Source of the DNA: an uncultured Eubacteriales bacterium
Lineage (GTDB): Bacteria > Bacillota > Clostridia > Christensenellales > Aristaeellaceae
DNA length: 42,668 bases
Direction of reading: 5' to 3'
NCBI GenBank assembly: GCA_902787475.1
Contig: CADAGW010000001.1
Coordinates: forward strand, 1-42,668
Within the stretch, counting starts at the first letter, position 1. Every line of letters starts with the position of its first letter. The notes beneath the pieces are model-generated. The model made no database searches. It had not been told where the DNA came from and saw nothing but the letters and a program-made list of their open reading frames with translations. The position numbers and the translations under genes were made by a program. Shown here piece after piece: positions 1 to 42,668 of the stretch.

Positions 1-558
1 AAGCCCACCGCCAGGAAGGAGGCAGGCCGCCAAAATGGGCCGCAGGACCACCAGCGCGCCAAAGGATCCCGGGAATGGACCCAATGGGAGGACGAGCGGC
101 TCAGGGAGCTGTATGAGGCGGACGAAAGCGAGGAGGAGATGGCCCGCCTGCTGGGGCGAAGGGTCAAGGCCATACGGAGCCGGCTGACCGCGCTGGGCCT
201 GAAGCCCGATCTGAGCCGCAGGGACATGCGCTGGATTCCGGAGGAGGACGACGAGCTTCTGCGCCTGTTTGAAAAGAAGGTGTCATTAAGCCACATCGCA
301 AGGATACTCAAGCGGCCCGTGTCCGCTGTCAAAAAGAGGATGGAGCGGCTGGAGCTGATCTACAACGGGGACGATTATCCCGAGGAGCCGGACGAGGGCA
401 CCCGGCACGATCAGTACGACCTGAAACAGAAGTTTCTGGCGGGGATGAGTGTGGCGGAGATCGCCCATTTGTATCAGATGCCCGAAAGGGCGGTGCGAGC
501 CAGGCTGTTTTACGCAGGGCTGAGCCATGACGCGCCGGTGGCGTGGAGAAAGAAGTGA
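1..558 (+). CDS. Myb/SANT-like helix-turn-helix repeat protein, 5' partial (frame open from base 1)
   Basis: Frame 1 is open from the window edge. The track ORF starts at 139, but upstream in frame reads REWTQWEDERLRELY...MARLLGRRVKAIRSRL. There are three tandem copies of a W-x2-(E/W)ED-x2-L ... (I/M)A-x2-L-x-R-x3-A(V/I)-x2-R pattern. Confidence 0.6.
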   Translation, partial: KPTARKEAGRQNGPQDHQRAKGSREWTQWEDERLRELYEADESEEEMARLLGRRVKAIRSRLTALGLKPDLSRRDMRWIPEEDDELLRLFEKKVSLSHIARILKRPVSAVKKRMERLELIYNGDDYPEEPDEGTRHDQYDLKQKFLAGMSVAEIAHLYQMPERAVRARLFYAGLSHDAPVAWRKK

Positions 559-577
559 CTATCGGATATATGAAAAG

Positions 578-595
578 CCCCGCCCGAAGGCGGGG
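578..595. terminator. GC hairpin between convergent genes (ccccgcc-cgaa-ggcgggg)
   Basis: Perfect 7-bp stem. On the minus strand it is followed by CTTTTC. There is no U-run on the plus strand. Confidence 0.4.
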
Positions 596-617
596 ATGAG
601 ATCGACATAGGGCGTAT

Positions 618-1166
618 CTACGCCATTATCACACCATAGACCAGTATGCCCACTCCGGCGGCCATGAGCATGACCAGGCCGGGGTGGAGTTTTTTTGCCT
701 TGCGAAGGAGAATGAAGGCCGCCACGGCGATGGCGATGCCGGGCCAGTCCACGCCGGAAGCAGGAAAGAGGTTGGCCCGGGCGATGGCGAAGGCGGCGGA
801 GAGGATCAGGCCCAACACTACGGGGCGCAGGCCGAAGAGGGCATGCTTTACGTACTGGTTGTCGCCGAAGCTCAAAAAGAACCGGGCGATGAGGGATATG
901 ATGATGAAGGAAGGCATGACCACGCCCAGAGTGGATGCCGCCGCGCCGGCCACGCCCGCGGTCTTAAAGCCCAGGAAGGTGGCGATGTTGATGGCGAAGG
1001 GGCCGGGGGTGGACTCGCTGACGGCGATGAAGTCCGTGACCGCCTCCAGGGACGCCCAGCCCTTGGCGGTGACCTGGGTGGTGATCATGGGGATCATGGC
1101 GTAGCCGCCGCCGATGGTGAACAGGCCGATCTGAAAGAAGGTGAAAAACAGCTCCCAGAGGATCAT
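618..1166 (-). CDS. Chromate transporter family protein (short-chain CHR, second half of pair)
   Basis: Starts MILWELFFTFFQIGLFTIGGGYAMIPMI...TPGPFAINIATFLG, a ChrA-type motif. The ATG at 1166 overlaps the stop of the upstream gene (ATGA). The track ORF 618..1601 is an artefactual upstream extension. Confidence 0.85.
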   Translation of the reverse strand: MILWELFFTFFQIGLFTIGGGYAMIPMITTQVTAKGWASLEAVTDFIAVSESTPGPFAINIATFLGFKTAGVAGAAASTLGVVMPSFIIISLIARFFLSFGDNQYVKHALFGLRPVVLGLILSAAFAIARANLFPASGVDWPGIAIAVAAFILLRKAKKLHPGLVMLMAAGVGILVYGVIMA

Positions 1167-1714
1167 TTTTCCGCCCCCTTCCGGGCCATGAACAGCTGAT
1201 AGGCGATGCCCAACGCCGCCCCGGCGATGAGCAAAAGGATCACCGACACACCGGTAAAGCTGGCCAGCAGGAACGCCGCCCCGAACAGGGCGAAGGTGAA
1301 GGCGATCTTGGGCACGTGGCGGGACAGCTTCACCACGGCGTTGACCATGAGGGCCGTGACCGCCGCCCGGATGCCCCGAAAGGCGCAGTCCACCCAGCGG
1401 TTGTCCCTGAACTGGGTGTAGAACAGGCTGACGATGATAATGATGAGGAAGGAGGGCATGACCACCCCCAACGTGGCCGCCGCCGCGCCGGAAAGGCCCG
1501 CCACCTTCTGGCCCACGAAGGTGGCCGTGTTTACGGCCAGGGGGCCGGGGGTGGCCTCGGCGATGGCGACGATGTCCAGCATCTCCTCGGAGGTGATCCA
1601 CTTTTTCTTTTCCACGGCCTCCGCCTCGATCAGCGGGATCATGGCGTAGCCGCCGCCGAAGGTGCAGATGCCGATCTTAAAGAAGGAAGCAAAGAGGGTC
1701 AGAAGCGGTTTCAT
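1163..1714 (-). CDS. Chromate transporter family protein (short-chain CHR, first half of pair)
   Basis: Starts MKPLLTLFASFFKIGICTFGGGYAMIPLI...ATPGPLAVNTATFVG. The start at 1714 was chosen inside the longer track ORF. It is a paralog of the downstream gene. Confidence 0.85.
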   Translation of the reverse strand: MKPLLTLFASFFKIGICTFGGGYAMIPLIEAEAVEKKKWITSEEMLDIVAIAEATPGPLAVNTATFVGQKVAGLSGAAAATLGVVMPSFLIIIIVSLFYTQFRDNRWVDCAFRGIRAAVTALMVNAVVKLSRHVPKIAFTFALFGAAFLLASFTGVSVILLLIAGAALGIAYQLFMARKGAEK

Positions 1715-1743
1715 AGATCTCCCTTCCCGGGCAGGGCCCGGCG

Positions 1744-3126
1744 TCATTTGGTGCGGTCTATGTAGCGGGCCACCAGGCAGGGGTAGAATTTGTCGTTCCA
1801 GCGGTACTGTCCGTCCACGTCGGCGTAGGCGTCGTAGCTGACCCCGGCGTCGAAGGTGGTGGCGGCGGATTCGTTTTTGAGCACCACGTACTTGGGATCC
1901 TCCGGGGAGCCCACGTTCCATACGATGACGAAGGGATTATAGGACAACGTCTCCACGAAGTAGCCCCGGCACAGGAACACCCGGCCCTTCCAGGTATCGG
2001 TGAGCTTGGACAGCTGGGCGTAGTCCATGCGCCAGGCGTTGCGGGAGTATTCCGCCAGGGAAGGCAGGTAATACGTGGTGAAGGCGATGGTGGTGTCCTT
2101 AAGGCCAGGCTTGGTGGCCCGGAACACCACGGTGTTGTCGCCGATGGTGACGAACTTGGCCTTGAAGGAGAAATTGCCCTCCTGGTCCATGGTGAGGCTG
2201 TCCTCTTCATAGGGCGTGTCCACCACCAGAGTGGCGGTGGGATCGGTGACGCCCTCCACGGTGACGGTGTTTCGGGTGGAGCGCTCCACGAAGGTGGACT
2301 TGATCTCCATGGGGATCTCGAAGGCCTCCCGGTATATGATCACGTCCCGGCGGGTCTGCTTGTGATGCTCCGTCTCCACCAGTATGGATATGACGTTTTC
2401 CCCCTGGGGATAGACCGCCACGTTGACCTCCAGGTTGCCGTAGTAGTCCACCACGTCGGACACGTCCAGTCCGTCCACCAGCACCCGGGAGCCGGGCGTG
2501 ACCTGGGCGGAGATGACGTAGTTGGAGGCGTAGATCTCCTCAAAGCCGCCCTCGGGGGAGATGATCTTGAGGGGCGATTCCGGCGCGTCCACGGTAAATT
2601 CGATGGGCGGCAGCTGGGTGCGCTTGCCGGAGGGAGCGATGCTGACGGGAGTGATGACCACCTCGGCGCTCTCGGCGTCGTCCGGGGCCAGGGAGAACCA
2701 GGTGCCGTCCGGGATCTCCACCCGGGCCACGCCCGCCACGATCATATAGGACTGGCGAAGCTCGGAGATGTAGATAAGGTCCCCGTCCTCGCCGTAGAAG
2801 GTGATGGCCCTCCCGGGCCGGCCGTCGGAGAGGGTGATCTCGTCCAGCATGGGCTCGGTCATGTGATGGTTTTTATAGTAGCTGGTGAGGCGCACGGACT
2901 TGACCCAGTAATAGCCCTTGTATATGCCCAGGGACAGTATGACGATGGACAATATCACCGCCCCGGCCCAGAAGGCAAGGCGCAGGGGCAGGGGGGCGGT
3001 AAATATGGGCCGGTGCTTTTTCCGGGGGGCCTTGCGGCGGGCGGGCTCGCTCTCCAGCCGGTAGCCGCACTCCCGGCACAGGGTCTCCCCCGCCGGAATG
3101 TTCTTTCCACACTTGGGACACACCAT
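1744..3126 (-). CDS. Zinc-ribbon, single-pass membrane protein with a large beta-rich extracytoplasmic domain
   Basis: N-terminal CPKCG...CRECG zinc ribbon, a basic stretch, one TM helix (LAFWAGAVILSIVILSLGIY), then about 370 aa of beta-rich sequence. GGAGGGA RBS. The start lies 3 nt after the recF stop. Confidence 0.7.
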   Translation of the reverse strand: MVCPKCGKNIPAGETLCRECGYRLESEPARRKAPRKKHRPIFTAPLPLRLAFWAGAVILSIVILSLGIYKGYYWVKSVRLTSYYKNHHMTEPMLDEITLSDGRPGRAITFYGEDGDLIYISELRQSYMIVAGVARVEIPDGTWFSLAPDDAESAEVVITPVSIAPSGKRTQLPPIEFTVDAPESPLKIISPEGGFEEIYASNYVISAQVTPGSRVLVDGLDVSDVVDYYGNLEVNVAVYPQGENVISILVETEHHKQTRRDVIIYREAFEIPMEIKSTFVERSTRNTVTVEGVTDPTATLVVDTPYEEDSLTMDQEGNFSFKAKFVTIGDNTVVFRATKPGLKDTTIAFTTYYLPSLAEYSRNAWRMDYAQLSKLTDTWKGRVFLCRGYFVETLSYNPFVIVWNVGSPEDPKYVVLKNESAATTFDAGVSYDAYADVDGQYRWNDKFYPCLVARYIDRTK

Positions 3127-3129
3127 GCC

Positions 3130-4218
3130 CTATCCCTCCCTCCGGGTGAGAATGCCCTTTTCTACGGTATAGATCTCGCCGATGTCCGCCCCGGCCAGAT
3201 CGCTTATATCGGTGCAGGACACCATGGTCTGGACCCCCTTGAGCCGGGATATGAGGGCCCGGCGGCGGGACGGGTCCAGCTCGCTCATCACGTCGTCCAG
3301 AAGCAGCGCCGGCCACTCCCCCAGCTCGTCCCGCATGACCCGCATTTCGGACAGCTTCATGGAGAGGGCCACCGTCCTCTGTTGTCCCTGGGAGCCGAAG
3401 GAACGGGCGTCCCGGCCGTTGACCAGAAAGACCAGATCGTCCCTGTGGGGGCCCACGCCCGTGGCGGCCCTGCGAAGATCCACGTCCATGTGGTCATGAA
3501 GGGCGCGGATATAGGCCTCTTCATCCTCGGGGGCGCCGGCCTGGTAGAGAAGCTCCAGCGTCTCCGCGCCGCCGGTCAGCTCCCGGTGGTTTTCCTCCGC
3601 CACCCGGGCCAGGCGGGCGAGAAACGCGCCGCGGGTTCGGATGATGGCCCCGCCGCTCTTGGCCAATTGGCTGTCCCAGGCGGACAGGGACGCGGAAGTG
3701 GCCCTGCCCTCGGAAATGTCCCGAAGCAGGGCGTTTCGCTGGGTCACGGCCCGGTTGTAGCGCTGCAGCTCATAGTAGTAGGCCGGGCGCATCTGGGAGA
3801 GCTCCATGTCGATGAAGCGGCGGCGCTCCGCGGGGCCGTCCTTGACCATGCGCAGATCCTCCGGGGAAAAGAGCACGGCGCTGATGTGGCCCATCAGCTC
3901 GCCCGAGCGGGCCGCCCGCTTGCCGCAGACAACAATGCCCTTGCGGAGGCCGGGGCGGAGGGTCAATTCCACCTCGTGGGAGCCGTCCGTCCGATCCGCC
4001 GCCACGTATACCCGGGCGGCGTCCTCTCCCCAGCGGATCAGCTCCTGATCCCGGCTGGTGCGGTGTGAGCGGCCGGTGGCGCAGAGCACCACTGCCTCCA
4101 GCAGGTTCGTCTTGCCCTGGGCGTTGCCGCCCACCAGGGCCGTGACGCCCGGGCAGGGAGACAGGTCCGCCTGCTCGTAGCAGCGGTAGTTGTGAAGCTG
4201 TATGGTCTTGATCTGCAT
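3130..4218 (-). CDS. recF: DNA replication and repair protein RecF
   Basis: MQIKTIQLHNYRCY..., Walker A GGNAQGKTNLLEA, SMC-like signature FGSQGQQRT, Walker B LLLDDVMSELD. Confidence 0.9.
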   Translation of the reverse strand: MQIKTIQLHNYRCYEQADLSPCPGVTALVGGNAQGKTNLLEAVVLCATGRSHRTSRDQELIRWGEDAARVYVAADRTDGSHEVELTLRPGLRKGIVVCGKRAARSGELMGHISAVLFSPEDLRMVKDGPAERRRFIDMELSQMRPAYYYELQRYNRAVTQRNALLRDISEGRATSASLSAWDSQLAKSGGAIIRTRGAFLARLARVAEENHRELTGGAETLELLYQAGAPEDEEAYIRALHDHMDVDLRRAATGVGPHRDDLVFLVNGRDARSFGSQGQQRTVALSMKLSEMRVMRDELGEWPALLLDDVMSELDPSRRRALISRLKGVQTMVSCTDISDLAGADIGEIYTVEKGILTRREG

Positions 4219-4219
4219 G

Positions 4220-6043
<1,824 letters not shown>

Positions 6044-6075
6044 TGGATTTCCTCTTCTCTATCTGTGTCGGGTTT

Positions 6076-6095
6076 GGGGAGCGAGTCCGCTCCCC
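6076..6095. other. Intergenic hairpin between prfC and typA (ggggagcg-agtc-cgctcccc)
   Basis: Perfect 8-bp stem. No clear U-run on the minus strand, so it may be an attenuator or processing site rather than a terminator. Confidence 0.3.
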
Positions 6096-6101
6096 GCCTG
6101 T

Positions 6102-7662
6102 TTACTCCATCTCGTCGGCGCTCATGCGGTCCGCGGTCTCCGCCAGCACCAGTCCTTCGTTGTTCTCCCCCGCCAGGCGGATGCTCCACTCGTTTTCAAA
6201 CATGAGCACGGGCCGGCCCGCCCGGTCCTCGGCCAGGGCGGTGGTGCTGGTGAGGCGCAGCTTGTCCAGGGGCTTGGGGGTCTCCACCACCCAGCGGACG
6301 AACCGGAAGTCCAGGGGCTCCCGGCGAAGCTCCACGCCGTACTCGCTCCTCAGGCGATACTCGAGCACGTCCATCTGCAATATGCCCACCACGCCCGCGA
6401 TCATCTCCTCCCGGCCGATGCCGGTGCGCCGGAAGGTCTGCACGGCGCCCTCCTGGGACAGCTGGCTGACGCCCTTCAGGAACTGCTTTCTCTTCATGCT
6501 GTCCATGGGGCTGACCCGGCAGAAAAACTCCGGGGCGAAGAGGGGGATGCCGGAATAGCGGACCGGCTGGCCGGTGCACAGGGTGTCTCCCAGCCGGAAT
6601 ATGCCCGGGTCGAACAGGCCGATGATGTCGCCGGCGTAGGCCTCCTCCACGCTCTCGTGCTCCTGGGCCATGAACTGCTGGGGCTGGGCCAGGCGGATGG
6701 GCTTGCCGGTGCCGGAATGCCACACCTCCATGCCCTTTTCAAACCGGCCCGAGCAGATGCGCATAAACGCCAGCCGGTCCCGGTGGGCCGGGTTCATGTT
6801 GGCCTGGATCTTGAAGATAAAGCCGGTGAACTTGTCGCTGTCCGCCGGGATCTCTCCCTGGTCGCTGACTCTGGGCGTGGGCGACTTGGTGTATTTGAGG
6901 AACCGCTCCAGGAAGGGCTCCACGCCGAAGTTGTTGAAGGCGGAGCCGAAGAACATGGGCGTAAGCTCGCCGGAGAGGATCTTGTCAAGGTCGAAGGGAT
7001 CCCCGGCCACGTCCAACAGCTCCGTGTCCTCCATCAGCTTGTCGTAGTAGCTTTTGCCCAGCGTCTCGGGGCAGGCGGGGTCGTCTATGGATATGTGGGT
7101 CACCGCCACCCGGCTCTGGCCGTGGTTGCCGCCGGCGTACAATTCGATCATGCGGGTGTCCCGGTGGAACACGCCCTTGAAGTCGCCGTGGGTGCCGATG
7201 GGCCAGTTGACGGGGCAGGAGCGGATGCCCAGCACGTTTTCAAGCTCCTCCATCAGCTCGAAGGGGTCCCGCCCGGCCCGGTCCAGCTTGTTGACGAAGG
7301 TGAATATGGGTATGGAGCGGAGGCGGCAGACCTTAAACAGCTTCACCGTCTGCTCCTCCACGCCCTTGGCGCAGTCGATGAGCATGACGGCGCTGTCCGC
7401 GGCCACCAGGGTGCGGTAGGTATCCTCGGAAAAGTCCTGATGGCCCGGGGTGTCCAGTATGTTGATGCGGTAGCCGTCGTAGTCGAACTGCATGGCGCTG
7501 GAGGTGACGGAGATGCCGCGCTGCTTCTCAATCTCCATCCAGTCCGAGGTGGCGTGCCGGGCGGCCTTGCGGGCCTTGACAGACCCGGCCTGGCGGATGG
7601 CGCCGCCGTAGAGCAGCAGCTCTGGCCACCTCCCGGCGAATATCGTCCTGTGTCACGGGCAT
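6102..7662 (-). pseudogene. prfC: Peptide chain release factor 3 (prfC), disrupted: G1/P-loop segment missing plus frameshift
   Basis: The body (6102..7538) reads MEIEKQRGISVTSSAMQF...DTPGH...NKLD and is RF3-like. Upstream, the ATG at 7662 with an AGGGGG RBS gives MPVTQDDIRREVAR. The sequence then jumps by one frame to ELLLYGGAIRQAGSVKARKAARHATSDWMEIEK. No frame encodes [20 protein letters not shown]. Confidence 0.8.
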
Positions 7663-7770
7663 AGTATCCCCCTGTTTCATAATTGGAATGGGTCTGGCCG
7701 TTGGGGAAAACCCCCGCGATGTATATCAATTCGGCATAATATCCCCCGTCTTTTCGCATCGTATCATGTT

Positions 7771-7800
7771 ATTTTACCCTTCTTTATATGCCTCTGTCAA
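7771..7800 (-). promoter_or_regulatory. Candidate sigmaA promoter for prfC (TTGACA-18-TAAAAT)
   Basis: On the minus strand, TTGACA is at 7800..7795 and TAAAAT at 7776..7771, within an AT-rich intergenic region. Confidence 0.45.
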
Positions 7801-7854
7801 TCGCCTGCGTTTTTGAAAGGAAATTTTTCAGTAAATTGTTCTTTCATTTCCCGC

Positions 7855-7883
7855 TTGACAAGGCCGCGGGGAGGCGGTATACT
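7855..7883 (+). promoter_or_regulatory. Near-consensus sigmaA promoter TTGACA-17-TATACT facing into the 3' end of tadA
   Basis: TTGACA at 7855..7860, a 17-nt spacer, TATACT at 7878..7883. The next plus-strand gene starts at 8405. Confidence 0.5.
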
Positions 7884-7901
7884 TCCATCGGGTCCGCAAT
7901 G

Positions 7902-8372
7902 TCATTCTTCCCTTTCCTGCCTGGCCGCGCCGAACGCGCCGTCCCACAGGCGGCGGCATTCATCCTCCAGGCACCCGCCGTCGCAGGGGGTGTACCAGGG
8001 GAAGGCCGGATCCTCAGGGATGCGGTACACACTGCCGCAGCAGCCGGATACGGGGTCGTAGGCCCCGAACACCACCCGCTTGACCCGGGCCTGGGCGATG
8101 GCCCCGGCGCACATGGGGCAGGGCTCCAGCGTCGCGTACAGGGTGCATCCTGTGAGCCGCCAGGTGCCAAGCTTTTTGGCCGCCAGGCGCAGGGCGGTGA
8201 TCTCCGCGTGGCCGGCGATGTCGTAATCTTCCTCCCGGGTGTTGGAGGCGGAGGAGATCACCTCATCTCCCCTGGCCACCACCGCGCCCACGGGCATCTC
8301 CCCCCGCCGGGCGGCGGACGCGGCCTCGTCTATGGCCAGGCGCATCATATCCAGATCGGTATTATTGAACAT
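7902..8372 (-). CDS. tadA: tRNA-specific adenosine deaminase TadA
   Basis: Deaminase zinc motifs GHAEITALR and EPCPMCAGA. ATG at 8372 with a GAGGTG RBS; the track start at 8378 is a GTG. Confidence 0.9.
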   Translation of the reverse strand: MFNNTDLDMMRLAIDEAASAARRGEMPVGAVVARGDEVISSASNTREEDYDIAGHAEITALRLAAKKLGTWRLTGCTLYATLEPCPMCAGAIAQARVKRVVFGAYDPVSGCCGSVYRIPEDPAFPWYTPCDGGCLEDECRRLWDGAFGAARQEREE

Positions 8373-8404
8373 AGGCACACCTCACACATGAAAGGAGATC
8401 GTAT

Positions 8405-9496
8405 ATGGACAAGCTCAGGATCGGCATCATCGGCACCGGCGGCATCGCCCACGCCCACATGCGCTCGTACCTCAGGATGGACGACGTGGAGATCGTGGGG
8501 GCCAGCGACATCGTGCCCGGCAAGGCCAGGGCGTTTCTGGACGAATTCGGACTGACGCAGGTGCCCGCCTTCGAGGACAATGAGAAGCTGTTGGACCTGA
8601 AGCCCGACGGGGTCAGCGTGTGCACCTACAACACCACCCACTCCCTGTGCGCGGTGGCGGCCCTCAAAAGGGGCATAAACGTGCTGTGCGAAAAGCCCAT
8701 GTCCGTGACGCTGGATCAGGCCGCCGACATGGCCCGTGCCCAGAAGGACAGCGGCAGGATACTGACCATAGGCTTCCAGCCCCGGTACGACGAGAACATG
8801 AAGATGGTCAAGGAGATCGTCCGCTCCGGCGAATTGGGCCACATCTACTACGTACAGACCGGCGGCGGCCGGCGCAGGGGCATACCCAGCGGCTCCTTCG
8901 TGGACAAAAAGCTGGCGGGCGTGGGGTGCCTGGCCGACATCGGCTGCTACGGGCTTGACATGGCCATGAACTCCGTGGGCTACCGCAGGCCCGTGACCGT
9001 GTCCGCCTACGCTTCGGACTACTTCGGCAAGAACCCCAAGTATTTCAAGGGCGACTTCTCCGTGGACGACTTCACCTGCGCCCTGGTGCGCTTTGCCGAC
9101 GGGCTGGTGCTGGACTTCCGCATGAGCTGGGCCATGCACATGGACACCATGGGCGACACCCTGTTCCTGGGCACGGAGGGGGGCCTGAAGGTCAAGTCTC
9201 CCCACCCGGAGCTCAACTGGGGCGGGGCCTGGGACGGCTCCATAGGCGACGTGTACCTCTATAAGGACGTGTGCGGCAACCAGACAGAGACGAAGATCCC
9301 CATCAAGACCACGGTCAAGAGCGACAATTTCTACCTCAAGTGCCGGGCCTTCTGCGACGCCATACGGGAAAACGGCCCTTCCCCCATCCCCTGGCAGGAG
9401 ATCATATACAACCAGGCCATCATAGACGGCATCATCCGCTCCAGCGAGCTAAAGCGCGAGGTGGACGTGGTGATCCCCGCCGATCTGGGCCTGTAG
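8405..9496 (+). CDS. Gfo/Idh/MocA family oxidoreductase
   Basis: Rossmann N-terminus IGIIGTGGIAHAH, EKP motif VLCEKPMS. AAAGGAGA RBS. Confidence 0.85.
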   Translation: MDKLRIGIIGTGGIAHAHMRSYLRMDDVEIVGASDIVPGKARAFLDEFGLTQVPAFEDNEKLLDLKPDGVSVCTYNTTHSLCAVAALKRGINVLCEKPMSVTLDQAADMARAQKDSGRILTIGFQPRYDENMKMVKEIVRSGELGHIYYVQTGGGRRRGIPSGSFVDKKLAGVGCLADIGCYGLDMAMNSVGYRRPVTVSAYASDYFGKNPKYFKGDFSVDDFTCALVRFADGLVLDFRMSWAMHMDTMGDTLFLGTEGGLKVKSPHPELNWGGAWDGSIGDVYLYKDVCGNQTETKIPIKTTVKSDNFYLKCRAFCDAIRENGPSPIPWQEIIYNQAIIDGIIRSSELKREVDVVIPADLGL

Positions 9497-9546
9497 AAGC
9501 CAGGTGATATTATACTCTCCCCCGCCGACCGGGTCAAGCGCTATGA

Positions 9547-10665
<1,119 letters not shown>

Positions 10666-10677
10666 TAGAGCCAATCA

Positions 10678-10710
10678 AAGCGGCGGCGCAATCGCGTCCG
10701 CCGCTTTTTC
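10678..10710 (+). terminator. Rho-independent terminator after gap
   Basis: Stem gcggcggcgc / gcg(t)ccgccgc followed by TTTTT at 10705..10709. Confidence 0.7.
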
Positions 10711-10784
10711 TGTCCGTCTTTTTGGCGCGGTGCGCAGGAAAAAGGCCATTGTATCACGAAGCATACTCCCGGGAGGCGAATCAT

Positions 10785-12506
10785 ATGCCAGTTCTTCGGA
10801 AATGGATCGCGCTGACGCTGGCCGTGGCGCTGGCGGCGGCTTTGCCCGTTGGGGCATCGGCCACGGATGACTACTGGTCTGGACCTGAAGAGTATTACCC
10901 CCACTTGGATCCATGGGAAGTGCAGTTTCCCCCGGTGCCGGAGGTTCGCTACGCGGTATATCACCGGGTCGGCTCCGTGCTGGACGCGGGCGCTTTCGCC
11001 CAGGCCCTTTGGGACGGCAAGCCCCATTGGCACAGAACCATCGGCGATATACAGGTGTACGGCATAGAAGCCCGGGACAACCCCTGGATCTCTCTTCCCG
11101 CTACTATGGTGATGAAGGAGGGTGAGCTCCAATACCAGGTGGAAGGCAACATATTTGAAGCAACCTATGATATGGTGGATCCCTCCGACTGTACCGCATG
11201 GATGGAGAAGATGTTCGCCTCCGACGCCCTCGCGCCCTATGTCGCTCTCTATGCGGGATGGACATACGAAGACGACTGGTACGCCAGCTGTTATGTGCAC
11301 TATCAGCAGGAGGCAGAGGGCGGCATCGGCCTGTTTGGCTCCGGCATCACCGCCCGGGTATGCTCCGAAGGCCCCTGGACCATGTCTGTGCGATGGGACA
11401 AGTATCACCCCGACGCGGGAGTGCCTGTGCCCGAGTATCTCTCCGCCCGGGAGGCCGTGGAACGATACAACCAGGTCTGCGACGATTACAGCATACGAGT
11501 AGACAGGCATATCACCTGGGCCATTCATGACATACGCCCCGTATATTCCGATCAATTCGGCCCAGAGGGAACATACCGCCTGTGCTGGCAGCTCCAGGTG
11601 GATGATGGTTTTGATGATGAGTTCGTCTGGTTCGCCTTAGTGGACGCGGAAACAGGCAAGGTCTGGGAAGATTGGCGCGATCTGTACGCGGAAAAGCGGA
11701 AGCCCGTTTCGACCGGCCCCTATTTTCTTTTTCATACTGTGGCGACCCCTGTCCCGGATTATGGGGAATACGCCCTGTCCCCCGCCTCCATCGACCCGGA
11801 AGCCGTGGCCCGGGCCCTGTGGGGAGACGCTGGCTGGACAGCAGAATCAAAGAACGGCCTGGAGACGTATTCCATATCTCCCCAGTTCAATCCCTGTGGG
11901 CCATATGGCGCCAGTCTCACATACGATCCCGGCGAGTGCCTGCTCCATTATCGGGCGCTGGATCTGAACGATGCGCTGAACGGGGAAAGCGATTATTATT
12001 ACTGGCCGGATGTGCTGGAGAGCTGGTTCGGTTCCAGGGGCCTTCTCGACATGTTTGGACTGAGCGAACTGGACAACGCTTGGTCCGAAGACATATATGC
12101 CAACGGAGGGCCATGGAATACCGACTCGCAATGGGAAAAGCGGATCATCTACCTGGAGCCCGAGGTGGAGTGCGGTATATTGGCCGATGGATTTGGCCTG
12201 GCAGTGGAGCTGCGTGAAAATGGGCCTGTGGAATTTACCGTCCGACTGGCAGAATACACCCCTCTCGAGGGGATCAACCCGGGGCCATACCTGTCCGCCC
12301 GGGAGGCCTGCGACCTGCTGAACCAGTACGCCATGCAGTATGAAGGCTGGGAAGATATCTGGGGGAGTGGCGATGATTGGATGCCCGTATACACCACCCT
12401 GTTTTCTCCCGAAACGTACCGGTTGGCATGGCGACTGGATACTGGTTACGACGTTTTATACGTAGACGCCTCCACGGGAAGCATATATGACAAAAACGGG
12501 CCGTAA
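10785..12506 (+). CDS. Secreted protein with an internal two-fold duplication; each half ends in a PepSY-like module
   Basis: Signal peptide MPVLRKWIALTLAVALAAALPVGASA from ATG 10785 (GGGAGG RBS). The halves share AFAQALWDGKPHW/AVARALWGDAGW, PEYLSAREAVERYNQ/GPYLSAREACDLLNQ, TYRLCWQL/TYRLAWRL and VDAETGKV/VDASTGSI. Confidence 0.7.
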   Translation: MPVLRKWIALTLAVALAAALPVGASATDDYWSGPEEYYPHLDPWEVQFPPVPEVRYAVYHRVGSVLDAGAFAQALWDGKPHWHRTIGDIQVYGIEARDNPWISLPATMVMKEGELQYQVEGNIFEATYDMVDPSDCTAWMEKMFASDALAPYVALYAGWTYEDDWYASCYVHYQQEAEGGIGLFGSGITARVCSEGPWTMSVRWDKYHPDAGVPVPEYLSAREAVERYNQVCDDYSIRVDRHITWAIHDIRPVYSDQFGPEGTYRLCWQLQVDDGFDDEFVWFALVDAETGKVWEDWRDLYAEKRKPVSTGPYFLFHTVATPVPDYGEYALSPASIDPEAVARALWGDAGWTAESKNGLETYSISPQFNPCGPYGASLTYDPGECLLHYRALDLNDALNGESDYYYWPDVLESWFGSRGLLDMFGLSELDNAWSEDIYANGGPWNTDSQWEKRIIYLEPEVECGILADGFGLAVELRENGPVEFTVRLAEYTPLEGINPGPYLSAREACDLLNQYAMQYEGWEDIWGSGDDWMPVYTTLFSPETYRLAWRLDTGYDVLYVDASTGSIYDKNGP

Positions 12507-12514
12507 CAGGGTCC

Positions 12515-12560
12515 GAATGAAGAGAAACAGCCGGAGGCCTCATGCTCGGTCTCCGGCTGT
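12515..12560 (-). terminator. Terminator hairpin between convergent genes
   Basis: Stem aacagccggag / ctccggctgt. On the minus strand it is followed by GTTTCTCTTC. Confidence 0.5.
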
Positions 12561-12575
12561 CTGCGCTGTCTGGGG

Positions 12576-12866
12576 TTATTCCTCCTCGGGGGTGTCGTCG
12601 TCCTCGTCGGCGGTGGTGTAGGCGTCGAAGAGCTCCTGGGACAGGTCGTCGTCCACGGGGTTGAACTCCACCTCGTCGCCCTCCAGGGGGGTCACCTGCA
12701 TGAAGAAGATCTCCTGATCCTCGTCCTCGGCGGGCTCGTCCTCGGTGTAGTCGGCCATCACGGCGTATTCCTCGCCGTTGAAGAAGAAGTAATCCAGCAC
12801 CTCCACCATGGAGGTATTGCCCTCGTCGTCGGTCACGTCGAAGATCTCGCGCTCGTTGTTGTCCAT
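12576..12866 (-). CDS. DUF1292 family protein
   Basis: Small acidic protein reading FDVTDDEGNTSMVEVLDYFFFNGEEYAVM...FFMQV, the typical DUF1292 layout. Confidence 0.8.
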   Translation of the reverse strand: MDNNEREIFDVTDDEGNTSMVEVLDYFFFNGEEYAVMADYTEDEPAEDEDQEIFFMQVTPLEGDEVEFNPVDDDLSQELFDAYTTADEDDDTPEEE

Positions 12867-12867
12867 G

Positions 12868-13173
12868 TCATTTTCCTCCTCGTCTTTCAGACAGTTTCAC
12901 CCGGGAACCGTCGGGATATTCCACATAGGTATTGTCCAATTGCTGGGCGAAGGCCAGCCGGAACTCCGCCAGAAACTCCTTGCGCAGCCTGGCCCGCTCG
13001 GTCTGCTCGGACAGGGTGAGGGGCCGCTGGCGGGAGAGGGCGGTCAGCTCGTTGATGCGGGCGATGCGCACCATGCGGGCCCGCTCTTCCTTTTCCCACT
13101 GGGTCAGCTCCCGCTCCTTGGCGATGCGGTCGAATTCCGCGATCTTGTCCAGCGCCTGCTTCGTGTCTGCCAT
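12868..13173 (-). CDS. DUF896 (UPF0291) family protein
   Basis: RINELTALSRQRPLTLSEQTERARLRKEFLAEFR motif. The ATG at 13173 has GGAG 6 nt upstream; the alternative start at 13185 has a weaker RBS. Confidence 0.7.
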   Translation of the reverse strand: MADTKQALDKIAEFDRIAKERELTQWEKEERARMVRIARINELTALSRQRPLTLSEQTERARLRKEFLAEFRLAFAQQLDNTYVEYPDGSRVKLSERRGGK

Positions 13174-13306
13174 AGTATGCTCCATTTTCTTTGATTGGAT
13201 AGAAGGAATTCGCCCATCCTCCGTCGAATTCCTGCATAGAAATCCTGGAAAACAAGTATTTTACGGAAAATTCCCCGTGGGATTTCCCGGGCGAAAGGAG
13301 TCTTTC

Positions 13307-14947
13307 ATGGAATATATTTTGGACGGCGCCACCCTGCCCGCCGCCGGGACGTACAAAATCGGGGCGGACGCCCTGTATGGCGATGAGGCCAAGCGGGTGC
13401 TGGCGGTGCGGATCGGCGGCGAGACCCTGCCGCTGACCGACACGCCCCGCACCGGCGAGACGGCGGAGAGCATCACATACGAGAGCGAGGAGGGCCGCCG
13501 CATATACGAGCGGAGCGTGCGGTTCGTGTTCCTCCTGGCGGCCAGACGCCTGTTCCCGGGCAAGCGGGTCAGGCTCGAGCACTCCATGGGCCACGGGGTG
13601 TACGCCACCATAGACGCGGGGCATCCCCTGACGGCGGGAAAGGTGGCGGCCCTTGAAAAGGAGATGCGCAAAATCGTAGAGGACGATCTGCCCTTCGACC
13701 TGCGGTTTTTGTCCCGTGACGACGCCATCGCCTATTTCCAGGCGGACGGGCAGACGGACAAGGTGGAGCTGCTCAAATGCCGGCCCTACGAGCACTTCCA
13801 GCTGTATGAATGCGGCGGGATGTATGAATATTTTTACGGGGTGATGGTGCCCTCCACCGGGTATCTGCCCCAGTTCAAGCTGCAGTTTTATCTGCCGGGG
13901 CTGGTGATCCTGCTGCCCCGGCCCGACGGCCAGATGCCGCCCTTTCAGGACATGCCCAAGCTGGCGGCCACCTTCGCCAAGACGGCCCGGTGGAACCGGA
14001 TCCTCCGGTGCGCCAACGTGGCGGATCTCAACCGCATGACCCGGGAGAGGACGCTCCGGGAGCTGATCCGGGTCAGCGAGGCCCTGCACGAAAAGTCCGT
14101 CAGCGCCATCGCGGATCAGTTTGTGGACAGCGGGGCCCGGGTGATCCTGATCGCCGGGCCGTCCTCCTCGGGCAAGACCACCTTCGCTCACCGGCTGTCC
14201 ATCGCCCTGAGGGTGAACGGCCTGGAGCCGGTGAAGCTGTCGCTGGACGATTATTATCTCAACCGGGACCAGATCCCCCGGGACGAGAACGGCGAGGTGG
14301 ATCTGGAGCGGCTGGACACGCTGGACGTGCCCCTGTTCAACGAGCACCTGGTGGAGCTTTTGCAGGGGGCCGAGGTGGAAACGCCCACCTTCGACTTTAA
14401 GACCGGGCGGCGGGCGGAAGAGACCCATAAGATGAAGATACGGCCCGACCAGCCCATACTGATCGAGGGGATCCACGGGCTCAACGACTCGCTGACCAGC
14501 GAGGTGGCCCGGCGGATGAAGTTTAAGATATACATCAGCGCCCTGACCGCCCTGAACCTGGACGACCACAACCGCATCCGCACCACGGACGCCCGGCTTT
14601 TGCGCCGGCTGGTGCGGGATCACCTGTTCCGGGGCACGCCGCCGGAGGAGACGCTGGCCATGTGGGGCAGCGTGCGGCGGGGCGAGGAGGCCTACATATT
14701 CCCCTATCAGGAGGAGGCGGACGTGATGTTCAATTCCTCGCTGGTGTACGAGCTGTGCATACTCAAGAAGTACATCTACCCCATGCTCTCCGCCATGAAG
14801 CCGGAGCATCCCCAGTATACCCTGGCCAAGCGGCTGGTCAAGTTCCTCAACTACATCCAGACCTCCGACGTGGAGGACGAGATCCCGCCCAACTCCATAC
14901 TGCGGGAATTCATCGGCGGATGCTGTTTTTACAAAAACCTTGATTAA
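13307..14947 (+). CDS. Long uridine-kinase-like nucleoside kinase (N-terminal TGS/ThrRS-like region plus P-loop kinase)
   Basis: Walker A IAGPSSSGKTTFAHRL, then EGIHGLN and RTTDARLLRRLVRD as in Udk/PRK-type kinases. Start at the internal ATG 13307 with an AAAGGAG RBS. Confidence 0.75.
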   Translation: MEYILDGATLPAAGTYKIGADALYGDEAKRVLAVRIGGETLPLTDTPRTGETAESITYESEEGRRIYERSVRFVFLLAARRLFPGKRVRLEHSMGHGVYATIDAGHPLTAGKVAALEKEMRKIVEDDLPFDLRFLSRDDAIAYFQADGQTDKVELLKCRPYEHFQLYECGGMYEYFYGVMVPSTGYLPQFKLQFYLPGLVILLPRPDGQMPPFQDMPKLAATFAKTARWNRILRCANVADLNRMTRERTLRELIRVSEALHEKSVSAIADQFVDSGARVILIAGPSSSGKTTFAHRLSIALRVNGLEPVKLSLDDYYLNRDQIPRDENGEVDLERLDTLDVPLFNEHLVELLQGAEVETPTFDFKTGRRAEETHKMKIRPDQPILIEGIHGLNDSLTSEVARRMKFKIYISALTALNLDDHNRIRTTDARLLRRLVRDHLFRGTPPEETLAMWGSVRRGEEAYIFPYQEEADVMFNSSLVYELCILKKYIYPMLSAMKPEHPQYTLAKRLVKFLNYIQTSDVEDEIPPNSILREFIGGCCFYKNLD

Positions 14948-14953
14948 AAACCG

Positions 14954-14994
14954 CCCTCCCTGCGCACAATACCAGCGCAAGGGAGGGATTTTTT
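14954..14994 (+). terminator. Rho-independent terminator whose 3' arm contains the RBS of the next gene
   Basis: Stem ccctccc-tgcgc / gcgcaagggaggg followed by TTTTTT, which runs straight into the ATG at 14995. Confidence 0.6.
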
Positions 14995-15546
14995 ATGAGA
15001 AACCACAAAATATGGAGCCTGATGCTGGCCGCGGCCATGACGCTGTGGCTGATGAGCGGCTGCTCCGCCAGCCGGAACGCCGCCGCGGAGATCGAACCCA
15101 CTTTGGCCCCCGCGCCCACCGCGCCCTTTGTGACGCCCATGCCCACGGGCGGCCCGGCCCCCACCCAGGGGCAGGACACCGATAACAGCCAGGCCAGCGC
15201 CCCCACGCCCATGAACTGGATGCTCCGGGCCGGGGAGGTGGAGGACCGGATCCGCATGTTCTCCGAGATCGAGACCGCCGCGGTGGTGGTGGACGGGGCC
15301 GTGGCCCTGGCGGGCATCACCTTTGACGGGGCCTATCAGGGCCAGCTGACAGAGCGCATACACGACATGGTGGCCGGGGAGATCCAGGCCGCCGACCCGG
15401 CCATACAGACCGTGGGCGTCACCAACGAGGCCGAGGACGTGGCCGCCATACAGACCCTGGCCGCCCAGATCCGCACCGGGGCCAGCCCCCAGGATCTCTC
15501 TGAACGGGTCAGGTCCATACTGACCAACCAGACCACCATGAAGTAA
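14995..15546 (+). CDS. YhcN/YlaJ-like sporulation lipoprotein
   Basis: Lipobox LMSGC, a P/T-rich linker, then IETAAVVVDGAVALAGITF...IQTVGVTNEAEDV...IRTGASP, the typical family pattern. Confidence 0.65.
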   Translation: MRNHKIWSLMLAAAMTLWLMSGCSASRNAAAEIEPTLAPAPTAPFVTPMPTGGPAPTQGQDTDNSQASAPTPMNWMLRAGEVEDRIRMFSEIETAAVVVDGAVALAGITFDGAYQGQLTERIHDMVAGEIQAADPAIQTVGVTNEAEDVAAIQTLAAQIRTGASPQDLSERVRSILTNQTTMK

Positions 15547-15633
15547 TACAGGAACGCTGGGGCCTCCCCGGCCCCAGACCCCGGCCAAAGGGACAAGTCC
15601 CTTTGGAATCCCATCTTCCGCCTTCGGCGGGGA
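15547..15633 (+). repeat. Copy A (short form) of a structured gene-3'-end repeat family
   Basis: Shares gaacgctggggcctcccc and gccaaagggac-N-gtccctttggaatccca-N-ttccgccttcggcgggg with copies at 30960..31166 (reverse) and 42464..42668. It lacks the 111-nt core. Confidence 0.7.
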
Positions 15634-15657
15634 TATGATAATGGACTGCAGTGGCAA

Positions 15658-15699
15658 GCAAAAACGGACAGGCGCTGTATGCGCGCTTGTCCGCTTTGC
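15658..15699 (-). terminator. Long hairpin terminator after the ComEA-like gene (may act bidirectionally)
   Basis: Stem cggacaggcgc / gcgcgcttgtccg with an outer gcaaa/tttgc extension. On the minus strand it is followed by TTTTTGCTT. Confidence 0.6.
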
Positions 15700-15703
15700 T
15701 GTG

Positions 15704-16474
15704 TCACGGGCCGATCCATATGGTTTCCAGCTCCTGGGAGCGGAGAGAGCGGTACATGGGCCAAAGGTCGTCCCTCTCAACGCCCTCCAGGGTCAATACG
15801 TCCTCTATGTCCGTGAAGGGGCCAATCCGCTTCCGGTGGGTGAGGATTTTGACAGCCAGGGTCTCTCCGATCCGGGGACAGCGCACCATCCTCTCCAGCG
15901 GGGCCGTGTTCATGTAGAGGAGGAAGGCCTCCGCGTCCTTTGGATCCGGGAAGGGATCATCGGTGGTCTCCGCCTCCGCCCACGGGGCGGGATCGGGCAC
16001 GGAATGGGCCGTGGACGGCGTAACCGCCGGGGCCAGCGTGGGCATGGGAGTGGGGACGGGCGTCGAAGCGAGCGTGGGTGAAGGGATCAACGTCACCGCG
16101 GGCGACTCGGTAGGCTCCGCCTCCGGCACGTCCCCGGCGAATATGTAGGGCTTGAGGGCGTCCAGCTTGCCCTCCCCTATGCCCGGCACCCGCAACAGGT
16201 CGTCCGCGTCCCGGTAGGGCCCGTGCTCCTCCCGCTCCGCCACGATCCGCCCGGCCAGGGACGAGCCCAGCCCCGGCAGACCGGAGAGCAGATCCTGCCC
16301 GGCCCGGTTCACGTCCACCCGGCCGTCCACCACCGCCGGATCCTCCGGCAGGGCCCGGGGCCGCAGGGTATGTCTTTCCAGGTTCCACCACTGCACCGCC
16401 AAAGCCGCCAGCACCAGCGCCGCCAGCAGGCCGTACATCAGCGCCCGGTTTCTCTTCTCTCCCCCGCTCTTCAT
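15704..16474 (-). CDS. ComEA-like helix-hairpin-helix DNA-binding protein (two HhH modules)
   Basis: N-terminal TM helix, VDVNRAGQDLLSGLPGLGSSLAGRIV...LLRVPGIGEGKL, a P/T-rich linker, then a second HhH-like module MNTAPLERMVRCPRIGETLAVKIL. Confidence 0.7.
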   Translation of the reverse strand: MKSGGEKRNRALMYGLLAALVLAALAVQWWNLERHTLRPRALPEDPAVVDGRVDVNRAGQDLLSGLPGLGSSLAGRIVAEREEHGPYRDADDLLRVPGIGEGKLDALKPYIFAGDVPEAEPTESPAVTLIPSPTLASTPVPTPMPTLAPAVTPSTAHSVPDPAPWAEAETTDDPFPDPKDAEAFLLYMNTAPLERMVRCPRIGETLAVKILTHRKRIGPFTDIEDVLTLEGVERDDLWPMYRSLRSQELETIWIGP

Positions 16475-16483
16475 CCGCGCCCC

Positions 16484-17935
16484 CTACCGGCTCTGGGCCA
16501 TGCCCTCGTTGTAGTACAGCGGGGACAGAAGGGAGATCTCCGACAGAAAGGTCTCCTTCACCCTGCCGTCCACGTAGAAGCGGACCCGGGACACGTCCCG
16601 TATGCCGCAGAGGGTGTCCACCATAGCGTAGATCAGGTTCCGCTCCGACTGGGCGCTGAGCCCGGCGCACTTGGTGATAAAATCGGAGGACAGGTTCACC
16701 CGGGCCTCCCGGCCCGACAGGGACACGCCCAGTATGTCGTCCTCGGCGGACACCGTGTCCGGCGCCACCCGGAAAGCCCCCGTCTCCCACACCTGGGGCC
16801 CGGAGAGCACCTGGGATAGGCGGGTCAGGGGATTGGACTCCGCACCGCCGGTCATGAGCCGGGTCACCGGAGCCAGCCGGTCTCCGGCGGCCAGATATAC
16901 CGTCACTGCCCGGGACCGTATGCGGGCGAAATGCTCCCACCTCATGGCCCCGTCCTCGAAGGTCAGGGGCTCGTTGGGGGATTCGATGCGGCCCACCCGG
17001 GCGTTGCCCACATAGATCTGCACCGTCTCCGCCTCGGGCAGGAACGAAAGCAGAGTGCAGGCGGCGCAGGCGTACATCTGCCAGGGCCGTATGGTCTCCG
17101 TCTCCAGCATGGCCAACAGGTTGGCGTCCATGGTGAGCCTGAGCACCCCGTCGCCCAGCCAGGCCGGGTCTTCCCGCACCGCGCCCTCGTCCGAGGGGAA
17201 GGCGGAGAAGGTGCCGCTTAAGCCGCTGTCCTCCCTGAGAGCCGACAGAAGGGCCCGGATCTCCCCCTCCCGGGCGAGCCGCACCTCCATCAGCTCCGGG
17301 GCCACGCTGCCCCCGTCCATGGCCGCCCGATAGACCAGCGCCTGCCTCACGCACTCGTCCTCGTCGCTCTCCAGCATATACCGAGCCCACAGTCCGGTCA
17401 GATCGCCCCCCGGCGGGGTCACGGCCCCCAGGGGCCAGCCCAATACCCTTGCCGCCCGGCCGTTGACCCGGAAGGACACTGCCTCTGCCCCCAGTCCGCC
17501 CAGGGTGTTGGCGCTGGCCATCAGCAGAGCGAACACGGCCCGTTCACCGGCGCCGTCCGCCACCTGCCAGTCCACCACCGCCAGGCTGTCTCCGGTACTC
17601 TCGGCCCCCAGAAGGGCCGCCCCCTCCGGGAATCGGGCGCCGCCCAGGGCCAGCATCCGTTCAAGGGCCGCCCGGTAGAGCTCGCTCTCGCTGGCCCCCT
17701 CCACCTTATAGGTCTGCTGGCTCAGCCTGTCGCCGGTCTCCCCGGGATACCAGATCACCGCGTCGGCGCTGCGGGAGACGGGGGTATAGCCCACCGGAGC
17801 CTCCGGCACCTGGGACAGATCCGCCGTGGGCAGGGCCGCCACGTCCCGGGACAGATCCACCCGGGGCAGGCATCCGGTCAGCGCCAGCGCCAGCACCAGG
17901 GCGCAGGCCATCATCGCCAATCTCTTCATGCGCAC
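16484..17935 (-). CDS. GerM/GerMN-domain-like lipoprotein
   Basis: Lipobox LALTGC. Two repeated modules end in ...VSFRVNGR and ...VRFYVDGR, as in GerMN domains. The gene overlaps the kinase stop by 10 nt. Confidence 0.6.
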   Translation of the reverse strand: MRMKRLAMMACALVLALALTGCLPRVDLSRDVAALPTADLSQVPEAPVGYTPVSRSADAVIWYPGETGDRLSQQTYKVEGASESELYRAALERMLALGGARFPEGAALLGAESTGDSLAVVDWQVADGAGERAVFALLMASANTLGGLGAEAVSFRVNGRAARVLGWPLGAVTPPGGDLTGLWARYMLESDEDECVRQALVYRAAMDGGSVAPELMEVRLAREGEIRALLSALREDSGLSGTFSAFPSDEGAVREDPAWLGDGVLRLTMDANLLAMLETETIRPWQMYACAACTLLSFLPEAETVQIYVGNARVGRIESPNEPLTFEDGAMRWEHFARIRSRAVTVYLAAGDRLAPVTRLMTGGAESNPLTRLSQVLSGPQVWETGAFRVAPDTVSAEDDILGVSLSGREARVNLSSDFITKCAGLSAQSERNLIYAMVDTLCGIRDVSRVRFYVDGRVKETFLSEISLLSPLYYNEGMAQSR

Positions 17936-19293
17936 GGCAGCTCCACCGTGAAGGTTGAGCCCTTGCCCTCCTCGCTCTTTACGTATACGTCGCCCTTGTG
18001 CTGCCGCACCACCTGCTTGACAATGGCCAGGCCCAGACCCGTGCCCCCCGTCTCCCGGGCGCGGGTCTTGTCCACCCGGTAAAAGCGGGTGAATATCAGA
18101 TCCCTGTCCTGGGCAGGTATGCCCACGCCGTTGTCTGTGATGCGGAATATGGCCTTTTTGCCGGTGCGGGACAGCTCCATGCGCACCTGCCCGCCCCGGG
18201 GGGTGTACTTGATGGCGTTGTCGATGAGGTTGTAAAACACCTGGCTCAGCTTCGTGGCGTTGCCGGTCATGGTGATCTGATCCCGGATCAGGCAGTTCAT
18301 CTCGATGCCCTTTTCCCGGGCCAGGGGCAAAAGCCGGCTCACCGTGTCGGACACCACGTCGCTCAGCTGCACCTCGCTCATCTTCATAGGGGTGTCGCTG
18401 CTGTCCATGTGCACCAGGGTCAACAGATCCCCTATGATGACGCTGAGCCGGTCGATCTCCTTATTGATGTCCCCCAGGAACTCCTTGGCCAGGGCCGTGT
18501 CCATGGGATCCTGGTAAAGAAGGGTCTCGATGAGGATCTTCATGGTGCTCAGGGGGGTCTTCAGCTCGTGAGACGCGTCGGATACGAACTGGTTGCGGGT
18601 GTTGTTCAGGGTCTCCAGGTTCTCCACCATGTCGTTGAAGGCCTTGGCCAGCTCGGAAAACTCGTTGTTGCCCTTGACCTCCACCCGGGCCTTCATGTCG
18701 CCTCCGGTGATCTTGGCGATCCCCTCGCTGAGCCGGTCCACGGGCCGGGTGAAGCGGCGCATGAGGAAGGCCGTGAGCACGCACACCGCCGTCACCGCCA
18801 CCAGGGCCAAAAGCAGGGCCCGCATCTGGAACCAGAACAGATCCTTATACAGCGGGTCGGCGGGAGAGATATACACCAGCGCGCCGCCGGAGGACAGCGG
18901 GGCGGCGTAGAGTATGGACAGGCCCAATTCGCCCGAGGAGATCAAAAGCCGCCAGTAGGTGGGCTGGCCGGAATCGGCGTACCAGCCCAGGGCGCTTTCT
19001 CCCGCCAGGGCCTGGGCCACCTCGCTGGTGGCCAGCCGTCTGCCGTCGATCTTACTGCCCGAATCGGCCTGCACCACGCCCATTTCGTCCAAAATGAGGG
19101 CCCGGCCCTGGCCCAGGCCGGGCATATCCGTCATGTCCCGCCACAGGGACACGCCGCTTCTCCAGTTTTTCAGCTGCTGGGCGTACTCCAGGGTGCGGCT
19201 CTGCTCCTCCCGGATCTTGGCCTCCAGCATGTAGTTGCCCGCCTGGCGCAGCATATACACGCAGAGCGTAACAAAGGCGCCTACCGCGATCAA
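17926..19293 (-). CDS. Sensor histidine kinase (HAMP-HisKA-HATPase_c); true start possibly upstream
   Basis: H-box SHELKTPL, N-box NLIDNAIKYT, G-boxes DNGVGI and GGTGLGLAIV. The TTG start at 19293 leaves a short first TM helix, and the frame stays open upstream (see findings). Confidence 0.85.
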   Translation of the reverse strand: MIAVGAFVTLCVYMLRQAGNYMLEAKIREEQSRTLEYAQQLKNWRSGVSLWRDMTDMPGLGQGRALILDEMGVVQADSGSKIDGRRLATSEVAQALAGESALGWYADSGQPTYWRLLISSGELGLSILYAAPLSSGGALVYISPADPLYKDLFWFQMRALLLALVAVTAVCVLTAFLMRRFTRPVDRLSEGIAKITGGDMKARVEVKGNNEFSELAKAFNDMVENLETLNNTRNQFVSDASHELKTPLSTMKILIETLLYQDPMDTALAKEFLGDINKEIDRLSVIIGDLLTLVHMDSSDTPMKMSEVQLSDVVSDTVSRLLPLAREKGIEMNCLIRDQITMTGNATKLSQVFYNLIDNAIKYTPRGGQVRMELSRTGKKAIFRITDNGVGIPAQDRDLIFTRFYRVDKTRARETGGTGLGLAIVKQVVRQHKGDVYVKSEEGKGSTFTVELPCA

Positions 19294-19339
19294 CAGGTAG
19301 GCGACTGTGACTTTGAACCGGACGGAATGAAGCGCCCGG

Positions 19340-20032
19340 CTAATCTTTTTCTGTGAAATAGTATCCGACCCCCCACTTGGTGAGGATGAATTCCGGCTGG
19401 GCGGGGTTGACCTCGATCTTTTCCCTCAGGCGGCGGATGTGCACGTCCACGGTGCGCAGATCGCCCAGGTAGTCGTATTTCCAGATGGTCTCAAGCAGGG
19501 TCTCCCGGCTGAACACCCGGCCCCGGTTGCTGACGAAGAGCTGAAGAAGGTCGAACTCCTTGGCGGTCAGGTTGACCTCCTTGCCGTTCACCGTCACCGT
19601 GCGGGTGGCCTGATTCACCACCACGCCCCGGGCGGTCTGGGTCTCGCCCTCCTTTTCGGGCTGCCACTGGGTGGCCCGGCGCAGTATGGAGCGTATGCGG
19701 GCCTTGACCTCCAATATATTGAAGGGCTTGGTCATGTAGTCGTCGGCTCCGTACTCGAAGCCCATGATCTTGTCCATATCGTCGCCCTTGGCGGTGAGCA
19801 TGATCACCGGCACGGTGCTCTTTTCCCGGATGCGCTGGCAGACCTCCTTGCCGTCCATCTTTGGCAGCATCACGTCCAGCAGCACCAAATCGAAGGGCTT
19901 GGCGAAGAATTTCTGCAGCGCTTCCTCTCCGTCCGCCGCCGAATCCGTCTCGTAGCCCTCCTGCTCCAGGCTGTATTTCAACCCCTTCACGATCAGGGGC
20001 TCGTCGTCCACAATGAGTATCCTTCTCGCCAT
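19340..20032 (-). CDS. OmpR/PhoB-family response regulator
   Basis: Receiver domain ILIVDDE...DLVLLDVMLPKMDG...TAKG and a winged-helix C-terminus VDVHIRRLREKI...TKWGVGY. ATG at 20032 with an AAGGAGG RBS. Confidence 0.9.
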   Translation of the reverse strand: MARRILIVDDEPLIVKGLKYSLEQEGYETDSAADGEEALQKFFAKPFDLVLLDVMLPKMDGKEVCQRIREKSTVPVIMLTAKGDDMDKIMGFEYGADDYMTKPFNILEVKARIRSILRRATQWQPEKEGETQTARGVVVNQATRTVTVNGKEVNLTAKEFDLLQLFVSNRGRVFSRETLLETIWKYDYLGDLRTVDVHIRRLREKIEVNPAQPEFILTKWGVGYYFTEKD

Positions 20033-20193
20033 ACATCCGCCTCCTTGAGCACTGCTTATATTATATCCCTTTTGACGTGAAAACGCAATAGATATATCTG
20101 CTTTGTTACGATTTTTCACAAACTCTGTACAAATACATGGGCAATGTGTTATGATAGTATGGCCTGAAAATTGTACATGAAAGGACCATACGC

Positions 20194-21633
20194 ATGCATT
20201 GGACGAAACGGGCGCTGGCGTTTTTGGCTGCCGCGCTGATGATCTTCACGCTGAACGCCAGGGCCAGCGACCTGCAGCCCGCCGAGGGCTACGACTCCAC
20301 CCACCCGGAGCTGCTGGAGGGGGACTATCTCTACGCCCAGAGCGCCATACTGATGGATTACGAGACCGGCCAGGTGCTCTTTGAGAAGAACCCGGACCGG
20401 GAGATGGCCATGGCCTCCACCACCAAGATCATGACCTGTATGCTGGCGCTCGAGCACTTCGGGGAGGACCTGGACGTGTTCATCACCATCCCTCCCGAGG
20501 CCGCGGACGTGCCCGACGGCTCCTCCCGGGTGCCCGTGACCGTGGGTGAGCAGATGACCGTGCGGGACCTTCTCTACGGTCTCATGCTCCACTCCGGCAA
20601 CGACGCGGCCAACGCCGTGGCGGTGCTGGTGTCGGGGTCCCTGGACCAGTTCGTGTCGGAGATGAACCGGCGGGCGGAGAAGCTGGGGTGCGAGCACACC
20701 CACTTTGTAAACGCCCACGGATATACCGCCGAGGGGCACTATACCACCGTGCGGGATATGGCCCTCATCGCCCGGGAGGCCATGAAGAACCAGACCTTCC
20801 GCACCATCGTGCGCACCATCAAATATACCATGCCCGCCTCCAACGCCCGGGGCGCCAAGATCCTGACCAACACCAACCTGTGGGGCGCCAGCACGGGCAT
20901 GTATAAGTACAAATACGGCAACGGCATCAAGACCGGCTTTACCTCCGCCGCCGGGCAGTGCCTGGTGGGCTCCGCCACCAACGACGAGGGCGTGACGCTG
21001 ATCTCCGTGGTGTTCAGAAGCACCACCAACAACGCCGAGGCCAAGTGGCTGGACTCCACCAAGATCATGAACTACGGCTTCTCCCGCTACACCCGCTACT
21101 CCTTCGACCAGCTCTACGACATGGCCCCGGTGAAGGTACAGCTCGAAAACGCCTCCGAGGAGGACGAGCTGGGCGGGGAAATCACCCTCAAGGCCATACG
21201 GAACACCGCCGCCAACACCAGCGCCGTGCTTCTGGACATCAACGTGGAGGACTATCTTGCCCAGTTCGCTCAGGACTGCCGGGTGGACTATACGGTGGAG
21301 CTGACCGCCCCCATAGAGGAAAACGCCATTGTGGGGAATCTCACCTACACCGCCCCGGACGGCACCTCCATCACCGCCCTTCTGACCGCGGACAGGAGTG
21401 TGGAGGCCGCCCGGCACACCGCCACCACGGCCATACACGATTTCTTTGAGAACAACCCCAGCTGGCTTCTGATCGCCATCGTGGCGCTGTTCCTGCTTCT
21501 GTTCATCGTGTGGCGCATCAGCGCCGCCGTCAAGCGCCGGGAAAAGCGCCGCAGGCGCATCGAGCGGGCCAGGCGGCGGGCCCTCCAGCAGAAAAAGCAG
21601 CAGCAGGCGGCCAAAGCCAGGGCCAGAAAATAA
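20194..21633 (+). CDS. D-alanyl-D-alanine carboxypeptidase (PBP5-type, S11)
   Basis: SxxK (ASTTK), SxN (HSGND) and KTG (IKTGFT) motifs. N-terminal signal, C-terminal TM helix and a highly basic tail. Confidence 0.9.
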   Translation: MHWTKRALAFLAAALMIFTLNARASDLQPAEGYDSTHPELLEGDYLYAQSAILMDYETGQVLFEKNPDREMAMASTTKIMTCMLALEHFGEDLDVFITIPPEAADVPDGSSRVPVTVGEQMTVRDLLYGLMLHSGNDAANAVAVLVSGSLDQFVSEMNRRAEKLGCEHTHFVNAHGYTAEGHYTTVRDMALIAREAMKNQTFRTIVRTIKYTMPASNARGAKILTNTNLWGASTGMYKYKYGNGIKTGFTSAAGQCLVGSATNDEGVTLISVVFRSTTNNAEAKWLDSTKIMNYGFSRYTRYSFDQLYDMAPVKVQLENASEEDELGGEITLKAIRNTAANTSAVLLDINVEDYLAQFAQDCRVDYTVELTAPIEENAIVGNLTYTAPDGTSITALLTADRSVEAARHTATTAIHDFFENNPSWLLIAIVALFLLLFIVWRISAAVKRREKRRRRIERARRRALQQKKQQQAAKARARK

Positions 21634-21646
21634 GGAGGATACGGAT

Positions 21647-22300
21647 ATGGAACTGAAAGGCAAAAAGATCAATTTTCTGGGCGACAGCATCACCGAGGCC
21701 CACGGCACCTCGAATGTGACCCATTCCTTCTGGAACGTGATGGCCCGGGAGAGCGGCGTCATCAGCCGGGGCTACGGCATCGGCGGCACCCGCATCGCCC
21801 GGCAGAAGAACGCCTCCGCCGAGTCCAAGTGGGACCGGGACTTCATCGCCCGGGTGGACGAGATGGATCCGGACGCGGACGTGGTGGTGGTCTTTGGCGG
21901 CACCAACGACTTCGGCCACGGCGACGCCCCCTTCGGCCGCATGTCCGACCGGACGGAATACACCTTCTACGGCGCCATGCATCTGCTGTGCCAAAAGCTC
22001 ATCGCCCGCTATCCCGCCGCCCGGATCGTGTTTATGACGCCCCTGCACCGGCTCAGCGAGGACGTGACCACCAATGAGATCGGCCTTCTGCTGGGGGCGG
22101 ACCTGGCCGGCTACTGCGACGCCATCAAGGAGGTCTGCCGCTATTACAGCCTGCCGGTTCTCGACCTGTTCGCCGTGTCCGGCATACAGCCCAAGGTGCC
22201 CGTGATCCAGGAAATGTACATGCCCGACGGTCTCCATCCCAACGACCTGGGGCACCGGCGGATAGCGGATCTGCTCACCGCCTTTCTGAAAGGCATCTGA
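21647..22300 (+). CDS. SGNH/GDSL family hydrolase
   Basis: Block I FLGDSITE, block III GGTNDF, block V DGLHPN. Confidence 0.8.
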   Translation: MELKGKKINFLGDSITEAHGTSNVTHSFWNVMARESGVISRGYGIGGTRIARQKNASAESKWDRDFIARVDEMDPDADVVVVFGGTNDFGHGDAPFGRMSDRTEYTFYGAMHLLCQKLIARYPAARIVFMTPLHRLSEDVTTNEIGLLLGADLAGYCDAIKEVCRYYSLPVLDLFAVSGIQPKVPVIQEMYMPDGLHPNDLGHRRIADLLTAFLKGI

Positions 22301-22306
22301 CGATCT

Positions 22307-22339
22307 CCGGCATGGACGTATGGCTCCATGCCGGTTTTT
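22307..22339 (+). terminator. Rho-independent terminator after the SGNH hydrolase gene
   Basis: Stem ccggcatgg / ccatgccgg followed by TTTTT. Confidence 0.7.
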
Positions 22340-22355
22340 CGCAAAGGAGGACAAT

Positions 22356-24659
22356 ATGGCCCTTCAGGATACGCTCCAGGCCGCCAAGGCCCACTCCATA
22401 CGCCGCGACACCGCCGCCCCGGACTTTTTCGAGGGCGCCCTCATGGGCAACGGAAGCCTTGGCGCCGTGGTGTGCACCCGGCCCGACGCCCTGGTGATCC
22501 ACTTCGGCCACAACGACATATGGGACATCCGCATCGAGGAAGGCCACAAGGACTGCGTGGGCACCTTTGACGAGATATGGGGCCGCATACAGGCCGCACC
22601 TGGGGACGTGCACCGGGAAAAGTGGTATCAGGAGTACGTGGAAAAGGTCACCGCCTCCTATCATGACCACGTGTATCCCCGGCCCTACCCCGCCTCCAGT
22701 CTCTATCTGTTTTTCGACCGGAAGGAATACGAGGTGCTGGGCCAGGAGACAGACATATCCACAGGGCTCTTCACCGCCGCCCTGCTGTCCTCAAACGGGG
22801 AAAAGCGGTATATCCAGGCGGTCATGGACATGGACAAAGACGCGGTGTGCGTAAGGACTGTGGACGAGGACGGCCGCGAGGCGCGCATCTTTTCCCGCCT
22901 GTGGATCCGGCCCCACCGGCCCGACGGGGGTCTGCCAGGCTATACCCTCCTGCCCCGGGGCTTTATACAGCCCCTGCCCTACAACGGCTGCGAGGGCCAT
23001 ATCCGGCCCGGGGTGGACAAGGGCTTTTCCGTGTGCTGGCGCTCCGACGGGGAGGAAGGAAAGGGTCTGGACACTCCTTTGTCCGGCCGCGGCGGCATCA
23101 CCCTTCAGATCCGGCATGGGTACTATGACCGGGTGGCTTCGTTCCCCGGGGCGGAGGAGCTTTCCTTTGACGAGGTGGCGGAGCGGACGAAACGGGCGTG
23201 GGAGGCCTACTGGTCCCTGTCCGGCGTGAGCCTGGAGGACAAGGAGCTGGAGAGGATATGGTACGTCAATTCCTACTTCATCCGCTGTCTTCTGAGCCCC
23301 GCCTCCCGCTGCCCGGGCCTGTTCGGGTGCTGGATGCTGGACGATATCGGCACCGCCTGGCACGGGGACTACCACATGAACTACAACACCCAGCAGGTGT
23401 TCTGGGGGCTGATGGCCGCCAACCGGGCCGACCTTCACATGCCCTATCTGCGGATGGTGGAGGACCTCATGCCCGTGTCCCGGGCCTGGGCCCATGACTT
23501 TTACCGTCTGGAGGGAGCCTGCTTCCCCCACTCCGCCTATCCCGTGCCCATGACGGTAATGCCCTATCCCTCCCCGGACTGGGGCTGGGAGATATTTGAG
23601 ACCCCCTGGACGGTGCAGAGCCTGTGGTGGCACTATGCCTACACCGGCGACAGGGCCCTTCTTCGGGATCGGATCTACCCCGTCCTGCGGGCGGCGGCGG
23701 CGTTTCTGGTGGGCTACATGACCCGGCCCGGGGCCGACCCGGTGGGCGACGGAAAGTATCACCTCTTTCCCACCATCGTGCCGGAGCTCTACGGCCTCAC
23801 CGAGCGCTTCCGCCTCAATCTGGACGGGGCGGTGGATCTGGCGCTGACCAAGTTCGTGCTTCATGCCCTCCTCACCGCCATACGCGACCTGGGCCTGGAG
23901 GAAAAAGAAGCGGAGCTTTCCGCCTCCGCCCGGCGCATCCTCGATCATTTTCCGGACTACCCCACCGCCCTGGGCCGGTTCGGGGAGGTGTATGTGAGCA
24001 CGGCAAACGAGGATCCGGACAGGGTGATCTACAACTGCCCGGCGAACCTCATGCAGATCTTCCCCGGGGAGGACGTGGACGCCCTGACCGCGGGAGAAGA
24101 CGACATGGCCCTGGCGGAAAATTCCTGGCGGCACCACTACAACGAGGGCGGCAACGACCTGGTGTTCTACCACCTGATCGGAGCCCGGCTGGGGTGCATA
24201 GACCTGGAGGCCTTCAAGCGCCACGTGCGCTACTGCGCCATGCCAAACGGCGCCTGCGCGGACCGGGTCACCCTCACCGGGGGCCGCTACCCCGACGACG
24301 TGGACGTGGACTTCATGAGCCGCATGGGCATATGGGTGGAGAATTTCTCCCTCTACGCCGTGGTGGACGAGTGCCTTATGTGGGGCCACGGGGACATCAT
24401 AAAGGTGTTCCCCTGCTGGGATCTTCACAAAAAGGCCTCCTTTCACTCCCTTAGGGCCCGGGGCGCGCTGCTGGTGGACGCGGCCTGCGAGGGCGGCATG
24501 GTAAACTACATACGGATCAAGAGCGAAAAGGGCAATGTGGTGCAGGTGTACAACCCATGGCCCGAGGCCGTGGATCAAAACGGCAGGATCTACACAGACC
24601 CCGTGATCCGGGCCCAACCCCTGCCCGGGCACTCCATGCTCTTTACGGAAAAGCGCTGA
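22356..24659 (+). CDS. Six-hairpin glycoside hydrolase, GH95-like (cytoplasmic)
   Basis: N-terminal GNGSLGAVV and central WHGDYHMNYNTQQVFW (N-x-N motif) resemble GH95 alpha-L-fucosidase/galactosidase signatures. No signal peptide. ATG at 22356 with an AAGGAGG RBS. Confidence 0.5.
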   Translation: MALQDTLQAAKAHSIRRDTAAPDFFEGALMGNGSLGAVVCTRPDALVIHFGHNDIWDIRIEEGHKDCVGTFDEIWGRIQAAPGDVHREKWYQEYVEKVTASYHDHVYPRPYPASSLYLFFDRKEYEVLGQETDISTGLFTAALLSSNGEKRYIQAVMDMDKDAVCVRTVDEDGREARIFSRLWIRPHRPDGGLPGYTLLPRGFIQPLPYNGCEGHIRPGVDKGFSVCWRSDGEEGKGLDTPLSGRGGITLQIRHGYYDRVASFPGAEELSFDEVAERTKRAWEAYWSLSGVSLEDKELERIWYVNSYFIRCLLSPASRCPGLFGCWMLDDIGTAWHGDYHMNYNTQQVFWGLMAANRADLHMPYLRMVEDLMPVSRAWAHDFYRLEGACFPHSAYPVPMTVMPYPSPDWGWEIFETPWTVQSLWWHYAYTGDRALLRDRIYPVLRAAAAFLVGYMTRPGADPVGDGKYHLFPTIVPELYGLTERFRLNLDGAVDLALTKFVLHALLTAIRDLGLEEKEAELSASARRILDHFPDYPTALGRFGEVYVSTANEDPDRVIYNCPANLMQIFPGEDVDALTAGEDDMALAENSWRHHYNEGGNDLVFYHLIGARLGCIDLEAFKRHVRYCAMPNGACADRVTLTGGRYPDDVDVDFMSRMGIWVENFSLYAVVDECLMWGHGDIIKVFPCWDLHKKASFHSLRARGALLVDAACEGGMVNYIRIKSEKGNVVQVYNPWPEAVDQNGRIYTDPVIRAQPLPGHSMLFTEKR

Positions 24660-24695
24660 CGGGCTCATTTCTATTTATTCACACCCGTATCCGGC

Positions 24696-24724
24696 TTGAT
24701 TTTAACATTCATTGATTGTATAAT
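24696..24724 (+). promoter_or_regulatory. Candidate sigmaA promoter for lon (TTGATT-17-TATAAT)
   Basis: TTGATT at 24696..24701, a 17-nt spacer, TATAAT at 24719..24724. Confidence 0.5.
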
Positions 24725-24755
24725 ATCCGTATCTGATTTCGGAGGACAATGATTC

Positions 24756-27095
24756 TTGAATACCAATGAAGTTTTGGAGCAGCTGCCCCTTCTCCCCCTC
24801 CGGGGGATGCTGATTTTTCCCAACAACACCGCCTTCCTGGACGTGGCCCGGCCCCGGTCCCTGGCGGCCCTGGCGGCCAGCATGGCGGGCGAGGAGCACC
24901 AGATGCTCCTGGTGTGCCAGAGGGATCCGGCCATGGAGGACCCCCAGCAGACCGATCTGTACACCGTGGGCGTGGTGGCCGCCGTGCGCCACATGATCCG
25001 CATGCCCGACGAGACGGTGAGGGTGCTGTGCGAGGGCATGAGGCGGGTGCTTCTTCTCTCCGTGTCCAACCGGCCGGACTACATGGTGGGGTCTTTCCTG
25101 CCCATGGAGGAGATCGAAAGCGGGCCGGAGCTTCTGCGCCAGGCCCACATGCGGCGCATACGGGAGCTGTTCCGCGAGGTGTGCGCCATACGGGGCCAGA
25201 CACCGGGAGAGCTGATGGACGCCCTGGACGGCGTGGGCGAGGCGGGCAAGCTGACCGACATGATCGCCCAGCATGCCATAAACGACCTGGCCAGCCGGCA
25301 AAACCTTCTGGAATGCCGGGACGCCTTCCAGAGGCTGACCCTGCTTACCCAGCTGTTGACCCGGGAGGTGGAGATCGCCCGGCTGGACCGGGAGATCGAG
25401 GCCAAGGTCAACGCCAGCATGGAGAAAAACCAGCGGGAATACTATTTAAGAGAGCAGATCAAGGCCATACAGACAGAGCTTGGCAACGACGAGGCCCTGG
25501 AGTGCGAGAGGTATCTGGAGCAGCTGGAAAACACCCCCATGAACGACGAGGCCCGGGAAAAGACCCAGCGGGAGATCCAGCGCATGAGCCGCATGGTGCC
25601 GGGCACCCCTGAGACCAACGTATCCTCCAACTACATCGAGCAGATGCTGGCCATGCCCTGGGGCAAGACCACCGGCGGGGAGATCCGCATCGACAGGGCC
25701 CGAAAGGTGCTGGAAAAGGATCACTACGGTCTTGAAAAGGTGAAGGAGCGGGTCCTTGAATACCTGGCGGTCCGGGCCATGACCGGGAGCCTCCGGGGGC
25801 CCATACTCTGCCTGGTCGGCGCCCCCGGCGTGGGCAAGACCTCCATCGCCTCCTCCGTGGCCCGGGCGCTGGGCCGCAAATTCGTGCGCATGTCCCTGGG
25901 CGGCGTCCACGACGAGGCGGAGATCCGGGGCCATAGGCGCACCTATATCGGCGCCATGCCCGGACGGATCATGGCCGCCCTGCGCCAGTGCGGCACCTGC
26001 GACCCGGTGTTCCTCTTTGACGAGATCGACAAGCTGGCCTCCGACTACCGGGGCGATCCGGCCTCGGCCCTGCTGGAGGCGCTGGATCCGGAGCAGAACG
26101 CCACCTTCACCGACCACTTCCTGGACGCCCCCTTCGACCTGTCCAAGGTGCTCTTTATCGCCACCGCCAACACCACCGACACCATCCCGGCGGCCCTTCT
26201 GGACCGTATGGAGCTGATCGAGGTGCCCTCCTACACGCTGGAGGAGAAGGTGCAGATCGCCAAGCGGCACCTCTGGCCCAAGCAGCTGAAGGAGCACAAG
26301 CTGACCCGGTCCATGGTGTCCTTACATGACAAGACCATCCGCTCCCTCATCGAGGGCTATACCCGGGAGGCCGGGGTGCGCAATCTGGAGCGGGATCTGG
26401 CGGCCATCTGCCGCAAGGTGGACATGGCCCTGGTGGATGTGCCCGAGGAGGAGCGCAAAAAGATCACCGTGACGCCAGAATCCCTGGTGGACTATCTTGG
26501 CGCGCCCAGGTTCCTCGACATGGAGCCGGACAAAGAGCCCGAGACCGGCGTGGTCAACGGCCTGGCCTGGACCAGCGCCGGCGGCACCACCATGCCCATC
26601 GAGGTGGCCGTGATGCCCGGCGAGGGAGCCGTGAACCTGACGGGCCTCTTGGGCGACGTGATGAAGGAATCCGCCCGCACGGCCCTGGGCTACATCCGCT
26701 CCCGGGCGGACGATCTGCACATACAGAGCGATTTCTACAAGACCCGGGACCTTCACATCCACGTGCCCGAGGGCGCTGTGCCCAAGGACGGCCCCTCCGC
26801 GGGCGTGGCGCTGACCTGCGCCATGGTCAGCGCCATCACCGGCGCGCCGGCCCGACAGGACGTGGCCATGACCGGCGAGGTGACCCTCCGGGGCCGGGTA
26901 CTGCCCATAGGCGGCGTGCGGGAAAAGCTGCTGGCGGCCCACAGGATGGGCATCGACACGGTGCTCCTGCCCAAGGCCAATGAAAAGGATCTCCGGGACC
27001 TGCCCGGCGACATCCGGGAAAAGATGGACGTGCGCCTCATCAGCCAGGTGGATCAGGCCCTGGGCGTGGTGCTGGACATGGGGAAACAGGCATGA
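24756..27095 (+). CDS. lon: ATP-dependent Lon protease
   Basis: LON N-domain, Walker A GAPGVGKTS, protease site PKDGPSAGVA. TTG start with GGAGG about 10 nt upstream. Confidence 0.95.
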   Translation: MNTNEVLEQLPLLPLRGMLIFPNNTAFLDVARPRSLAALAASMAGEEHQMLLVCQRDPAMEDPQQTDLYTVGVVAAVRHMIRMPDETVRVLCEGMRRVLLLSVSNRPDYMVGSFLPMEEIESGPELLRQAHMRRIRELFREVCAIRGQTPGELMDALDGVGEAGKLTDMIAQHAINDLASRQNLLECRDAFQRLTLLTQLLTREVEIARLDREIEAKVNASMEKNQREYYLREQIKAIQTELGNDEALECERYLEQLENTPMNDEAREKTQREIQRMSRMVPGTPETNVSSNYIEQMLAMPWGKTTGGEIRIDRARKVLEKDHYGLEKVKERVLEYLAVRAMTGSLRGPILCLVGAPGVGKTSIASSVARALGRKFVRMSLGGVHDEAEIRGHRRTYIGAMPGRIMAALRQCGTCDPVFLFDEIDKLASDYRGDPASALLEALDPEQNATFTDHFLDAPFDLSKVLFIATANTTDTIPAALLDRMELIEVPSYTLEEKVQIAKRHLWPKQLKEHKLTRSMVSLHDKTIRSLIEGYTREAGVRNLERDLAAICRKVDMALVDVPEEERKKITVTPESLVDYLGAPRFLDMEPDKEPETGVVNGLAWTSAGGTTMPIEVAVMPGEGAVNLTGLLGDVMKESARTALGYIRSRADDLHIQSDFYKTRDLHIHVPEGAVPKDGPSAGVALTCAMVSAITGAPARQDVAMTGEVTLRGRVLPIGGVREKLLAAHRMGIDTVLLPKANEKDLRDLPGDIREKMDVRLISQVDQALGVVLDMGKQA

Positions 27096-27676
27096 TGCAG
27101 ATCAAGCAGGCCGCATTTGTCACCTCCCTGGCCGCCTACGGCAAATATCCCGGCCGGGGCATGCCCGAGATCGCCGCGGTAGGCCGATCCAACGTGGGCA
27201 AAAGCTCCCTGATCAATACGCTCTGCTCCCGCAACGGCCTGGCCCGGGTGTCCCAGACCCCGGGCAAGACCCGGCTGATCAACCTCTTTGAGATCAATCA
27301 GACCTTCATGCTGGTGGACCTGCCGGGCTACGGCTTCGCCCAGGTGTCCCAGCAGGAGAAAAAGCGCTGGACGGGCATGATCGAGGGCTACTTTAACGAC
27401 ACCCCCTTTCTAAAGCGAGTGCTCCTCCTCGCCGACCTGCGCCGGGAGCCGGGGCAGGAGGACGTCATGATGGCCAACTACCTCCGGGCCCTGGGCGTGC
27501 CCTTCACGGTAGTGGGCACCAAGGCCGACAAGCTCTCCGGCGCCCAGAAGGGCCGGAGCATCCCCGCCATCTGCCGGGGCCTCTTGGTACAGCCCTGGGA
27601 GGTGATCCCCTTCTCCTCCGAGACCGGGGAGGGGCGGGACGCCCTGCTGACCGTTCTGGAGGATACGCTCAGATAG
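27092..27676 (+). CDS. engB: Ribosome biogenesis GTP-binding protein YihA/YsxC (EngB)
   Basis: GRSNVGKSSLIN, DLPGYGFA, TKADK. The start overlaps the lon stop (ATGA). Confidence 0.9.
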   Translation: MMQIKQAAFVTSLAAYGKYPGRGMPEIAAVGRSNVGKSSLINTLCSRNGLARVSQTPGKTRLINLFEINQTFMLVDLPGYGFAQVSQQEKKRWTGMIEGYFNDTPFLKRVLLLADLRREPGQEDVMMANYLRALGVPFTVVGTKADKLSGAQKGRSIPAICRGLLVQPWEVIPFSSETGEGRDALLTVLEDTLR

Positions 27677-27895
27677 CGGCATGAAAGCGTACTGAAGCCC
27701 GGGGACATCCATATCGGGCCGGACAGCGAATGCCCCGCCGCCTGGTATTTTTCCGTCACGGACGGTCATACGGAATATGCCCTGCCCCCGACCCTGCCCG
27801 GGGGCGAGCACGCCATCACCATTCGGTTTGTGGGCGGGGACATGAAGCTGGCCTTCCTGCGGCTCGATCCGCAGGCGGCCCGGGAGAATCTCGCC

Positions 27896-29068
27896 ATGCA
27901 GATAGCAGTGCCGGAATACGCCCTCAATATCCTTGACCGCCTCGAATCCCACGGATTCGAGGCTTTTGTGGTGGGCGGATGCGTGCGGGACAGCCTGCTG
28001 GGCGTCACGCCCGGGGACTGGGACGTGTGCACCGCGGCCACGCCGGAGGAGATGCGGGCCTGTTTTTCCGGCATGCGGGTCATAGAGACGGGCCTGAAGC
28101 ACGGCACCCTCACCGTCCGAAGCGGCGGGCAGAATGTGGAGGTGACCACCTACCGGCTGGACGGGCCGTACCTTGACCACCGCCGCCCGGAGTCGGTGCG
28201 GTTCGTGCGGGCCCTTGAAATGGACCTGATGCGCAGGGACTTTACCGTAAACGCCATGGCCTATTCCCCCAAGAGGGGCCTTGTGGACCGGTTCGGCGGG
28301 CAGGAGGATCTTGCCCGTCGCCTCATACGGTGCGTGGGCGAGCCCCGGGAGCGGTTCGAGGAGGACGCCCTGCGGCTTTTGCGGGCTTTGCGCTTCGCCG
28401 CCCGGTTCGGCTTCGATATCGAGTCCGGCACGGCCCTGGCCCTGCGGGAAAAGGCGTCTCTTATGGCCGCCGTGGCCGCCGAGCGGATCTTCGCCGAGTG
28501 GAAAAAGCTGGTGACCGCCCCCGCCTCCCGGCAGATCCTCACCGAATACGCCGATCTGTTCGCCCGGTGGATGCCGGGGCTGGACACCAGTCGGGCGGCC
28601 ATGCTGGGCTATTGGGATCTTCTGCCCGCCAGAAGCGACCTGCGCACGGCCCTGTTGTGCCGGGATCCGGAGGCCCTGTGCGCCTTTCTCAAGACCGACG
28701 GGACCTTCAAAAAACGGGTCGCCCGGCTGTGGGAGTGTGAGGGCGAGCCCCTGCCCGACTCTCCGGTGATGGTGCTCCGCTTCCTGGCCGCCTGCGGGGA
28801 GGATACCTTTTCCGACCGGCTGGATCTGGCCCGGGCCCGGGGCGAGGACGCGGATATGTGCCTTGGCCACCTGCATACGGCCCAGCAGCAGGGCCGGGTG
28901 TGGCGGGTGCGGGATATGGCGGTGACGGGGTCTGATCTGACCAGCCTGGGCTTTTCCGGCCCGGCGCTGGGCGGGGCGCTGAATGCTCTCCTGGAGGCGG
29001 TGATGAAGGGCCAGGTGCCAAACGAAAAAGAAGCCCTCCTCGCCGCGGCCCAGTGCATGAAGAAATAA
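27896..29068 (+). CDS. cca: CCA-adding tRNA nucleotidyltransferase
   Basis: GGCVRDSLLG...DWD head-domain motif and RRDFTVNA. The ATG at 27896 has a GGGAGA RBS. The frame is open upstream to the engB stop, with an alternative GTG start at 27830. Confidence 0.85.
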   Translation: MQIAVPEYALNILDRLESHGFEAFVVGGCVRDSLLGVTPGDWDVCTAATPEEMRACFSGMRVIETGLKHGTLTVRSGGQNVEVTTYRLDGPYLDHRRPESVRFVRALEMDLMRRDFTVNAMAYSPKRGLVDRFGGQEDLARRLIRCVGEPRERFEEDALRLLRALRFAARFGFDIESGTALALREKASLMAAVAAERIFAEWKKLVTAPASRQILTEYADLFARWMPGLDTSRAAMLGYWDLLPARSDLRTALLCRDPEALCAFLKTDGTFKKRVARLWECEGEPLPDSPVMVLRFLAACGEDTFSDRLDLARARGEDADMCLGHLHTAQQQGRVWRVRDMAVTGSDLTSLGFSGPALGGALNALLEAVMKGQVPNEKEALLAAAQCMKK

Positions 29069-29072
29069 AAAA

Positions 29073-29095
29073 GGCCGGCGCGATGCGCGCCAGCC
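29073..29095 (-). terminator. Terminator hairpin for the minus-strand lipoprotein gene
   Basis: Stem ggc(c)ggcgcg / cgcgcc(a)gcc. On the minus strand it is followed by TTTTTT. Confidence 0.5.
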
Positions 29096-29109
29096 GCTTG
29101 GGGATCAGA

Positions 29110-29700
29110 TCATTCGGTTTTATCCAGGGAATAGCTCACCTGCTCGATGGTGCCCTTTTTGTTGAACAGCACCATGGCGGCCTGGCCCTCCTCGTTGGCC
29201 CATATATAGCCCACGTTGAAGTCGGGGTTGGCGCTGGAATCCTGGGCCACCCGGATCATCTCCACGCCCTCGGCCCCCAGCATCAGGCTCACGCTGGTCA
29301 GGTCGAAGTCCTTGCTCATGCTCATGATGTTGTCAAGCCCCTTGGCCCCGGACACCTTGCCGAACTGGCGAATGTCCTCAAAGTCCACCAGCTTGCTGCG
29401 CATCCGTCCGTTCTCGAAAAACACCACGGCCACGCCGCAGGTGCCGTCGTTCCAGTAATAGGCGGATCCGTTGTCGCTGGTCTCCACCCGGGGCTCGCCG
29501 AAGCGCTCGGTGAGGCTTTCCAGGGTGTCCGAGAAGGTCACCTGGTCATACATGGCGAAGGCCTCGTCCCGGGTCTCAAACATGCGGGCGGTCAGGGGCG
29601 GCAGGGGCGTCGCCTCCGGGTCCGGCTGGGTGCCGACGGCGGAGCAGCCGGCCAGTGCCAAAGCGGCGATCAGAAGCGCCGCGATCCACAGTTTCTTCAT
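29110..29700 (-). CDS. Lipoprotein of unknown function
   Basis: MKKLWIAALLIAALALAGC lipobox. ATG at 29700 with an AAGGAGG RBS; the track ORF extends spuriously to 29952. Confidence 0.65.
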   Translation of the reverse strand: MKKLWIAALLIAALALAGCSAVGTQPDPEATPLPPLTARMFETRDEAFAMYDQVTFSDTLESLTERFGEPRVETSDNGSAYYWNDGTCGVAVVFFENGRMRSKLVDFEDIRQFGKVSGAKGLDNIMSMSKDFDLTSVSLMLGAEGVEMIRVAQDSSANPDFNVGYIWANEEGQAAMVLFNKKGTIEQVSYSLDKTE

Positions 29701-29725
29701 GCTTCCATCCTCCTTGATGCCTCTG

Positions 29726-29754
29726 ATTGTAGCAAAGGCCGGGCGGCCTGTCAA
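29726..29754 (-). promoter_or_regulatory. Candidate sigmaA promoter for the lipoprotein gene (TTGACA-17-TACAAT)
   Basis: On the minus strand, TTGACA is at 29754..29749 and TACAAT at 29731..29726. Confidence 0.5.
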
Positions 29755-29836
29755 GGGTGATATGATGAAGAAACGCCCCCTTTCCCCTGTCCCCCGTGAT
29801 TTTTGGCGATCTTTCCCATCCCTAACAAAAATGGAC

Positions 29837-29865
29837 TTGACACACGGACATAAAGGAAATATAAT
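29837..29865 (+). promoter_or_regulatory. Perfect consensus sigmaA promoter P1 (TTGACA-17-TATAAT) upstream of yceD-rpmF
   Basis: TTGACA at 29837..29842, TATAAT at 29860..29865. Confidence 0.6.
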
Positions 29866-29894
29866 TTGACAATGGGCCTTGAAAAGGCTATAAT
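29866..29894 (+). promoter_or_regulatory. Perfect consensus sigmaA promoter P2 (TTGACA-17-TATAAT), abutting P1
   Basis: TTGACA at 29866..29871, TATAAT at 29889..29894. Confidence 0.6.
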
Positions 29895-29920
29895 AGATAG
29901 GCTCGTAATGAGGGAGAGCA

Positions 29921-30427
29921 ATGCGTCTGAATGTTTCCACGGCTCTGGCCAATCCTGGACAGAGTTACCCCTTCCAGGCGGAGATCCTGATCCCGCCCAT
30001 GGTGGTGCTGGACGATCCGGTGTCCTTTTCCCCCGTGCGCTGCGAGGGAGAGTATGTGGGCAGCGGAAGCGCGGTGACGGTGCGCGCGCATATCGAGGGC
30101 AAGGTCACCTCCCGATGCGCCAAGTGCCTGGAGCCGGTCACGCAGGATATTTCCTGTCAGGCCGACGCGCTGTTTACGCCCGGTGCCAGGGAGGGAGAGG
30201 ACGAGTATCCTCTGGAGGGTTATCAGGTGGATCTGATGCCCTACGCCCGGGAAGCATTGCTGCTGGAGCTGCCCATGCGGTTTCTGTGCAGCGAGGACTG
30301 CAAAGGGCTCTGTCCCCATTGCGGTGCCAATCTCAACACGACGCGCTGTTCATGCCGGGAGGGCGATACAAAGCCCAATCCATTTGCGGCATTGAGTGAA
30401 TTGCGGATAGAGGACGAGGAGGTGTGA
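29921..30427 (+). CDS. yceD: YceD/DUF177 family protein (large-subunit rRNA accumulation protein)
   Basis: C-terminal CSEDCKGLCPHCGANLN...CSC...NPFAALSEL is typical of DUF177. It sits immediately upstream of rpmF, as is usual. Confidence 0.85.
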   Translation: MRLNVSTALANPGQSYPFQAEILIPPMVVLDDPVSFSPVRCEGEYVGSGSAVTVRAHIEGKVTSRCAKCLEPVTQDISCQADALFTPGAREGEDEYPLEGYQVDLMPYAREALLLELPMRFLCSEDCKGLCPHCGANLNTTRCSCREGDTKPNPFAALSELRIEDEEV

Positions 30428-30430
30428 ACC

Positions 30431-30625
30431 ATGGCCGTTCCGAAGGGGAAAACATCCAAGGCGCGCAGGGATACCCGCCGCTCTGCGCATTGGAAGCTGT
30501 CGCTGCCGGGCATCGTCAAGTGCCCCCGGTGCCAGAAAATGAAGCTGAGCCATCGCGTCTGCAAGAATTGCGGATACTACGATGGAGAGCAGATCATCAA
30601 GGTGGACGAAGCCCAGGCCAAATAA
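30431..30625 (+). CDS. rpmF: 50S ribosomal protein L32
   Basis: [23 protein letters not shown]...CPRCQ...CKNCGYY. Confidence 0.95.
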
Positions 30626-30637
30626 TGACGGCACAGT

Positions 30638-30672
30638 AAAAACGCTTCCGTATTCAACGGAAGCGTTTTCTG
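30638..30672 (+). terminator. Rho-independent terminator after rpmF
   Basis: Stem aaaacgcttccg / cggaagcgtttt followed by a TTTTCTG tract. Confidence 0.8.
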
Positions 30673-30784
30673 TCCCCCGGGCAGTGCCCGGACCCACCTG
30701 CTGCCGCGCACTCCGATCCGCTTGACCGGCCATATATTGGAGCCGGTCAGGCAGTCACAGCCATACCAGATGCCTGAAAGAAAA

Positions 30785-30884
30785 CGGATTGCCGCGTCGG
30801 CCATACGGCCTCCCCGCAATGACAGGCACGGGGCATAGCGGCCCATCTGTGTCATTGCGAGGAGCGAAGCGACGAAGCAATCCG
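30785..30884. repeat. ~100-bp nested imperfect palindrome (REP/MITE-like) containing tgtcattgcgaggagcgaagcgacgaagcaatcc
   Basis: Outer arms cggattgccgcgtcg / cgacgaagcaatccg. Inner arms (cctcc)ccgcaatgaca / tgtcattgcg(aggag). Confidence 0.6.
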
Positions 30885-30959
30885 TCCCCACTCGATTTCA
30901 TCCCCGCACATACCCGGGCAGGATCTCCTGCGCCGGAATCGTGCAGAGAATAATACCGT

Positions 30960-31166
30960 CCCCGCCGAAGGCGGAAGAAGGGATTCTTAAGGGCCTATGG
31001 CCCTTAAGCCGGGGAGTTTGAGGGGGCGAACGGAGGCACCCGCCAGTGGCGGAATTGTGCCGGAGAAAGCCCAATGAGCAAAGGAGCTTTTGAATATACG
31101 CATTTCAAAAGCGACTATTGCGAATTGAGGATCGCACAGGCCTCAGCGCCTCCCTCCCCTCCCCTA
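30960..31166 (-). repeat. Copy B (full length, reverse orientation) of the structured gene-3'-end repeat family
   Basis: Its reverse complement aligns to 42464..42668. The 111-nt core differs at 4 positions by my hand alignment. The element starts right after the fucosidase stop codon. Confidence 0.75.
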
Positions 31167-32474
31167 TCAATCCTTCAGCTTCACCCTGATCACGGTATCC
31201 GTGGGATCGGGCAGTCTGGGATCGGGGCCCAGGGACACGAAGGACACGTCGGGATAGTTATTGGTGATCCAGTCCGACACCACGGGCAGCTCCGCGCCGC
31301 TCTTGACCAGCCGGACGCTGTCGATTTTGTCCCGGGGCACGCCGGGCAGGGGCACGTAGGTGATCTGGGGCTCCATGATGTGGAAATAGAGGGTATCGCC
31401 CCTGCGGGTGATGCGCCCGCAGTCGGGCTTGGGCAGACCGGACAGGCCGCAGCCGTATATGCTCTCGCTGTTTATGTCCATCCACTTGCCCACGTCCTCC
31501 AGTATGGCCAGGGACTCGGCGGGGATCCGGCCCCGGGCGTCCGGGCCCACGTTCACCAGCAGGTTCCCGCCCTTACTGACGCACTCCACCAGCTTTTTGA
31601 CCAGCATATCGCCGGACTTAAAGAACTTGTCCTGCTCGCAGTGGCCCCAGTGGTTGTTCATTGTCACGCAGGCCTCCCACACCACCGGGCGGCCCGCCTC
31701 GTCCCGTATTCCGTCGGCGGGTATGATCTGCTCGGGAGACACGAAGTCGCCGGAATACTCGCTGGGATGCTCCGTCACCAGGGACCCAAAGCCCTCGCCG
31801 CTGACCTCCAGCCGGTTGTCAATGATCACGTCCGGCAGATGGGAGCGGATCATGCGCACCAGCTTGGTGGCCCGCCAGGCCTCGCCGGTCAGATCGCCAT
31901 AGGAGAAATCGAACCAGAATATGTCGATCTTGCCGTAGTTCGTGCACAGCTCCTCCACCTGGGCGTGGAGATAGTCAAGATAGTTGTCGAAGTTCCGGGG
32001 CACGTCCTTCTCCCGCTCGTCATTCCGAAGGGGATGGTTCCTGTCGCCGTAGTGGGGATAGTCCGGATGATGCCAGTCCAGAAGAGAATAGTACAGGCCC
32101 ACCTTCAGGCCCTCCGCCCTGAAGGCGTCCAGATATTCCCGCACCAGGTCCCGCCCGCAGGGGGTATTGGTGGACTTAAAGTCGGTATACTTGCTGTCGA
32201 ACAGGCAGAAGCCGTCGTGATGCTTGGCCGTGAGCACGGCGTATTTCATGCCCGCCCGTTTGGCCGCCCGGGCCCAGGCCTTGGGGTCGTAGTCCACGGG
32301 ATTGAACTCCCGGAAGAAGGGCATGTACGCCTCCTCCGGCATCTGCTCTATGCTGCGCACCCACTCGCCCCGGGAGGGAATGGCGTACAGTCCCCAATGG
32401 ATGAACATGCCGAACCGGGCCTGGGTAAACCAGCTGACCTTCTTTTCATACGCTTCCCGATCGAACGCAAACAT
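31167..32474 (-). CDS. Alpha-L-fucosidase, GH29 (cytoplasmic)
   Basis: FGMFIHWGLYAIPSRGEW and the overall GH29 pattern. No signal peptide. The ATG at 32474 has GGAGG 8 nt upstream; the track start at 32483 is a GTG directly abutting the SD. Confidence 0.9.
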   Translation of the reverse strand: MFAFDREAYEKKVSWFTQARFGMFIHWGLYAIPSRGEWVRSIEQMPEEAYMPFFREFNPVDYDPKAWARAAKRAGMKYAVLTAKHHDGFCLFDSKYTDFKSTNTPCGRDLVREYLDAFRAEGLKVGLYYSLLDWHHPDYPHYGDRNHPLRNDEREKDVPRNFDNYLDYLHAQVEELCTNYGKIDIFWFDFSYGDLTGEAWRATKLVRMIRSHLPDVIIDNRLEVSGEGFGSLVTEHPSEYSGDFVSPEQIIPADGIRDEAGRPVVWEACVTMNNHWGHCEQDKFFKSGDMLVKKLVECVSKGGNLLVNVGPDARGRIPAESLAILEDVGKWMDINSESIYGCGLSGLPKPDCGRITRRGDTLYFHIMEPQITYVPLPGVPRDKIDSVRLVKSGAELPVVSDWITNNYPDVSFVSLGPDPRLPDPTDTVIRVKLKD

Positions 32475-32552
32475 TGACTCCACCTCCGTGTTTCTGATTC
32501 CCGACCCATTATATCACCCCCGCCGCCGTTTTGCAATCATAAGGAGGCACAT

Positions 32553-34703
32553 ATGGACATCCGTCACCCCGCCGCCCGCGAGGAGCAGGCGCACCTTGAA
32601 AGCACCCTGTCCGTCGTGGCCCAGGAAAGGCGCGTGGCCGCGGGCGAGCTGGACAGGGCCCAAAGGAACCTGGACACGGCCCGCCGGTTCGACCCGGACG
32701 CCCTGCCCCTTAGAGAAATGCTCTTTGCCCGGGCCCGACAGCTGAGCCATCAGCTGGACATGGCCCAAAAGAGGCCCTACTTCACCCGGGTGGACTTTAT
32801 CCCCCGGGGCGGGGAAATGGAGACCCACTACATCGGCCGCTGGGGCGTGATCCGCTCCGGCACGCTGGAGGTGGAGGTGTCCGACTGGCGCTCGCCGGTG
32901 GCCAACCTCTACTACTCCGGCCAGGTGGGCCCCATGCGCTACGAGACCCCGGAGGGCCGGGTGGAGGGCGAACTGACCCTGAAGCGCCAGCTCACCGTGG
33001 AGGACGGGGTGTTAAAGGCCATATTCGACACCGGCGTGGCCTCCCAGGACGCCTATCTTCAGTCCGTGCTGGGGGAAATGACCGGCGACAGGCTTCGGGA
33101 CATCGTCACCACCATACAGGCGGAGCAGAATTTCGTCATCCGCTACCCCCTCTCCCGCAACCTGGTGGTGCAGGGGGCCGCGGGCTCTGGCAAGACCACC
33201 ATCGCCCTGCACCGCATCGCCTACCTGCTCTACGCCTTTTCAAGCCGCCTCACCCCCCAGCGCCTGTTGATCCTGGCCCCCAACCCCCTGTTTCTGGGGT
33301 TTATATCCGGGGTACTGCCCGACCTGGGCGTGGAGGACGTGCGGGAGAGCACCTTTATCCGCTTCCTGTCGGAGCGGATGGGCGCCGCCCTGCCCCGTCT
33401 CAAGGACGCCCCGGAGAGCCCCGAGGGGGGCTGGAAGGGCAGCATGGATTGCGTCAAGAGGCTGGACGCCTATCTCGATGGATTTGAGGACCGCTTTCCC
33501 CCGGAGGGCATATTCAAGTTCGGCCCGGCCCTGCTCTTTGACCACGCCCAGGCCCGCGCCTTCCTGCTGGAGGCGGAAAAGCCCTTCCCCCTGGACCGGC
33601 GCAAAAAGGAATTTGAAAAGGAGCTGACCCGAAGGCTCAAGGACGGCCTTCAAAAGACCCTCTCCTGGCTGGACGACGAATGTGACCGGCGAAGCGACCT
33701 GCTGGAAAGGATGACCCCGCCTGGTCAGGAGCGGGCCCAGAGGATGCGGTCTCTTTTCACAAGCCGGGACCTGAGAAAGGCCGAGGCCAAGGAAAAGGCC
33801 AGGACTTATGTAAAGAGCGCCATGGCCCGGTTCCCGTCCCTCTCCCCCGCCCTGGTGCTGACCGGGTTCTGGGAGAGCCTGAAGGACGAACCAGGCCTCC
33901 CCGGCGAGGCGGCCCGGCAGTCTCTCTCCCTCGGCAAACCCACCCGGGAGGACGCGGCCCTTCTGGGCCTTATCGACCTTCGTCACACCGAACGGCCCCG
34001 GCTGGACATATCTCACGTGGTCATCGACGAGGCCCAGGACTTTTCCGCCGCCGAGTTCGAGCTTCTGCGCCGCATGATGCCCCAGGCCACCTTCACCGCC
34101 GTGGGAGATCTCATGCAGGGCATCCGCTCCTGGCGGGGCATAGCCGACTGGCGGGAGGTGACGGACGGCGTATTCCACGGCGACTGCGTGACCCACCATC
34201 TGGAGGTGAGCTACCGCAACACCGTGGAGATCATGGAGACCGCCCTCACCTGCGCCCGGCGGCACCCCGTGCCCGGCCAGGGCCAGGTGCGCCCGGTGCT
34301 CCGCCACGGGCCCGCGCCACTCTTTGCCTCCTTCCTGGGCCCGGAGGAGCAGGACGCGGCCATACTCTCCGCCGCCCAAAGGTGGCATGAGGAGGGCATG
34401 GGCAGCATCGCCCTGGTGGCCCGGGACGAAAAGGAGGCCAAGGCCCTGTCCAAGCGCCTTGGCTGGCCCCTTCTGGACCTTGACCAGGACACCTACGCCG
34501 CGGGGCTGTGGGTGACGGAGGCCGCCCACGTGAAGGGCTTCGAGTTCGACGCGGTGATGATATCCGACGCCAGTCCCGCCCGCTACGCCGACGATGCCCG
34601 GGACGCGAGGCTTCTGTTCGTGGCCCTCACCCGGCCCCTTCACCGGCTGGCGGTGCTGTATCACGGCCAGCTCACGCCACTCCTGTCGCGGAACGATTCT
34701 TGA
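32553..34703 (+). CDS. helD: HelD-type UvrD-like helicase (RNA polymerase recycling ATPase family)
   Basis: N-terminal coiled region, then PYFTRVDF...HYIGRWGV...VSDWRSPVANLYY, Walker A QGAAGSGKTT, VIDEAQD, and a C-terminal UvrD-like module. Confidence 0.8.
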   Translation: MDIRHPAAREEQAHLESTLSVVAQERRVAAGELDRAQRNLDTARRFDPDALPLREMLFARARQLSHQLDMAQKRPYFTRVDFIPRGGEMETHYIGRWGVIRSGTLEVEVSDWRSPVANLYYSGQVGPMRYETPEGRVEGELTLKRQLTVEDGVLKAIFDTGVASQDAYLQSVLGEMTGDRLRDIVTTIQAEQNFVIRYPLSRNLVVQGAAGSGKTTIALHRIAYLLYAFSSRLTPQRLLILAPNPLFLGFISGVLPDLGVEDVRESTFIRFLSERMGAALPRLKDAPESPEGGWKGSMDCVKRLDAYLDGFEDRFPPEGIFKFGPALLFDHAQARAFLLEAEKPFPLDRRKKEFEKELTRRLKDGLQKTLSWLDDECDRRSDLLERMTPPGQERAQRMRSLFTSRDLRKAEAKEKARTYVKSAMARFPSLSPALVLTGFWESLKDEPGLPGEAARQSLSLGKPTREDAALLGLIDLRHTERPRLDISHVVIDEAQDFSAAEFELLRRMMPQATFTAVGDLMQGIRSWRGIADWREVTDGVFHGDCVTHHLEVSYRNTVEIMETALTCARRHPVPGQGQVRPVLRHGPAPLFASFLGPEEQDAAILSAAQRWHEEGMGSIALVARDEKEAKALSKRLGWPLLDLDQDTYAAGLWVTEAAHVKGFEFDAVMISDASPARYADDARDARLLFVALTRPLHRLAVLYHGQLTPLLSRNDS

Positions 34704-34716
34704 CCGATTTATCACA

Positions 34717-34732
34717 GGATTTGCACAAATCC
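34717..34732. promoter_or_regulatory. Perfect palindrome GGATTTG-CA-CAAATCC (operator candidate)
   Basis: 7-bp arms, located 31 nt upstream of the -35 of the operon promoter. A related half-site GGATTTCACAA lies at 34820..34830. Confidence 0.35.
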
Positions 34733-34762
34733 GCACTAAACCGCATTATTTTTGCGCAAGGC

Positions 34763-34791
34763 TTGAAAGTCTTGCGCATTCGCTGTATAAT
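34763..34791 (+). promoter_or_regulatory. Near-consensus sigmaA promoter with extended -10 (TTGAAA-17-TG-TATAAT) for the seven-gene operon
   Basis: TTGAAA at 34763..34768, TATAAT at 34786..34791 preceded by TG. The -35 is flanked by the inverted repeat TTGCGCAAG / CTTGCGCA. Confidence 0.6.
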
Positions 34792-34855
34792 GGCATTGGT
34801 ATTGTGAAGAGTATGGCACGGATTTCACAAAAACATATGACAGGAGGACATTTCC

Positions 34856-35644
34856 ATGAAACTTGGCGTCAATACGGTTCTTTTCAAGCCCTTCAGCGTT
34901 CTGGAGGCCATGCAGGCCATCAAGCGGGCCGGATACGACGGCGTGGAGCTTTCCGCCATCAAGGGCATGTGTGAGCACCTGGATCTGGACAACTGGAATC
35001 TTGACGAGGTGAAGGCCGCCCAGGCCGAGACCGGCATGGAGCTGTTGTCCATGGAAGTGGCGTCTCTGGACGAGGATCGCCTGCGTCTGGCCTTCAAGGC
35101 CGCCAAGGAGCTTGGCGTGCCCGTGGTGAACGTGGGCCCCGGCGGCAAGGCCGACGTGGAAGAGGACGTGGTGACCTCCATCGCCACCCTGACCGCCCGG
35201 GCCAGGATGGCCGCCGAATACGGCGTGACCCTGTGCTGCAAGGCCCACGTGGGCTGCGCCATACACGACACCCCCACCACCCTGCGTGCCATGAACGAGA
35301 TCAAGGAAGACTCCTTCGGCGTGGACATGGATCCCAGCCACATCTGGCGGGCCGGCGAGAAGCCCGAGGAGGCCCTGCCCCAGGTGATCTCCCGGGTGAA
35401 GCACATCCACATCCGCGACTGCAAGGGCCCCGGCCCCAATCCCGGACTGCCCGCCCTGCAGGCCTGCGGCCGCGGCGATATCGACCTGGTGGGCTACTTC
35501 AAGGCCCTGGTCAGCACCGGCTATCAGGGACCCGTGTGCCTGGAGGTCATCGGACCCGACCAGACCCTGGCCGAGGCTCAGGCCGTGGCGTCCGAGAGCT
35601 ACGGCTACATGAACGCCGTGCTCCGCTTCCTGGGCGGCCGCTGA
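34856..35644 (+). CDS. Xylose-isomerase-like TIM-barrel protein (sugar phosphate isomerase/epimerase family)
   Basis: MKLGVNTVLF...AGYDGVELS...HIHIRD...VCLEV pattern of the AP_endonuc_2 fold. CAGGAGG RBS. Confidence 0.85.
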   Translation: MKLGVNTVLFKPFSVLEAMQAIKRAGYDGVELSAIKGMCEHLDLDNWNLDEVKAAQAETGMELLSMEVASLDEDRLRLAFKAAKELGVPVVNVGPGGKADVEEDVVTSIATLTARARMAAEYGVTLCCKAHVGCAIHDTPTTLRAMNEIKEDSFGVDMDPSHIWRAGEKPEEALPQVISRVKHIHIRDCKGPGPNPGLPALQACGRGDIDLVGYFKALVSTGYQGPVCLEVIGPDQTLAEAQAVASESYGYMNAVLRFLGGR

Positions 35645-35659
35645 CAGGCGAGGCGCTCT

Positions 35660-36712
35660 ATGATACGCACAGGCATATTGGGCTTTGCCCACGGCCACTG
35701 CGCCGCCATCGTGAGGCAGTGGCTGGATCATCCGGAATACGGCGTAGAGGTAGCGGGCGGCTGGGATCACGATCCCACCCGTGCCCGGACCAGCTGCCGT
35801 GATTTCGGCATCCCCTGTTTTTCTTCGCTGGAGGAGATCCTCTCCTCCGGCATTTCCGCGGTACTGATCACCTCCGAGACCGGGCACCACGCATCCCTTG
35901 TGGAGGCCGCGGCCAGGGCCGGCAAGGACATCATCCTCTATAAGCCCATGGCCCTCACCATGGCCGAGGCCGACCGCATCGTGGACGCGGTGGAGAAAAA
36001 CGGCGTCCGCTTCACCATGGCCTGGCAGATGCGCACCGACCCCCAGAACCAGCGCATGAAGGACATGATCGCGGGAGAGGAGCTGGGCAAGACCTGCCTG
36101 TTCCGCCGCCGCCATTCCCTGCCCACCCAGACCTGGGCCAACTTCGGCTCCACCTGGCACTGCGACCCGGCCATGAACCGGGACATATTCGCCGACGACT
36201 CCGCCCATCCCATCAACCTGATGCTGTGGATCTTCGGCATGCCCGAGACCGTGTCCTGCGAGATGAGCACCATGCTCGATCCCGCGGTGGTCAACGACAA
36301 CGCGGTGGCCCTGTTCAAATATTCAAACGGCCTCATCGCCGAGATCTCCTGCTCCTTCACCTGCTGCGCCTCCGAGATCACCACCGAGGTGTACTGCGAG
36401 AAGGGCTCCATACAGCAGTATTTCGGCGACAATCCCTCCGCCCGGCTGCCCCGGCCAGGCAATATGCCCGGCCTCAAATGGTACCGGGAGGGAGACAAGG
36501 ACTGGACCGACAGCGGCATCCCCAGCCCCGACTCCCACGGCCCGCGGCTGGGCTGGCAGGCGGAGCCCCTTGCCCGCTTCCTGGCGGGCGCAGATCCCAT
36601 ATGCACCGCCCGGGAGGGCCGGGACACGCTGCGGCTGGTGCTCTCCTGCTATCTCTCCGCCCGTCAGGGCCGCCGGGTCAGCGTGCAGGATCCGGCCATA
36701 TATGACATTTAA
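35660..36712 (+). CDS. Gfo/Idh/MocA-like oxidoreductase, divergent (YKP in place of EKP)
   Basis: N-terminus GILGFAHGH and ILYKPMA at the position of the EKP motif. Family-like length and C-terminal domain. Confidence 0.7.
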   Translation: MIRTGILGFAHGHCAAIVRQWLDHPEYGVEVAGGWDHDPTRARTSCRDFGIPCFSSLEEILSSGISAVLITSETGHHASLVEAAARAGKDIILYKPMALTMAEADRIVDAVEKNGVRFTMAWQMRTDPQNQRMKDMIAGEELGKTCLFRRRHSLPTQTWANFGSTWHCDPAMNRDIFADDSAHPINLMLWIFGMPETVSCEMSTMLDPAVVNDNAVALFKYSNGLIAEISCSFTCCASEITTEVYCEKGSIQQYFGDNPSARLPRPGNMPGLKWYREGDKDWTDSGIPSPDSHGPRLGWQAEPLARFLAGADPICTAREGRDTLRLVLSCYLSARQGRRVSVQDPAIYDI

Positions 36713-36727
36713 GGAGGAGGAACCGCT

Positions 36728-38107
36728 ATGAGCAAGAAACCCAACCTGCTCTTTTTCGGCATCGACAGCCTGCGCCGGGACCACATGAGTCATTACGGCT
36801 ACGGCCGCCTCACCACCCCCCACATCACCGAGTACGCCAAGGGCGGCGTCACCTTCAATAAATGCTTCTCCCCCCACATCCCCACCACCCCCGGCTATTC
36901 CAACATGCTCACCGGCCGGGACTGCTTCGGCACCGACGTGGTGGGCCTGTCCCAGAGCCACATCGTGGAGGGGGTGCCCGTGCTGTCCGAAATGCTCCGC
37001 AAGGAGGGCTACACCACCACCTGCGTGGGCTTCGAGTGGAACGCCGCGGGCCGGGGCTACGACAAATACATCGACTTCCCCGGCTGGGGCCCGGACCGGG
37101 ACGACATGCGGGCTCACAAGGCCGAGGCCCTGAACGCCGTGGCCATTCCCGAATTGGACCGTCTGGCCGCCCAGGACAAGCCCTGGTTCCTGTTCCTGCG
37201 CCACATGGATCCCCACTCCCCCTATCTGCCGCCCCAGCCCTTCCAGGACATGTTCTTCCAGGGCGACGCCTTCGACCCCAACGACAAGCGGATGCAGAAG
37301 GTGTACGACTTCAAGCCCTTCGGCGACTACATCGGCTCCTGGGTACCCCAGGGCTGCACCAACCCCGAATACGTCATCGGCCAGTACGACGCCGCCGTGG
37401 CGTATATGGACTCCTGCATACAGCAGATCCTCTCCAGGCTCAAATACCTGGGCCTCGAGGAGGACACCATCGTGGTGTTCGTTTCCGACCACGGCGAGAC
37501 CCTCTACGACCACGACTGCTATTTCGATCATCACGGCATGTACGACTGCACCCTGGTGGTGCCGCTGATCATCCGCTGGAAGGGCCACCTGCCCGAGGGC
37601 GTGCGCATCGACGACTACTGCCAGCTCAAGGACGTGACCCCCACGCTTCTGGACATCATGGGCATCGACGCGGGCGTGCCCTTTGACGGGCGGAGCCTCA
37701 TGCCCCTGGTCCGCGGCCAGGAGCGCACGCCGGAGCCGGAGTTCTACATCACCGAGTGCACCTGGATGCGCAAGCACGGCTGGCGCACCCCCGAGTGGAA
37801 GCTGATGGTGTCTCTGGAGCCGGACTTCCACTATAAGCCCCAGGTGGAGCTGTACAACCTGATCACCGATCCGGATGAGAACCACAACCTGGCCGACGAG
37901 TGCCCGGAGATGGTGGAATGTCTCAAAAAGCGGATGTACGCCTGGATCGACAAGCGGGAAAAGGAAGTGGGCCGCACCGCCCCCATCTACCGCAACTTCC
38001 TGCGTCCCGAGGGCCCCTTCGCCTCCTCCAAGGAAGCCTACGAGGGCAAATACATCGGCGGCATTGCCGAGGCCGTGAAGCTGCAGGCGGCCAACAAGAA
38101 AAAGTAA
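36728..38107 (+). CDS. Sulfatase-fold (alkaline phosphatase superfamily) protein lacking the formylglycine motif
   Basis: N-terminal LLFFGIDSLRRDH metal site and SDHGE. T-T-P-G-Y-SNMLTGR replaces C-x-P-x-R-xxxxTGR. No signal peptide. Confidence 0.8.
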   Translation: MSKKPNLLFFGIDSLRRDHMSHYGYGRLTTPHITEYAKGGVTFNKCFSPHIPTTPGYSNMLTGRDCFGTDVVGLSQSHIVEGVPVLSEMLRKEGYTTTCVGFEWNAAGRGYDKYIDFPGWGPDRDDMRAHKAEALNAVAIPELDRLAAQDKPWFLFLRHMDPHSPYLPPQPFQDMFFQGDAFDPNDKRMQKVYDFKPFGDYIGSWVPQGCTNPEYVIGQYDAAVAYMDSCIQQILSRLKYLGLEEDTIVVFVSDHGETLYDHDCYFDHHGMYDCTLVVPLIIRWKGHLPEGVRIDDYCQLKDVTPTLLDIMGIDAGVPFDGRSLMPLVRGQERTPEPEFYITECTWMRKHGWRTPEWKLMVSLEPDFHYKPQVELYNLITDPDENHNLADECPEMVECLKKRMYAWIDKREKEVGRTAPIYRNFLRPEGPFASSKEAYEGKYIGGIAEAVKLQAANKKK

Positions 38108-38117
38108 GGAGGCCCTT

Positions 38118-39128
38118 ATGCTCAGAGTCTGTGTCATAGGCCTTGGCCACATCGGCAACCTCCACGCCAGCATCTACCAGGAGGACGACCTGGTGGATCT
38201 GGTGGGCGTGTGCGACATCCGGGAGGACCGGGCCCTGGCCGCCTCCAAGCGCTTCCAGGTGCCCTACTACCTGGACGCCCCCACCATGCTCCGGGAGCTC
38301 AAGCCGGACCTGGTCAGCGTGGCCACCGGCGGCTACGAATACTCCTCCGATCACTTCCTGCCCACCATGCAGGCCCTGGAGGCGGGCTGCCACGTGCTGT
38401 GCGAAAAGCCCATCAGCAACCTGATCGAGAACGGGCAGAAGATGGTGGACATGGCGGAGAAGATGAACCGCTGCTTCGCCCTGGACTTCAACCACCGCTT
38501 CACCCCCGCCGCCCGGGCGGCCAAGAAGTGGCAGGACGAGGGCCTGATCGGCGACCTTCTGTTCTGCAACATGGCCCTGTGGATCGGCAAGCCCCAGGAC
38601 TTCGAGTCCCCCTACTATCACTTAAAGGCTCTGAACCCCCACTCCTGCGAGATCATCCGCTACTTCATGGGCCCGGTGGAGGCCGTGCAGTGCTTCGCCA
38701 TGAAGGCGCCGGGCAGGACCATATGGTCCACCGCCTCCATCAACATGAAATTCGAGTGCGGCGCGGTGGGGCATCTCACCTCCTCCTACGACATCGCCCG
38801 GGGCCATCCCATGGAGCGGTGCGAGGTGGCGGGCGTGAAGGGCCGGCTGGTGTTTGAGGACATGTGGCGGGAGGCCACCCTCTACCCCGCCGGCAACCCC
38901 GAAAAGCGGGTCTACACCAACCCCGTATTCGGCGGCTACGCCAACTTCGACGACACCTTCCGGGAGCGTATCCGCTCCTTCGTGCGCCAGGTGGACCGGG
39001 GCGACAAGCCCGAGGACATCGACGGCAGCGGCCGCCAGGGCCTGGAGGCCCAAAAGGTGATCCACGCCGCCATCCGCTCCCTGGACACCGGCAAGGTGGT
39101 CTACCTGAAGGAAATGTACGGCGAATGA
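38118..39128 (+). CDS. Gfo/Idh/MocA family oxidoreductase (paralog of 39967..41082)
   Basis: VIGLGHIGNLHA, VLCEKPIS, DFNHRFT. AAGGAGG RBS. Confidence 0.85.
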   Translation: MLRVCVIGLGHIGNLHASIYQEDDLVDLVGVCDIREDRALAASKRFQVPYYLDAPTMLRELKPDLVSVATGGYEYSSDHFLPTMQALEAGCHVLCEKPISNLIENGQKMVDMAEKMNRCFALDFNHRFTPAARAAKKWQDEGLIGDLLFCNMALWIGKPQDFESPYYHLKALNPHSCEIIRYFMGPVEAVQCFAMKAPGRTIWSTASINMKFECGAVGHLTSSYDIARGHPMERCEVAGVKGRLVFEDMWREATLYPAGNPEKRVYTNPVFGGYANFDDTFRERIRSFVRQVDRGDKPEDIDGSGRQGLEAQKVIHAAIRSLDTGKVVYLKEMYGE

Positions 39129-39952
39129 ACGTCATGACCTGGGCCTCCCTGTGCAGGGACTACCATCCCGGCGACCCCCAGGTGCTGGTCATGAGCGCCA
39201 ACCACGCCGGGGTGTCCCTGCACAGCCACGAGGTATACGAAATGGTCTACGTCCGCTCCGGCTTCTGCCTGCACGAGTGCGACGACCAAATGACCCTGCT
39301 CACCGAGGGCGACTTCTTCCTGATCCGCCCTGGCCAGAGCCACCGCTACCTGGGCAGCCGGGCGGTGGAGCTGTACAACTGTCTCTTCGGCGAGGGCTGT
39401 GTGCCCGCTCGCCTGCGCTCCCATCCCCTGCTGGCCGCCTCGCCCCTGCCCCGGGCCCATCTGGACCTGAGCGAGAGAAAGGCGGTGACCCGGCTTCTGG
39501 AGCGGATCCTCGCCGAGCTTGAATCCCGGCCCACGGCCTGGGAAACGTCTGTTGAAAGCCTGCTGGGCCAGCTCCTGTGCGAATACGTGCGGGTGTCCGA
39601 GCGGCGGGGCCTCTACGGCGACACGGCGCTCTACGCGGGCTACGTCACCCCCACTCTGGCCTATATCGACCGGATGTACGACCAGGAGATCACCATGAGC
39701 GGCCTGGCCCGGGAAATGGGCGTGTCCCCGGACTACCTGACCCGCCAGTTCAAGCTCATGGCGGGCATCACCCCCCTCACCTACCTGCGCCGGTTCCGCA
39801 TCGCCCGGGCCATGGAGCTGTTGGGCCAGGGCATATCCGCCTCGGAGGCGGCACAGCGGGTGGGCTTTCACTCCCTGTCCCACTTTTCCCGGGAATTCAA
39901 GCGGGAATTGGGCATATCCCCCACGCAGTTCAAGCAACAGGAACACACATAA
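39125..39952 (+). CDS. AraC-family transcriptional regulator (cupin sensor plus HTH), embedded in the operon
   Basis: Cupin-like HSHEVYEMVYVRSG...GDFFLIRPGQSHRY and a C-terminal AraC HTH (GFHSLSHFSREFKRELGISPTQF). The ATG overlaps the upstream stop (ATGA). Confidence 0.85.
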   Translation: MNVMTWASLCRDYHPGDPQVLVMSANHAGVSLHSHEVYEMVYVRSGFCLHECDDQMTLLTEGDFFLIRPGQSHRYLGSRAVELYNCLFGEGCVPARLRSHPLLAASPLPRAHLDLSERKAVTRLLERILAELESRPTAWETSVESLLGQLLCEYVRVSERRGLYGDTALYAGYVTPTLAYIDRMYDQEITMSGLAREMGVSPDYLTRQFKLMAGITPLTYLRRFRIARAMELLGQGISASEAAQRVGFHSLSHFSREFKRELGISPTQFKQQEHT

Positions 39953-39966
39953 AGGAGGACAACATC

Positions 39967-41082
39967 ATGGCTCTCAAGACCGCTGTTGTGGGTATGGGCG
40001 GTATCGGCAATACCCACGCCACCTGCTACAAGAACAACGATTTGGCCGAGCTGGTCGCCGTGTGCGACATCGTCAAGGAAAAGGCCGACGCCGCCGCCGA
40101 GAAATTCGGCGTGCCCGCCTTCTATTCCGAGGAAGAGATGCTCAAGGCCATGCCGGAGATCGACATCGTGTCCGTCACCACCTCCGGTTACGACAACGGC
40201 TCCATGCACTTCGAGCCCGCCATGATCGCCCTGGACTACGGCAAGAACGTACTGGTGGAAAAGCCCATCTGCGCGGACGTGCGGGACGCCCGCGAGCTGG
40301 TGGCCTTCGCCAACAAGAAAAAGCTCTACCTTGGCTGTGACCTGAACCACTACTTCACCGGCCCCGCCGCCGACGCCAAGCAGCTGCAGAAGGACGGCAA
40401 GGTGGGCGAGCTGGTGTACTGCATCCACAAGGTGGGCTTCAACGGCACCCAGGACTCCTACAAGGGCCCCGGCTCTCCCCGCTGGCAGACCCCCTACTCT
40501 CACCTGAAAGCCTTCTGCGCCCATCCCTTCTCCGTGATGCGCTACTTCTGCGGCGACGTGGTGGCCCTTCAGGCCTTCCTGGACAAGCCCGGCGTCCGCC
40601 AGACCGCCGAGGATCCCATGCTGTCCATCAACTCCATCCACATGAAGTTCGCCAACGGCGGCACGGGCTATCTGATCAGCCAGCGGGGCGACGCCATGTT
40701 CGGCTACGGCGGCTGGTGGAGCTATGAGCACTGCGGCGCCAAGTCCACCTTCGCCATCGAGAACTGCGTGGAGAAGCTCCACGTGTGGGAGCCCAAGAAC
40801 AACGACCCCGAGCGGGGCACCATGAACCAGGCCACTCCCGCCCCCGTGACCAAGGAATACGGCGTCAGCGACTTCTCCTCTACCTTCCCCAACCGCATCG
40901 GCGCGTTCCTGGAGGACATCACCAACAAGGTGCCCTACGAGCACATCCGTGCCTCCGGCCGGGACGCCCTGGCCACCCTGGAATACACCTTCGCGGCCAT
41001 CAAGTCCTACGAGAACGGCGGCGCGCTGGTAGTGCCCGAGGCTCTGCCCCCGATGCACGGCGACATCTCCCTGGTGTACTGA
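39967..41082 (+). CDS. Gfo/Idh/MocA family oxidoreductase (paralog of 38118..39128)
   Basis: VVGMGGIGNTHA, VLVEKPIC, DLNHYFT. AAAGGAGG RBS at the internal ATG 39967. Confidence 0.85.
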   Translation: MALKTAVVGMGGIGNTHATCYKNNDLAELVAVCDIVKEKADAAAEKFGVPAFYSEEEMLKAMPEIDIVSVTTSGYDNGSMHFEPAMIALDYGKNVLVEKPICADVRDARELVAFANKKKLYLGCDLNHYFTGPAADAKQLQKDGKVGELVYCIHKVGFNGTQDSYKGPGSPRWQTPYSHLKAFCAHPFSVMRYFCGDVVALQAFLDKPGVRQTAEDPMLSINSIHMKFANGGTGYLISQRGDAMFGYGGWWSYEHCGAKSTFAIENCVEKLHVWEPKNNDPERGTMNQATPAPVTKEYGVSDFSSTFPNRIGAFLEDITNKVPYEHIRASGRDALATLEYTFAAIKSYENGGALVVPEALPPMHGDISLVY

Positions 41083-41083
41083 T

Positions 41084-42463
41084 ATGAATCTGCTGATCGT
41101 CAACGCGGACCAGCTGCGGCATGACATGATCGGTTTTCGGGGTCTTCATCCGGTGAAGACCCCGAATTTGGATCGTCTGGCCGCGGCCTCTACGGTATAC
41201 ACCCGGGCCTTCACCCCTGTGCCTGTGTGCGCCCCGGCCCGGCAGGCCCTTCTCTGCGGGCGGCATCCCGATTCCTTCGGGGCCTCCTGGAACTACGACC
41301 AGATGAAGACCCTGCCCACCCCCACGGTACAGCCCGCCTGGTGCTGGACCCGGCACCTGCCGGACATGGGCTATCAGACGGCCTACCTGGGCCGCTTTCA
41401 CGTGTCCCCCACCTGTAAGCCCGCGGACTTCGGCTACCAGCGGCACGTCAGCTGGCAGGGCCACAAGGATCTTCTCAAATCCAAATACGCCGACGCGGCC
41501 TTTACCGGCGGCTGGCTGGGGTGCACCAGTCCCATCCCCCTGGAGGACACCGGCACCCACTGGATGGCCCGTCAGGCCTGCCAGGTGATCGATGAATTCG
41601 CCGCGGCGAACAAGCCCTGGCACATCTGGGTGGACTACGAGGAGCCCCATCTCCCCTGCCGGCCCAGCGAGCCCTTCGCCAGTATGTATTCCCCCTCCGG
41701 CGTGGACCAGTGGGACGGCTACGGCGACACCTTTTTCCACAAGCCCTACATCCACCGCCAGCAGACCATCTCCTGGGACACGGACGGCTACTCCTGGGAC
41801 GATTTCTCCCAGATGGTGGCCCGGTACTACGCGGTGGTGTCCCAGCTGGACGACGCCATAGGCCGGATCCTCACCAAGCTGGAGGAAACGGGTCAGGCGA
41901 ACGACACCATCGTAGTGTTCACCTCCGACCACGGCGACATGTGCGGCAGTCACCAGATGCTGGACAAGCACTACGTACTCTACGACGACATATGCCGGGT
42001 GCCCTTCATGGTTCGCTATCCCGGCAAGGCGCCCTCCGTGCGGGACGATTTCGTATACAACGTGCTGGATCTGCCCGCCTCCATCGTCCGCTGGCTGGGT
42101 CTTCCGGCCCAGGAGGTGGAGCACGGCGCGCCCCTGCCCCTGTCCCGCGACGAGAACCCCTGCCCCCGCTCCTTCGTGTCCTCTACCGGCGAGGGCCAGC
42201 AGATGGGCCTGTATTCCACCCGCATGATCCGGGACGACCGCTACAAATACGTGTGGAATCTGACGGACGTGGACGAGCTCTACGATCTGGACTCCGACCC
42301 CGGCGAGAAGGTGAACCTCATCGACCGGCCGGAGCACTCTGACCGCGTCGCCGCCATGCGCCGCCTTCTCCACGACCACCTTCTCACCCACAATGATCCC
42401 TTCGCCGGCAACGGCTGGATGGAGAACCAGCTCCTCCGCGGCCGCAAGCACGTGCCGTGGTGA
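41084..42463 (+). CDS. Cys-type sulfatase (cytoplasmic)
   Basis: Canonical C-A-P-A-R-QALLCGR formylglycine motif, N-terminal ADQLRHD, SDHGDMCGSH. No signal peptide. The start lies 1 nt after the upstream stop. Confidence 0.9.
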   Translation: MNLLIVNADQLRHDMIGFRGLHPVKTPNLDRLAAASTVYTRAFTPVPVCAPARQALLCGRHPDSFGASWNYDQMKTLPTPTVQPAWCWTRHLPDMGYQTAYLGRFHVSPTCKPADFGYQRHVSWQGHKDLLKSKYADAAFTGGWLGCTSPIPLEDTGTHWMARQACQVIDEFAAANKPWHIWVDYEEPHLPCRPSEPFASMYSPSGVDQWDGYGDTFFHKPYIHRQQTISWDTDGYSWDDFSQMVARYYAVVSQLDDAIGRILTKLEETGQANDTIVVFTSDHGDMCGSHQMLDKHYVLYDDICRVPFMVRYPGKAPSVRDDFVYNVLDLPASIVRWLGLPAQEVEHGAPLPLSRDENPCPRSFVSSTGEGQQMGLYSTRMIRDDRYKYVWNLTDVDELYDLDSDPGEKVNLIDRPEHSDRVAAMRRLLHDHLLTHNDPFAGNGWMENQLLRGRKHVPW

Positions 42464-42668
42464 GAGGCGAGGGGAGACGAGGAGACGCTGGGGCCTCCCC
42501 GATCCTCAATTCGCAATAGTCGCTTTTGAAATCCGTATATTCAAAAGCTCCTTTGCTCATTGGGCTCTCTACGGCACGATTCCGCCACTGGCGGGTGCCT
42601 CCGTTCGCCCCTCAGACTCCTCGCCAAAGGGACATTGTCCCTTTGGAATCCCATTTTCCGCCCTTCGG
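42464..42668 (+). repeat. Copy C (full length, forward, truncated by the window end) of the structured gene-3'-end repeat family
   Basis: Begins right after the sulfatase stop codon. Modules: purine-rich lead, gacgctggggcctcccc, the 111-nt core, hairpin ccaaagggac-att-gtccctttgg, then aatcccattttccgcccttcgg. Confidence 0.75.

Follow-up and report, generated by a model that had tools for sequence, protein, structure and literature searches.

Seven co-oriented genes in a 42,668-nucleotide stretch of DNA from an uncultured Eubacteriales bacterium (contig CADAGW010000001.1; hereafter the window) appear, judging by the conservation of their order, to constitute one functional unit rather than a chance juxtaposition, and their core is conserved over many bacterial phyla, yet has no described function. 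This core consists of a xylose-isomerase-like TIM barrel (TIM), a sulfatase-fold protein (SulA) and a Gfo/Idh/MocA oxidoreductase (GFO2), and the operon (34856-42463) is completed by two further Gfo/Idh/MocA proteins (GFO1 and GFO3), an AraC regulator and a second sulfatase-fold protein (SulB) (Table 1). These families had been named in the original prediction, and each was confirmed by Pfam well above the gathering score. The predicted layout of same-strand genes with successive spacers of 15, 15, 10, -4, 14 and 1 nt was likewise found when the junctions were read in the sequence, and the claimed absence of N-terminal signal peptides was borne out for all seven products, the mature fold beginning at residues 1-6. 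The AraC ATG overlaps the GFO2 stop codon as ATGA, strong Shine-Dalgarno sequences precede TIM, SulA, GFO2 and GFO3, and the starts of AraC and SulB look to be placed for translational coupling. Three terminator-like sites were found on the forward strand, two of them within the operon (37171 in SulA and 39297 in AraC), all being short 5-pair stems inside coding sequence; because such sites (9 in total) are not above the level in shuffled sequence (6.9 +/- 2.9), none was accepted as a functional terminator.

Table 1. Features of the operon and its surroundings (window coordinates).
Feature	Position	Strand	Product	Remarks
Conserved upstream box	34720-34733	+		TTTGCACAAATCCG; 30 nt upstream of the -35 hexamer
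Sigma-70-type promoter	34763-34791	+		TTGAAA-17 nt-TATAAT; 11/12 consensus positions
TIM	34856-35644	+	262 aa	
GFO1	35660-36712	+	350 aa	
SulA	36728-38107	+	459 aa	
GFO2	38118-39128	+	336 aa	
AraC	39125-39952	+	275 aa	
GFO3	39967-41082	+	371 aa	
SulB	41084-42463	+	459 aa	
Repeat element copy	42464-42668	-		About 200 nt; runs off the window end

That the genes form one pathway block, as had been proposed, was supported by the co-conservation of gene order in a gene-neighbourhood comparison. About 91% of the 70-75 usable loci, which represent many phyla, keep the triad TIM-SulA-GFO2 in synteny, with TIM directly upstream of SulA in 64/70 loci and GFO2 downstream of SulA in 68/75. Among 47 well-flanked loci, GFO3 is present in 28 and GFO1, an accessory member of the cluster, in 11, always between TIM and SulA; in Clostridia with SulB, the latter always directly follows GFO3. 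All seven genes, AraC in its internal place included, occur in exactly this order in other Clostridia of gut and rumen (L011, L017, L018 and L027). It is extremely improbable that adjacency is all that links the genes, without a shared pathway: promoter-like sites in the region are not above chance, which would suit such a view, whereas the spacers of -4 to 15 nt, the lack of a convincing internal terminator, and the repetition of the order in many genera and of the triad in many phyla oppose it, and synteny appears to bring it close to refutation. Carriers include soil Paenibacillus, Planctomycetota from peat and freshwater, as well as Verrucomicrobiota, and extend to digesters and the rumen; Bianquea renquensis NSJ-32 and Paenibacillus cellulositrophicus KACC 16577 are cultured carriers. 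The original prediction had considered a mucin-, fucoidan- or glycosaminoglycan-derived substrate, but this distribution gives no indication that a host glycan is its source. None of the six enzymes reaches a curated family (NCBIfam equivalog) cut-off, the scores being far below, RefSeq annotation of the cluster proteins is generic, and our literature search did not find a paper describing the cluster or an orthologous pathway, all of which upholds the claim that the architecture is undescribed.

The near-consensus promoter proposed for the operon is supported by its position in a 152-nt intergenic gap and by the -10 hexamer TATAAT, which is kept at the equivalent place in orthologous loci (L005, L009-L013, L016-L019 and L027), and not by the number of promoter-like sites, which shows no excess (2 vs 1.8 in shuffles). 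The conserved box upstream is the single match to TTTGNNNRAATCCG on either strand of the window (0.02 expected). Eighteen matches occur in 1.32 Mb of related loci, 12 of which lie on the coding strand, 100-205 nt upstream of the TIM start, all in embedded-AraC loci except two in a truncated contig (L010); paired boxes, 21 nt apart, are found in L014 and L018. We regard the box as a candidate operator of the embedded regulator. This AraC/XylS-family protein (PF12833, PF00165 and PF02311), which has an N-terminal cupin ligand-binding domain, likewise sits between GFO2 and GFO3 in 16 or more related Clostridia loci (32-46% identity), so that its location inside the operon, pointed out originally, is a conserved feature. 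It shares the cupin domain and double HTH of RhaS/RhaR-type activators, as well as direct-repeat boxes upstream of the -35 hexamer, and RhaS is its best NCBIfam match (70 bits, below the cut-off of 288), but here the regulator is encoded amid structural genes and appears translationally coupled to GFO2.

Both proteins predicted to have the sulfatase fold do possess it (PF00884, 161 bits for SulA and 141 bits for SulB), but they do not amount to two sulfatases, as the formylglycine motif C-x-P-x-R is carried by SulB only, and SulA has Thr53 where formylglycine would form and has lost sulfate-binding residues. From its motifs (C-A-P-A-R-Q, a G-R-F-H loop, S-D-H-G and L-D-K), SulB is a canonical cytoplasmic Cys-type formylglycine (S1) sulfatase, and C-x-P-x-R was found in 24/25 orthologues, the motif of the 25th not having been extracted. 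Its nearest solved relatives are carbohydrate sulfatases, the best being the exo-2S-iota-carrageenan S1 sulfatase 6pt4 (phmmer E 9e-46). With the cytoplasmic S1 carbohydrate sulfatases of Firmicutes and marine carrageenan degraders (PsS1_NC 6pt4 and Hungatella hathewayi 6ust), SulB shares a complete formylglycine signature, the lack of a signal peptide and a setting in a sugar-import locus, whereas its alignment with 6pt4 is distant and no lyase or glycoside hydrolase lies beside it. As originally stated, the window encodes no sulfatase maturase; SulB would need one encoded elsewhere.

SulA, the anchor of the conserved core, is predicted to be a cytoplasmic S1-sulfatase-fold derivative with Thr53 as nucleophile. 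It contains the S1-sulfatase C-terminal SGSH_C domain, and in structure it comes nearest to S1 sulfatases and phosphonate monoester hydrolases (TM 0.54-0.59). Its I-P-T-T-P-G-Y motif aligns with C-A-P-A-R of SulB and S/C-x-P-x-R of choline sulfatase 7oz8; SulA retains D13, D254 and H255 as metal ligands, and equivalents of the cationic sulfate-binding residues Arg55, Lys113, His115 and Lys375 are missing. Because threonine replaces the formylglycine-forming residue, SulA is not a normal sulfatase. The threonine was found in 107/107 regular-expression-matched sequences from the 120 closest homologues and in 126/130 covering sequences from the 150 best 50%-identity representatives, and SulA belongs to a large uncharacterised threonine-type clade. 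Phosphoryl transferases of the LtaS, EptA/MCR and NPP types carry out catalysis with a threonine nucleophile and an Asp/Asp-His metal site. SulA resembles LtaS, EptA/MCR-1 and NPP in both respects, but it is soluble, carries SGSH_C and has S1 sulfatases and phosphonate monoester hydrolases as its closest relatives by both sequence and structure, its NCBIfam EptA and LtaS scores being 23-43 bits vs cut-offs of 500-970. We consider it quite unlikely that SulA transfers phosphoryl groups, as a phosphatase, phosphodiesterase or phosphomutase, and that the pathway substrate carries a phosphate monoester or diester (such as a sugar phosphodiester or an inositol phosphate derivative), with the sulfatase and sulfotransferase neighbours being secondary. 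Its metal site, local matches of residues ~205-270 to EptA, LtaS and Phosphodiest (NCBIfam, Pfam) and a PF01663 protein adjoining the core in L029 would fit such a role, which is countered by the absence of a membrane domain, the closeness to S1 sulfatases rather than LtaS or EptA, and recurrent partners which are sulfate-specific (formylglycine sulfatase, sulfotransferase, APS kinase and CysDN) and not sugar kinases or phosphatases. In favour of the phosphoryl-transfer role, too, the SulfAtlas authors cautioned that threonine-containing PF00884 members cannot form formylglycine and that the sulfatase label needs evidence (PMC5066984).

TIM (PF01261, 98 bits) is a xylose-isomerase-like metalloenzyme and a putative isomerase, beta-eliminase or dehydratase of a keto intermediate. 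Its motifs KAH, DMDPSH, HxHIRDC and LEvIG are conserved over 68 orthologues; in NCBIfam it matches hydroxypyruvate isomerase (40 bits) and IolE (38 bits) best, both falling far short of the cut-offs, and a search for a close characterised relative found none. GFO1, GFO2 and GFO3 each have Rossmann and C-terminal domains in Pfam, and an acidic residue after beta2 suggests NAD as cofactor. GFO1 (PF01408 and PF22725) belongs to a family with the variants G-x-A-H-G-H and Y/x-K-P of the usual motifs, GFO3 matches PF01408 at 94.5 bits, and GFO2 (PF01408, 91 bits), with a conserved EKP motif and 62-91% identity between phyla, is the predicted NAD-dependent oxidoreductase of the core.

The claimed kinship with DgpA, inositol and 3-keto-glycoside enzymes survives at the superfamily level but no closer, the NCBIfam scores being far below cut-offs. 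Myo-inositol catabolism (IolG, IolE and IolI) likewise relies on an IolG-type dehydrogenase together with a TIM barrel of the IolE/IolI type; in NCBIfam each of the three GFOs matches IolG best, and the top matches for TIM include IolE and IolI. However, the scores (81-107 bits vs 355 for IolG, the highest being that of GFO2, and 38 vs 290 for IolE) exclude the GFOs and TIM as IolG/IolE equivalogs, and iolB, iolC, iolD and iolJ are absent from the operon. In the 3-keto- and C-glycoside routes (the Bacteroides glycoside 3-dehydrogenases BT2156-BT2160; DgpA and DgpB/C), Gfo/Idh/MocA oxidation similarly activates the sugar for a TIM-barrel lyase, and GFO2 and GFO3 both count DgpA among their best solved relatives, with matches spanning the N-terminal Rossmann half only (E about 1e-13); the BT_2158 and BT_2159 models, however, give 23-45 bits vs cut-offs of 650-750, and the operon has neither a DgpC-like partner nor a TIM barrel with a close characterised relative. 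The levoglucosan pathway (LgdA/LGDH, LgdB1, LgdB2 and LgdC) employs Gfo/Idh/MocA dehydrogenases and either one or two TIM barrels of the xylose-isomerase-like kind, encoded in a cluster without a kinase, and is a redox-neutral route in which the substrate is oxidised, eliminated, hydrated and reduced to a common sugar. The operon shares the pairing and the lack of a kinase, and 13 related loci possess a second TIM barrel, but the three GFOs score 48-55 bits vs a cut-off of 650 for levoglucosan dehydrogenase (NF052479), and sulfatase-fold, sulfotransferase and PAPS genes are not known from that route.

The variable partners of the core are mostly sulfate-ester genes, either the SulB sulfatase or a sulfotransferase (SULT) with PAPS synthesis, and at least one lies near the core in 32/47 well-flanked loci, which reinforces the sulfate-ester link proposed originally. 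Many loci combine the core with sulfotransferase, APS kinase and CysDN instead of, or besides, a sulfatase. For example, the PVC-group order GFO3-TIM-GFO1-SulA-SULT-GFO2 comprises the same families with a sulfotransferase replacing SulB; L050 has CysD and CysN/APS-kinase upstream of this gene set in the same orientation; L029 unites CysN/APSK, CysD, APSK, SULT, TIM, SulA, GFO2, GFO3 and SulB in a single locus; L003 reads TIM-SulA-SULT-GFO2 followed by a CysQ-like Inositol_P protein; and Paenibacillus has GFO2'-cysC-SulA'-(AraC)-SulB. SULT and the Thr-type paralogue SulA' never occur in one locus.

Our best reading, held with slightly less than even confidence, is an inducible cytoplasmic pathway which would convert an imported sulfated carbohydrate or cyclitol to an ordinary sugar by desulfation, NAD-dependent oxidation and isomerisation or elimination. 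The AraC regulator would bind a sugar-like inducer through its cupin domain and activate transcription from the TTTGNNNRAATCCG box, with positive feedback since it is encoded within its own operon. SulB would remove a sulfate ester, one Gfo/Idh/MocA enzyme would use NAD+ to turn a hydroxyl of the ring into a ketone, the TIM-barrel metalloenzyme would catalyse isomerisation of, or beta-elimination from, the activated intermediate, and another Gfo/Idh/MocA enzyme would reduce the product, making the sequence redox-neutral, like the levoglucosan and 3-keto-glycoside pathways. That pairs of a Gfo enzyme and a TIM barrel work by oxidation, elimination and reduction is established for levoglucosan, 3-keto-glycosides and C-glycosides, and NCBIfam lists the families of those routes as weak relatives. 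Kinase and aldolase genes are absent from the operon, so the product is presumably a common sugar for housekeeping enzymes. The metal-bound threonine of SulA may cleave or transfer a second anionic ester, one not handled by a formylglycine sulfatase; this role is a placeholder, and a simple second desulfation is disfavoured because the Arg, Lys and His sulfate-binding residues are lost. Against the scheme stand the 15/47 well-flanked loci with no sulfate-related neighbour, the absence of an importer from the window itself, enzymes which all fall below equivalog cut-offs, and a near-consensus promoter which does not obviously need an activator. Plain desulfation followed by oxidation also does not explain the loci joining the core to sulfotransferase, APS kinase and CysDN. 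These are accommodated if sulfate is an obligatory handle, an unlikely possibility, in which TIM, SulA and GFO2 would act on a sulfated intermediate, the ester serving in recognition or activation much as phosphate does in glycolysis. Importers of an unsulfated precursor would make the intermediate with PAPS and sulfotransferase, whereas here it would be taken up pre-sulfated, and sulfate would be freed last, by SulB, or by SulA on an activated keto or enol sulfate. The arrangements above and the mutual exclusion of SULT and SulA' speak for this, but making PAPS consumes several ATP equivalents, an expense that ill suits catabolism in anaerobes, the 15 loci devoid of sulfate genes count against it too, and we know of no biochemical precedent. 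In addition, if Cys-to-Ser sulfatase mutants are a guide, sulfate bound to the threonine of the enzyme would be difficult to release by hydrolysis. It is improbable that the cluster serves to build or modify a small sulfated compound (such as an osmolyte, a signal or a precursor of the envelope) and not to degrade one, the window version being a salvage or turnover form: the Planctomycetota loci L050 and L074 carry PAPS synthesis and/or sulfotransferase with GFO, TIM and SulA among housekeeping neighbours and have no importer, but Clostridia and Paenibacillus clusters are laid out like a standard sugar-utilisation locus, in which a regulator of the AraC or two-component AraC kind accompanies importers of the CUT1 or Opp type and a hydrolytic sulfatase, and the window version lacks a sulfotransferase.

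The neighbouring GH29 fucosidase, previously taken as a clue to the substrate, had to be abandoned as such, since no GH29, GH95 or HelD homologue was found within 10 kb of any of 88 related loci. The remark that the window encodes no transporter is literally correct but uninformative, because the window ends 205 nt 3' of SulB, where orthologous clusters (L001, L005, L011, L017-L019, L026 and L027) have an ABC importer, composed of SBP_bac_1, a binding protein of the sugar CUT1 type, and two BPD_transp_1 permeases directly after SulB. The place of these genes is occupied here by a repeat element, which matched no Rfam family; a 131-nt stretch of it is 93% complementary to 31023-31153, and a short third copy lies near 15560-15690.

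The seven genes lie on the plus strand with spacers of 15, 15, 10, -4, 14 and 1 nt, exactly as the original prediction had them, in both the ORF listing and the junction reads (see table). Pfam searches assigned every family that had been proposed, namely a xylose-isomerase-like TIM barrel (TIM), three Gfo/Idh/MocA oxidoreductases (GFO1, GFO2 and GFO3), an AraC regulator and two PF00884 sulfatase-fold proteins (SulA and SulB), and none of the seven products carries a signal peptide, again as predicted. The single near-consensus promoter was also recovered; it is placed in the 152-nt gap after a HelD-like gene and its -10 hexamer is kept in orthologous loci, the count of promoter-type sites in the region being not above chance. 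Strong Shine-Dalgarno sequences accompany TIM, SulA, GFO2 and GFO3, while AraC, with its ATGA overlap, and SulB, with a gap of 1 nt, appear to be translationally coupled. Inside the operon the plus strand has two weak terminator-like stems, at 37171 and 39297, each lying in coding sequence; they were not taken as terminators since the total number of such sites was no more than in shuffled sequence. That the seven genes make up a single operon is supported indirectly by their spacing and coupling, by the synteny described below and by there being no convincing terminator inside it.

Coordinates of the operon and of other features in the window
Feature	Position	Strand	Basis or remark
Upstream box TTTGNNNRAATCCG	34720-34733		30 nt before the -35 hexamer; common to upstream regions of relatives
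Promoter	34763-34791	+	TTGAAA-17-TATAAT, 11/12 positions
TIM	34856-35644	+	ORF listing, junction reads; PF01261, 98 bits over 20-242 (Pfam)
GFO1	35660-36712	+	ORF listing, junction reads; PF01408; PF22725, 81 bits (Pfam)
SulA	36728-38107	+	ORF listing, junction reads; PF00884 and SGSH_C (Pfam)
GFO2	38118-39128	+	ORF listing, junction reads; PF01408; PF22725, 46 bits (Pfam)
AraC	39125-39952	+	PF12833 (HTH_18) 83, PF00165 (HTH_AraC) 54, PF02311 (AraC_binding) 43 bits
GFO3	39967-41082	+	ORF listing, junction reads; PF01408 (Pfam)
SulB	41084-42463	+	ORF listing, junction reads; PF00884 and SGSH_C (Pfam)
Fourth Gfo/Idh/MocA gene	8405-9496	+	adjoins GAPDH gene
Predicted secreted protein	10785-12506	+	~570 aa
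GH95	22320-24659	+
GH29 alpha-L-fucosidase	31167-32483	-
Repeat, ~200 nt, hairpin-rich	30960-31160	+
Repeat, further copy	42464-42668	-
Repeat, short copy	~15560-15690

The regulator combines a C-terminal double helix-turn-helix with an N-terminal cupin ligand domain, the Pfam composition of the AraC/XylS family. The upstream box occurs once in the window (expected 0.02), and of its 18 matches in 1.32 Mb of related loci, 12 stand on the coding strand at 100-205 nt before the start of TIM. These 12 are in loci with an embedded AraC gene, except for two in a locus whose contig ends before the AraC position (L010), and in some related loci two boxes stand 21 nt apart. The box, TTTGCACAAATCCG, looks like an AraC-family operator and is a candidate operator of the embedded regulator.

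Two sulfatase-fold proteins had been predicted; the fold was found in both, whereas the catalytic formylglycine signature is present in SulB and absent from SulA, the two aligning over their whole length with 24% identity. SulB reads C-A-P-A-R-Q, in agreement with the C/S-x-P/A-x-R signature, and C-x-P-x-R is kept in 24 of 25 SulB orthologues. Alignment with 6pt4 and SulA placed the further motifs N-A-D-Q, G-R-F-H, E-P-H-L-P, S-D-H-G and L-D-K, so that SulB carries the full set of formylglycine, metal-ligand and sulfate-binding residues and is a predicted S1 sulfatase; its best solved relative is an exo-2S-iota-carrageenan S1 sulfatase (E 9e-46). The reported lack of a sulfatase maturase was borne out, no radical-SAM maturase being encoded in the window. 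At the aligned position SulA reads T-T-P-G-Y, with Thr53 at the Cys and Tyr57 at the Arg of SulB, G-F-E-W-N replaces the Lys/Arg-x-His loop (G-K/R-x-H) and F-D-H-H the Lys of L-D-K. SulA thus lacks the cationic sulfate-binding set (equivalents of Arg55, Lys113, His115 and Lys375, AtsA numbering) and keeps Asp13, Asp254-His255 and the P-H-x-P histidine, a picture reproduced by alignment with choline sulfatase.

The threonine is a property of the wider family. Among the 120 closest SulA homologues, I-P-T-[TS]-[PS]-G-Y was read in all 107 pattern-matched sequences, and an exhaustive search returned 97,434 relatives at E <=0.001, of whose best 150 50%-identity representatives 130 covered the site, with Thr in 126 and Cys in 3. 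An AlphaFold model of SulA, built from a 15-sequence alignment (mean pLDDT 68, nucleophile loop <50), was used for fold search only, and the nearest folds to this low-confidence model were S1 sulfatases and phosphonate monoester hydrolases (PMH). Thr-plus-metal centres are found in LtaS, EptA and NPP. On the residue replacements, the conservation of the threonine and the nearest folds, SulA is a predicted derivative of S1 sulfatases with a Thr-plus-metal centre of this kind. A phosphoester role for SulA is in our estimate quite unlikely. As an LtaS/EptA-type phosphotransferase SulA was rejected: it has no hydrophobic N-terminus or membrane domain, and it scores 23-43 bits against the NCBIfam EptA and LtaS models (cut-offs 500-970), over residues 193-315 only. 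A CysQ-like PAP phosphatase was likewise discarded because SulA occurs in clusters without a sulfotransferase and one related locus (L003) has an Inositol_P protein of its own. According to the SulfAtlas authors, formylglycine cannot arise in PF00884 members with Thr, and the name sulfatase should not be given to these unless there is evidence for it (PMC5066984); the subject of the Enterococcus Mn-arylsulfatase paper is a Cys-type enzyme.

All three GFOs score 74-95 bits with PF01408, the PF22725 score of GFO3 (26.0 bits) lying just under the gathering score of 27, and are placed in the Gfo/Idh/MocA family by their Rossmann domain, C-terminal domain and E-K-P motif, which reads EKP in GFO2 and GFO3 and Y-K-P, with G-x-A-H-G-H, in GFO1. 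No NCBIfam equivalog cut-off was reached by any of the six enzymes. The GFOs scored 81-107 bits against IolG (cut-off 355), 48-55 against levoglucosan dehydrogenase (650), 23-45 against the BT_2158/BT_2159 glycoside 3-dehydrogenases (650-750; best 45/650 for BT_2159 and 35/750 for BT_2158) and at best 103 against UDP-GlcNAc 3-dehydrogenase (450), and the arylsulfatase model PRK13759 gave 168-205 against 481. TIM, a PF01261 member, has invariant E, KAH, DMDPSH, HxHIRDC and LE motifs in 68 orthologues, which may be metal ligands by analogy only; tested against IolE, IolI, hydroxypyruvate isomerase and psicose epimerase, it reached 40/353 for hydroxypyruvate isomerase and 38/290 for IolE, with a further score of 19/300. 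Solved relatives of the GFOs and TIM are remote, the best PDB matches of TIM having E 6.5e-6 or weaker. Gfo/Idh/MocA enzymes paired with a xylose-isomerase-like TIM barrel are the hallmark of several routes, those for levoglucosan, 3-keto-glycosides, C-glycosides and inositol. There, oxidation to a ketone makes isomerization or beta-elimination possible, and the alcohol is then regenerated by a second Gfo enzyme. Full-text literature searches, which covered the gene combination, Thr-type sulfatases, cytoplasmic sulfatase pathways, 3-keto chemistry and PAPS-dependent catabolism, returned no description of the cluster in the library searched. The component families and the redox logic are already known; what appears to be new is the architecture, the S1 derivative of Thr type and the pairing, described below, with a sulfatase or a sulfotransferase.

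SulA homologues (63-82% identity) occur in large numbers among MAGs of Clostridia and Christensenellales, and a scan of one genome per species gave at least 566 matching stretches. Of these, 80 loci were kept (57-82% identity), onto which the seven window proteins were mapped; the neighbourhood statistics rest on these 80, with our own ORF calling and BLAST clustering. They come from Clostridia, Paenibacillus, Bacillus, Planctomycetota, Verrucomicrobiota, Lentisphaerae, Spirochaetes, Chloroflexi, Armatimonadota and others. TIM is directly upstream of SulA in 64 of 70 usable loci and a GFO2-type gene downstream in 68 of 75, making TIM-SulA-GFO2 a core triad that is syntenic across phyla; among 47 well-flanked loci GFO3 is present in 28, AraC in 25, SulB in 19 and GFO1 in 11. 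The exact order TIM-GFO1-SulA-GFO2-AraC-GFO3-SulB is repeated in four other loci, from human, sheep and goat gut MAGs (L011, L017, L018 and L027), and a six-gene form without GFO1 in L005, L009, L013, L040 and the cultured Bianquea renquensis (L026), AraC standing between GFO2 and GFO3 throughout. The preservation of the triad at 57-82% identity across phyla suggests a strongly constrained function. The nearest relatives (L005, L009, L010, L011 and L013) have a 318-aa KDPG/KHG-type aldolase gene (PF01081) directly upstream of TIM, at the position of the HelD-like helicase in the window.

Clustering of the unassigned neighbouring ORFs, with Pfam run on representatives, revealed recurrent partners of the core: sugar ABC permeases and binding proteins, CysD, CysN/APS-kinase, a Sulfotransfer_3 protein (15 loci), an APS kinase (14), a second TIM barrel (13) and a second Thr-type paralogue, SulA', with the motif I-P-T-E-V-A-H or I-P-T-H-P-S-F. 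At least one sulfate-related gene lies near the core in 32 of 47 well-flanked loci and none in 15. In Planctomycetota and Verrucomicrobiota the order is GFO3-TIM-GFO1-SulA-sulfotransferase-GFO2, the sulfotransferase having no significant solved relative. A clostridial digester MAG (L029) has CysN/APS-kinase, CysD, APS kinase, a sulfotransferase and a PF01663 protein followed by TIM-SulA-GFO2-GFO3-SulB, and in L003 TIM-SulA-sulfotransferase-GFO2 precedes a CysQ-like (Inositol_P) protein. In a Brocadiia MAG (L050, 3995-13171) a co-oriented run of CysD, CysN/APS-kinase, GFO3, TIM, GFO1, SulA, sulfotransferase and GFO2 joins complete sulfate activation to the enzyme set of the window operon, with no importer nearby. 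Paenibacillus loci read GFO3-TIM-SulA-GFO2'-cysC-SulA'-AraC-SulB, preceded by genes for a two-component system and a sugar ABC importer, under generic RefSeq names throughout; there the APS kinase gene cysC is always followed immediately by SulA' (I-P-T-E-V-A-H) inside the sugar locus, as at 14405-16392 of a Paenibacillus cellulositrophicus plasmid (L089) and in L057, L075 and L078-L083. SulA' and the Sulfotransfer_3 gene were never found in one locus; the two might be functional alternatives.

The original prediction had also noted the lack of a transporter. None is indeed encoded in the window, but the window ends soon after SulB, where relatives carry an importer (SBP_bac_1 and two permeases within tens of nucleotides); solved relatives of the sugar-binding protein of L005 are distant and their ligands mixed. 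The exact SulB protein has no database record, and a 24-nt exact search of metagenome contigs for sequence beyond the window end returned nothing.

With a cupin AraC, a candidate operator, a CUT1 importer and a predicted hydrolytic sulfatase, the layout in Clostridia and Paenibacillus is that of an inducible sugar-utilization locus. From this layout and the Gfo/TIM pairing of known routes, we tentatively favour, at a little short of an even chance, a conversion in which a sulfated carbohydrate or cyclitol would be imported, desulfated, oxidized, isomerized or subjected to elimination, and reduced to a common sugar; a second ester cleavage or transfer, independent of formylglycine, would fall to SulA. 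This scheme leaves the sulfotransferase and PAPS variants unaccounted for, and they motivate the main rival, on balance unlikely, in which the intermediates have to carry the sulfate ester as a handle. In its broadest form, which we hold equally doubtful, SulA would represent a very large S1-derived clade with Thr in place of formylglycine, the triad would be the heart of a phylum-spanning sulfate-ester sugar metabolism whose handle is installed by PAPS and sulfotransferase or imported, and SulA would catalyse formylglycine-independent sulfuryl transfer or cleavage. Reverse sulfotransfer for energy or PAPS gain was set aside, being in our judgement thermodynamically implausible for alkyl sulfates. 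A biosynthetic or remodelling cluster, which the sulfate-activation genes might suggest and the sugar-utilization layout does not, seems improbable, more so than a phosphoester role. Like the favoured reading, all three of these rivals, sulfate handle, phosphoester and biosynthesis, treat the cluster as a single unit.

How far gut, rumen, soil and marine bacteria can degrade sulfated glycans is commonly judged from sulfatase counts. SulA-type proteins, currently annotated as 'sulfatase' or 'arylsulfatase A-like', inflate such counts, since they cannot make formylglycine and Thr is the rule among the 150 closest 50%-identity representatives. The triad, found in at least 566 stretches of species-representative genomes, is a conserved unit without assigned function, and its repeated pairing with one of two partners, a hydrolytic sulfatase or a full module for sulfate activation and sulfotransfer, is a hint of sulfate-ester chemistry that goes further than desulfation. 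The question is directly testable as cultured carriers exist, including Bianquea renquensis and several Paenibacillus and Bacillus strains.

Elsewhere in the window this high-GC Clostridia-type organism has housekeeping and sporulation genes (BipA, RF3, GAPDH, Lon, GerM and the CCA enzyme). The suggested link to the GH29 fucosidase did not hold up: homologues of GH29, GH95 and HelD are absent from the surroundings of every related locus, and GH29 was ruled out as part of the system, neither it nor GH95 being syntenic with the operon in any relative. The two glycosidase genes are 6.5 kb apart and GH29 has no signal peptide. A 62-nt stretch around EKP is common to the fourth Gfo/Idh/MocA gene, GFO2 and GFO3 (direct repeat family D2). 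The predicted secreted protein, with signal peptide MPVLRKWIALTLAVALAAALPVGASA and no Pfam match, is encoded in the lowest-GC stretch of the window. Two copies of the hairpin-rich repeat, 93% complementary over 131 nt, flank in inverted orientation an 11.3-kb segment on which the operon, the HelD-like gene and GH29 lie, and the third copy is without the central ~110 nt; the copy after SulB, where the window ends, takes the place of the relatives' ABC-transporter genes. Rfam found no RNA family in the window and none for the repeat, which may be an intergenic element of a MITE-like or REP-like kind.

Follow-up and report, generated by a model that had tools for sequence, protein, structure and literature searches.

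The window, the whole 42,668-nucleotide stretch that was analysed, is one entire contig of a 2.95-Mb, 484-contig assembly that is 86% complete. It contains three copies of a structured repeat, referred to here as A, B and C, at the coordinates given by the original prediction (15547-15633, + strand; 31166-30960, - strand; 42464-42668, + strand), following a YhcN/YlaJ-family gene, a fucosidase gene and a sulfatase gene, respectively. The claim that the copies start near stop codons held for all three, each of which begins directly after the stop codon of its gene (TAA, TGA and TGA; Table 1). Copy A lies between this stop codon and a terminator-like hairpin, and so would be part of the 3' untranslated region (3' UTR). 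Copy C is cut off by the contig end within hairpin 3.

Table 1. Features of repeat copies A, B and C and of the neighbouring R3 copy in the window.
Feature	Position	Strand	Remarks
Stop codon (TAA), YhcN/YlaJ-family gene (14995-15546)	15544..15546	+	copy A begins at next base
Copy A preamble	15547..15556	+	short, weakly purine-rich
Copy A hairpin 1	15557..15577	+	CTGGGGCC-tcccc-GGCCCCAG; loop empty (no K insert)
Copy A C-rich spacer	15578..15584	+	ACCCCGG; mirror repeat of hairpin 1 3' arm
Copy A hairpin 2 and AATCCC	15585..15612	+	CCAAAGGGAC-aa-GTCCCTTTGG; core conserved across phyla
Copy A hairpin 3 and tail	15618..15650	+	CCGCC-ttc-GGCGG, then GGGA and A/T-rich tail of ~16 nt
Terminator-like hairpin	15665..15693	+	T-rich tail; 3' of copy A, outside repeat
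R3 copy	30850..30889	-	GGGGACGGATTGCTTCGTCGCTTCGCTCCTCGCAATGACA; unoccupied; such a site is K-filled elsewhere in genome
Copy B, rest of host module	30945..31022	-	remnant 3' arm, spacer ACTCCCCGG, hairpins 2 and 3, tail
Copy B hairpin 3	30974-30962	-	followed by A/T-rich tail
Copy B hairpin 2	31008-30986	-	CTTAAGGGCC-ata-GGCCCTTAAG, then AATCCC
Copy B K core	31023..31133	-	111 nt, two folded domains, in hairpin 1 loop
Copy B preamble to loop remnant	31134..31166	-	
Copy B hairpin 1 5' arm	31146-31139	-	CTGAGGCC, then loop remnant
Copy B preamble	31166-31147	-	TAGGGGAGGGGAGGGAGGCG; directly after stop codon
Stop codon (TGA) before copy B	31169-31167	-	
Stop codon (TGA) before copy C	42461-42463	+	
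Copy C preamble	42464-42487	+	GAGGCGAGGGGAGACGAGGAGACG; directly after stop codon
Copy C hairpin 1 5' arm	42488-42495	+	CTGGGGCC
Copy C hairpin 1 loop	42496-42500	+	
Copy C K core	42501..42611	+	111 nt, in hairpin 1 loop
Copy C hairpin 1 3' arm	42607-42615	+	GCCCCTCAG; 5-nt overlap with K core, because the core as delimited takes in the arm's first bases
Copy C, rest of host module	42612..42668	+	arm remainder (to 42615), spacer ACTCCTCG, start of hairpin 3
Copy C hairpin 2	42624-42646	+	
Copy C AATCCC	42647-42652	+	

The 111-nt cores of copies B and C (31133-31023 and 42501-42611) differ at exactly four positions, as had been counted, and none of these is paired in the consensus fold, again as predicted: the linker has two of them, the first hairpin's loop and the second hairpin's internal loop one each. 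In contrast, the description of the three copies as a single family had to be abandoned. They are assembled from two families that are independent of each other. One is a gene-end module (L-T); the other is a separate element (K) whose 111-nt core is a secondary insert that lands also in other hairpins and in itself.

The L-T module is ~100–120 nt long with three different hairpins, and runs from the stop codon through G-rich 9-nt units, hairpin 1, the C-rich spacer, hairpin 2, AATCCC and hairpin 3 to an A/T-rich tail. Most preambles consist of one to four G-rich 9-nt units (GGGGAGRCG); the purine tract sets in 0–3 nt from the stop codon, and hairpin 1 typically starts ~18–19 nt after it. Hairpin 1 is variable, and the C-rich spacer mirrors its 3' arm. 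Hairpin 2 (CCAAAGGG..CCCTTTGG) has invariant arms, AAAGGG/CCCTTT, followed by GGAATCCC; the L-T core can be written in short form as AAAGGG..CCCTTTGGAAWCCC. The third hairpin is a GC hairpin with T-rich sequence on its 5' side and mixed A/T sequence on its 3' side, where the A/T-rich tail follows. Other structures considered for the preamble were rejected: a G-quadruplex motif, (G3+N1-7)x4, was present in only 9/127 preambles; pairing of the preamble with the spacer, seen in the commonest variant and in the copy B fold, was lost in variants with other spacers; and for a reverse-Hoogsteen strand in a purine-motif triplex, the last 9-nt unit, as judged by eye, did not co-vary with the 5' arm.

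K is a two-domain element of 105–111 nt made up of a 61-nt rod and a 29-nt hairpin. Its ends (5' CCTCAATTCG, 3' CGTTCGC(CCC)) are not inverted repeats of each other, and the same is true of the ends of L-T (purine-rich 5', A/T-rich 3'). The loops of hairpin 1 and hairpin 2, a third repeat family (R3) and other K copies all serve as hosts, and both empty and filled sites were seen in four host contexts. K enters these loops in a single orientation, always that of its host, at a point just 5' of a C-run, and forms nested and tandem arrays. K and the L-T tail (T) were co-oriented in 40/40 composite loci, with K always located 5' of hairpin 2 or hairpin 3.

A repeat survey of the whole genome and of relatives showed a phenomenon much larger than first noticed. 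With nhmmer, 117 K-core and 139 T matches, numbers far above chance, were found in the 2.95-Mb assembly, so that ~139 copies of L-T and ~117 of K are spread over 194 loci. These comprise T alone (99), K-T (37), K alone (37), KK (13) and, more rarely, KK' (a K pair in opposite orientation, 4), KKT (3) and KKK (1); most loci are a single copy in one orientation, and copy-to-copy identity is ~75–99%. Contig ends are touched by 37 of the 117 core matches; the assembly thus breaks at the repeats, and the true copy numbers are at least those counted. The gene-end module is present at about 6% of genes. With ~190 loci at gene ends genome-wide, a pair of copies that face each other behind convergently oriented genes is to be expected, and a composite 11-kb cargo bracketed by copies B and C was not supported. 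The families are non-coding, very abundant and previously undescribed; a literature search by sequence words and topic found no description of these repeats.

The stems of the original prediction co-vary in both L-T and K. Stem positions were 99% paired, with double changes at 11 pairs and a one-sided change in 4 of 1120 cells. Nearly all stem changes were Watson-Crick double changes and G-U pairs were almost absent, and the K stems behaved in the same way as those of L-T. Folding of copies A and B was strong (z = -2.7 and -4.2, respectively), and both strands folded equally well. The scarcity of G-U pairs, together with the equal folding of the two strands, points to a constraint that bears on hairpins in DNA no less than on RNA. 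The mirror relation between the hairpin 1 3' arm and the spacer was pronounced in this genome (z = 9), and among 17 distinct elements from six other genera the observed score was reached in 0/500 permutations. A direct-repeat relation was also significant (z = 7.6); opposite A-T pairs, the third segment carries T or A.

Placement relative to genes was examined against a genome-wide background of 193 convergent, 756 tandem and 232 divergent regions. T-carrying loci were distributed as 39 convergent, 35 tandem sense, 10 tandem antisense and 2 divergent, with a significant excess of sense over antisense between tandem genes (p = 2.5e-4), and 20% of convergent gene ends bear an element. The upstream gene read in the direction of the element at 135 loci and against it at 26. 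It had been proposed that the repeat always takes the orientation of the upstream gene; this is so for 3/3 copies in the window, but genome-wide only for ~78–84% of loci, so the placement is biased, not absolute. The broader proposal, that the repeat is structured and modular, lies at gene ends and is strongly biased in its orientation, is borne out by the genome survey. Of 42 elements between convergent genes, 40 were closer to the stop codon of the gene that reads in their own direction, and replication-strand bias was therefore rejected as the source of the orientation bias. Stop-codon usage at the elements was distorted (p = 2e-17), with TAG enriched threefold. Purine enrichment upstream of the element was confined to the last two codons. 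Truncation of the upstream open reading frame by the element was rejected: the fucosidase aligns with its homologues to the last one or two residues, and the C-terminal peptides look ordinary.

The distribution across taxa is patchy. L-T was found in 14/41 relatives and K in 13/121 family members, with little overlap between the two sets of genera. The hairpin-2 core together with a purine tract at the stop codon is present in 138 copies in one Desulfovibrio genome, that of Desulfovibrio sp. DV; of 20 copies inspected there, 16 had a same-strand open reading frame of at least 53 aa (15 of them at least 88 aa) ending 18–59 nt upstream. The same combination was found in seven viral contigs (43–67% GC), and phage and plasmid collections gave no match. 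The core is common to Oscillospiraceae-type Clostridia, Desulfovibrionaceae and some viruses. In Desulfobaculum a classical terminator hairpin comes after a related module, and two inverted modules form the ends of a roughly 300-bp unit resembling a mobile element. None of 80 loci of fucosidase homologues from other species in metagenomes carried the element (these are at most 71% identical and not true orthologues from close strains), and exact-protein look-ups of the sulfatase, fucosidase and helD-like genes found none on record. No direct strain-level presence/absence polymorphism was found, copy A being fixed in five assemblies; in one strain, copy A had 8 differences in 32 nt, compared with 2 in the adjacent 552-nt gene.

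Known classes of element were compared with these properties. The original prediction had not recognised a known RNA family, and Rfam 15 agreed, with 0 relevant matches: there were 0 matches at the gathering score in the whole window, and around copy B at E <= 5 only chance matches to eukaryotic lncRNA models. As to its suggestion of a MITE with a strong target preference, the elements have neither the terminal inverted repeats nor the target-site duplication of a classical MITE (mean length of the longest word shared by stop-side flank and 3' tail 3.95 nt, compared with 4.05 ± 0.09 nt in permuted pairs; 79 L-T loci). Its terminator module found no support in the form of a canonical intrinsic terminator, as which 9/99 L-T copies scored. 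Terminator-like sites lay downstream of 22/96 elements and of 167/813 control gene ends, and the elements neither add nor replace nearby terminators. By their placement the copies do not fit integron attC sites: they are dispersed over contigs and over both strands, and the genes before them are ordinary ones, large and small (fucosidase, sulfatase, YhcN). Nor do they fit a REP/REPIN with its RAYT, as the units are ~100 nt long with three hairpins and lack the short palindrome and the GTAG/GTGG tag. Y1/RAYT (PF01797) was absent from this assembly and from G010, G007 and G045, all genomes with many copies, and was present in 3/7 repeat-bearing genomes searched. The TnpB zinc-ribbon domain (PF07282) was absent from this genome, and the IS110 family (PF02371) was rejected as a mobiliser, its single gene being inserted in R3 and not in K or L-T. 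No mobilising enzyme was thus identified among the candidates searched (Y1/RAYT, TnpB and IS110).

Building on the copy numbers, anatomy, nesting, co-variation, placement bias and patchy cross-taxon distribution observed here, we think it on balance probable that two independent, non-autonomous, modular repeat families of the REP/BIME/BOX type, residing in 3' untranslated regions, make up the composite ~200-nt 'element'. Both families would spread as selfish DNA, whether through an enzyme acting in trans or through recombination or gene conversion, and copies would persist where they are harmless or mildly useful, namely in transcribed 3' UTRs between stop codon and terminator. By analogy with REPs of E. 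coli, a hairpin cluster in the 3' UTR might hold up 3'-to-5' exonucleases or serve as an insulator. Copies in promoter regions or in antisense orientation would presumably be selected against or avoided by the insertion mechanism. Abundance, empty and filled K sites, the differing sets of genera, the lack of the element at the 80 fucosidase-homologue loci, the rapid change of copy A in one strain, the co-varying stems, the placement bias and the position of copy A ahead of a terminator-like hairpin speak for this composite; the absence of an enzyme, of target-site duplications or inverted repeats, and of strain polymorphism from the results speaks against it. The exact start of the tract at the stop codon and the threefold enrichment of TAG are not easily explained by tolerance alone, and the conservation, at sequence level, of the hairpin-2 core and of its stop-codon placement between Bacillota and Desulfovibrio fits a functional signal recognised by a factor at least as well as selfish spread.

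Somewhat unlikely, in our estimate, is the alternative that L-T is a host-function signal of the 3' UTR, in which the AAAGGG/CCCUUU hairpin and GGAAUCCC would be read by a widely conserved protein or RNase, with a role in non-canonical termination lacking a U-tract, in processing of 3' ends, in stabilising mRNA or in handling ribosomes after termination, and with the repeat-like spread being secondary. The recurrence of the same core with the same placement in another phylum and in viral contigs, the distorted stop-codon usage and the frequency of the element at convergent gene ends would all follow, and the start of hairpin 1 typically lies just outside the footprint of a terminating ribosome. 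A host signal would, however, hardly be expected to be patchy even within one family, to serve so small a share of genes, or to stand antisense in 22% of tandem-context copies; the near absence of G-U pairs with like folding of both strands, the fast decay of one copy in one strain and the mobile-like unit of Desulfobaculum also argue against it. An elaborated form, which we regard as unlikely, would unite the purine tract at the stop codon, the AAAGGG/CCCUUU hairpin, GGAAUCCC and a TTGATTTG-like tail in an unrecognised gene-end signal recognised by a factor. This would be a module for U-tract-less 3'-end formation or mRNA protection, possibly with an RNA triple helix at hairpin 1, that spreads like a mobile element and supplies or reshapes the stop-codon context.

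It is less credible still, and in our view improbable, that the elements reflect a constraint on DNA structure, as cruciform or intrastrand-triplex (H-DNA/PIT-like) sites in chromosome biology, e.g. for gyrase or nucleoid protein binding, replication pausing or recombination, as proposed for BIMEs and BoxC/PIT/TMECO. Compensation by Watson-Crick pairs only and the three-way co-variation, in this genome and in six other genera, are consistent with it. Since the spacer mirrors the hairpin 1 3' arm, it is the parallel complement of the purine-rich 5' arm, and purine arm, pyrimidine arm and pyrimidine third segment stand in the order of a pyrimidine-motif intrastrand triplex (PMC4666352). However, the third segment at A-T pairs is sometimes A instead of T, C+.G-C triplets need low pH, and the significant direct-repeat relation means that the third segment could be an alternative pairing partner. 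Moreover, a purely DNA role predicts neither co-orientation with the upstream gene nor a start at the stop codon, and the TMECO of E. coli, unlike L-T, has no strand bias (PMC4666352). Finally, it is very improbable that the copies are small RNA genes, each transcribed on its own, or riboswitch-like regulators: strong folding and co-varying stems would suit such a role, but there is no promoter-like site at or in the copies examined, the elements begin at the stop codon of the upstream gene, there are about 140–190 copies per genome, no Rfam match was obtained, and divergent (promoter) regions are avoided (2 loci of 232 regions).

Small interspersed repeats have, to our knowledge, been well studied in Proteobacteria and pneumococci and hardly at all in the dominant Clostridia of gut and rumen. 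In the present genome at least three such families make up a visible share of intergenic DNA. They account for contig breaks in metagenome-assembled genomes of this kind, and need to be masked or modelled when such genomes are annotated or searched for RNA motifs. If the module affects mRNA 3' ends, ~6% of genes and 20% of convergent pairs in this organism would have a post-transcriptional control element in common. Three features are left unexplained by current models of repeat spread, namely the stop-codon core shared across phyla, the TAG enrichment and the triplex-type co-variation.

Among known systems, ERIC/IRU and Correia repeats are likewise folded elements of ~100–150 nt and, as would be the case here, are co-transcribed with flanking genes, with orientation mattering for the RNA fold and the fate of the mRNA; in contrast to the present families, they have terminal inverted repeats and, in the case of Correia, TA target duplications. 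BoxC/PIT/TMECO elements (Hoyne et al. 2000; Holder et al. 2015, PMC4666352) are similarly interspersed in intergenic DNA, G/C-rich and present in many copies, and their three consecutive segments co-vary as a triple helix requires. The TMECO of E. coli is a 37-nt purine-motif element that shows no strand bias relative to genes (PMC4666352), whereas the triplex-compatible part here would be a pyrimidine-motif sub-module of a larger, gene-oriented element. REP/BIME of enterobacteria and pseudomonads share more: they are abundant, GC-rich extragenic hairpins, found mostly after gene ends inside transcription units, and form mosaics whose stems are kept by Watson-Crick compensation. REPs stabilise mRNA 3' ends, and those near stop codons affect translation. 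The present units differ in being much longer and multi-hairpin with a purine tract, in lacking the GTAG/GTGG tag and the alternating inverted pairs (REPINs) as basic unit, and in occurring in a genome with no Y1/RAYT. BOX of Streptococcus pneumoniae (boxA-boxB(n)-boxC) is also modular and non-coding, with hairpins in fixed order and a middle module that may be absent or tandem, as in the fixed-order T, K-T, KK-T and K arrays seen here; it too is intergenic, in ~100 or more copies, stably folded and with no known transposase of its own. The likeness lies in how the element works and not in homology. There is no sequence similarity, K is independent and inserts into other hosts and into itself, the placement by stop codon and gene orientation is much stricter than that of BOX, and the L-T core is shared across phyla.

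The repeats of the window are best explained, with rather better than even confidence, as two families of selfish hairpin repeats, modular and non-autonomous, of REP/BIME/BOX type, residing in 3′ UTRs between stop codon and terminator. One, L-T (T is its tail part), is a gene-end module of three hairpins; the other, K, is a 111-nt core nested in the loop of hairpin 1 in copies B and C and missing from copy A. The original prediction had put all three copies near stop codons, and each proved to start at the base after the stop; the four differences it had counted between the 111-nt cores of B and C, at positions taken to be unpaired, were recovered, all unpaired in the consensus fold. The assembly searched (2.95 Mb, 62% GC, 484 contigs, 86% complete) is fragmented, and the window is all of contig C1. 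Iterated nhmmer profiles gave 117 K and 139 T matches across it, which merged into 194 loci: T alone (99), K-T (37), K alone (37), KK (13), KK′ with two K in opposite orientation (4), KKT (3) and KKK (1). Since 37 K matches touch contig ends, the repeats break the assembly and these counts are lower bounds; the families are a main cause of its fragmentation into 484 contigs. Contigs often stop inside K arrays, as seen at window end 42668 and at 37 other contig ends.

Coordinates of repeat copies and associated features
Feature	Contig	Position	Strand	Remark
Copy A	C1	15547-15633	+	begins 1 base after TAA at 15544-15546
Preamble and hairpin 1 of copy A	C1	15547-15578		compared with assembly L141
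Terminator-like hairpin	C1	15665-15693		downstream of copy A
R3 copy	C1	30850-30889	-	unoccupied by K
Copy B	C1	31166-30960	-	begins 1 base after TGA at 31169-31167
Copy C	C1	42464-42668	+	begins 1 base after TGA at 42461-42463; truncated by contig end
IS110-family gene	C119	1104-2315		PF02371, 404-419 aa ORF, within R3 copy
R3 halves flanking IS110-family gene	C119	about 960-975 and 2527-2565
Stretch L133	Desulfobaculum sp. SPO524 contig 1	749600-750150		contains repeat unit of ~300 bp
Stretch L134	Desulfobaculum sp. SPO524 contig 1	898600-899150		contains repeat unit of ~300 bp

The order of parts, flanks included, is fixed across all L-T copies: stop codon; a purine-rich and G-rich preamble built of 9-nt units (GGGGAGRCG); the motif CGCTG, opening hairpin 1; hairpin 1, variable in sequence among copies (e.g. 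CTGAGGGC/GCCCTCAG, CTGGGCGC/GCGCCCAG, CTGGGGCC/GGCCCCAG); a C-rich spacer; hairpin 2 (arms CCAAAGGGNC/GNCCCTTTGG or CTTAAGGGCC/GGCCCTTAAG); AATCCC; hairpin 3 (CCGCC(C)-TTC-(G)GGCGG); and an A/T-rich tail of ~16 nt. When 50 copies were aligned, the three helices were 99% paired, with double (compensatory) changes in 11 of 23 pairs and a one-sided (G-U type) change in only 4 of 1120 cells; every shuffle and slide control fell far below the L-T pairing score. Families under RNA-only constraint normally show G-U intermediates. Nearly pure Watson-Crick compensation, as read from this alignment, is the pattern that would be expected of DNA hairpins or of one arm copied from the other. For copy A, folding was equally good on either strand (-45.6 kcal/mol, z = -2.7; -48.5 kcal/mol, z = -2.4); the fold of copy B in its full length reached -98.4 kcal/mol (z = -4.2). 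Five other assemblies of the species have copy A, spaced identically in each; one of them (L141) carries 8 substitutions in the 32 nt of its preamble and hairpin 1, some disrupting stem pairs, versus 2 in the adjacent 552-nt gene. This faster change in one strain indicates rapid turnover or gene conversion.

It had been predicted from three of three copies that the element always reads in the orientation of the upstream gene. The bias is real, but "always" fails: co-orientation holds at ~78–84% of loci genome-wide (same orientation at 135 loci, opposite at 26), as judged with a self-trained codon-usage gene caller that is crude and approximate, yet leaves stop-codon positions unambiguous. Loci with T fell between convergent genes (39, against 193 such intergenic regions ≥30 nt genome-wide), between tandem genes in sense (35) or antisense (10; 756 tandem regions ≥30 nt; p = 2.5e-4 for the split) and between divergent genes (2, against 232 regions ≥30 nt). 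Because either orientation would count as co-oriented in convergent pairs, distance was taken as the informative measure for these; of the two stop codons, that of the same-strand gene was nearer in 40 of 42 (median 37 nt vs 161 nt, p = 4e-10). This proximity excludes a simple replication-strand bias as the source of the orientation bias.

The median distance separating the stop codon from the CG of CGCTG was 19 nt, with modes at 8–10, 16–17, 24–26 and 33–36 nt, that is, in 9-nt steps. The interval usually starts with GGGG, GGGA or GAGG from the first base past the stop codon, and is 82% purine and 61% G, vs 55% and 30% after stops generally. Purine enrichment was also found in the last two sense codons of element genes. 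Their stop codons (TAA 45, TAG 41, TGA 38) differ from those genome-wide (TAA 750, TAG 250, TGA 1318; chi-square p = 2e-17), TAG being enriched threefold. We infer that the purine tract effectively continues into the stop codon and takes in its two purines. Slippage or conversion among the 9-nt units could produce this reach, as could an insertion preference. The C-terminal peptides of element genes look ordinary and the fucosidase aligned with homologues up to the last 1–2 residues, so the upstream ORFs are not truncated. No target-site duplication was found at L-T, and none of the loci of 80 fucosidase homologues from other species held the element.

A covariance model detected L-T in 14 of 41 related genomes, with a patchy spread (five genera with 18–79 copies, another family of the order with 14); the relatives keep the order of stop codon, G-rich tract, hairpin 1, spacer, hairpin 2 and AAWCCC. 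Scanning one genome per species for the exact pattern AAAGGG-N6-7-CCCTTTGGAATCCC gave matches in many Oscillospiraceae, Ruminococcus and Clostridia MAGs and, unexpectedly, in Desulfovibrionaceae, Acidobacteriota and Methylobacterium. Counted with a wider pattern, there were 138 copies in Desulfovibrio sp. DV, 90 in Desulfobaculum sp. SPO524 and 15 in Maridesulfovibrio sp. FT414; a reversed-pattern control gave 0 in all genomes. For Desulfovibrio sp. DV, an ORF of at least 53 aa ended 18–59 nt upstream on the same strand in 16 of 20 copies fetched (15 of the 16 being at least 88 aa, where the fetched stretch limits ORF length to near 170 aa), and the stop was TAG in 8 of these 16 and 9 of 20 overall. 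An AG-rich tract follows the stop at once, then (T)GCCTCCGGCGGCC-AAAGGG..CCCTTTGG-AAWCCC-ACCTGGGG..GTTTGATTTGAC, and the TTGATTTG-like tail is similar to that of L-T in the source genome, which is A/T-rich. Conservation across phyla of both the core's sequence and its stop-codon placement lends weight to the main rival reading, that the conserved core would be a gene-end signal recognised by a factor, which we hold to be rather doubtful.

The ~300-bp repeat unit of Desulfobaculum sp. SPO524 is bounded by two inverted copies of the GCCTCCGGCGGC-hairpin-GAATCCC module, with a classical bidirectional terminator hairpin inside and purine-rich sequence outside both ends; tandem arrays in this genome have periods of about 175, 270 and 284 bp. 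The module also occurred in seven IMG/VR viral contigs (43–67% GC), and K-like ends in four; in two contigs (L276, L278) a K-like element lies directly past a TGA stop, with conserved ends as in K (CCTCAATTCGCCATGGTCG ... GCTCATTGGG ... CCGCCACTGGCGG ... CCGCCCC) and a different inner hairpin. Curated phage and plasmid collections gave no match.

The spacer after hairpin 1 co-varies with the stem. It mirrors the 3′ arm and is therefore the parallel complement of the purine-rich 5′ arm (GAGGGC .. GCCCTCAG-ACTCC; GGGGCC .. GGCCCCAG-ACCCCGGCC; GAGAGGCT .. AGCCTCTCAG-ACTCTCTGG). The mirror score exceeded permuted pairings (z = 9, 46 distinct haplotypes), and a direct-repeat relation of the spacer was likewise significant (z = 7.6). 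Mirroring recurred among 17 distinct elements that come from six other genera and have stems quite unlike these (0 of 500 permutations attained the observed score), an example being GTCTCC-ATA-CCTCTG in a low-GC genome of another family. Hairpin 1 and spacer share the segment order of a pyrimidine-motif intrastrand triplex, namely purine arm, pyrimidine arm and pyrimidine third segment (classification of Holder et al., PMC4666352), and could form a triplex in DNA or RNA. Opposite A-T pairs the third segment is sometimes A instead of T, which counts against proof of a triplex, and a DNA-structure role, as triplex or cruciform, appears unlikely.

L-T is ruled out as a canonical terminator: a GC stem with U-tract was scored in just 9 of 99 elements, and downstream terminator-like sites were counted at 22 of 96 elements vs 167 of 813 control gene ends. 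A terminator-like hairpin comes after copy A, placing this copy inside a 3′ UTR; none was found near copy B. No promoter-like site was found at copy A or copy B, and we regard an independent sRNA as very improbable.

K lies within the hairpin 1 loop in K-bearing L-T copies (..GCTCG / GT-CCTCAATTCGCAAT ... CGTTCGC / CCCTCAG.., slashes marking junctions). It was also hosted by the hairpin 2 loop (GGGCCCAGG / TT-CCTCAATTCGGCAT ... GTGCGC / CCCTTTGG), by a third repeat family, R3 (..CTTCG / .. / CTCCTCGCAATGACA), and by the internal loop of another K, and it forms head-to-tail arrays. Its right-hand junction is just 5′ of a C-run in every host context, and K and T were co-oriented in 40 of 40 composite loci. 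The fold of K has two parts, a 61-nt rod, in which CTCAAT..ATTGGG closes a CTTTTGAA/TTCAAAAG hairpin, and a 29-nt hairpin; many pairs of K alternate between two Watson-Crick states (e.g. GGCAC/GTGCC and GCCGC/GCGGC). K-like sequences were found in other genera of the family (G012, G102, G096), and L-T in different ones (G003, G007, G008, G010, G016); the two are thus independent families, nested in this genome by happenstance.

R3 (GGGGACGGATTGCTTCGTC-variable hairpin-CCTCGCAATGACA) has ~180 motif copies across the assembly and is frequently found immediately downstream of an L-T tail, in opposite orientation. One copy, on contig C119, is occupied by the sole IS110-family gene of the assembly; IS110/IS1111 elements are known to target hairpin repeats, a habit this insertion echoes.

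A Y1/RAYT gene was absent from the source genome and from 3 of 6 other repeat-bearing genomes searched, and TnpB was absent from the source genome. No polymorphic insertion was observed; mobility is deduced from empty and filled K sites, patchy distribution and similarity among copies. Literature and Rfam searches turned up no prior description of the repeat families. As selfish repeats, the hairpin clusters would be tolerated in the 3′ UTR, where they probably serve as exonuclease barrier or insulator.
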